A stretch of 13,221 nt of DNA, taken from NCBI GenBank assembly GCA_005222975.1, contig NJBI01000078.1, positions 1 to 13,221 on the forward strand, written 5' to 3'. The stretch comes from Promethearchaeota archaeon Loki_b31 (GTDB taxonomy: Archaea > Asgardarchaeota > Lokiarchaeia > Sigyniarchaeales > SOKP01). Positions 1 to 13,221 of the stretch are shown piece after piece. Positions within the stretch are counted from its first letter, which is position 1; the number at the start of each line of letters is the position of its first letter. Both the position numbers and the translations under genes were made by a program. The notes beneath the pieces are model-generated. The model was not told the origin of the DNA. It ran no database searches and saw only the letters and a list, made by a program, of their open reading frames with translations.

Positions 1-31
1 TGAATTTTCATAGGTATCCCAAACTTAATAA

Positions 32-1135
32 TTAATATTTTGAAGTGGTTTTTGATTTGATTTTATATTTTGGAATCTCTTTTATTTTTCTTAACTCTTT
101 TTCAAAATCTCGCTTTTCTCTAAGAAATCTCTCTTTATCACTTTTTAATTTTTCTCTTTCTCTTCTAATTGCCTGCTTTTCATTCTGCATCATCGATTTT
201 TCTTTTTCCAATTGTTTAGACTCATTTTTTAATTTTTTAAGCTTATTCTCTAAATTACGAATTTTATGTTCTAAAGAATAATAAGTATCTTCTGCTTTAG
301 GAACTTTTCTATCTAATTCCTTTAATCTTGCTTCTTGCCCTTTTTTCTTTCTTTCTAATTCTCTTATATTACGATCTACTTTCTCTTTATACTTGTTCAA
401 TCCTTCTTTTTTTTTTTCAACTTCACGAGATTGAAGATTTAACTCTTTTTTTTTATATCGAACTTTTTCTTTTTCATCTTTTAATTTTCTTTTCTCATCC
501 TCGATTCGATTTTTTTCATCTATTTTTTCTCTTCTCAAACTATTGATTTCTTTGGTTAGATTATCTCTTTCTCTCGTTAAATTCTTAATTTCATTTCTCA
601 AATCCATTAATGCGTTTTCCAACTTTTCATTAGTTCTTTCTAACGCATTTTCTCTCCGTTCCATACCGGGTATTTTAGTTTTAATTTCCTTAATTCTATC
701 TTTTGCTCTTTCTTTTTCTTTTTCTAAATATTTTTTCTCATTCTTTATCTCATCTTTTAATCCATGTAGTTTCTCTTGATATCGTTCTAAGTTAGCATTT
801 TTTTGATCTAATTCCCTTTCTCTTAAAGCTATATTATCTCTACTTTGCTTTATTTCATTTCTCATAGCATCTAATTCATTTTTTAATTTTTCACGTTTAT
901 TTTGTAGGTCTCTCACTTGAAGTTCTTTTTCTTTTCTTTTCTTTTCTAAATCTTCAATATTTTCGTGGTATCCTTCAATTTTTTTAATAACCTGTTCCCA
1001 TTCATTTTTCTCTTTGTTCAATTTAGCTGTTTCTTCCTTAATTTTTTTGAGTAATTTCGCATCTGGAATAACATCTAATTGCTCTTCAGGTGTTTTTTCT
1101 CGAATTTGGTATTTAGGAATGGGTTTATCATTCAT
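32..1135 (-). CDS. Long coiled-coil protein (367 aa), function unknown
   Basis: ATG-started ORF, almost entirely E/K/R/L/N heptad-like helix. Prolines only near the termini and at P156/P279. No Walker A motif or hinge, so not an SMC. Confidence 0.85.
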   Translation of the reverse strand: MNDKPIPKYQIREKTPEEQLDVIPDAKLLKKIKEETAKLNKEKNEWEQVIKKIEGYHENIEDLEKKRKEKELQVRDLQNKREKLKNELDAMRNEIKQSRDNIALRERELDQKNANLERYQEKLHGLKDEIKNEKKYLEKEKERAKDRIKEIKTKIPGMERRENALERTNEKLENALMDLRNEIKNLTRERDNLTKEINSLRREKIDEKNRIEDEKRKLKDEKEKVRYKKKELNLQSREVEKKKEGLNKYKEKVDRNIRELERKKKGQEARLKELDRKVPKAEDTYYSLEHKIRNLENKLKKLKNESKQLEKEKSMMQNEKQAIRREREKLKSDKERFLREKRDFEKELRKIKEIPKYKIKSKTTSKY

Positions 1136-1317
1136 GGTATTTGTAAAAACTCATATAAATTTTTAAGTATAATATAGTATTTTTCACTCTAAAGTGTTTG
1201 CAATTTACTTTTATTACTTTAAAGCCAATTTTTGTTGTCGATTTATATATTATCATTTCCATTATTTCTTAAAAAGAAACATAAAATTTATAATTCTAAA
1301 CTAATGGTGTGTATTTA

Positions 1318-1707
1318 ATGGATTTTGAGGAAGATTTTAACGAGGAATTTGACGAGGAATTTGACGAAGACCTAGATGAAGAATTAGATGAGCCTTCTAC
1401 AAAGTCCCCCACGGAAGATTTTACAGTTAAAACTCCAGATCAAAAAATCTCACATGAAGGAAAAAAGATTTCAGTGTATTTTCTATCAACCATAGGACCT
1501 GGTGAGAAAAAACAAAAATTACTGGTCTATACTGGAAATAAAGTAGGAGATATTAAAGAAACTGTAGCAAATTTGTTTGCTTTAGATCCTGCTGACTTTC
1601 ATTTATCTTCGGGGGGAGTCACTATGGATGAAATTTCGATGTTAAGTGATTATAATTTGTCTGATGGAGATGATATATTACTAATTCCAGCTAGCGTTGC
1701 TGGTTGA
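1318..1707 (+). CDS. Ubiquitin-like protein (Ubl-1) with acidic N-terminal tail, C-terminus ...LIPASVAG-stop
   Basis: The last ~82 aa follow the ubiquitin pattern (VGDIKETV~IENVKAKI; FHLSSGGVTMDE~QRLIFAGKQLED; LSDYNL~LSDYNI). ATG at 1318 is preferred over the GTG at 1309 because GGTG (1306-1309) lies 8 nt upstream and the paralogue starts similarly (MDF vs MSF). Confidence 0.85.
   Translation: MDFEEDFNEEFDEEFDEDLDEELDEPSTKSPTEDFTVKTPDQKISHEGKKISVYFLSTIGPGEKKQKLLVYTGNKVGDIKETVANLFALDPADFHLSSGGVTMDEISMLSDYNLSDGDDILLIPASVAG
1324..1392 (+). repeat. In-frame 12-bp tandem repeat (~6 degenerate copies) encoding (F/L)-D/E/N-E-E/D units
   Basis: TTTGAGGAAGAT TTTAACGAGGAA TTTGACGAGGAA TTTGACGAAGAC CTAGATGAAGAA TTAGATGAG. 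Exact core (ACGAGGAATTTG)x2 plus ACGA at 1340-1367. Confidence 0.9.
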
Positions 1708-1759
1708 ATAGATTGGAAAGATATAGACAATTTAATAATATTATTTTCTTTTTTCACTT

Positions 1760-2554
1760 CTATTTTTTTTTTTTTCTTGATGGAATTAGCGCAATTTCGT
1801 TATCATCGTCTATAGCATAATCTTCTATTAGAAGAGTTTCTTTCAATAAAATCCCCCCAGATGATAATAGAAAATCTTCTAGATTATAATCAAATAATAT
1901 TCCAACTTTTTCTTTAATGATACTTACTAATTCAGACGGATCAATAATGAGAATCTTAGTTTTCTCACCTGATTCGACTAATGACCTTACATAAACACGT
2001 ATTTTCTCATCCATCCCAATAGTATGCAATGGTGGGTTGTATATCACCTGTTCCTCAGTTAGGCTCTTGGTTTCTAACATATCTTCAATTAACTGTTTTC
2101 TCTCACTATCATCAAAATACAACATCTCTCTGATAAAAAAGATTTTATCCATTTTTGATAATCCTAAAAGATCAATTTTAGCTATTTGCTCTTTACTAAA
2201 AATAGTAAAAATATAATCATCCATCGATTCTATTTCTTCAAATGATTCTATTGCATTCGCATAATTATCTATTAAAGGCATTGCATCAAAGTAATCCTCG
2301 AGTAGAGCACTAGTTTTTTTCTTAACTGATTTTTGTTTAGGAAAAGGTTTTTTACCTTTCATCTTTACAATATGGGTACTACTAGATTGAACAACGGTGT
2401 ATATCGTGCCTGTGGATAGCACAGCAACACTACCAATTGTTAGAAAGATATATACTGGAACATTTTCTACTTGTAAAAATATAAGAATCAAATAGGTAAA
2501 TACAATCCCTACATAAAGAGTTATGAGACTTAATATTCTATAATTCTTTCTCAT
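1760..2554 (-). CDS. Membrane protein with two N-terminal TM helices and a C-terminal Ubl domain lacking the terminal Gly
   Basis: Two hydrophobic segments (ILSLITLYVGIVFTYLILIFL; VYIFLTIGSVAVLSTGTIYTVV). The last 81 aa align with Ubl-1/Ubl-2 (GEKTK, IKE, FLLSSGG, DY, LIP) and end SRKKKK. ATG at 2554 preferred; the ORF track starts at TTG 2599. Confidence 0.8.
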   Translation of the reverse strand: MRKNYRILSLITLYVGIVFTYLILIFLQVENVPVYIFLTIGSVAVLSTGTIYTVVQSSSTHIVKMKGKKPFPKQKSVKKKTSALLEDYFDAMPLIDNYANAIESFEEIESMDDYIFTIFSKEQIAKIDLLGLSKMDKIFFIREMLYFDDSERKQLIEDMLETKSLTEEQVIYNPPLHTIGMDEKIRVYVRSLVESGEKTKILIIDPSELVSIIKEKVGILFDYNLEDFLLSSGGILLKETLLIEDYAIDDDNEIALIPSRKKKK

Positions 2555-2638
2555 GATTTTTATGATAAATTCTATTCTAATTTCTAATATATAATTCAAA
2601 ATATAAATCCCATTGGAATAAGTTTGAAATTTTGATGC

Positions 2639-3310
2639 TCACCCACCTAAAATTGATGCTCTTATCTTATAGTATTTCTCTGTATTGATTTTAAAAAAAA
2701 CCTTTTTATTTTCTTTTTCGATTGTTATTAAATCCAGATTTTTTAATATTTCAAGATACTTTTTTATAGTATTGTAATTCTTTTTTAATCCAGTTGCGAT
2801 TTCAGTACTCTTTAATGTTTTATTTTCTTTAATCATAAAATCAATTATTTCTTGAACGATATCTCTTTTTAAATAAAAAAATAACATATCATATTCTGGA
2901 TTTGAATCATATTCAAAGATTATTTTTTGATTATCAATTTTTTTTGATCTAGTAAATCTAAATTTTTCTAAACAGGATAAATGCCATAGTGCTTGATTGC
3001 TTCCAATGTTAATGGCTCTCATTATTTCATTAATATTTGATGGATTCTTCTTTATAAAATTATAAATTTCATTTCTTATGGGATGTTCAATAATATTGTT
3101 TTTCATTAATTTTGTTCCAGGAATTAAAATTCTTTTTTTAATTAGATTTTTAATTATAAGTTCAATACTATTTTTATTTAGATAAGGGTTAGATTTTACT
3201 CTATTATTGATAAATACAACAATATCTTCTATTGAAAAGAAAGGTTTCTTTTTTAAATATTCCCTTATTAAATCACAAACAATAGATTGAAGGTTATCCG
3301 GAGAGCTCAT
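2639..3310 (-). CDS. Winged helix-turn-helix transcriptional regulator with tandem ArsR-like wHTH domains
   Basis: RNEIYNFIKKNP..INEIMRAI..G..QALWHLSCLEK and a second HTH, STEIATGLKKNYNTIKKYLEILKNLDLI. This matches the archaeal double-HTH regulator pattern. Confidence 0.8.
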   Translation of the reverse strand: MSSPDNLQSIVCDLIREYLKKKPFFSIEDIVVFINNRVKSNPYLNKNSIELIIKNLIKKRILIPGTKLMKNNIIEHPIRNEIYNFIKKNPSNINEIMRAINIGSNQALWHLSCLEKFRFTRSKKIDNQKIIFEYDSNPEYDMLFFYLKRDIVQEIIDFMIKENKTLKSTEIATGLKKNYNTIKKYLEILKNLDLITIEKENKKVFFKINTEKYYKIRASILGG

Positions 3311-3503
3311 AAGCTAAAATTTTTATTATGTTAAATGGTCTGAATTTATTAATCAAATCTTCTTTCTAAACAGTATTCTCACCAATATATATTAATAAAT
3401 CGTCATTCAATTTATAAATATATGTTCTTAGGCTCTACTTAATATATTATTTCGTTCACTTTTTAAAATTAATAAAACTTCAAAATCATTCCAATGCGTT
3501 TTA

Positions 3504-3530
3504 TAATAAATAGATTTTATCTATTTATTA
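3504..3530. promoter_or_regulatory. Perfect 12-bp inverted repeat (TAATAAATAGAT-ttt-ATCTATTTATTA), candidate operator
   Basis: Lies in the divergent intergenic region between the wHTH gene and the Ubl-2/E1 operon, and overlaps a TATA-like TTTATAA at 3500-3506. The palindrome is observed; the function is inferred. Confidence 0.5.
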
Positions 3531-3575
3531 AATTCTAAAAAAAAATAAATCTAAAAAATAGATAAAGTGATTTGA

Positions 3576-3908
3576 ATGAGTTTTGACAACGATTTTGATG
3601 AGGAATTAGAACCAGTTAAATCTAAAACCCCATCAAGTAAAACACCCTCAACAGGCAGAAAGTTGACTTTATATTTCATGTCAACTATTGGTCCTGGTGA
3701 AAAGAAGGAAAAATTAACTGTGAATGACGGTAATAATGTAAGTGACATTAAACAAACATTAGGAAATTTATATGGACTTGATCCTGAAGAATTTCACCTC
3801 TCATCCGGAGGAGTTACCATGGATGAGGGTAATCAATTAAAAGATTATAATGTTAGTGATGGCGACGACATTCTCTTGATCCCAGCGAGTACTGCTGGAT
3901 ACTTTTAA
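3576..3908 (+). CDS. Ubiquitin-like protein precursor (Ubl-2), C-terminus ...LIPASTAG-YF
   Basis: 58/82 residues identical to the Ubl-1 domain by manual alignment. Immediately upstream of E1-E2-JAMM-RING. Confidence 0.9.
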   Translation: MSFDNDFDEELEPVKSKTPSSKTPSTGRKLTLYFMSTIGPGEKKEKLTVNDGNNVSDIKQTLGNLYGLDPEEFHLSSGGVTMDEGNQLKDYNVSDGDDILLIPASTAGYF

Positions 3909-3934
3909 ATATTTCTTTTCATAAAGTTTAATAT

Positions 3935-3968
3935 AAGGGCATTAAGCCCTTCAATTTTTTTATTTTTT
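3935..3968 (+). terminator. Putative hairpin plus T-tract terminator/attenuator between Ubl-2 and E1
   Basis: AAGGGC-attaa-GCCCTT (3935-3951), followed by CAA and T7-A-T6. The GC stem stands out in AT-rich DNA. Confidence 0.45.
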
Positions 3969-3983
3969 CAATTAATATTAATA

Positions 3984-5216
3984 GTGATAATATTGGATAA
4001 GGAATCAGATTTTTTTGCTAAAGGAATGACAGCGGAAGAGAGAAATTTATATGATCGCCAATTTCGTTTGGAAGGATGGTCTCAGAATTTGGTAAAAGAC
4101 TCAAGAGTGTTAATTGTAGGCATTGGTGGGTTAGGTTGCGAAATTGCTAAAAACCTAGCCATGTTAGGTGTAGGCCATTTAGATCTTGTTGATTTAGACA
4201 TTATTGAGCATTCCAATTTGAATCGCCAAATTCTTTTTGTTGATGCAAAGTTAGGAGAACCAAAAGCTATTGTAGCGGCTAATAAGCTAATCAAGATTAA
4301 CCCTAATATTACTGTAAAAGGGTATCATACATCCTTAGAAAGGCTAGATCCTGCTTTATATCGTGCGGCAGATGTTGTTATTGGGGGTCTTGATTCAATG
4401 AATGCCCGTTTGAACCTAAATGCGCAATGTATACGATTTAGAAAACCACTAGTGGATGGAGGTGTAAATGGTTATCATGGACATATGTATTCAATCTTTC
4501 CGTATCGGAATGCTTGTTACGAATGTAATCCATTACCAGTAGCTGAAAATGATGAAATGGCAGCCTGTACAGTGGTAGGTATCCCCCGAAAACGGATTCA
4601 TTGTGTTTTTAAAGGAGATATGGCCTTTAAAGAAAAGTTTGATAGAGATCCGTACCCAAAAAATATAAAGGATATTGAATTTATCCAAAAAGGTGCAAAT
4701 AAATTAGTGAATAAGCATAATTTCCTACCTGAATATACTTCTGATGATATCGTTAAAATTATTGATCGTCATGATCCTGGGATCATTACAATTAATGCTG
4801 TTATTTCTGCTTTAGAATCACATGAAGTTGTGAAAATCTTGCATTGGAAAAGAGGTCATAAGAGTTTAGGACGACCCATTTCAAGTTATGTTATATTTAA
4901 TGGAATGACAATGAAACTGTATCATATTGAAAAGAAGAGAAATCCGGAATGTTCTCAATGTGGTAAAAACGTAAGGCGTGTTGCTATAAAAATGAAAGCT
5001 CAATCACCCTGTATGAACATAATTAGAACATTGCAAAAAAATGGATTTGAATTGGAACCTGAATTTGAACCAGTTGTTACCTTACAGGATTTCAATGACA
5101 TCATGGTTTTAGATTTAGAGCAAAATGTAATCGAAAATGGATTAAGAAACTACGAATTTCTGACCGTTGTGGGGTTAAAGGGTGGAGAAATTTATGTTAC
5201 TTTAAAATTAAAATAA
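3984..5216 (+). CDS. E1 ubiquitin-like activating enzyme (ThiF/MoeB adenylation domain, catalytic-Cys region, probable C-terminal ubiquitin-fold domain)
   Basis: LYDRQ, GIGGLG, DLDIIEHSNLNRQ, GLDS..AR, two CxxC pairs (CYEC, CSQC). CTVVGIPRKRIHC resembles the UBA3 catalytic motif CTIASMPRLPEHC. Start is uncertain (GTG 3984, TTG 3993 or ATG 4026). Confidence 0.92.
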   Translation: MIILDKESDFFAKGMTAEERNLYDRQFRLEGWSQNLVKDSRVLIVGIGGLGCEIAKNLAMLGVGHLDLVDLDIIEHSNLNRQILFVDAKLGEPKAIVAANKLIKINPNITVKGYHTSLERLDPALYRAADVVIGGLDSMNARLNLNAQCIRFRKPLVDGGVNGYHGHMYSIFPYRNACYECNPLPVAENDEMAACTVVGIPRKRIHCVFKGDMAFKEKFDRDPYPKNIKDIEFIQKGANKLVNKHNFLPEYTSDDIVKIIDRHDPGIITINAVISALESHEVVKILHWKRGHKSLGRPISSYVIFNGMTMKLYHIEKKRNPECSQCGKNVRRVAIKMKAQSPCMNIIRTLQKNGFELEPEFEPVVTLQDFNDIMVLDLEQNVIENGLRNYEFLTVVGLKGGEIYVTLKLK

Positions 5217-5293
5217 AAATTAAATCAAAAATGATTTTTGAGAAAAATCTATTAAAAAAAAAAGTATAAAAGAAAATAAAAAGGGTTGAGAAA

Positions 5294-5821
5294 ATGAGTA
5301 TAAGAACCAGTCGTGTTTCCCGAGATTTTGCGGGATTAAAAAAATTGCTTAAAGAAGGTACTATTATCCAATTAAAACCATTTAATCCGAAAAAAAAGAG
5401 TATTGATCATTTAGCAATCACAATTAAAGGTCCTAAAGGTACAGTTTATGCAGGGGGATTGTTTAAGTTGGAAATGAGATTCCCGGCTCAGTATCCTAAG
5501 CGACCTCCTTTCGTAAGATTGCATACTCCAATTTGGCATCCAAATTTTTGGCCAAAACCAAGTGAATACAAAGGACAGAGAAATATTTGTTTAGCTTTAG
5601 TAGATCCTTCTTTAACGGGTAAAAAAGGGGGATGGAGTCCTTCAAAAACAGCAGTTACTGTTGTTCAAGCAATAATTGCAATGTTAAACACCCGTGGTAA
5701 ATATGTTAATCCCACTGATGTTTTTAATAAGAAAGCTGCAATAGAAATGATGAAAGATCAGAAATTTTTTGAGAAAAAGGTCAAAAATTTAGTAAAGAAA
5801 TACGCAAAAGATAAATGGTGA
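5294..5821 (+). CDS. E2 ubiquitin-conjugating (UBC-fold) enzyme
   Basis: GP.GT.Y.GG.F.L...FP..YP..PP.V....IWHPN, catalytic ICL (C99), WSP. Confidence 0.95.
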   Translation: MSIRTSRVSRDFAGLKKLLKEGTIIQLKPFNPKKKSIDHLAITIKGPKGTVYAGGLFKLEMRFPAQYPKRPPFVRLHTPIWHPNFWPKPSEYKGQRNICLALVDPSLTGKKGGWSPSKTAVTVVQAIIAMLNTRGKYVNPTDVFNKKAAIEMMKDQKFFEKKVKNLVKKYAKDKW

Positions 5822-5828
5822 ATTTATA

Positions 5829-6620
5829 ATGAATATTGATGATAATGCACTCAGAGAGGCAATAAAACAGAAAATTAAGGAAAAAATTAAAAAGGAATTA
5901 CTTGAAGAAGTATATACCGAATTACAACTAGAAGAATTGCAGGAAGAATTAACCACTGAACTTATTAAAGCAAGGCCTTTAGAACATTCAAAAGAAATTA
6001 AAGCCAAACTTGAGCCAATTCCTATGGAACCAATAAAAACTATAGCTAAAAATGATAAAGTTGAAGTATCTTTGACTATAAAATCTATCCTTAAGATCGC
6101 TAGCCATTCATTAAAATATGCACATTCTAAAATGCGAAGAGAGAATTGGGTTGAAGTAATAGGGTTGCTTGCAGGAAAATACGATAATAGAAAAGGAATT
6201 CTTCATGTTGAAGATGCGTATCCGATGGGGCATGGTACAGCAGTATATGCTGAAATTAAAGATTATAAAAATTATGTTAGAGCCTACAAAGAGATTAAAA
6301 AAGATAATCTGGTTATTTGTGGATGGTATCATTCTCATCCTTCTTATGGATGTTTTATGTCTCGAGAAGACTTAGGAACTCAAGCAAGATATCAAAAATT
6401 ATGGGATAAAGCTATTGCGCTTGTTATTGATCCATATCAGATTAACGGGAAATCTTTAGGTTTTGAAATTTATCGTGCTAATTTTAAAACAAAAAAATGG
6501 TTTTCAATTCCATTTGATATTAAGGGGTATTTAGATGTAAGAATGTTACCAGAAATTTTAGAATTTATGAATCCTATTATTGAAGGAAAACCAGTTTATT
6601 TAGAATATGATGAAGAATAA
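5829..6620 (+). CDS. JAMM/MPN+ metalloprotease (Rpn11/CSN5-like) with N-terminal coiled-coil extension
   Basis: EVIGLLAG and GWYHSHPSYGCFMSREDLGTQ give the full E...HxH-x7-S-x2-D motif; also ALVIDP. GGTG lies 8 nt upstream. Confidence 0.93.
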   Translation: MNIDDNALREAIKQKIKEKIKKELLEEVYTELQLEELQEELTTELIKARPLEHSKEIKAKLEPIPMEPIKTIAKNDKVEVSLTIKSILKIASHSLKYAHSKMRRENWVEVIGLLAGKYDNRKGILHVEDAYPMGHGTAVYAEIKDYKNYVRAYKEIKKDNLVICGWYHSHPSYGCFMSREDLGTQARYQKLWDKAIALVIDPYQINGKSLGFEIYRANFKTKKWFSIPFDIKGYLDVRMLPEILEFMNPIIEGKPVYLEYDEE

Positions 6621-6649
6621 TGAATAGTTTTTAAGGTGAAAATTAAACT

Positions 6650-7765
6650 ATGGTAAAAAAAAAAGTGTTAAGGATAATAGCTATTATTTTTCCAATAATT
6701 GGCTTAATTCATGGTTTAATCTCATATTCTTCAACTATTTTTTTTACATGGTTATTAATCGGATTATGGATAATATTTACAATGAAGATTTTTGAAAATA
6801 TCAAGCGCCACCGTGAGTTTAATTCACCACACAATACTGCATTTTTTGTGATTCTCCCATTATTTATCGGGATTTTTTACTCCATATGGGGTTCTTTTAC
6901 TGGTCTATTGGGAGAGAGTCTTATCGGTGGCGTATATTTTAGTCTTTGGAGTCTAATTTTTGCTTTTCCATTTATAATGTATGGTTTATATTCTTTATAT
7001 CGTTGTTTTAAGAAATATAATGTAATCTATTTTGGAAAAAAATCAGTAAAAGCAAGAATGTTGGGATATATTCTATCATTCTCAGTTCTTATTCTTATTA
7101 TTGCCTATTGGATAACTTTTTATAATTTTACTCTATTAGACTTAAATCTCCTATTACTTTTCATAGCTATAGTTTTAATATTAATTGTTTTTGGATTTAC
7201 TAGTACTGGTTCATCAATACCAACATTAACTCGGGATTACATTGCTGAACGTACTAGAAGGATCAATAATTTGACCACACCTTCAACCCAGAGACAAAGA
7301 GTACACACAACACGTACAACTAATACATCTCCATCAACTAGAACAACTACACGTACAACAAGATCTAGAACCCAATCGTCAAGAACAACTCCTACATCAC
7401 ATAGACAAACGGCAAGGACTAGAACAACAAATACTACACGTACTACTCGTGTTAAACCAACTTCAAAAGTTCGTGATCTAAATAAATATAAACCAAGAGC
7501 ATCATATCTTACAGTAGATGATTTTAAATGTATCTTTTGTTTTAATTTACCAAAACTTCCTGGAGACAGAGGTAGAGGAATAGTTGTATGTCCAAATTGC
7601 AGATATCCCGCACATGCTGATGAATTTAAAGATTGGATGCGAACTTCAAACCTCTGCTCACGTTGTAGTGCTGTTATACCATCAGGCTTTAGGCGTAATC
7701 CTAGAATTGTATCTGTAAAAAATTATTTAATTATCTATAGACATTTTTTGAAGAAGAAAAGATAG
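6650..7765 (+). CDS. Multi-pass membrane protein (~6 TM) with Thr/Arg-rich linker and C-terminal RING-like zinc finger; putative E3 ligase
   Basis: Six hydrophobic segments in aa ~6-184. C294xxC297...C314xxC317-x4-H322-x2-E325-x3-W329...C336xxC339. Last gene of the Ubl-E1-E2-JAMM run, with GGTGA upstream. Confidence 0.75.
   Translation: MVKKKVLRIIAIIFPIIGLIHGLISYSSTIFFTWLLIGLWIIFTMKIFENIKRHREFNSPHNTAFFVILPLFIGIFYSIWGSFTGLLGESLIGGVYFSLWSLIFAFPFIMYGLYSLYRCFKKYNVIYFGKKSVKARMLGYILSFSVLILIIAYWITFYNFTLLDLNLLLLFIAIVLILIVFGFTSTGSSIPTLTRDYIAERTRRINNLTTPSTQRQRVHTTRTTNTSPSTRTTTRTTRSRTQSSRTTPTSHRQTARTRTTNTTRTTRVKPTSKVRDLNKYKPRASYLTVDDFKCIFCFNLPKLPGDRGRGIVVCPNCRYPAHADEFKDWMRTSNLCSRCSAVIPSGFRRNPRIVSVKNYLIIYRHFLKKKR
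7274..7465 (+). repeat. Low-complexity Thr/Arg/Ser coding tract with degenerate repeats
   Basis: ACACGTAC at 7310, 7349 and 7436; ACTAGAACAAC at 7337 and 7418. Encodes repeated TRTT. Confidence 0.7.
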
Positions 7766-7779
7766 ACAAATAAAAATTA

Positions 7780-8736
7780 TTACGACATTCTTATAATTTT
7801 TCTCAACTCACCCACACTAGTTTTTAACTCAGAAAAAACGTTATGTGGATGAATAGATTCAAAGCTTTCAATTTTAAAAGTAATTTTGAAATCATTTTCT
7901 AAATTGGGAAAATCTCTTAAAATAAAGTTTTTTGCCATTTCTCTTACTACATCTTCAGAAAACAGCGGTTTTAAATGAGCAATTCTGACAAGTTTGGCTT
8001 CTTCAGGTCTTTTCAGAACAGACTGTATTTTTCCACTCATCGATTCTTCAATAATATCAATGATATCTAACACATCTATCCTATTGTTATTTAAATCTTT
8101 TATTTGAACTATTATAGTCCCAATTGAACGTTGATTATGAGAGCTAAAAGGTAGGATATTAAGAAGAGTTTTAACCACATCATCAGAAAGGTTAAGATCT
8201 TGCCTATTTTTAATAATTTCCTCAGCATATTCTTGGCTCATTTCCTTAGCACAGGGACAAACCGTCATACCAACAGCACTGGCTCCAATGTAATAACTAA
8301 AATCGACTTTTTCTTGTTCTTTCTTCTTTGCCTTTACAAATGAGCTAATTTCATATGCTTTCTGGATGGTTCTCTGTTGTTCGTCTTTACCTTGTACAAT
8401 TATTTTTCCTTCTAATTTTACATGAATCTTTTCGGTATACGGGTGCCGTTCTAACAATTTTCTAGCAATCCTATCTCCAACTAATTCAACCGATGGAGTG
8501 GGTTTAAAAATTACTTCATTTATTATTTCTTCAATAGTTTCTGAGGTTCGCGACATATGTATGCCACGCTGTTGTGCTGGCAAAGAGATTAAGGCAGATA
8601 TTTTTGGGTAAAAAGAAAACCGTTTATTCTCATGAATAATCTCAACTTTCTTTTCTACTCCCACGATCCCAACTTTATCGATTGGAATATCAACTATCGA
8701 ACCAGAGCCTTGTAAATCTTTCTTAAACTGATGAAT
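7780..8736 (-). CDS. mptA: GTP cyclohydrolase MptA (archaeal member of the FolE2/GCYH-IB family)
   Basis: RGIHMSR, GMTVCPCA, HNQRS, LKRPEE, P.F.EDVVR, ESIHPHN. The conserved N-terminal DLQ...IPIDKVGI lies in frame upstream of the tracked GTG at 8664, so the start was extended provisionally to ATT at 8736. Confidence 0.85.
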   Translation of the reverse strand: MHQFKKDLQGSGSIVDIPIDKVGIVGVEKKVEIIHENKRFSFYPKISALISLPAQQRGIHMSRTSETIEEIINEVIFKPTPSVELVGDRIARKLLERHPYTEKIHVKLEGKIIVQGKDEQQRTIQKAYEISSFVKAKKKEQEKVDFSYYIGASAVGMTVCPCAKEMSQEYAEEIIKNRQDLNLSDDVVKTLLNILPFSSHNQRSIGTIIVQIKDLNNNRIDVLDIIDIIEESMSGKIQSVLKRPEEAKLVRIAHLKPLFSEDVVREMAKNFILRDFPNLENDFKITFKIESFESIHPHNVFSELKTSVGELRKIIRMS

Positions 8737-8855
8737 AAATCAACACCAATTTTTTTGCTCGTTATTTATATGATGTACCAATTTTTATAATTTTTATAAT
8801 ATATTTTCTATTATATTATTTCTTGAAATAGGAATAAATAAAAATTGAATTTAAT

Positions 8856-10028
8856 ATGCCTAAAACTGCGATATATAGTAAATATGGGCTAATTGGAGAC
8901 GATTTAGAGCTAAAAAAAAATATTTCAATAGAAGTAGATAAAGACGGAAAGATTATTACAATTTCTTGCGAAAATATTACGAATAATATTGATATCTCGA
9001 GGAAAGGACGAAGTACTTTATTAGTTCCAGGACTAATTAATTCCCATATTCATATTGGCGATAGTTTTGCGAAAGAGGAAGGGTTTAATAAAGATTTAAT
9101 CGATGTTGTCGCCCCTCCAAATGGATTAAAGCATAAATTGTTAAGAACAATCTCAAACGAAATAAAAATTGAAGGGATAAAAAAAGCAGTTTTAGAAATG
9201 CTAGCAAATGGTATAACATTCTTTGTGGACTTCCGAGAAAACGGGTTAAAAGGTGTAGATCTTTTAAAAGAAACTTTAAAAAATTCTCCTATTAATAAAC
9301 TCATTTTAGGAAGGGATAATAATTTAGTTGATGTGGAAACTGTATTTAAAAATGCTGATGGCTTAGGATTTGCTAGTTATAAGCATCTTTCTCCTAAAAA
9401 CAAAGAAAAATTAAGTAGTTTAAAAAAAGAATATTTAAAAAAAATTATAGCGTGCCACGATGCTGAACTCTCGAGAGACGAGCCACTTTTTAACGAAATA
9501 ATAAACGATGATTTAATCGATGTAATTATACATGGTACTCATTATACAAGAGAAGATTTAGAGAGAATAAAGGGTAGAAATATTTCTATAGTTTTATGTC
9601 CTCGATGTAACGGTTATTTTGGAGTTGGATTTCCACCAATAAACGAAATTAATAGTTTAAAAATTCCTATAAGTTTAGGGACTGATAATGTAATGGTAAA
9701 TACGATTGATTTGTTCGAAGAAATGCGTTACCTATATAGAATTTCTCGTGTTTTATCACCTGATAAAAGTAATAATAATCTTTCTTCAAAAGATTTGTTG
9801 AAAATGGTAAGCATTAATGCTGCTAAAAATTTTGGGTTAGAAAAAGAATTTGGGTCAATTTCAGAGGGAAAATTTGCTGATTTTTTTTTGCTAAATTTAT
9901 CTGACCCGAACTATTATTCATATAAGATTGATCACAAAAGTATTTATCCTATTATTGTCCAAAGATCAAAATCTGAAAATATCAGAAAAACATATATTAA
10001 AGGCGAGGTAGTATTTGAAAGGAAATAA
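8856..10028 (+). CDS. Metal-dependent amidohydrolase (SsnA/cytosine-deaminase-like TIM barrel)
   Basis: PGLINSHIHIGD (HxH), HDAE, IIHGT, CPRCN, LGTDN, GSISEGKFAD. Confidence 0.9.
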   Translation: MPKTAIYSKYGLIGDDLELKKNISIEVDKDGKIITISCENITNNIDISRKGRSTLLVPGLINSHIHIGDSFAKEEGFNKDLIDVVAPPNGLKHKLLRTISNEIKIEGIKKAVLEMLANGITFFVDFRENGLKGVDLLKETLKNSPINKLILGRDNNLVDVETVFKNADGLGFASYKHLSPKNKEKLSSLKKEYLKKIIACHDAELSRDEPLFNEIINDDLIDVIIHGTHYTREDLERIKGRNISIVLCPRCNGYFGVGFPPINEINSLKIPISLGTDNVMVNTIDLFEEMRYLYRISRVLSPDKSNNNLSSKDLLKMVSINAAKNFGLEKEFGSISEGKFADFFLLNLSDPNYYSYKIDHKSIYPIIVQRSKSENIRKTYIKGEVVFERK

Positions 10029-10683
10029 GCATCCTTACGTAATTTTGAGCGCGGCTATGACAATTGACGGTAAAATCGCTTCTAAGATAGGAGACCCAGA
10101 CATTTCTGACGAAGAAGATTGGAAAGCCGTACATAAACTAAGAACAGAGGTAGATGCAATTATGGTTGGTAAAGGGACGATTTTAAAAGATAATCCAAAG
10201 CTTCATATTAAATATTACGATCATAACGGATATTTTCGAATTGTGTTAGATAGTACTCTTTCAATACCAATTGATTCAAATGTGATAAAATATAAACCAG
10301 AAGTTTACCCCACGATCATATGTATAACTGAAAATGTTCCTTTGGAGAAAATAAAAGATTTCGAATTAAAAAACATTAAGATTATAAAATCAGGTAAAGG
10401 GAGCAGAGTTGATGTGGTTAAACTAATGCCAATTTTATATCAAAATGGTATAAAAAAGATTCTACTAGAGGGAGGTGGCAATTTGAATTGGAGTTTTATT
10501 AAAGATAATTTAGTAGACGAAATAAGGTTAACAATTGCCCCTTGGATCGTTGGCGGTAAAGATGCTATAACCCTAGTAGAGGGAGCGGGTTTCTCAAAAA
10601 TGCTTGAAAGCCCTAAATTTATCTTATCTGATGTGGATCATAGAAATAATTACGTAATTCTAAAATATAAAAAAGGAAAATGA
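10015..10683 (+). CDS. arfC: 2,5-diamino-6-(ribosylamino)-4(3H)-pyrimidinone 5'-phosphate reductase (stand-alone RibD_C)
   Basis: AAMTIDGKIA, VHKLR...DAIMVG.GT...DNP.L, LLEGGGNLNWS, VDEI..TIAP.IVGG. No deaminase domain. TTG start with GAGGT upstream; overlaps the preceding gene. Confidence 0.88.
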   Translation: MKGNKHPYVILSAAMTIDGKIASKIGDPDISDEEDWKAVHKLRTEVDAIMVGKGTILKDNPKLHIKYYDHNGYFRIVLDSTLSIPIDSNVIKYKPEVYPTIICITENVPLEKIKDFELKNIKIIKSGKGSRVDVVKLMPILYQNGIKKILLEGGGNLNWSFIKDNLVDEIRLTIAPWIVGGKDAITLVEGAGFSKMLESPKFILSDVDHRNNYVILKYKKGK

Positions 10684-11792
10684 CGGAAGATATAAAAAAA
10701 GTCAAAGAATTAAAATCTTTATCAATCAGAAAGTTAAAAGAAAAAGTTAATGAAATAAAAAATGAGTTAGATAAAGAAGAGCAAAAAATTATAACATATT
10801 CTAAGAATTTCACCCTTTCCCTTTCTAATTATTGTCAAAATCAATGCGGATATTGTTTTTATAATCATAGGATCGCTAAAGAAACAGGGGAAAAAAATGT
10901 TGTGTTAATTGAAGATGAAAAAATCGATTTGATAACTCAAAATGCGGCGCAATATGGATGCAAGGAAGCTTTATTAATGTCAGGTGAATTTCCAGATAGT
11001 TTTCAAATAGTTCAGAAAGAGTTAGAAAAAAGGAATTTTGGCGATTTCTTACAATTTGTTAAGAATTTAAGCAAAAATCTATTAAACATGAATTTTCTAC
11101 CTCATACCAACATTGGCTTGCTTACATTTGAGCAATTAAAAAGTTTAAAGGATTATAACGCTAGTATGGGTTTAATGTTAGAGAGTACTTGCAAAAGTCT
11201 TTTTAAAAGCGGTGGAGTTCATGTAAACTCGCCTGGTAAAATTCCCGAAAACCGAATCGAACACATTGAAAATGCGGGAAAGTTAAAAATTCCCTTCACT
11301 ACTGGTTTATTATTAGGAATTGGAGAGAGTTTTGAAGATAGGATAAAAGATCTGTTTTTAATTAAGGAAATCAATCTTCAATATGGTCATATACAAGAGG
11401 TTATCATACAAAACTTTATAGAGAAAAAGGGTATACGATATAATCCAAGAACCCCCATAACTATTGAAGAAACCCTCAAAACTGCTGGAATCGCAAAATT
11501 AATATTTGAAAATGAGATTGCTATTCAAGTACCTCCCAATTTAATTCAAAATTACGAGACAGAAGCCATAGAGATGGGTATTGATGATTTTGGAGGAATT
11601 TCCCCTTTTACCTTGGATTATATCAACCCGGAGCATACTTGGCCTAAAATAGATTATTTAAAAAAGATTTGTGGAAAAAAAGGGTATAAACTGGAAATGA
11701 GATTACCAATTTATAATAAATTTATCAATAAAAAGGGATTCTGCCCCAAAAATATTAAAAAAACGATAGATAATATTAATCAAAATGTCTGA
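10680..11792 (+). CDS. cofG: FO synthase subunit 1 (7,8-didemethyl-8-hydroxy-5-deazariboflavin synthase), radical SAM
   Basis: ITYSKN, CQNQCGYC, LPHTN.G, NASMGLMLE, SPGK.P..R, IPFTTGLL.GIGE, GHIQEVIIQNF, QVPPNL, D.GGISP.T.D.INPE..WP. ATGA overlap with arfC. Confidence 0.95.
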   Translation: MTEDIKKVKELKSLSIRKLKEKVNEIKNELDKEEQKIITYSKNFTLSLSNYCQNQCGYCFYNHRIAKETGEKNVVLIEDEKIDLITQNAAQYGCKEALLMSGEFPDSFQIVQKELEKRNFGDFLQFVKNLSKNLLNMNFLPHTNIGLLTFEQLKSLKDYNASMGLMLESTCKSLFKSGGVHVNSPGKIPENRIEHIENAGKLKIPFTTGLLLGIGESFEDRIKDLFLIKEINLQYGHIQEVIIQNFIEKKGIRYNPRTPITIEETLKTAGIAKLIFENEIAIQVPPNLIQNYETEAIEMGIDDFGGISPFTLDYINPEHTWPKIDYLKKICGKKGYKLEMRLPIYNKFINKKGFCPKNIKKTIDNINQNV

Positions 11793-12909
11793 AATATATA
11801 ATTACATCAAACCAGATATTAAAAAAATTCTCAAAAAAGCGGAAGAATCGGAAGAAATCAGTCGAGAAGAAGCTCTTAAACTACTAAAAGTTACAGGGAA
11901 AGAATTTTTTGCTTTACAACAAATAGCTGATCAGATTTGTTTTGAGAAGAAAAATAATCTTGTAACATTTATTATAAATCGAAATATAAATTTTACAAAT
12001 ATTTGCTATCAGAATTGTAAATTTTGCTCTTTTAGTGTTTCAAATAAGAATAAAGAAAGTTTTTTACAAACTCATGAAGAAATTAGAAAAAAAGTTTTGG
12101 ACGCTAAAACTGCTGGTTGTACAGAGGTTTGCATCCAGGGTGGAATAAATCCCGAACTAGATTTTGACTATTACCTAAATATTTTGAAGAATGTAAAAGA
12201 TGTCGATGCTAACATGCATACGCACGCTTTTTCACCTCAAGAAGTATTTTATATGTCAAAATTATATGGAAATTCTATTGAAAATACATTAAAAGAATTA
12301 AAGAAAGCGGGATTAGATTCAATGCCCGGCACTGCCGCTGAAATTTTAGTTGATGATGTTAGGAAAATCATATGCCCCAATAAATTATCAACATCTCAAT
12401 GGATTAATGTGATAAGTACAGCTCATAAATTAAGTATCCCTACTACGTCAACTATGATGTACGGACATATCGAAGATTTACGAGACAGAATCAAACACCT
12501 TGAGGTGTTAAGGGAGATTCAAAAAGAGAACTCAGGTTTTACTGAATTTGTCGCTTTACCCTTTGTTAAGGAAAAACCAATGCTATCGACCCTAACAGAT
12601 TTCCCTTTAAAACCAAGTTTTGGAATGGCAGATTTGAAACTCTTCTGCGTAGCAAGAATATTTTTTAACAATTACATTGATAATATTCAATGTTCATGGG
12701 TTAAATTGGGTCCAAAATTTGCTCAAGTATCTCTTAATTATGGAGTAAACGATTTTTCTGGGACACTAATGGAAGAAAATATTTCAAAAAGTGCAGGTGC
12801 GGAATTTGGAGAGTACTTATCTCCAGAGGAAATAATTGAAATTATTAAAGCTGCAGGAAAACGCCCAGCACAGAGAGATACAATATATAAAATCTTAAAA
12901 TATTACTAA
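11785..12909 (+). CDS. cofH: FO synthase subunit 2 (5-amino-6-(D-ribitylamino)uracil-L-tyrosine 4-hydroxyphenyl transferase), radical SAM
   Basis: NRNINFTNIC...C.FC, TEVCIQGG, HAFSP.E, SMPGTAAEIL.D.VR, STMMYGH, GFTEFV.LPF, NIQ.SWVKLG, GTLMEENISKSAGA. Adjacent to cofG. Confidence 0.95.
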   Translation: MSEIYNYIKPDIKKILKKAEESEEISREEALKLLKVTGKEFFALQQIADQICFEKKNNLVTFIINRNINFTNICYQNCKFCSFSVSNKNKESFLQTHEEIRKKVLDAKTAGCTEVCIQGGINPELDFDYYLNILKNVKDVDANMHTHAFSPQEVFYMSKLYGNSIENTLKELKKAGLDSMPGTAAEILVDDVRKIICPNKLSTSQWINVISTAHKLSIPTTSTMMYGHIEDLRDRIKHLEVLREIQKENSGFTEFVALPFVKEKPMLSTLTDFPLKPSFGMADLKLFCVARIFFNNYIDNIQCSWVKLGPKFAQVSLNYGVNDFSGTLMEENISKSAGAEFGEYLSPEEIIEIIKAAGKRPAQRDTIYKILKYY

Positions 12910-13220
12910 ATTCTGTGATCTTGTAAAAGACTTAAGACGTAACGTTGTGTAATTAAATCTGAACTTACTTTTCCTAAAACCTTTCCGTCCTTAACAACTG
13001 GCATAGCAGAAATTTGATATTGTTCTAATTCACGTACAATGTCTAGCATAGTATAATCTGGAGAGGCTATAATAACGTCCTTAGTCATAATTCTATCAAG
13101 TTTAACATCACAACTATTTGAGGAAACTGCTGCTGTTACATCCCAATCGGTTGCAACTCCTATAAGTTTACCTTCAGAGAGAACGGCAACTATACCACTA
13201 CTTTCATCTATCATTAACTT
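12906..13220 (-). CDS. CBS-domain pair protein, probably 5'-partial
   Basis: GKLIGVATDWD, IMTKDVI, ISAMPVV.DGKVLG.VS..D. The frame stays open to the window edge. Its stop codon overlaps the cofH stop. Confidence 0.85.
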   Translation of the reverse strand, partial: KLMIDESSGIVAVLSEGKLIGVATDWDVTAAVSSNSCDVKLDRIMTKDVIIASPDYTMLDIVRELEQYQISAMPVVKDGKVLGKVSSDLITQRYVLSLLQDHRI

Positions 13221-13221
13221 T

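What the first reader, a model, noticed from the sequence alone, without database searches (positions are those of the whole stretch)
1318..7765. Complete, membrane-linked archaeal Ubl conjugation system built on a non-diGly modifier family
Seen: Ubl-2, E1, E2, JAMM and a TM-RING gene run co-directionally with short spacers, and two more paralogues of the same Ubl family plus a regulator lie just upstream. Known: Ub-E1-E2-RING-JAMM clusters occur in Caldiarchaeum and Asgard archaea, so a cluster alone is not new. The unusual part is the combination of AG-ending modifiers with acidic tails, a multi-pass membrane E3 candidate and a membrane-tethered Gly-less Ubl. Inference: a dedicated Ubl pathway, parallel to standard diGly ubiquitin, that acts at the membrane (quality control, trafficking or antiviral defence). 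I cannot confirm novelty without searches.
Basis: partly seen in the sequence, partly recalled or inferred. Interest (0 to 1): 0.92.

Follow-up and report, generated by a model that had tools for sequence, protein, structure and literature searches.

The report
Second Asgard ubiquitin-like system, membrane RING
This Loki-type Asgard archaeon carries a real, widely conserved ubiquitin-like tagging operon whose tags end in Ala-Gly and whose probable ligase is a six-helix membrane protein; it runs alongside the better-known Gly-Gly ubiquitin of these archaea and has hardly been described.

Summary
The window (a whole contig of a Lokiarchaeia/Promethearchaeia MAG) encodes Ubl2, E1, E2, an Rpn11-type JAMM and a TM-RING protein co-directionally, with gaps of 75, 77, 7 and 29 nt. 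Upstream lie Ubl1, a two-helix membrane-anchored Gly-less Ubl and an ArsR-type regulator.

The core operon recurs in four families of the order and in at least four families outside the class. Every conjugatable Ubl examined ends ..LLIP-x-S-x-AG plus 0-12 variable residues.

The C-terminal zinc domain folds as a RING/U-box. It is predicted to dock on the canonical E2 surface (ipSAE 0.66, best control 0.12).

Most relatives also carry a distinct Gly-Gly ubiquitin (Lokiarch_37670 type) with its own E1 and E2, so "parallel pathway" holds for the lineage. That second system was not found in this assembly.

New here: an invariant double x-K-T-P motif in the Ubl N-terminal tail recurs at both ends of the conserved neighbouring coiled-coil protein.

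Defence or quality-control roles remain unsupported. The E1 and E2 of this operon already appear in published Asgard trees, and this scan has reported the operon on other DNA. I rate it a new variant of a known kind.

The parts
32..1135 (-). Lys/Glu-rich coiled-coil protein (367 aa), divergently transcribed. It is the conserved neighbour of the Ubl gene across several Asgard families. Orthologues carry K[TS]P motifs at both termini. In this genome the N-terminus reads ..REKTPEE and the C-terminus is degenerate (..KSKTTSKY). Candidate substrate or adaptor.
   Evidence: ORF. Only sub-threshold coiled-coil Pfam matches. Adjacent to the operon in order-level and other-class loci. Motif statistics (56/62 N-terminal, 57/62 C-terminal, 0 in 17,723 middle residues).
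1318..1707 (+). Ubl1: conjugatable paralogue (129 aa from ATG 1318). It has a long acidic N-terminal extension, TKSP and VKTP motifs and a beta-grasp domain. It ends ..LLIPASVAG directly at the stop, with no propeptide.
   Evidence: PF00240, 0.0083; 64% identical to Ubl2; orthologues end AS[TIV]AG plus 0-6 residues.
1760..2599 (-). Membrane-anchored Ubl (279 aa; likely start at the Met of MRKNYR, near 2554). It has two N-terminal TM helices, a basic juxtamembrane stretch, a helical middle region and a C-terminal Ubl domain ending ..IPSRKKKK. There is no terminal Gly, so it is not conjugatable.
   Evidence: PF00240, 3.1e-4, residues 205-271; hydropathy; 57 distinct orthologues, none ending in AG. 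Present in most of the 80 best loci.
2639..3310 (-). Tandem winged-helix (ArsR/SdpR-like) transcription regulator, 223 aa. It belongs to the family-level insertion between the coiled-coil gene and the operon.
   Evidence: searches (HrcA_DNA-bdg 1.8e-7, HTH_5 3.5e-6; SdpR family 3.8e-10), synteny.
3576..3908 (+). Ubl2: the operon's modifier (110 aa). It has an acidic N-terminal tail, two invariant x-K-T-P motifs (K17-T-P19 and K22-T-P24) and a ubiquitin-family beta-grasp domain. Its tail ..LLIPASTAG is followed by a two-residue propeptide, YF.
   Evidence: PF00240, 28.9 bits; 818 homologues; 120/120 end in AG with 0-4 extra residues; invariant columns; profile matches ubiquitin; the tail aligns to Ub residues 71-76.
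3984..5216 (+). E1 (410 aa). It has a ThiF adenylation domain with a GxGxxG motif at residue 46, Zn CxxC pairs at 178/181 and 323/326, a catalytic-Cys insertion (C195) and a C-terminal extension in the position of a ubiquitin-fold domain.
   Evidence: ThiF 7.8e-57; best solved relatives are SAE2/UBA2, the NEDD8 E1 UBA3 (one stretch, residues 35-331) and UBA1, all ahead of MoeB. for residue positions.
5294..5821 (+). E2 (175 aa). It has a UBC fold, HPN at 82-84, its only Cys at C99, a 6-7 residue insertion between HPN and the Cys, and an SPS loop at 115-117. Mean column identity across the 81 sequences compared is 92%.
   Evidence: UQ_con 6e-26; best hits are eukaryotic E2s. An identical sequence is in a published alignment.
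5829..6620 (+). Rpn11-type JAMM metalloprotease (263 aa) with an about 80-residue charged N-terminal extension. It is the likely propeptide-processing and deconjugating enzyme.
   Evidence: JAB 3.3e-15; the best solved relative is the Caldiarchaeum Rpn11-like protein (1.1e-16), then Rpn11 and CSN5. Motif.
6650..7765 (+). TM-RING protein (371 aa). It has six predicted TM helices (about residues 2-183), a roughly 80-residue Thr/Arg/Ser-rich disordered basic linker (206-285) and a C-terminal RING-like domain. The RING motif is C294-x2-C297-x16-C314-x2-C317-x4-H322-x2-E325-F-x2-W329-x6-C336-x2-C339. Candidate membrane E3.
   Evidence: invariant ligands; AF2: six helices, disordered linker; RING/U-box fold matches; E2 docking; hydropathy, linker composition; narrow family with fixed architecture.

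Best explanation
This is a self-contained, eukaryote-like ubiquitin-like conjugation cascade. It is vertically inherited in Lokiarchaeia and some other Asgard classes. It is distinct from the Gly-Gly ubiquitin system that most of these organisms also carry.

Proposed mechanism (inferred unless marked):
1. The Ubl is made with 0-12 residues beyond ..STAG. Where a propeptide exists (YF here), the Rpn11-type JAMM removes it and also reverses conjugation.
2. The E1 adenylates the terminal Gly and forms a thioester on C195.
3. The Ubl passes to E2 C99.
4. The RING domain sits on the cytoplasmic side, tethered to a six-helix membrane domain by a long basic linker. It binds the E2~Ubl through the canonical helix-1 / loop-4 / loop-7 surface and stimulates discharge onto lysines of proteins at or near the membrane.

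Shown here: gene content, catalytic motifs, conservation, RING fold and predicted E2 docking.

Further inference: the invariant x-K-T-P pairs in the Ubl's flexible N-terminal tail, and the same motif at both ends of the conserved neighbouring coiled-coil protein, mark either preferred acceptor lysines or a shared docking motif. Acceptor lysines would give chain growth on the tail, as with the SUMO-2/3 N-terminal consensus site, and would make the coiled-coil protein a dedicated substrate.

The Gly-less membrane-anchored Ubl probably acts as a fixed membrane landing pad for Ubl-binding factors. This would resemble eukaryotic HERP and TMUB proteins (from my own knowledge of those proteins).
For: - Domains and catalytic residues are complete.
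- The operon Ubl-E1-E2-JAMM-TMRING is conserved in four families of the order. It is also in families f5 and f7 of the class, and in f13, f17, f28 and f29 outside it.
- Full-length TM-RING is found in 196 of 400 phylum genomes sampled.
- The AG terminus is invariant while the residues after it vary, as expected for a cleaved propeptide.
- The tail is the same length as ubiquitin's LRLRGG.
- RING motif: seven of eight ligand positions are invariant Cys/His. It also carries the RING-H2/RING-CH signature H-x2-(ligand)-[F]-x2-W.
- The AF2 model of the domain has pLDDT 76.6. Foldseek and VIA matches are essentially all RING or U-box E3 domains (Z 4.5-5.8 over 59-77 residues; RNF4 rmsd 2.8).
- Complex prediction of E2 plus the RING domain: score 0.66, best of 3 controls 0.12. 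That mark was reached by 58 of 80 solved complexes and 2 of 110 mismatched pairs. The runs agree in 100% of contacts and partner pLDDT is at least 88. The contacts fall on E2 residues 3-10, 68-69 and 108-117, and on RING residues I295, F296, E325, W329, S333, L335 and R338. E2-RING complexes are solved, so this pass may partly reflect likeness to them.
- The TM domain occurs only in this architecture: 74 cluster representatives among 1.84 billion proteins. Of the 53 that are 330 aa or longer, 51 carry the RING motif.
- A parallel GG system with paralogous enzymes exists in relatives. Identities to this operon's proteins are 37% (E2), 46% (E1 adenylation domain) and 17% (Ub).
Against: - There is no biochemical or expression evidence of any kind.
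- The RING-like domain scores below every Pfam RING cut-off.
- It has Glu, not Cys or His, at the sixth ligand position. Two-zinc cross-brace coordination is therefore unproven.
- Fold-match Z-scores of 5-6 lie in the range the tool itself calls 'middling'.
- Many Ubl2 orthologues (48 of about 69) end exactly at AG, so JAMM processing is not always needed.
- Closed genomes G032 and G038 of the same order lack the operon, so it is dispensable.
- The substrate and the biological role are unknown.
- The KTP hypothesis rests on motif co-occurrence alone.
Confidence: 0.65

Rival explanations
1. There is nothing separate here. This is simply the known Asgard/Lokiarchaeal ubiquitin system. The AG tail and the membrane anchor are minor lineage quirks of the same pathway that serves ESCRT sorting.
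For: A sequence identical to the window's E2, and the Lokiarchaeum GC14_75 orthologue, were treated as 'Asgard E2L' in a published alignment. The Lokiarchaeum E1-like protein is listed among the archaeal clusters classified as I, II or III. In this assembly the operon is the only ubiquitin-family, UQ_con-type system found.
Against: Most relatives hold a second, very different ubiquitin (..ATQAGG, 17% identical) with its own E2 and E1. That GG protein, not the AG Ubl, was the 'Ub' used with the UEV/ESCRT-I proteins. The AG operon reaches Asgard classes where the GG type was not found.
Confidence: 0.15
2. The TM protein is not an E3. Its zinc domain would be a treble-clef or zinc-ribbon module that anchors, or is modified by, an E3-independent E1-E2 cascade.
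For: No Pfam RING model passes its cut-off; the best matches are zinc-ribbon and RING-like models at E 0.03-0.8. The sixth ligand is Glu. Fold Z-scores are modest.
Against: The motif order, spacing and H-x2-X-F-x2-W helix fit RING-H2/RING-CH. The structural neighbours are essentially all RING or U-box E3 domains. Docking uses exactly the canonical E2 and RING surfaces and beats the controls by 0.54. The gene is fixed as the last gene of the operon across classes.
Confidence: 0.12
3. It is an antiviral defence module, analogous to bacterial Bil or to CBASS Cap2/Cap3 ubiquitin-like systems.
For: The E1 and JAMM give domain-level matches to PADLOC E1-E2 and JAB models, and to the NCBIfam 6A-MBL cap2_3 model. 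Some genomes of the order lack the operon.
Against: The matches cover only the generic adenylation or JAB core. There is no fused E1-E2, no effector and no defence neighbours. The whole 13-kb neighbourhood (MptA, amidohydrolase, ribD, cofG, cofH) is syntenic in most of the 80 best loci, and the proteins diverge with the host lineage.
Confidence: 0.04
4. It is a sulfur-carrier or cofactor-biosynthesis system (ThiS/MoaD/SAMP-like), suggested by the adjacent pterin, riboflavin and F420 genes.
For: The E1 belongs to the ThiF/MoeB superfamily. MptA, ribD, cofG and cofH lie immediately downstream.
Against: The E1 carries the catalytic-Cys insertion and resembles UBA3, UBA2 and UBA1 more than MoeB. 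An E2, a RING and an Rpn11-type JAMM are present. The cofactor genes are neighbours only in this family and not in other families that keep the operon. Two simpler MoeB-sized ThiF proteins (252 and 277 aa frames) and two further ThiF-domain hits lie elsewhere in the genome.
Confidence: 0.03

Closest known systems
Caldiarchaeum subterraneum ubiquitin operon (Ub, E1-like, E2-like, small RING finger protein, Rpn11), reconstituted in vitro (PMC5654768, PMC6043591)
   Same: The parts list and operon logic are the same. There is a pro-modifier with a short C-terminal propeptide, an E1 with a catalytic-Cys insertion, a UBC-fold E2 with HPN and Cys, a RING-type E3 and an Rpn11-type JAMM. The JAMM's best solved relative is the Caldiarchaeum enzyme.
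   Different: The modifier ends Ala-Gly, not Gly-Gly. It also carries a conserved acidic and double-KTP N-terminal tail. The E3 is fused to a six-helix membrane domain through a long disordered linker and has Glu at the sixth zinc-ligand position. That paper states that only small soluble RING proteins were then known in archaea. Extra Ubl paralogues, a membrane-anchored Ubl and a conserved coiled-coil neighbour are present.
ESCRT-linked Gly-Gly ubiquitin of Asgard archaea (Lokiarch_37670 type; Helarchaeial Ub-E1-E2-RING acting on UEV-Vps23; PMC9192718 and bioRxiv 10.1101/2023.07.25.550441)
   Same: It occurs in the same organisms. The E1 and E2 are paralogous (46% and 37% identity), and both E2s share the insertion between HPN and the catalytic Cys. 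The tails are related (ATQAG-G versus ASTAG).
   Different: It is a different modifier family (17% identity, 84-88 aa, no N-terminal tail). Its genes are dispersed rather than in an operon. It was found only within the class, whereas the AG operon reaches other classes. It is linked by experiment to UEV/ESCRT-I binding; nothing is known for the AG system.
Eukaryotic membrane RING E3s (RING-CH MARCH/Doa10, RING-H2 Hrd1/gp78) and membrane UBL proteins (HERP, TMUB1/2); comparison from my own knowledge
   Same: It works alike in outline: a cytoplasmic RING tethered to a polytopic membrane domain, and a non-conjugatable UBL domain held at the membrane. The motif C-x2-C...C-x2-C-x4-H-x2-X-F-x2-W...C-x2-C resembles RING-CH.
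   Different: No sequence or fold relationship of the TM domain to any of these was found. The RING is C-terminal. Nothing links the system to ERAD or endocytic sorting.
SUMO pathway consensus-site modification (psi-K-x-E, SUMO-2/3 chains through the N-terminal tail); from my own knowledge
   Same: A flexible N-terminal tail of the modifier carries an invariant Lys-containing short motif that also occurs in a dedicated partner protein.
   Different: The motif is x-K-T-P, not psi-K-x-E. Whether its Lys is an acceptor at all is untested.

Membership tests
Eukaryote-like archaeal ubiquitin operon (Caldiarchaeum/Asgard type) | Ubiquitin-family beta-grasp modifier | tested here: met
   PF00240 scores 28.9 bits for Ubl2. 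The family profile matches ubiquitin best in the PDB, with the tail aligned to Ub residues 71-76.
Eukaryote-like archaeal ubiquitin operon (Caldiarchaeum/Asgard type) | C-terminal di-glycine exposed by processing | tested here: not met
   The terminus is Ala-Gly in all conjugatable members examined. The propeptide logic is kept.
Eukaryote-like archaeal ubiquitin operon (Caldiarchaeum/Asgard type) | E1 with a catalytic cysteine domain, rather than plain MoeB/ThiF | tested here: met
   The C195 insertion is present. The best solved relatives are UBA2, UBA3 and UBA1, and the UBA3 match spans residues 35-331.
Eukaryote-like archaeal ubiquitin operon (Caldiarchaeum/Asgard type) | UBC-fold E2 with HPN and an active-site Cys | tested here: met
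   UQ_con 6e-26. H82, P83, N84 and C99 are invariant in 81 sequences.
Eukaryote-like archaeal ubiquitin operon (Caldiarchaeum/Asgard type) | Rpn11-type JAMM protease in or beside the operon | tested here: met
   JAB 3.3e-15. The best solved relative is Caldiarchaeum Rpn11-like at 1.1e-16. The H-x-H...S..D motif is present.
Eukaryote-like archaeal ubiquitin operon (Caldiarchaeum/Asgard type) | ATP-dependent thioester cascade and isopeptide conjugation | not testable with these tools
   This needs in vitro reconstitution.
RING finger E3 domain | Eight Cys/His zinc ligands in cross-brace spacing | tested here: inconclusive
   Seven positions are invariant Cys/His with RING-compatible spacing. The sixth is Glu in 47 of 51 representatives. 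Metal binding was not measured.
RING finger E3 domain | Match to a curated RING profile | tested here: not met
   zf-RING_16 and Prok-RING_1 reach only 10-12 bits, far below their cut-offs.
RING finger E3 domain | RING/U-box fold | tested here: met
   The domain model has pLDDT 76.6. Foldseek and VIA neighbours are essentially all RING or U-box E3 domains, at Z up to 5.8 over 65-72 residues. The scores are modest.
RING finger E3 domain | Binds the E2 through zinc loop 1, the central helix and zinc loop 2 | tested here: met
   Prediction only. Score 0.66, best of 3 controls 0.12; the mark was reached by 58 of 80 solved complexes and 2 of 110 mismatched pairs. The runs agree in 100% of contacts, partner pLDDT is at least 88, and the canonical surfaces are used. 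The result may partly reflect likeness to solved E2-RING complexes.
UFM1 system (single-Gly modifier, UBA5, UFC1) | UFM1-family modifier with UBA5-type E1 and HPN-less UFC1-type E2 | tested here: not met
   There is no Ufm1 Pfam hit at E up to 1. The modifier matches ubiquitin. The E1 matches UBA5 far more weakly than UBA2 or UBA3. The E2 has HPN.
SAMP/ThiS/MoaD sulfur-carrier type systems | E1-only chemistry with no E2 or E3 and a MoeB-like E1 | tested here: not met
   An E2, a RING and a catalytic-Cys E1 are present.
Bacterial ubiquitin-like defence systems (Bil, CBASS Cap2/Cap3, 6A-MBL) | System-specific proteins or fused E1-E2, in a defence-island context | tested here: not met
   Only generic E1-core and JAB matches were found. 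There is no hit for the E2, the Ubl or the TM-RING. The core-genome synteny is conserved.

The most novel reading that the evidence does not exclude
Asgard archaea run two orthogonal ubiquitin-type cascades.

- The Gly-Gly system feeds ESCRT.
- The older and more widespread Ala-Gly system is a membrane-based, consensus-directed modification pathway.

In the Ala-Gly system the E2 and membrane RING would attach the Ubl to the lysine of x-K-T-P motifs. Chains would build on the Ubl's own N-terminal tail, and the ends of a dedicated coiled-coil protein would be tagged. A fixed, non-conjugatable Ubl would mark the membrane site.

This would be a prokaryotic forerunner both of membrane RING ligases (MARCH, Hrd1 and Doa10 style) and of SUMO-like consensus-site modification.
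Probability: 0.2. Interest if true: 0.85.

Novelty: new variant of a known kind. Interest (0 to 1): 0.6.

Why it matters
Ubiquitin signalling is a hallmark that eukaryotes inherited from their archaeal ancestor. The archaeal systems characterised so far use Gly-Gly ubiquitin and small soluble RING proteins.

If this operon works as proposed, it would show three things:
- Asgard archaea already had duplicated, specialised Ubl cascades.
- One cascade was physically wired to the membrane through a polytopic RING ligase and a membrane-anchored UBL protein.
- Short-motif-directed modification may predate eukaryotes.

All the parts are small, and at least two closed genomes in the order carry the operon. 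The hypothesis is therefore directly testable in vitro, and perhaps in cultured Lokiarchaeia.

Tried and rejected
- **UFM1 idea.** The ..IP-x-x-x-AG plus two-residue propeptide recalls UFM1's ..IPRDRVG-SC, and a 2026 paper reports Ufm1 homologues in Asgard. I rejected it. The profile matches ubiquitin, not UFM1, and the enzymes are not of the UBA5/UFC1 type.
- **Whole-protein fold search of TM-RING.** It gave no match at E <= 0.001, and the TM part had only chance-level transporter hits. The TM domain therefore has no identified known fold.
- **GG ubiquitin in this genome.** The Lokiarch_37670 fragment found nothing, and PF00240 and UQ_con find only the window's genes. I do not read this as a proven loss. 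The assembly is 3.5 Mb, against 4.9-5.0 Mb for close relatives that score 100% complete.
- **UEV and ESCRT.** The Pfam UEV model found nothing in the genome. ESCRT-II (EAP30) and Vps28-like genes are present elsewhere. I could make no link between them and this operon.
- **Genome-wide KTP search.** Paired KTP motifs turned up no further candidate substrates. Only the two Ubls and two likely chance hits appeared, against about 1.7 expected from shuffles.
- **Literature.** Searches for a transmembrane RING or an Ala-Gly modifier in Asgard found no description. The library lacks most subscription papers, for example the supplements of the 2015 and 2017 Nature papers, so prior mention cannot be excluded.
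- **Not attempted.** I built no E1 or E2 trees against eukaryotic families, because no eukaryotic sequences were on hand by reference.

Full report
**What is in the window**

The 13,221-base window is a complete contig (C60) of a 3.5-Mb assembly with 99 contigs, about 30% G+C, 92% estimated completeness and 6% contamination.

- a coiled-coil protein (32-1135, minus strand);
- Ubl1 (1318-1707);
- a membrane-anchored Ubl (1760-2599, minus strand);
- a tandem winged-helix regulator (2639-3310, minus strand);
- then, co-directionally, Ubl2 (3576-3908), E1 (3984-5216), E2 (5294-5821), JAMM (5829-6620) and the TM-RING protein (6650-7765).

The spacers within the operon are 75, 77, 7 and 29 nt. Downstream lie MptA-type GTP cyclohydrolase, an amidohydrolase, archaeal RibD, and CofG and CofH.

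- E1 has C195, flanked by CxxC zinc pairs at 178/181 and 323/326.
- E2 has HPN at 82-84 and a single Cys at 99.
- JAMM has H168-x-H170...S178..D181.

**Whose genome it is**

A scan of species-representative genomes with the TM-RING alignment returned 147 related loci. The best 80 are almost all titled Promethearchaeota or Promethearchaeia (Lokiarchaeia) MAGs. The best is isolate ABR02, at 94% identity.

A sequence identical to the window's E2 appears in the source alignment of Hatano et al. 2022, labelled Loki_GCA_005222975. The Lokiarchaeum GC14_75 orthologue is there too. The Lokiarchaeum E1-like protein KKK43157.1 is listed among the archaeal clusters classified by Hennell James et al. 2017. 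I did not check that it is the orthologue of this operon's E1.

So at least the E2 of this operon is already in the literature as 'Asgard E2-like'.

**Conservation**

- Order level: the order coiled-coil | Ubl-E1-E2-JAMM-TMRING is kept in all four families of the order that were sampled.
- Best 80 loci: the whole 13-kb arrangement, including Ubl1, the anchored Ubl, the regulator and the downstream cofactor genes, is kept in most of them.
- Phylum level: a sample of 400 genomes gave full-length TM-RING matches in 196.
- Other classes: fetching loci from other families showed the same five-gene operon in f5 and f7 (same class) and in f17, f28 and f29 (other classes). A rearranged version is in f13.
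- Dispensability: two closed genomes of the order (G032, G038) lack the operon. A closed 6.0-Mb genome (G171) has it.

**The modifier**

Ubl2 passes the Pfam ubiquitin cut-off. A profile of 23 diverse family members matches ubiquitin best among solved structures. In that alignment ..LLIPASTAG lies on ubiquitin's ..LHLVLRLRGG, so Ala-Gly sits exactly where Gly-Gly does.

Every conjugatable member examined ends [AVST]-S-[TIVR]-A-G followed by 0-12 unconserved residues:
- 120 of 120 top database homologues;
- all order-level and other-class loci;
- all distinct Ubl1 and Ubl2 sequences of the 80 loci.

An invariant terminus followed by variable extra residues is the signature of a processed pro-modifier, as shown experimentally for Caldiarchaeum (PMC5654768). 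Many copies need no processing at all, however.

I considered UFM1 because of its ..VG-SC end and rejected it.

The 'acidic tail' is N-terminal. It is more than acidic: two x-K-T-P motifs (K17, P19, K22 and P24 in Ubl2) are invariant across classes.

**The enzymes**

- E1: its best solved relatives are the catalytic subunits of the SUMO, NEDD8 and ubiquitin E1s, ahead of MoeB and ThiF.
- E2: it matches eukaryotic E2s and is extremely conserved, at 92% mean column identity over 81 sequences.
- JAMM: its best solved relative is the Caldiarchaeum Rpn11-like enzyme, then Rpn11 and CSN5.

**The candidate E3**

AlphaFold2 on an 11-sequence alignment predicts three parts:
- six long helices (about residues 2-183);
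- a disordered stretch at 210-275, which is 27 Thr and 15 Arg in 80 residues;
- a folded C-terminal domain.

With a positive N-terminus and a basic linker, the RING should face the cytoplasm. This is an inference from the positive-inside rule.

The C-terminal domain has invariant C294, C297, C314, C317, H322, E325, F326, W329, C336 and C339. The motif is C-x2-C-x16-C-x2-C-x4-H-x2-E-F-x2-W-x6-C-x2-C. That is the RING-H2/RING-CH layout with Glu at ligand 6.

- No Pfam RING model passes its cut-off.
- Folded alone with 85 sequences, the domain gives pLDDT 76.6.
- Its Foldseek and VIA neighbours are essentially all RING or U-box E3 domains, with Z up to 5.8. The scores are modest but the list is uniform.

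A complex prediction of E2 with this domain and two zinc ions gave these results:
- The score was 0.66, against 0.12 for the best of three controls.
- That mark was reached by 58 of 80 solved complexes and 2 of 110 mismatched pairs.
- The runs agreed in 100% of contacts, and partner pLDDT was at least 88.
- The interface is the textbook one. On the E2 it uses helix 1, residues 68-69 and the 108-117 loop with S115-P116-S117. On the RING it uses I295 and F296 (zinc loop 1), E325 and W329 (helix), and S333, L335 and R338 (zinc loop 2).

E2-RING complexes are solved, so this shows likeness to them, not binding.

The TM domain is a narrow family. A profile search of 1.84 billion representatives found 74 proteins. 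Of the 53 that are at least 330 aa long, 51 carry the RING motif, 47 of them with Glu at ligand 6. No other architecture and no known fold were found for the TM domain.

**Is it parallel to a Gly-Gly ubiquitin?**

In this assembly, PF00240 and UQ_con find only the window's genes.

The 'Ub' used by Hatano et al. for Lokiarchaeum (Lokiarch_37670) is a different protein ending ..VMATQAGG plus five residues. Pfam recognises it well.

- Its orthologues, 84-98 aa and over 90% identical to one another, are present in close relatives and in the closed genomes.
- They occur in 34 of 41 genus genomes and 112 of 134 family genomes.
- They were found only within the class.
- Those genomes also hold a second E2 (169 aa, 37% identical) and, 1.7 kb away in G008, a second and larger E1 (526 aa).

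None of the three GG-system genes was found in this window's genome. The assembly is 3.5 Mb against 4.9-5.0 Mb for near relatives, so I leave loss versus incompleteness open.

**A new observation: the KTP motif**

The coiled-coil protein next to the Ubl gene is conserved across classes. Among 62 distinct orthologues:
- 56 have K[TS]P within the first 40 residues;
- 57 have it within the last 40 residues, often as 2-4 repeats such as IKTKTPS;
- none has it in 17,723 middle residues.

The same motif is the invariant pair in the Ubl tail. It also precedes the Ubl domain in 579-607 aa VWA-Ubl fusion proteins of other families.

In this genome, paired motifs occur only in the two Ubls plus two probable chance hits.

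I propose that the motif marks either acceptor lysines or a docking site shared by the modifier and its dedicated partner. This is untested.

**Function**

I found nothing that indicates defence or cofactor chemistry. Membrane-proximal conjugation follows from the anatomy. Quality control or trafficking is speculation.

ESCRT-II and Vps28-like genes exist elsewhere in the genome, with no link to this locus.

**Comparison with what is known, and novelty**

The cascade is a known kind: the Caldiarchaeum and Asgard ubiquitin operons.

The following were not found described in the searchable literature:
- the Ala-Gly terminus;
- the polytopic membrane RING with Glu at ligand 6;
- the membrane-anchored non-conjugatable Ubl;
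- the double-KTP tail with its coiled-coil partner;
- the coexistence with a separate Gly-Gly system.

Earlier reports of this same scan, on other genomes, already noted the membrane RING, the AG ends and the anchored Ubl. My tests agree with them. I add the second GG system with its enzymes, the spread to other classes, the E2 docking test and the KTP motif.

Verdict: real, conserved, and a new variant of a known kind.

Noticed in passing
L033:9694-11448 (-), L032:2225-3961 (+); also L137:14075-15829 (-) and L138:396-2216 (+): In other families of the phylum, a 579-607 aa protein sits next to the coiled-coil gene. In the two copies scanned against Pfam (L032, L033) it has a VWA domain. In all four it has a C-terminal Ubl ending ..IP[AS]S[TR]AG, with 0-14 further residues depending on the copy. 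A large protein with a conjugatable Ubl at its C-terminus could itself be ligated to targets.
   Followed up: partly
G000 contig C12: 5459-5758 (-), 6907-7263 (-), 8395-8757 (+) (outside the window; loci L129, L130, L132): Three JAB/MPN-domain proteins (463, 486 and 317 aa frames) are clustered within 3.5 kb elsewhere in the same genome. A fifth JAB protein lies on C74.
   Followed up: no
L168:8407-8916 (+) and L168:10625-12205 (-) (G008 contig C34): The second E2 (169 aa) and a 526-aa E1 with a very large insertion in the ThiF domain lie 1.7 kb apart in a same-genus genome. A ferredoxin-like gene and a HAD hydrolase gene lie between them. This is probably the machinery for the ..ATQAGG ubiquitin.
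   Followed up: partly
window 7265-7504 (TM-RING residues 206-285): The linker is an extreme Thr/Arg/Ser low-complexity stretch (27 Thr and 15 Arg in 80 residues). It gives a spurious Pfam match to pneumovirus glycoprotein G. In other families the linker is Arg/Glu/Lys-rich instead, so charge and length are kept rather than sequence.
   Followed up: partly
window 7780-12909: MptA-type GTP cyclohydrolase, a PRK07213-like amidohydrolase, archaeal RibD reductase, and CofG and CofH (F0 synthase) form a cofactor gene block. It is syntenic with the Ubl operon throughout this family but not in other families.
   Followed up: partly
window 5294-5821 (E2 residues 84-99): The operon's E2 and its GG-system paralogue share a 4-7 residue insertion between the HPN motif and the catalytic Cys, compared with canonical eukaryotic E2s (the longer one in the operon's E2).
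   Followed up: no
window 12906-13221 (-): An ORF of about 102 aa that looks like a CBS-domain protein by eye runs to within a few bases of the contig end. It is unrelated to the finding and was not scanned against any library.
   Followed up: no

What the first reader, a model, noticed from the sequence alone, without database searches (positions are those of the whole stretch)
1678..3908. Two modifier paralogues ending in Ala-Gly: one born mature, one needing JAMM processing
Seen: Ubl-1 ends IPASVAG-stop (1678-1707) and Ubl-2 ends IPASTAG-YF-stop (~3873-3908). The domains are 58/82 identical and both keep AG, so this is unlikely to be a sequencing error. Known: Ub, SUMO, NEDD8, SAMP and ThiS end in GG, whereas UFM1 (VG) and ATG8 (FG) use a single Gly. 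The IP-x4-G spacing matches UFM1 (IPRDRVG-SC) and MoaD/SAMP, while the core looks ubiquitin-like. Inference: a distinct single-Gly modifier class, with Ubl-2 gated by proteolysis and Ubl-1 not.
Basis: partly seen in the sequence, partly recalled or inferred. Interest (0 to 1): 0.82.

Follow-up and report, generated by a model that had tools for sequence, protein, structure and literature searches.

The report
Asgard ubiquitin-like tags ending Ala-Gly
Two sister genes in a Loki-type Asgard archaeon encode ubiquitin-like protein tags that end in Ala-Gly instead of ubiquitin's Gly-Gly, a feature fixed across a large archaeal family, but the two-residue tail on one copy is an evolutionarily unstable propeptide, not a conserved switch.

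Summary
Ubl-1 ends IPASVAG-stop, Ubl-2 ends IPASTAG-YF-stop, and the cores are exactly 58/82 identical.

Ala-Gly is not an error. All 164 family proteins I collected end in AG, none in GG. Ala107 and Gly108 are invariant in an alignment of 54 members reaching down to 38% identity. The family gave strong hits in 9 of 30 GTDB families in a 301-genome Asgard sample.

By sequence, fold and enzyme set it belongs to the ubiquitin family, not UFM1. The terminal Gly aligns with ubiquitin G76, so Ala sits at the G75 position. The genes lie with a UBA2/UBA3-like E1, the genome's only E2, a JAMM protease and a membrane RING-like protein.

The "one born mature, one gated" reading holds for this genome but is not conserved. 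In 20 congeneric genomes, tails come and go in both paralogues. JAMM stays intact where both are born mature, and here it is encoded downstream of Ubl-2 in the same gene array.

Best reading: an Ala-Gly ubiquitin-type conjugation system with two paralogous tags, a labile propeptide, and JAMM acting as both trimmer and deconjugase. Nothing is biochemically shown. This scan noted the same Ala-Gly operon in at least 8 other genomes. A 2026 paper's structure-detected Asgard "Ufm1 homologues" may be this family; I could not verify that.

The parts
1318..1707 (+). Ubl-1: 129-aa ubiquitin-family modifier with a roughly 47-aa acidic F/L-D/E N-terminal arm. It ends ...IPASVAG-stop, so it is born mature. 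It stands alone as a gene; an alternative GTG start lies at 1309.
   Evidence: the ATG at 1318 matches the orthologues' MDFEEDF start; Pfam ubiquitin E 0.008; monophyletic Ubl-1 group
1699..1707 (+). Ala-Gly codons (gct ggt) followed directly by TGA
1760..2599 (-). Membrane protein with a C-terminal third Ubl domain that ends IPSRKKKK. It has no terminal Gly and so is not conjugatable. It is conserved at this position across the genus.
2639..3310 (-). Winged-helix (ArsR/TrmB-like) protein, divergent from Ubl-2 and conserved at this position in related genomes; candidate regulator
3576..3908 (+). Ubl-2: 110-aa ubiquitin-family modifier and first gene of the array. It ends ...IPASTAG-YF-stop, so it is a precursor form.
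   Evidence: Pfam ubiquitin 28.9 bits against a cut-off of 25.4; AF2 beta-grasp model with core pLDDT about 90
3894..3908 (+). Ala107-Gly108 codons (3894-3899), Tyr-Phe tail (3900-3905) and TAA stop
3935..3961 (+). GC-rich hairpin plus T-run between Ubl-2 and E1; a possible partial terminator that would give more modifier transcript than enzyme transcript
   Evidence: consensus scan only; 2 sites found against 0.8 expected
3984..5216 (+). E1: ThiF-fold adenylation domain with GxGxxG at 46, CxxC at 178 and 323, a candidate catalytic Cys195 in AACT, and a C-terminal domain of about 85 aa
5294..5821 (+). E2: UQ_con family with HPN at 82-84 and Cys99; the only UQ_con gene found in the genome
5829..6620 (+). 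JAMM/MPN+ metalloprotease (Rpn11-like) with Glu109 and HSHPSYGCFMSRED at 168-181, all invariant in 24 homologues
   Evidence: complex model with Ubl-2
6650..7765 (+). Multi-pass membrane protein with a Thr/Arg-rich linker and a C-terminal RING/U-box-like zinc domain; candidate E3. Invariant ligands are C-x2-C-x16-C-x2-C-x4-H-x13-C-x2-C.
   Evidence: AF2 pLDDT 91; every listed Foldseek hit that could be identified is a RING or U-box domain or a complex containing one, at E 4e-3 to 8e-2

Best explanation
Ubl-1 and Ubl-2 are two paralogous members of a large Asgard subfamily of the ubiquitin family whose conjugation end is an invariant Ala-Gly. The Ala occupies ubiquitin's G75 position and the Gly occupies G76. 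Inferred mechanism: the adjacent UBA2/UBA3-like E1 adenylates the free carboxylate of the terminal Gly and forms a thioester on its Cys. It passes the tag to the single E2, and the membrane-embedded RING-like protein directs it to lysines, probably at the membrane. The JAMM protease cuts after Ala-Gly. That removes short C-terminal propeptides such as YF on Ubl-2, and the linkers in tandem poly-Ubl precursors seen elsewhere, and it also removes the tag from substrates. The tail is a short, evolutionarily labile propeptide of the kind seen on eukaryotic ubiquitin, SUMO and NEDD8 precursors. It blocks E1 until trimmed, but it is not a conserved distinction between the two paralogues. The conserved differences between them are gene position (Ubl-1 free-standing, Ubl-2 heading the enzyme array), the length of the acidic N-terminal arm, and evolutionary rate (Ubl-2 changes more slowly). 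Shown here: sequence, conservation, fold, gene context and the comparative pattern of tails. Inferred: activation, conjugation, trimming and deconjugation.
For: The AG end is fixed. 120/120 close homologues end IPASTAG plus 0-4 residues, and about 40 distant cluster representatives all end xAG plus 0-6. G79, P103, A107 and G108 are invariant in 54 sequences, and 164/164 are AG.

The variable sequence starts exactly after that Gly, and tandem 2x and 3x Ubl proteins carry AG at every junction. This marks AG as the processing and conjugation point.

Ubiquitin-family membership: all 54 members match PF00240. The family profile finds ubiquitin best in the PDB, and L-L-I-P-A-S-T-A-G aligns to H-L-V-L-R-L-R-G-G. 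The AF2 model is a beta-grasp. Its best Foldseek match is Caldiarchaeum ubiquitin bound to its Rpn11 homologue (6fno_D). VIA-align gives Z 13-14.4 to ISG15, ubiquitin and NEDD8, with model residue 108 aligned to Ub 76.

Enzymes: the E1 is nearest to UBA2/UBA3/UBA1; the E2 has HPN and Cys; JAMM has HxHx7SxxD; the last gene has a RING/U-box-like fold.

The genome (92% complete) holds one E2 and only these three ubiquitin-family hits.

The array Ubl(AG) x1-2, E1, E2, JAMM, TM-RING is conserved in three other GTDB families.

JAMM-Ubl-2 complex model: score 0.85 against a best control of 0.56. That mark was reached by 58 of 80 solved complexes and 2 of 110 mismatched pairs. The runs agree in at least 98% of contacts and the partner pLDDT is at least 90. 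Ubl-2 residues 100-110 touch JAMM E109, H168, H170 and S178-D181. A like complex (6fnn/6fno) is solved, so the pass may reflect likeness only.

Precedent: Caldiarchaeum pro-ubiquitin (GG plus 9 aa) is cut by Rpn11 and is refractory to E1 until cut (PMC5654768). Helarchaeial pro-ubiquitin is GG plus SPKN (bioRxiv 10.1101/2023.07.25.550441).

Tail lability: 20 paired congeners show all tail combinations except (Ubl-1 tailed, Ubl-2 mature), scattered over both paralogue clades. JAMM is intact where both are mature.
Against: Ubl-1 alone is below the Pfam ubiquitin cut-off (16.3 against 25.4 bits). Ubl-2 orthologues carry tails more often (13/20) than Ubl-1 orthologues (5/20), the combination 'Ubl-1 tailed, Ubl-2 mature' was never seen, and an aromatic tail (YF, YI, YV) recurs. 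Some selection on the tail of the array-linked copy therefore cannot be excluded. I found no E1 feature that explains tolerance of Ala at the G75 position. The complex model may pass from memory of solved Rpn11-ubiquitin complexes.
Confidence: 0.7

Rival explanations
1. One reading: the two paralogues are functionally split by their C-termini. Ubl-1 is constitutively activatable, while Ubl-2 is held as an inactive precursor and released by regulated JAMM cleavage, so the tail acts as a timing gate.
For: In this genome the sequences fit this literally. 8 of 20 congeners share the (mature, tailed) combination and the reverse combination was never seen. YF-type tails recur in the Ubl-2 clade. Ubl-1 has its own transcription unit away from JAMM. 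Uncleaved pro-ubiquitin is refractory to E1 in Caldiarchaeum (PMC5654768).
Against: 7 of 20 congeners have both paralogues born mature and 5 of 20 have both tailed. Tail states are scattered across both clades. Single-copy orthologues in other families carry arbitrary tails of 0-2 residues (M, K, R, C, I, MP). JAMM lies in the same gene array as Ubl-2, so substrate and protease are probably made together. JAMM is retained intact where no tail exists.
Confidence: 0.17
2. The family is an Asgard UFM1-type system, or the ancestor of UFM1. It would be a single-Gly modifier handled like UFM1, whose mature end is Val-Gly and which carries a 2-residue tail.
For: There is a superficial likeness between IP-x4-G plus a 2-residue tail and UFM1. 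Koestlbacher et al. (PMC12962969) report structure-detected 'Ufm1 homologues' in nine Asgard clades, with some multi-region and partial hits. That resembles the tandem and fused forms seen here.
Against: 0 of 54 members match Pfam Ufm1 while 54 of 54 match Pfam ubiquitin. No Ufm1 hit over the cut-off was found in 301 Asgard genomes, and three marginal hits that I checked lie outside AG-family loci. The E1 matches UBA2/UBA3 at 1e-37 against UBA5 at 6e-15. The E2 is UQ_con with HPN, not UFC1, and the protease is a JAMM metalloprotease, not a UFSP cysteine protease. The tail register is identical to ubiquitin's.
Confidence: 0.05
3. The AG proteins are not conjugated to proteins at all. They would serve as non-covalent adaptors or as sulfur carriers like MoaD/ThiS/SAMP.
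For: No conjugates have been observed. A third, membrane-anchored paralogue lacks any terminal Gly and must act non-covalently. There are weak ThiS Pfam hits in 9 of 54 members.
Against: An E2 with a catalytic Cys, a RING-like protein and a JAMM sit in one conserved array. The terminal Gly is invariant with variable residues after it. The genome has five separate ThiS/MoaD-type genes and four other ThiF genes for sulfur chemistry.
Confidence: 0.04

Closest known systems
Candidatus Caldiarchaeum subterraneum ubiquitin operon (Ub, E1-like, E2-like, small RING finger protein, Rpn11 homologue; PMC5654768, PMC6043591)
   Same: A prokaryotic operon with a beta-grasp modifier, an E1 with a catalytic Cys, a UQ_con-type E2, a RING-type protein and a JAMM protease. 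The modifier is made as a precursor whose C-terminal extension must be removed before E1 can use it. Its ubiquitin in the Rpn11 complex is the best Foldseek match of the Ubl-2 model.
   Different: The Caldiarchaeum modifier ends Gly-Gly plus 9 residues; here the end is an invariant Ala-Gly plus 0-6 residues. There are two paralogous modifiers plus a membrane-anchored non-conjugatable third. The RING-like domain is fused to a multi-pass membrane protein instead of being a small soluble protein. JAMM lies inside the array.
Gly-Gly-type Asgard ubiquitin systems (for example the Helarchaeial operon with pro-ubiquitin GG-SPKN, bioRxiv 10.1101/2023.07.25.550441; GG-type genes found here in other Asgard families)
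   Same: Same phylum, same kind of E1/E2 neighbourhood, and short variable propeptides after the conjugation Gly.
   Different: They match the AG-family profile only weakly (E 1e-7 to 1e-11, against below 1e-30 for AG members). They end ...TEGG, TKGG or IEGG. Their E1s are only 30-33% identical to this one. No GG-type gene was found in this genome.
Eukaryotic ubiquitin, NEDD8 and ISG15 precursors
   Same: Same fold (Z 13-14.4, rmsd 1.0-1.5 A), the same register of the C-terminal tail, short species-variable residues after the last Gly (poly-ubiquitin ends RLRGG plus Q, L, N, F or H), and tandem poly-modifier precursors.
   Different: About 20% identity. Ala replaces Gly at position 75. There is a long acidic N-terminal arm with SKTP motifs. 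Processing is by a JAMM rather than by cysteine DUBs.
UFM1 (mature end Val-Gly, precursor tail Ser-Cys; from general knowledge)
   Same: A single terminal Gly preceded by a small aliphatic residue, with a two-residue propeptide.
   Different: No sequence-family match, and the E1, E2 and protease types all differ.

Membership tests
Ubiquitin family (Pfam PF00240; beta-grasp modifiers of E1-E2-E3 cascades) | Sequence match to the ubiquitin profile | tested here: met
   Ubl-2 scores 28.9 bits against a cut-off of 25.4. Ubl-1 alone scores 16.3 bits, below the cut-off. All 54 aligned family members match, best E 1.7e-12. The family profile finds ubiquitin first in the PDB.
Ubiquitin family (Pfam PF00240; beta-grasp modifiers of E1-E2-E3 cascades) | Beta-grasp fold with the C-terminal tail in ubiquitin's register | tested here: met
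   The AF2 core has pLDDT about 90. Foldseek and VIA-align top hits are archaeal ubiquitin, ubiquitin, ISG15 and NEDD8. Model residue 108 aligns to Ub residue 76.
Ubiquitin family (Pfam PF00240; beta-grasp modifiers of E1-E2-E3 cascades) | C-terminal Gly-Gly | tested here: not met
   Ala-Gly in both paralogues and in 164 of 164 family proteins
Ubiquitin family (Pfam PF00240; beta-grasp modifiers of E1-E2-E3 cascades) | Covalent attachment to substrate lysines through E1 and E2 thioesters | not testable with these tools
   Only gene context: E1 with Cys, E2 with HPN and Cys, RING-like domain, JAMM
Caldiarchaeum-type archaeal ubiquitin operon | Clustered modifier, E1, E2, RING protein and Rpn11-like JAMM | tested here: met
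   Genes at 3576-7765. The same order is found in three other GTDB families.
Caldiarchaeum-type archaeal ubiquitin operon | JAMM removes the C-terminal propeptide of the modifier | tested here: inconclusive
   Complex model scores 0.85 against a best control of 0.56, with the tail lying in the metal site. It is in silico only, and a like complex is already solved.
UFM1 family and UFMylation system | Match to the Ufm1 profile (PF03671) | tested here: not met
   No hit for Ubl-1 or Ubl-2 at E up to 0.1, for 0 of 54 members at E up to 10, or in the genome at E up to 1
UFM1 family and UFMylation system | UBA5-type E1, UFC1-type E2 and UFSP cysteine protease | tested here: not met
   The E1 matches UBA2/UBA3/UBA1 at 1e-37 to 1e-34 against UBA5 at 6e-15. 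The E2 is UQ_con with HPN and the protease is a JAMM.
UFM1 family and UFMylation system | UFM1-like fold closer than to ubiquitin | tested here: inconclusive
   UFM1 is not among the 50 rows shown by Foldseek or VIA-align. A family that is not listed is not excluded.
MoaD/ThiS/SAMP sulfur-carrier type modifiers | ThiS-family profile match, and an E1-only pathway without an E2 | tested here: not met
   The ThiS score is 12.5 bits against a cut-off of 22.5. An E2 is encoded in the array. Five separate ThiS-type genes lie elsewhere in the genome.

The most novel reading that the evidence does not exclude
The Ala-Gly end defines an orthogonal ubiquitin-type pathway in Asgard archaea. Its E1 and JAMM would have co-evolved to require Ala at the G75 position, keeping it insulated from Gly-Gly ubiquitin where both exist. 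Within it, the genus-level duplication has produced two differently deployed tags: a free-standing, ready-to-use Ubl-1, and an array-linked Ubl-2 whose aromatic dipeptide tail delays activation until JAMM is present.
Probability: 0.15. Interest if true: 0.72.

Novelty: new variant of a known kind. Interest (0 to 1): 0.55.

Why it matters
Gly75-Gly76 is treated as a near-universal requirement for E1 activation and DUB recognition in the ubiquitin/NEDD8/SUMO group. A large, strictly conserved Ala-Gly branch with canonical-type E1, E2, RING and JAMM partners, in the closest prokaryotic relatives of eukaryotes, is a natural experiment on that rule. It also bears on how many parallel tagging pathways predate eukaryotes.

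There is a practical consequence. Tryptic digestion would leave a 19-residue DYNVSDGDDILLIPASTAG remnant on lysine, not the di-Gly remnant. Standard K-epsilon-GG proteomics would therefore miss this modification in Asgard cultures and enrichments.

The comparative data also warn against reading regulation into a short C-terminal tail: it is gained and lost freely between sister species.

Tried and rejected
1. UFM1 reading. The Pfam Ufm1 model hits none of the 54 family members and nothing in this genome. No hit passed the cut-off in 301 Asgard genomes. Three of the eight marginal hits (E 0.002-0.009) were checked and hold no AG-family ORF. UFM1 structures are not among the 50 rows shown by Foldseek or VIA-align.

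2. E1s of AG-type arrays in other families read DAGTAAY and DGGTATY, so the Val is not tied to AG. My script failed to extract the two GG-type E1s, so no AG-versus-GG specificity positions could be called.

4. Literature. Five successful full-text searches and six papers read gave no description of an Ala-Gly Asgard modifier. The supplement of PMC12962969 is not held, so I could not check whether its 'Ufm1 homologues' are this family.

5. A GG-type Asgard ubiquitin used as a query against this genome found only Ubl-2, at E 0.17.

6. The sigma-70 promoter scan was no better than shuffles (22 found against 20.2 expected) and is not meaningful for an archaeon.
Full report
**What is there.**
The window is a 13.2-kb piece of a low-GC (about 30%) Promethearchaeota (Loki-type Asgard) genome. 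Two plus-strand ORFs encode ubiquitin-like proteins.
- Ubl-1 (1318-1707; an upstream GTG lies at 1309) ends LLIPASVAG followed directly by TGA.
- Ubl-2 (3576-3908) ends LLIPASTAG-Tyr-Phe-TAA.
BLASTP gives E 7e-48.

Between them, on the minus strand, lie two genes:
- a membrane protein whose C-terminal domain is a third, divergent Ubl ending IPSRKKKK, with no terminal Gly;
- a winged-helix protein.

Downstream of Ubl-2, with gaps of 75, 77, 7 and 29 nt, follow four genes:
- a ThiF-family E1;
- a UQ_con E2 with HPN and Cys99;
- a JAMM protease with the motif HSHPSYGCFMSRED;
- a multi-pass membrane protein with a C-terminal zinc domain.

That zinc domain folds with pLDDT 91. Every listed Foldseek hit that could be identified is a RING or U-box domain, or a complex containing one, at modest E-values of 4e-3 to 8e-2.

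**Is Ala-Gly real and conserved?**
Yes, overwhelmingly.
- The 120 closest database homologues (76-97% identical) all end IPASTAG, or a close variant, followed by 0-4 variable residues.
- An exhaustive HMMER search of 1.8 billion cluster representatives returned about 40 single-domain relatives, down to about 40% identity. All end xAG plus 0-6 residues. The next-best hits are eukaryotic poly-ubiquitins ending RLRGG.
- In an alignment of 54 diverse members the only invariant positions are G79, P103, A107 and G108.
- A regex that would have accepted Gly at the penultimate position found AG in 164 of 164 proteins. 53 of them have no tail and 111 have tails of 1-6 residues.
- The family also occurs as tandem 2x and 3x Ubl precursors with AG at every junction. 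It also occurs as the C-terminal domain of HerA-like ATPase and CDC48_N-VWA proteins.
- Sequence conservation stops exactly at the Gly, and everything after it varies. That is the signature of a processing and conjugation site.

**Distribution.**
In 301 genomes sampled across the phylum, 130 had a match at E ≤ 1e-6. Strong matches (mostly E below 1e-30) came from 9 of the 30 GTDB families sampled. Twenty sampled members from seven of those families all end IP[AV]STAG plus 0-2 residues.

The weak hits (E 1e-7 to 1e-11) in other families are ordinary Gly-Gly ubiquitins, for example ...TRTEGG-SVKY...TKGG-L and ...IEGG. Two of these that I examined sit next to more divergent E1 genes, one of them also with an E2. 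The gene order Ubl(AG) x1-2, E1, E2, JAMM, TM-RING is kept in three other families.

In this genome (92% complete) I found only the three ubiquitin-family genes of this window, one E2 and no Gly-Gly ubiquitin. Five ThiF and five ThiS/MoaD-type genes lie elsewhere.

**What family is it?**
It is ubiquitin-type, not UFM1-type.
- All 54 members match Pfam ubiquitin and none matches Pfam Ufm1.
- The family profile aligns LLIPASTAG to ubiquitin's HLVLRLRGG without gaps. Ala107 is therefore the counterpart of G75 and Gly108 of G76. The 'IP-x4-G spacing' is simply ubiquitin's own.
- The AF2 model is a confident beta-grasp.
- Its best Foldseek match is Caldiarchaeum ubiquitin in complex with its Rpn11 homologue.
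- VIA-align gives Z 13-14.4 to ISG15, ubiquitin and NEDD8, with residue 108 on Ub residue 76.
- The E1 matches UBA2, UBA3 and UBA1 at E 1e-37 to 1e-34, and UBA5 only at 6e-15.

One caveat. Koestlbacher et al. (Nat Microbiol 2026, PMC12962969) report structure-detected 'Ufm1 homologues' in nine Asgard clades and mention partial and multi-region hits. That resembles the fusions and tandem forms seen here. No Asgard genome of 301 has a Pfam-Ufm1 hit over the cut-off. Their family may therefore be this one under another name, but I could not check, because the sequences are not held.

**The two paralogues.**
A maximum-likelihood tree of 51 cores puts Ubl-1 and Ubl-2 orthologues each on one side of a branch (support 97/67 and 100/99). 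The two groups are sisters, and the single-copy genes of other families in the order lie outside them. The duplication is thus about as old as the genus.

The three-Ubl arrangement recurs across the genus: most of the 24 congeners searched have three or more matches, and the full gene layout was confirmed in four of them.

The conserved differences between the paralogues are:
- position: Ubl-1 stands alone, while Ubl-2 heads the enzyme array;
- the acidic N-terminal arm: about 47 against 26 residues;
- evolutionary rate: Ubl-2 has shorter branches.

**The tail.**
In 20 congeners holding both genes, the tail states (Ubl-1, Ubl-2) are:

| Ubl-1 | Ubl-2 | genomes |
|---|---|---|
| none | tail | 8 |
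| none | none | 7 |
| tail | tail | 5 |
| tail | none | 0 |

Ubl-1 tails include KYLL, KINI and KINRNI. Ubl-2 tails include YF, YV, RLI, LN, K and QDKHRFF. The states are scattered across both clades, so there were several gains and losses. Single-copy orthologues in other families carry M, K, R, C, I, MP or nothing.

In four congeners where both tags are born mature, JAMM sits at the same place with an intact metal motif. Its conserved job therefore cannot be propeptide trimming alone; deconjugation is the obvious one.

In this window JAMM lies three genes downstream of Ubl-2 in the same array. Precursor and protease are therefore probably made together, which fits constitutive maturation better than a regulated gate.

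Ubl-2 orthologues are tailed more often (13/20 against 5/20), and an aromatic dipeptide recurs (Tyr is the first tail residue in 53 of 111 tailed proteins). Weak selection on the tail cannot be excluded.

**Does JAMM handle the tail?**
A complex model of JAMM (75-263, with Zn) and Ubl-2 (27-110) scored 0.85 against a best control of 0.56.
- That mark was reached by 58 of 80 solved complexes and 2 of 110 mismatched pairs.
- The runs agree in at least 98% of contacts and the partner pLDDT is at least 90.
- Ubl-2 residues 100-110 touch JAMM E109, H168, H170 and S178-D181.

Because Rpn11-ubiquitin complexes are solved, the pass may only reflect likeness. The biochemical precedent is direct: Caldiarchaeum pro-ubiquitin (GG plus 9 residues) is cleaved by its Rpn11 homologue and cannot be activated by E1 until then (PMC5654768).

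**Verdict.**
- The Ala-Gly end is a fixed trait of a large Asgard branch of the ubiquitin family with a canonical-type enzyme set.
- The UFM1/MoaD analogy is not supported.
- The mature-versus-precursor contrast between the two paralogues is real in this genome but evolutionarily labile. It is best read as a dispensable propeptide, not a designed gate.
- No paper I could search describes the Ala-Gly feature.
- This scan had already noted the same operon in at least eight other genomes. In several of them it was said to coexist with a Gly-Gly system; in this genome I found none.

Noticed in passing
window 1760-2599 (-): Membrane-anchored third Ubl paralogue ending IPSRK(K/E)K.., with no terminal Gly. 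It is conserved between Ubl-1 and the wHTH gene in the four congeners whose gene layout I examined. It cannot be conjugated, so it may be a membrane docking or decoy site for the E1, the JAMM or a receptor.
   Followed up: partly
P0121, P0123, P0138, P0173, P0213, P0130 (database relatives): The AG-type Ubl also occurs as tandem 2x and 3x precursors with AG at each junction. It also occurs as the C-terminal domain of HerA-like ATPase, CDC48_N-VWA and a weakly Roadblock-like protein. Whole proteins may therefore be conjugatable through an AG end.
   Followed up: partly
window 3576-3660 and 1318-1460; alignment A1: All family members carry an acidic F/L-D/E arm followed by one or two (K)SKTP motifs before the beta-grasp core. 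This holds even in distant families and in each unit of the tandem forms. Function unknown.
   Followed up: no
window 3935-3961 (+): GC-rich hairpin (AAGGGC-ATTAA-GCCCTT) followed by a long T-run between Ubl-2 and E1. It is a possible partial terminator that would give excess modifier transcript.
   Followed up: partly
window 32-1135 (-): A 367-aa Lys/Glu-rich coiled-coil protein, divergent from Ubl-1, with only weak coiled-coil Pfam hits. Another reader noted IPKY..KT motifs at both ends.
   Followed up: no
G017:C43:52829-64081 (related genome): In one congener Ubl-1 lies about 11 kb upstream of Ubl-2 instead of about 2 kb. A partial Ubl copy (72% identical, query residues 34-83, with an in-frame TGA) lies in between, which points to an insertion or rearrangement within the locus.
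   Followed up: no
G016:C25, G014:C220, G024:C39, G015:C285, G002:C145, G023:C149 (related genomes): Extra Ubl-2-like copies (80-83% identical) lie on other contigs of several congeners. They are either a further paralogue or strain mixture in the bins (contamination 4-9%).
   Followed up: no
cluster of P0130: Members of one cluster at 90% identity are labelled Heimdallarchaeota, Thorarchaeota and Promethearchaeota in NCBI. The phylum labels of these MAG records are probably unreliable.
   Followed up: no
window 7780-12909: The flanking genes are ordinary cofactor metabolism. They include GTP cyclohydrolase FolE2/MptA-type (Pfam GCHY-1). Three further ORFs were not tested; from the sequence alone they look like an amidohydrolase-like protein, a RibD-C-like reductase, and two radical-SAM ORFs resembling CofG/CofH of F420 synthesis.
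   Followed up: no

Follow-up and report, generated by a model that had tools for sequence, protein, structure and literature searches.

The window, that is, the whole stretch of 13,221 nucleotides that was analysed (contig NJBI01000078.1 of Promethearchaeota archaeon Loki_b31), harbors the only three members of this Ubl family found in the genome, namely the two free Ubls, Ubl-1 and Ubl-2, and a membrane-anchored paralogue, TM-Ubl, which is encoded next to a double-wHTH regulator. The window has a GC content of ~30%, and cofG/cofH/MptA-type genes are found among the neighbours, which agrees with the source names of the homologues in pointing to a Lokiarchaeial genome. The features of the locus are, in order of position:

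1309-1707, (+) strand: Ubl-1, ending in ASVAG, convergent with TM-Ubl
1760-2554, (-) strand: TM-Ubl gene, 264 aa, stop codon at 1760-1762 (ORF and translation)
1763-1780, (-) strand: basic tail SRKKKK of TM-Ubl, in place of AS(V/T)AG, with an A13 run at 1763-1775
1781-2008, (-) strand: Ubl beta-grasp domain of TM-Ubl, residues ~183-258, about 76 residues
2057-2317, (-) strand: mid domain of TM-Ubl, residues 80-166, helical and acidic, predicted wHTH docking site
2312-2389, (-) strand: basic disordered juxtamembrane linker of TM-Ubl, residues 56-81, net charge +9
2390-2536, (-) strand: two-helix membrane hairpin of TM-Ubl, residues 7-27 and 34-55 with a 6-residue outer loop (hydropathy and charge)
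2602-2621, (-) strand: promoter/operator-like element TTATTCCAATGGGATTTATA, 48 nt before the TM-Ubl ATG
2639-3310, (-) strand: double-wHTH regulator gene, 223 aa, 84 nt upstream of TM-Ubl and co-directional with it
3486-3505, (+) strand: the same 20-nt element, TCATTCCAATGCGTTTTATA, 71 nt before the Ubl-2 ATG
3576-3908, (+) strand: Ubl-2, ending in ASTAG-YF, first gene of the Ubl-E1-E2-JAMM-TM-RING operon (3576-7765)

The ORF finder gave a longer frame for TM-Ubl (1760-2599, (-) strand) with a TTG start at 2599, however, every N-terminus among 120 TM-Ubl homologues reads MRKNYR or MKKKYR, hence the ATG at 2554 is the real start and the TTG was dropped. The protein that follows from this start is composed of a hairpin of two transmembrane (TM) helices, a basic linker, a helical mid domain of ~85 residues, a short linker and a C-terminal beta-grasp domain. 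Two hydrophobic stretches, residues 7-27 and 34-55, show a 19-residue hydropathy of up to 2.3, and the AF2 model places helices at residues 3-26 and 32-58, while residues 49-89 have a pLDDT below 50. The two TM helices and the basic linker that the first-pass annotation had read from the sequence are thus confirmed by hydropathy, charge and the AF2 helices, and its acidic helical region is found at residues 82-166, which have a net charge of -12 and are predicted to be helical. The N-terminus carries a charge of +3, the 6-residue loop -1 and the 27 residues past the second TM helix +9, which by the positive-inside rule predicts that both ends of TM-Ubl are in the cytoplasm. A cytoplasmic, rather than extracellular, Ubl domain is also indicated by the preceding mid domain, since this domain is elsewhere fused or adjacent to DNA-binding wHTH proteins.

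A word-index search with TM-Ubl retrieved 430 proteins, of which the best 120 are full-length matches with 57-100% identity, and at least 120 homologues keep both the architecture and an IPSRK-type basic tail. The mean column identity is 74% across 20 aligned homologues, and the TM hairpin, the middle region and the Ubl domain are all conserved. When 200 genomes of the phylum were sampled, full-length matches were present in 14 of 16 and in 10 of 10 genomes of two genera belonging to one family; two more genera of the same family also carry copies, and distant representatives with 35-45% identity retain the architecture. The gene order around TM-Ubl is likewise conserved (TM-RING, JAMM, E2, E1, Ubl-2 <> wHTH, TM-Ubl < Ubl-1 > coiled-coil protein), and is kept in contigs where TM-Ubl is just 57-66% identical as well as in eleven further genomes, so that TM-Ubl and the TM-RING gene co-occur, as had been proposed for checking, and the gene is conserved together with its synteny instead of being a sporadic fusion. 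An orthologue of the wHTH gene adjoins every TM-Ubl examined, and two sister-genus loci that lack TM-Ubl also lack the wHTH gene at that place. In Pfam, the wHTH protein matches HrcA_DNA-bdg and HTH_5 over their cut-offs, while matches of the SdpR/ArsR type fall under the cut-off; an ArsR/SdpR-like winged helix lies at residues 148-209, and PDB sequences gave no match.

The C-terminal domain of TM-Ubl gives gap-free BLASTP alignments with both free Ubls, Ubl-1 (37% identity, E 1e-16) and Ubl-2 (35% identity, E 2e-15), compared with 61% identity between these two. Of the positions that had been noticed as common to the three, GEK.K, K214, F.LSSGG, DY and LIP are conserved across all Ubl groups. 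In the AF2 model the domain is built as beta-beta-alpha-beta-beta-beta (pLDDT 83-89, residues 201-260), it has the beta-grasp topology beta-beta-alpha-beta-beta-(3-10)-beta and it can be superposed on ubiquitin. Foldseek returned >500 matches for it, exclusively of the ubiquitin type (ubiquitin, ISG15 and Caldiarchaeum ubiquitin; target TM-score 0.8-0.94, rmsd 1.3-2 Å), including 6fno_D, the Caldiarchaeum ubiquitin in complex with its Rpn11 (E 4.4e-7, target TM-score 0.81, rmsd 1.7 Å). Paralogy to Ubl-1 and Ubl-2 is plain from BLASTP. TM-Ubl scores 21 bits (E 2.8e-4) against Pfam PF00240 (ubiquitin), under the gathering cut-off of 25.4 bits, while Ubl-2 scores 28.9 bits and lies over it. Across Pfam and NCBIfam, TM-Ubl gave just sub-threshold ubiquitin and Rad23 matches and TM-hairpin noise (DUF2614, PRK02935).

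Where TM-Ubl departs from a modifier is at its end. In the register of ubiquitin (L-R-L-R-G-G), the free Ubls read P-A-S-(V/T)-A-G and TM-Ubl reads P-S-R-K-K-K-K. A conjugatable modifier has a C-terminal Gly, here Ala-Gly, which is either exposed or followed by a short removable peptide, whereas TM-Ubl ends in IPSRKKKK. The replacement of ASxAG by a basic, non-conjugatable tail is borne out by the family, as none of the 120 homologues has an Ala-Gly or Gly-Gly end; after the invariant Pro, 63 of them continue with SRKK and 16 with SRNK, and the rest have other short basic variants. The number of tail lysines varies (some homologues end in RKEKN or RKSIN), and the KKKK of the window has two lysines more than its closest relatives. 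Translating a slip of -1 or +1 in the A run yields SRKKKNRSEKRK or a 43-residue extension, neither with a Gly end, just as the first-pass annotation had predicted for an error in this 13-nt run. The A run at the 3' end of the gene and the Pfam score under the cut-off would both fit a Ubl fusion in decay or a misassembly of the homopolymer. With hundreds of intact homologues of conserved length and tail, the column identity given above and one-base frame shifts that give no Gly end, the probability of this reading is practically nil, conservation having already refuted it. A homopolymer error was therefore rejected as the source of the tail, and TM-Ubl is not a sporadic fusion, because at least 120 homologues keep its architecture and its IPSRK-type tail and none of them is Gly-ended. 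TM-Ubl is a conserved, cytoplasm-facing, membrane-anchored and non-conjugatable Ubl paralogue.

The Ubl domain has also diverged in its body. In a maximum likelihood tree of 64 Ubl domains (76 columns, unrooted), all 19 membrane-anchored copies form one clade with a support of 100/98 on a long branch, next to which (98/95) stands a conjugatable fusion of Zn-ribbon, coiled coil and Ubl that ends in IPSRVAG. While the positions of GEK.K, K214, F.LSSGG, DY and LIP are shared with all groups, L192, E194, K200, I201, L229, A255 and R260 are conserved within the membrane clade and unlike all free Ubls (L192 against T, E194 against G, L229 against H, A255 against L and R260 against S). This conserved divergence of the Ubl face argues against a simple mimic of the free Ubls, and it bears on two readings in which the Ubl domain is the working part of the protein.

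HERP/Usa1 and TMUB1 are eukaryotic ER membrane proteins which scaffold ERAD ligases. Like TM-Ubl, they combine a TM hairpin with a cytosolic, non-conjugated UBL beside a multi-TM RING ligase, and TM-Ubl could correspondingly be a scaffold or decoy that recruits JAMM, E1, the proteasome or a Cdc48-type ATPase to the membrane. The domain on its hairpin faces the cytoplasm and retains the core and loop motifs of the whole family, and the basic tail has approximately the length of a conjugatable tail, so that it could fill a tail-binding groove without reacting. However, the UBL is N-terminal in HERP/Usa1/TMUB1 and C-terminal in TM-Ubl, homology beyond the fold was not detected in Pfam and NCBIfam, the surface differs from that of the free Ubls at positions which the membrane clade conserves, and both the mid domain and the pairing of TM-Ubl with a wHTH protein (see below) would be left unexplained; we regard this reading as rather unlikely. 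Of the analogy to HERP/TMUB that the first-pass annotation had drawn, the cytosolic UBL on a TM hairpin stands, but the likeness is loose, as the domain order is reversed, and closer counterparts are MUB/UBL3 and membrane-tethered transcription factors.

In eukaryotes, MUBs hold E2s at the plasma membrane through backside binding (PMC4996978), and UBL3 is required for ubiquitination by the membrane RING ligase MARCH (PMC9001657). With these precedents, TM-Ubl could bind the backside of the E2 and concentrate or throttle it beside the TM-RING E3, in which case the pairing with the wHTH protein would be secondary. Both MUB/UBL3 and TM-Ubl display a ubiquitin fold that has lost the conjugatable Gly end at the cytoplasmic face of a membrane, and MUB/UBL3 act together with E2s and membrane RING ligases, as an E2 and a multi-TM RING protein are encoded in the cluster of TM-Ubl. 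In contrast, MUBs are prenylated at the C-terminus (CAAX) and have neither TM helices nor a mid domain nor a paired transcription regulator, while TM-Ubl has no CAAX box and no Cys in its tail and is anchored by an N-terminal TM hairpin; a sequence relation between the two was not detected. The residues that match the L8/I44/H68 face of ubiquitin also differ from those of the free Ubls, and the mid domain with its strict wHTH pairing again goes unexplained, hence E2 tethering is unlikely as the primary role, although it deserves some weight. A second role of the Ubl domain, such as E2 binding, is compatible with the wHTH pairing.

The first-pass annotation had treated the acidic helical region as a spacer, which did not hold, because this region forms a mobile domain of its own, with the neighbouring wHTH regulator as its conserved partner. 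An all-against-library search revealed proteins that match TM-Ubl at residues ~75-165 only, and from 26 such domains an alignment was built whose HMM matches the window at 2063-2317 (E 2.6e-30). The mid domain occurs in stand-alone proteins of 72-120 residues and as the C-terminal tail of larger, single-pass membrane proteins (300-860 residues), which have LamG, TSP3, NosD/beta-helix or beta-propeller domains towards the N-terminus. In membrane proteins, TM-Ubl included, it is invariably preceded by a TM helix and a stretch rich in Lys and Arg; duplicated copies occur in some cases, and an eight-ligand Zn finger often stands ahead of it. The mid domain is a mobile cytoplasmic module, carried in one Lokiarchaeial family on the tails of many surface receptors. 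Of 200 sampled genomes of the phylum, 40 belong to the family of the window, and 32 of these gave a match to it, against a single marginal match among the other 160. The genome of the window has it in the TM-Ubl gene alone, while elsewhere the mid-domain/double-wHTH module reaches up to about 18 copies per genome. The domain has no Pfam family, whether taken from TM-Ubl, the stand-alone proteins or the receptor copies; its modelled fold gave nothing below E 3 with Foldseek against the PDB and a best Z of 4.1 with VIA-align against 48,161 chains, which is within noise for helical models, and a sequence-profile search of the PDB returned only E-values above 0.2. The Zn fingers ahead of mid domains gave just weak RING, B-box and double-zinc-ribbon matches (E 0.007-0.1). 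As many mid-domain proteins have such a binuclear Zn finger at the place of the Ubl, the RING/B-box-like matches suggest a possibly equivalent recruitment of E2s and would favour an E2 tether, but they lie far under threshold (E 0.01-0.05).

To compare the places of the two partners, the genomes of the family were searched with the wHTH protein and with the mid-domain profile. In the five genomes richest in mid domains, a wHTH match was fused to the mid domain, located 32-271 nt downstream or encoded by the upstream gene at 43 of 58 mid-domain places (hand count), and across 60 family genomes, with TM-Ubl orthologues excluded, ~74 of ~99 places had a wHTH match on the same strand among the places listed (hand count); the genomes are related, so these counts are not independent events. 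The paired wHTH match usually lies 60-100 nt downstream and is otherwise the gene just upstream. At least four single ORFs, four of them from one genome, combine TM helix, mid domain and wHTH (e.g., L032 747-4070 (-) and L033 278-4921 (-)); among them are proteins of 1107 and 1547 residues. Certain partners are shortened to the N-terminal ~140 residues of the wHTH protein, and the pairing holds over paralogues with 28-45% identity. The window's own genome has seven matches of the wHTH family and one mid domain, hence wHTH proteins must also work without a mid domain.

The pairing extends to a predicted complex. With the wHTH protein of the window (18-row alignment) and its own mid domain (26-row alignment) as inputs, complex prediction gave a score of 0.66 (runs 0.80, 0.66 and 0.46), compared with 0.14 for the best of three controls. 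It passes a mark that 58 of 80 solved complexes and 2 of 110 mismatched pairs attain, counts which hold only roughly for this case because the alignments were custom-built. At least 30% of the contacts agree between runs, the partner pLDDT is at least 58, and it is unlikely that the pass reproduces a known structure, because the mid domain has no solved look-alike. The contacts with the lowest error join residues 36-38 of the mid domain (I115, F116 and T117 of TM-Ubl) to wHTH residues 24-27 and 62-65; F116, which is invariant in TM-Ubl, faces the FFSI and ILIPG strands of the wHTH protein in the model. W109 and F117 of the wHTH protein are also part of the predicted interface, the wHTH contact positions are conserved in the family, and the ArsR/SdpR-like winged helix lies outside the interface. 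The model thus supports binding of the mid domain to the double-wHTH protein.

A docked regulator would also be a candidate substrate. In the ubiquitin-fusion-degradation pathway, a non-removable ubiquitin acts as a degron, and TM-Ubl might similarly be a substrate adaptor or a built-in acceptor, which offers TM-RING/E2 either the docked wHTH protein or the Lys-rich Ubl domain and tail of TM-Ubl itself for Ubl conjugation. The conserved lysines K198, K200 and K214 together with the basic tail, the presence of TM-RING within the same cluster and the complex model of wHTH docking would suit this role; it is, however, wholly inferential, and the varying number of tail lysines, with ends such as RKEKN or RKSIN, does not favour it, which makes it distinctly improbable.

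The two divergent transcription units of the locus share a DNA element. A block common to 13 orthologous wHTH/Ubl-2 intergenic regions, CTTCAAAATCATTCCAATGGGTTTTATA, ends in a TATA-like hexamer, and a 20-mer taken from this block has two matches in the window, against 0.01 expected. These two sites, one ahead of TM-Ubl and one ahead of Ubl-2, are the only exact matches to the degenerate 20-mer in the 3.5-Mb genome. At orthologous loci the element is present ahead of Ubl-2 in 13 of 14 cases and ahead of TM-Ubl in 7 of 14, there often as a perfect ATTCC-AAT-GGAAT dyad, and a genus further removed also has it ahead of TM-Ubl. Two loci without the wHTH/TM-Ubl pair gave no match to it before their Ubl operon. 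As the element precedes both genes, TM-Ubl appears to have its own promoter, of the same type as that of the Ubl-2 operon. A 12-3-12 palindrome at 3504-3530 was considered and set aside, as it is present in the window but not conserved in the 13 orthologous intergenic regions, where the conserved block is the 20-mer just upstream. A genome-wide search with the 20-mer found nine further sites at two mismatches (one with the reversed control), with unrelated or absent downstream genes, and no regulon is claimed. The wHTH protein probably acts at the shared element, although the element could merely be a strong promoter that both units have in common.

Since the strongest functional evidence falls on the mid domain and not on the Ubl, we interpret TM-Ubl as the membrane-bound half of a module that tethers a regulator, and with a wHTH regulator as the conserved partner of the mid domain, the likely role of TM-Ubl shifts towards regulation. 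TM-Ubl would be a small membrane protein whose ends both face the cytoplasm and whose mid domain docks the N-terminal winged-helix part of the upstream double-wHTH regulator and keeps this regulator at the membrane. The pair would represent a specialised member of a lineage-specific set of two-part, sometimes fused, membrane signalling modules, each made up of a membrane protein with a cytoplasmic mid domain and a cognate wHTH protein. Ordinary modules would receive their input through a large extracellular domain, the place of which may be taken in TM-Ubl by a cytoplasmic Ubl without the Ala-Gly end. The regulator would act on the shared element before TM-Ubl and before the divergent Ubl-2/E1/E2/JAMM/TM-RING operon, and the dead-end Ubl, which the Ubl machinery might for instance bind, modify or extract, may make the availability of the regulator depend on the state of this machinery. 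What the Ubl domain binds and in which direction control runs are the parts that we infer. As a whole, that is, a membrane tether for the wHTH regulator of the cluster with the dead-end Ubl as input or handle and feedback to cluster transcription, this reading has about an even chance of being correct, and the docking step, which the complex model predicts, is likelier by itself than the entire package.

A more far-reaching version would make the dead-end Ubl a flux sensor. In yeast, Spt23/Mga2 exemplify ubiquitin-dependent control of a membrane-tethered transcription factor. By analogy, E2/TM-RING or JAMM might treat the Ubl domain of TM-Ubl as a mimic of an acceptor or product, and its modification or extraction would free or destroy the docked wHTH protein. 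We consider this fairly improbable, but if true, the logic of Spt23/Mga2 would already be working in an Asgard archaeon, and the dozens of receptors that combine a mid domain with a RING-like Zn finger would form a wider family of Ubl-controlled transmembrane signalling systems.

Membrane tethering of a regulator has parallels in form, as in anti-sigma/ECF sigma pairs, SdpI-SdpR and transmembrane transcription regulators (for the latter in general, PMC10269533) a membrane protein and a DNA-binding-type protein are likewise encoded side by side or fused. However, no described anti-sigma or SdpI domain is related to the mid domain, the module order ectodomain-TM-mid-wHTH is the reverse of that in ToxR-type regulators, and in contrast to membrane-sequestration systems, TM-Ubl has a cytoplasmic Ubl in place of an extracellular sensor. 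The wHTH protein scores 39.5 bits against the SdpR model (cut-off 100) and TM-Ubl has no SdpI match in Pfam/NCBIfam, hence the likeness of TM-Ubl/wHTH to SdpI/SdpR is an analogy only.

The cluster itself is of the archaeal Ub-E1-E2-RING-Rpn11 operon kind (see also bioRxiv 10.1101/2023.07.25.550441), which has been described for Caldiarchaeum (PMC5654768, PMC6043591) and for Asgard archaea (PMC9192718). In contrast to the window, the descriptions in PMC5654768, PMC6043591 and PMC9192718 include neither a membrane-anchored Ubl nor a wHTH partner, and the modifiers in them are Gly-Gly-ended. A literature search found no paper on a membrane-anchored Ubl or on the mid/wHTH module in Asgard archaea; the mobility of the mid domain, its fusions, the complex model that passes the mark and the shared promoter element are additions of the present analysis.

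The ubiquitin clusters of Asgard archaea are investigated as precursors of the eukaryotic system, and their descriptions so far comprise only the soluble modifier, E1, E2, RING and Rpn11. TM-Ubl adds a membrane-anchored, non-conjugatable ubiquitin fold in a prokaryote, the nearest functional analogues of which (MUB/UBL3 and HERP) were thought to be eukaryotic, and links it to a previously undescribed, lineage-specific signalling module of a mid domain and a double-wHTH protein. The predicted interface, in which F116 faces the wing strands of the first winged helix, and the 20-nt element are both testable with recombinant proteins, so that the module provides a concrete, testable hypothesis of how an archaeal ubiquitin operon may be regulated from the membrane.

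Both free Ubls of the window carry an acidic N-terminal extension and terminate in Ala-Gly, not Gly-Gly, with the Gly being the very last residue of Ubl-1 and followed by two residues (YF) in Ubl-2. The perfect 12-3-12 palindrome before Ubl-2 is specific to the window's genome and is not conserved among 13 orthologous loci, in contrast to a 20-mer just upstream of it, which is conserved in orthologous loci. In every locus seen, the operon that Ubl-2 opens is closed by a multi-TM RING-like protein (TM-RING), which matched no above-threshold family in Pfam or NCBIfam. The Ubl cluster is also constantly flanked, including in genera without TM-Ubl, the membrane-anchored Ubl protein, by the gene for a long coiled-coil protein; this protein has C-terminal KSKTP repeats and, close to its N-terminus, the motif PPKY.IK.KTP (L-numbers, loci in related genomes).

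Window 1309-1707 (+), Ubl-1
Window 3576-3908 (+), Ubl-2
Window 3504-3530, palindrome, overlapping a TATA-like hexamer
Window 6650-7765 (+), TM-RING: multi-TM, Arg/Thr/Ser-rich linker, C-terminal RING-like finger
Window 32-1135 (-), L022 13554-14468 (+) and L023 1800-3212 (-), long coiled-coil protein

The same Ubl family occurs in other architectures, namely head-to-tail poly-Ubl precursors of two or three units, each closed by STAG (homologous proteins P0135, P0154), a fusion to a Roadblock/LC7-like domain (P0144) and one more N-terminal fusion type (P0155). A further group (P0151, P0164, P0166, P0168, P0170) combines a Zn-ribbon and coiled-coil N-terminal part with a conjugatable Ubl domain ending in STAG or RVAG. 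Genes for these fusions adjoin Ubl clusters without TM-Ubl, and in the tree no sequence lies closer to the TM-Ubl clade than one such fusion.

L022 5619-6401 (-), Zn-ribbon/coiled-coil/Ubl fusion
L023 7703-8470 and 8765-9658 (+), Zn-ribbon/coiled-coil/Ubl fusions

The mid domain, the helical acidic module of TM-Ubl, is covered by no Pfam family. Many mid-domain receptors harbor an eight-ligand Zn finger (C-x2-H ... C-x2-C-x4-C-x2-C ... C-x2-C) immediately N-terminal of it, whose similarity to RING, B-box and double-zinc-ribbon is weak, with nothing stronger found. Short wHTH-family partners (135-155 aa) lack the ArsR-like DNA-binding winged helix and retain only the N-terminal part, which is predicted to bind the mid domain. 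A large surface protein (ectodomain, TM, mid domain) and a double-wHTH protein, fused or next in line, form a lineage-specific signalling module; in some genera a single genome has up to ~18 of these modules.

P0156 residues 36-100, eight-ligand Zn finger
L036 5815-6654 and 4762-5622 (-), receptor genes with this finger
L026 6376-6783 (-) and L027 2483-2950 (+), short wHTH partners; further ones in L059, L060, L063, L072
L032 747-4070 (-) and L033 278-4921 (-), module examples
L034 825-3704 with 3796-4419 (+) and L028 3147-4991 with 5148-5828 (-), module examples in two ORFs

Follow-up and report, generated by a model that had tools for sequence, protein, structure and literature searches.

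A putative membrane-resident RING-type E3 at the end of a ubiquitin-like gene cluster in the Asgard archaeon Loki_b31

The 13,221-nucleotide stretch of Loki_b31 DNA that was analysed (the window) carries, on its forward strand, a co-directional Ubl2-E1-E2-JAB cluster whose final gene encodes a protein that we call TM-RING. The upstream partner genes occupy positions 3576–6620 (+ strand) and comprise Ubl2 (3576–3908; Pfam ubiquitin, 9.5e-7), the E1 (ThiF; 3984–5216; Pfam ThiF, 7.8e-57), the E2 (UQ_con; 5294–5821; Pfam UQ_con, 6e-26) and a JAB/MPN peptidase (5829–6620; Pfam JAB, 3.3e-15). The TM-RING gene itself (6650–7765, + strand) is an intact open reading frame of 371 codons plus stop, as given by the ORF list and its translation. 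A spacer of 29 nt lies between the JAB stop codon (6618–6620) and the TM-RING start; it contains a Shine-Dalgarno-like GGTGA (6635–6639, + strand, read from the sequence) 10 nt ahead of the ATG. We infer that TM-RING is translated from a polycistronic transcript. By Pfam assignment the RING gene is clustered with Ubl, E1, E2 and JAB genes, the arrangement that marks an archaeal ubiquitylation operon. The operon's E2 is the sole UQ_con match in the genome, the TM-RING finger is the sole RING-like motif in the window (six frames searched), and TM-RING is the only E3 candidate within the cluster.

The reading frame is not a chance one, since its product has full-length homologues in over 355 protein clusters and a relative in 135 species genomes. 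Gene order and the position of TM-RING are the same in 80 of 80 related loci. Among close relatives this synteny carries little weight on its own, because conservation there reaches unrelated flanking genes too. The order is also kept at ten distant loci, and in distant Asgard families E2, JAB and TM-RING still adjoin, even though Ubl and E1 have moved and the flanking genes differ. In other Asgard classes the TM-RING gene is directly followed by a paralogue of the membrane domain that lacks the RING (the 'twin'). No twin was found in the Loki_b31 genome or in 160 genomes of its class, with a profile built from other classes that could therefore miss a very divergent copy. Our survey of the literature, of incomplete coverage, found no Asgard archaeon for which an operon-encoded polytopic RING has been described.

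The first-pass annotation had described six transmembrane helices, a linker and a C-terminal RING, an architecture that is borne out by hydropathy, AlphaFold2 and RING homology, the linker being presumed disordered. The membrane domain spans residues 1–189 (6650–7216, + strand). Kyte-Doolittle windows give six hydrophobic segments (6–24, 30–48, 65–83, 91–109, 137–155 and 165–183), and the AlphaFold2 model of residues 1–189, made with 46 aligned relatives (mean pLDDT 93.2, pTM 0.86), places helices at 4–25, 28–56, 64–80, 99–121, 135–156 and 165–184, with short hairpins outside (90–98) and on the cytoplasmic side (125–134). Lysine and arginine are distributed very unevenly over the loops, 20 inside versus none outside; relatives in which six segments are called have 16–21 inside versus 0–2 outside. 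By the positive-inside rule both termini and the finger thus lie in the cytoplasm, in agreement with the earlier expectation of a cytosolic RING.

The best-conserved membrane motif (residues 49–66; 6794–6847, + strand; alignments A1, A3 and A4) covers the cytoplasmic end of TM2, the TM2–TM3 loop and the start of TM3. Its wide-family consensus, E..YYR..NAP.AS..F, is likewise present in the RING-less twin. A basic cytoplasmic TM4–TM5 loop with a β-hairpin (residues 122–134; 7013–7051, + strand; from the model and the K+R count) carries, with its flanks, seven Lys or Arg residues and has the consensus RY....Y......RK.

Searches of Pfam and NCBIfam with the membrane domain returned no family match, the ESM Atlas gave no usable match for residues 1–205, and Foldseek found nothing for the domain (best E 1.5). 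The list of fold matches from VIA is an assortment of unrelated helical proteins. As modelled, the domain appears to have no convincing solved relative. A well-conserved six-helix domain of unassigned fold might instead belong to a transporter or channel whose zinc-binding tail is regulatory and which takes no part in Ubl conjugation, and very weak Foldseek rows (ZnT1 and other transporters, E about 5) point the same way. We give this idea almost no credence: no transporter family was matched, the tail shares homology with RING fingers, and the linkage to the E2 and JAB genes outlasts rearrangement across Asgard classes.

The VIA list also contains human HRD1 (9uav_B, Z 7.1, rmsd 3.7 Å, 112 residues, rank 15 of 48,161 chains) and yeast Hrd1 (9z0e_C, Z 7.0, rmsd 5.2 Å, 149 residues, rank 18 of 48,161). 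Together with the shared order of parts, a multi-TM region and then a cytoplasmic RING, these rows could be read as signs of a true Hrd1-type ERAD ligase, combining a retrotranslocation channel with a RING and directly ancestral to the eukaryotic ERAD E3s. Such homology is, in our judgement, very unlikely. The Z values are equalled by unrelated soluble helical proteins and are lower than the level that the tool treats as noise for helical bundles, and the two alignments differ in register (model 1–123 versus residues 142–266; model 1–189 versus residues 10–210). Beyond the Foldseek result, the family profile has no match to the TM region in the PDB. Hrd1 has eight helices and TM-RING six; no DER1-family (PF04511) gene was found in the 92%-complete genome, in a search run without a positive control. 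Because the VIA list mixes unrelated helical proteins, we do not accept the two Hrd1 rows as homology and, since matches of Z about 7 are within noise, we regard the likeness to ERAD ligases as architectural only.

Beyond the membrane domain, a conserved juxtamembrane segment (residues ∼ 190–208) leads into a linker that extends to residue ∼ 280 (7217–7489, + strand; delimited by composition). In its 90 residues, the stretch ∼ 190–280 contains 30 Thr, 18 Arg, 9 Ser, 2 Lys and 3 Asp or Glu. The Ser/Thr/Arg bias recurs in 15 of 15 members checked, with linkers of 90–168 residues. An origin of the linker from DNA repeats was considered and rejected, as no nucleotide tandem repeat of note underlies it. 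At the other end of the finger, the model (m9c80e1c9ef62, helix 81–93) contains a C-terminal amphipathic helix, residues 356–368 (7715–7753, + strand). Many structural matches cover this helix, among them Ring1b/Bmi1, TRIM, RNF8, Rad18 and CHIP, whose RING or U-box domains dimerize via flanking helices. By analogy, helix 356–368 may serve in dimerization or in membrane contact.

The RING-variant zinc finger (7529–7666, + strand) is defined by invariant residues, RING homology and a RING/U-box fold, and has the pattern C-x2-C-x16-C-x2-C-x4-H-x2-E-x3-W-x6-C-x2-C. The codons of the first half of the ligands are C294 (7529–7531), C297 (7538–7540), C314 (7589–7591) and C317 (7598–7600), those of the second half H322 (7613–7615), E325 (7622–7624), C336 (7655–7657) and C339 (7664–7666), and W329 is encoded at 7634–7636, all on the + strand. 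All nine residues are invariant in alignments A1 and A2. Of 177 membrane-bearing members, 176 have Glu at ligand position 6. The other seven positions are Cys or His, so that the cross-brace is not built of Cys and His at all eight. In four RING paralogues of the Loki_b31 genome E325 aligns with Cys or His. Given the Glu, zinc may be bound weakly or not at all at the first site.

Despite this substitution, sequence and model comparisons identify the finger as a true but variant RING, with moderate confidence in the fold. The A4 family profile matches the human RNF24 RING in the PDB at E 1.3e-6. At E ≤ 0.01, zf-RING_2 is matched by 12 and Prok-RING_1 by 11 of 34 distant full-length A4 members, the best values (9.9e-6 and 8.4e-5 respectively) remaining below Pfam's own cut-offs; the Loki_b31 protein alone falls below detection by either family. 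A search with the A2 profile gave 117 matches among 1.84 billion representatives, the weakest of which are soluble RING proteins, several exceeding the Pfam cut-offs. The AlphaFold2 model of the finger (pLDDT 71.5, with the first Cys knuckle below 50) has a helix at 323–332. In VIA the best 50 matches to it are all RING or U-box domains (Z 6.0 to 3.8), headed by Ring1b (Z 6.0, rmsd 3.6 Å, 68 residues); in Foldseek RING/U-box domains dominate the list, but at E ≥ 0.18. Also among the finger matches are the structural RING-like fingers found in subunits of IFT-A and GATOR2. Single-sequence matches in Pfam, NCBIfam and the PDB to Glycoprotein_G (in the linker), Zn_ribbon_15 and the aspartate transcarbamoylase regulatory chain were dismissed as noise.

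The earlier annotation had named a PHD, LIM or other finger as the outcome that would speak against a RING; the PDB profile search, Pfam and the VIA fold matches all favour a RING over a PHD, a LIM or a zinc ribbon. The case for a PHD-type or other reader finger, with a peptide or mark and not an E2 as its ligand, lies in the spacing. C4HC3 PHD fingers are spaced C-x2-C...C-x2-C-x4-H-x2-X...C-x2-C, and the C4-H-x2-X spacing of TM-RING is the same; two weak PHD chains also appear in the PDB search (2l43_A, E 0.67; 7vvu_V, E 4.1). Nevertheless we consider this reading highly improbable. A helix (model 48–57) begins directly after H322, as in a typical RING, the 50 best fold matches include no PHD, and Pfam PHD is matched by no member at E ≤ 0.01 versus 12 for zf-RING_2. 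The genome paralogues with the same spacing match zf-RING_2 as well, three of the four above the cut-off.

Residues expected to contact an E2 are largely retained. In the Caldiarchaeum E3, srfp, residues I30 and W58 are required for activity (PMC5654768). Their equivalents are conserved in TM-RING as the C-I-F-C motif (158 of 177 members) and the helix Trp (177 of 177). Mutation of the Arg/Lys linchpin (R69A) impaired the Caldiarchaeum E3 (PMC5654768). In the TM-RING family C339 is followed by Ser, Asn or Asp, and there is no Arg/Lys linchpin; a Lys at +2 occurs in distant members only, and an Arg is fixed between Cys7 and Cys8.

The Glu at ligand 6 and the missing Arg linchpin would also suit a non-catalytic RING-like module, in which case TM-RING would serve in the membrane as a scaffold or anchor for E2, JAB or Ubl, or would itself be the main regulated target, and soluble RINGs would carry out ligation. 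The Loki_b31 genome does encode four other, more canonical zf-RING_2-type proteins that could serve the E2, and the finger resembles, in sequence and fold, the zinc fingers of IFT144/WDR19 and GATOR2, which are assembly modules. We regard a scaffold role as unlikely, though worth keeping in mind. The E2-contact Ile/Phe (158/177) and Trp (177/177) are conserved, and the fixation of Glu in 176 of 177 members suggests that the metal site is maintained, not decayed. TM-RING is, moreover, the operon's sole RING and occupies the slot of the RING E3 in published archaeal operons (PMC5654768; 10.1101/2023.07.25.550441).

We therefore rather favour the reading of TM-RING as a putative E3 of RING type (or an E3-like adaptor) that resides in the membrane and would act in the operon's Ubl cascade, as judged from sequence comparison and structural models. 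A membrane-embedded E3 had been proposed in the first-pass annotation; the architecture, the cytoplasmic RING and the gene cluster support that proposal in part, while its RING is not a canonical one, having Glu as ligand 6 and no linchpin. The caveats to the E3 reading include this Glu, the poorly modelled first knuckle, the missing linchpin, the modest Z of the fold matches (at most 6), the four more canonical RING proteins of the genome and the structural fingers among the matches. As the last gene of the operon encodes a six-helix protein with a cytoplasmic RING, the enzyme that attaches the tag in this eukaryote-like system is probably located in the membrane.

We propose that the cytoplasmic RING, held on a flexible and strongly basic tether of ∼ 90 residues, would bind the operon's single Ubl-charged E2 and promote transfer of Ubl onto lysine residues of proteins located at the membrane. 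Targets or partner subunits would be selected or docked by the conserved membrane domain, in which the best-conserved motifs lie on the cytoplasmic face, and the neighbouring JAB peptidase would mature the Ubl and reverse the mark. The working unit is likely to be an oligomer; in the class of Loki_b31, where the twin paralogue is absent, a homodimer is plausible.

To our knowledge, membrane-embedded RING ligases (ERAD, peroxisomal and MARCH-type) have been treated as eukaryotic. The archaeal ubiquitin-type systems characterized so far rely on small RING ligases, which have been studied as purified proteins in solution assays; here the operon-encoded E3 candidate is a conserved polytopic membrane protein found in well over a hundred Asgard species, one of its representatives being labelled Hodarchaeales in a source record. 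If TM-RING is active, the membrane would have been one of the main places of Ubl tagging prior to the rise of eukaryotes, with consequences for the question of how ERAD and ubiquitin-dependent sorting originated. We also entertain, as an unlikely extension, that the main Ubl cascade of the Loki- and Heimdall-group archaea centres on a polytopic dimeric ligase with a fold absent from solved structures (a homodimer here, a heterodimer with the twin elsewhere) that marks or extracts membrane proteins. Were this so, ubiquitin signalling would have begun at the membrane, and the ligase would either be a prokaryotic precursor of the RING-ligase machines of ERAD and peroxisomes or have been invented independently of them. 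The E1, E2, Ubl, JAB and RING domain are all small and encoded in one operon, cultured strains of the Loki class exist, and the fixed Glu at a zinc-ligand position poses a clean question in RING chemistry.

Several known systems share parts of this design. Among PDB sequence matches, the fingers of IFT-A proteins (IFT144/WDR19; 8bda, 8bbf, 8fgw) rank first or second (E 0.029 with A2, 0.0014 with A4). That of IFT144/WDR19 has the same CP.C.[FY]PA...C..C core, in a weak match confined to the second half of the finger. The IFT-A fingers, however, terminate soluble β-propeller/solenoid coat-like proteins, and they are not known as ligases. Prok-RING_1 (PF14446) and zf-RING_2 (PF13639) are matched by distant full-length members, and soluble relatives pass their curated cut-offs. 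Bacterial Prok-RING_1 proteins of ubiquitin-like operons reportedly also carry transmembrane helices.

Hrd1/synoviolin, gp78/AMFR and TRC8/RNF139 resemble TM-RING in having an N-terminal multi-pass region followed by a cytoplasmic RING, with both termini cytoplasmic. They differ in that the TM-RING membrane region has no sequence homology to theirs detectable in profile searches, as the first-pass annotation had already held, and in that its finger is C4-H-E-C2, not RING-H2. The peroxisomal Pex2, Pex10 and Pex12 (PDB 7T92) likewise place membrane helices before a C-terminal RING, and the RING of 7t92_C is a fold match at Z 4.0. They are paralogous, co-assembling subunits, some with degenerate fingers, and in this respect may be likened to TM-RING and the RING-less twin of other Asgard classes. 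However, neither Foldseek nor VIA matched their membrane domains, and the twin is missing in Loki_b31 and its class.

A close comparison in gene setting is with srfp of Caldiarchaeum subterraneum (PMC5654768) and the Helarchaeial RING E3 (10.1101/2023.07.25.550441), whose RING genes, like that of TM-RING, lie in a cluster with Ub/Ubl, E1 and E2 (and JAB). The cross-brace ligand pattern is also shared, a hydrophobic residue still follows the first Cys and the helix retains its Trp (equivalents of I30 and W58), although the A2 profile shows no sign of a match to srfp among its 117 hits. TM-RING departs from srfp in having Glu in place of Cys or His at ligand 6 and Ser or Asn in place of the linchpin R69. 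Both srfp and the Helarchaeial E3 are described as small RINGs that were purified for solution assays, with no mention of a membrane region (PMC5654768; 10.1101/2023.07.25.550441). In contrast to both, TM-RING carries its RING behind a conserved six-helix domain and a basic linker of ∼ 90 residues.

The ORF at 6650-7765 (+) encodes a 371 aa protein, TM-RING, with six hydrophobic segments, a linker and a C-terminal Cys finger. The first-pass annotation had described this layout, and hydropathy, the AlphaFold2 model and the invariant finger residues confirm it. The highly confident model of residues 1-189 (pLDDT 93.2, pTM 0.86), based on 46 aligned relatives, comprises six helices and two short hairpins. 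There are 20 Lys and Arg residues in the N-terminal end, the 2-3 and 4-5 loops and the tail, versus 0 in the remaining loops; relatives with six segments called have 16-21 versus 0-2. The positive-inside rule places both termini, and therefore the finger, in the cytoplasm, as the annotation had expected of a RING. Thr, Arg and Ser make up 63% of the ∼ 90-residue linker, which contains two Lys and three acidic residues; the Ser/Thr/Arg bias is common to 15/15 members checked (linker length 90-168 aa), and a search for a DNA repeat beneath the linker found none. The gene is real, since there are > 355 end-to-end protein-cluster matches and a relative is encoded in 135 species-level genomes.

The finger follows the pattern C-x2-C-x16-C-x2-C-x4-H-x2-E-x3-W-x6-C-x2-C, each listed residue being invariant in the A1 and A2 alignments (A2 covers the finger domain). 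This ligand spacing is also that of PHD fingers, and the single TM-RING sequence matches no RING model. At the family level, profiles and predicted fold speak clearly for a RING, as first proposed, rather than a PHD, LIM or zinc-ribbon finger. The A2 profile retrieved only 117 proteins from 1.84 billion representatives, mostly with the length and architecture of TM-RING. The weakest significant matches are soluble archaeal-type proteins with His, Cys, Asp or Glu as the sixth metal ligand, and several of these score above the cut-offs that Pfam sets for zf-RING_2 and Prok-RING_1. Among the 34 distant full-length members of a wider alignment (A4), 12 have a zf-RING_2 match and 11 a Prok-RING_1 match at E ≤ 0.01, the best matches (E 9.9e-6 and 8.4e-5 respectively) falling below the curated Pfam cut-offs. 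Compared with solved structures, the A4 profile matched the RING of human RNF24 (E 1.3e-6) and, with weaker scores, many other RINGs. The finger model (pLDDT 71.5; first Cys knuckle < 50) has two short strands and a helix starting directly after H322. In a structural search of 48,161 chains all of the best 50 matches are RING or U-box domains, led by Ring1b (Z 6.0, rmsd 3.6 Å, 68 residues); Foldseek likewise returned RING and U-box kinds with weak E-values. No competing PHD, LIM or zinc-ribbon family was found among the best 50 fold matches or by Pfam on family members.

The second half of the finger (window 7589-7666, CP.C.[FY]PA...C..C) also resembles the C-terminal zinc finger of the IFT-A subunit IFT144/WDR19 (PDB 8bda_I, 8bbf_A, 8fgw_C), which is among the best PDB sequence matches (E 0.029 with A2, 0.0014 with A4). 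The weak matches of relatives and the Foldseek matches of the finger model include zinc fingers from IFT121, IFT122 and GATOR2.

At the sixth ligand position (E325), Glu is found in 176 of 177 membrane-bearing members, with Trp four residues on in all 177; such firm fixation of the Glu points to a metal or structural site that is being maintained. The four other RING proteins of the Loki_b31 genome align with the finger column for column and have Cys (three proteins) or His (one) in the E325 column. These four (C83:41155-41286, C70:2919-3053, C25:5063-5197 and C88:25062-25193 of the assembly, G000; loci L082-L085) have no predicted membrane domain and are of C4HC3, C4H2C2 or RING-H2-like type. 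They share the spacing C-x2-C-x4-H-x2-[C/H]-x3-W with the membrane RING; one, of 501 aa, has a long coiled-coil-like N-terminal region and another looks TPR-like. In place of the Arg/Lys linchpin, mutation of which impaired the Caldiarchaeum E3 (PMC5654768), the TM-RING family has Ser, Asn or Asp directly after the last Cys. The positions matching I30 and W58 of that enzyme (PMC5654768) are conserved in TM-RING. That TM-RING serves as a non-catalytic scaffold we regard as unlikely.

The membrane domain belongs to no Pfam or NCBIfam family and has no look-alike in the ESM Atlas and no Foldseek match. Its likeness to Hrd1 had been put forward as architectural only, and so it stands, with no homology of the membrane part emerging. 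In an exhaustive structural search the top match (Z 7.8) is a soluble SNARE complex, in a list of mixed helical proteins. Human HRD1 (rank 15, Z 7.1) and yeast Hrd1 (rank 18, Z 7.0) do appear, which could speak for true homology; however, the parts of the model that they align with differ, as do the registers, and the scores lie below the noise guide for helical bundles. We consider such homology highly improbable. In the model, the cytoplasmic face bears all of the best-kept motifs, namely E..YYR..NAP.AS..F where TM2 joins TM3, a Pro within TM4 and RY....Y......RK following TM4.

TM-RING is co-directional with genes for Ubl2 (3576-3908), a ThiF-type E1 (3984-5216), a UQ_con E2 (5294-5821) and a JAB/MPN peptidase (5829-6620); a further Ubl, a Ubl with a membrane anchor and a winged-helix regulator are encoded just upstream of this run. 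The JAB stop lies 29 nt, and a GGTGA motif 10 nt, upstream of the TM-RING start. Since a convergent GTP cyclohydrolase gene lies 14 nt beyond its end, TM-RING is the final gene of the unit. The operon's E2 is the only UQ_con E2 in the genome (3.5 Mb assembly, completeness 92%), and the AT-rich window (G+C ∼ 30%) has no further RING-like motif in any of the six frames. Source records label relatives of this genome Promethearchaeota or Lokiarchaeota. The free Ubls (1309-1707 and 3576-3908) have strongly acidic N-terminal extensions (D/E runs containing F), of a charge opposite to that of the Arg-rich linker; electrostatic contact between this tether and an acidic extension is conceivable. A 367-aa Lys/Glu-rich coiled-coil protein (32-1135, minus strand) flanks the cluster, and its gene is syntenic with it in most related and some distant loci (L102, L107).

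The order Ubl2-E1-E2-JAB-TM-RING recurs in 80/80 related loci, by itself weak evidence because the conservation in these loci extends to flanking genes that are unrelated. A phylum-wide search found full-length members in families f1, f3, f5 and f7 of the window's class and, outside that class, in at least five families (f13, f15, f16, f17, f28); among distant homologues, one cluster member is labelled Hodarchaeales in NCBI. At ten fetched loci of those lineages the flanks differ, and Ubl-E1 has been relocated downstream in one group; TM-RING directly follows E2-JAB wherever the locus covers that side, one truncated locus showing JAB only. In f13 (L103, L104, L108) E2-JAB-TM-RING-twin is followed by an opposite-strand ORF rich in Lys, Pro and Ser and next by Ubl-E1, and the E2-JAB-TM-RING block is intact in this rearranged operon.

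The twin, a hydrophobic, six-TM-like protein of ∼ 195 aa found after TM-RING in four other Asgard families (f13, f15 and f16 among them), is related to the membrane domain as a RING-less paralogue, its profile matching that domain over 178 columns (hhalign probability 98.1%, E 8.7e-14). It occurs in 54 genomes, all f13, f15, f16 or f17 (L103:10390-10977 (+); L099:8471-9055 (-); equivalents at L100, L101, L104, L105 and L108), in 0/160 genomes of the window's class and not in Loki_b31. This pairing suggests a dimer as the working form of the membrane domain, and a homodimer would be a reasonable guess for the window's class. The helix that flanks the RING on its C-terminal side is in keeping with this guess, being also covered by matches to dimeric RINGs.

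We consider it probable, rather than certain, that TM-RING is the membrane-resident E3 of the cascade; readings other than an E3, a scaffold or a Hrd1 homologue are each still more improbable than the last of these. As an E3, its cytoplasmic RING would recruit the Ubl-charged E2, and the basic tether would let the RING sweep the membrane surface and may also contact the acidic N termini of the Ubls encoded in the operon. The membrane domain would select membrane-protein targets or partners, and JAB would mature and remove the Ubl.

A search of the accessible literature found no description of the six-helix TM-RING family. Closest in function among characterised relatives are the Caldiarchaeum and Helarchaeial operon RING E3s, which are small and were assayed in solution after purification (PMC5654768; 10.1101/2023.07.25.550441). 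In architecture the closest are Hrd1, gp78, TRC8 and Pex2/10/12, although the searches revealed no homology of the membrane part with theirs. Bacterial Prok-RING_1 proteins of Ub-like operons, as Burroughs et al. are said to have described in 2011, also bear TM helices, and a membrane-tethered prokaryotic RING thus has precedent.
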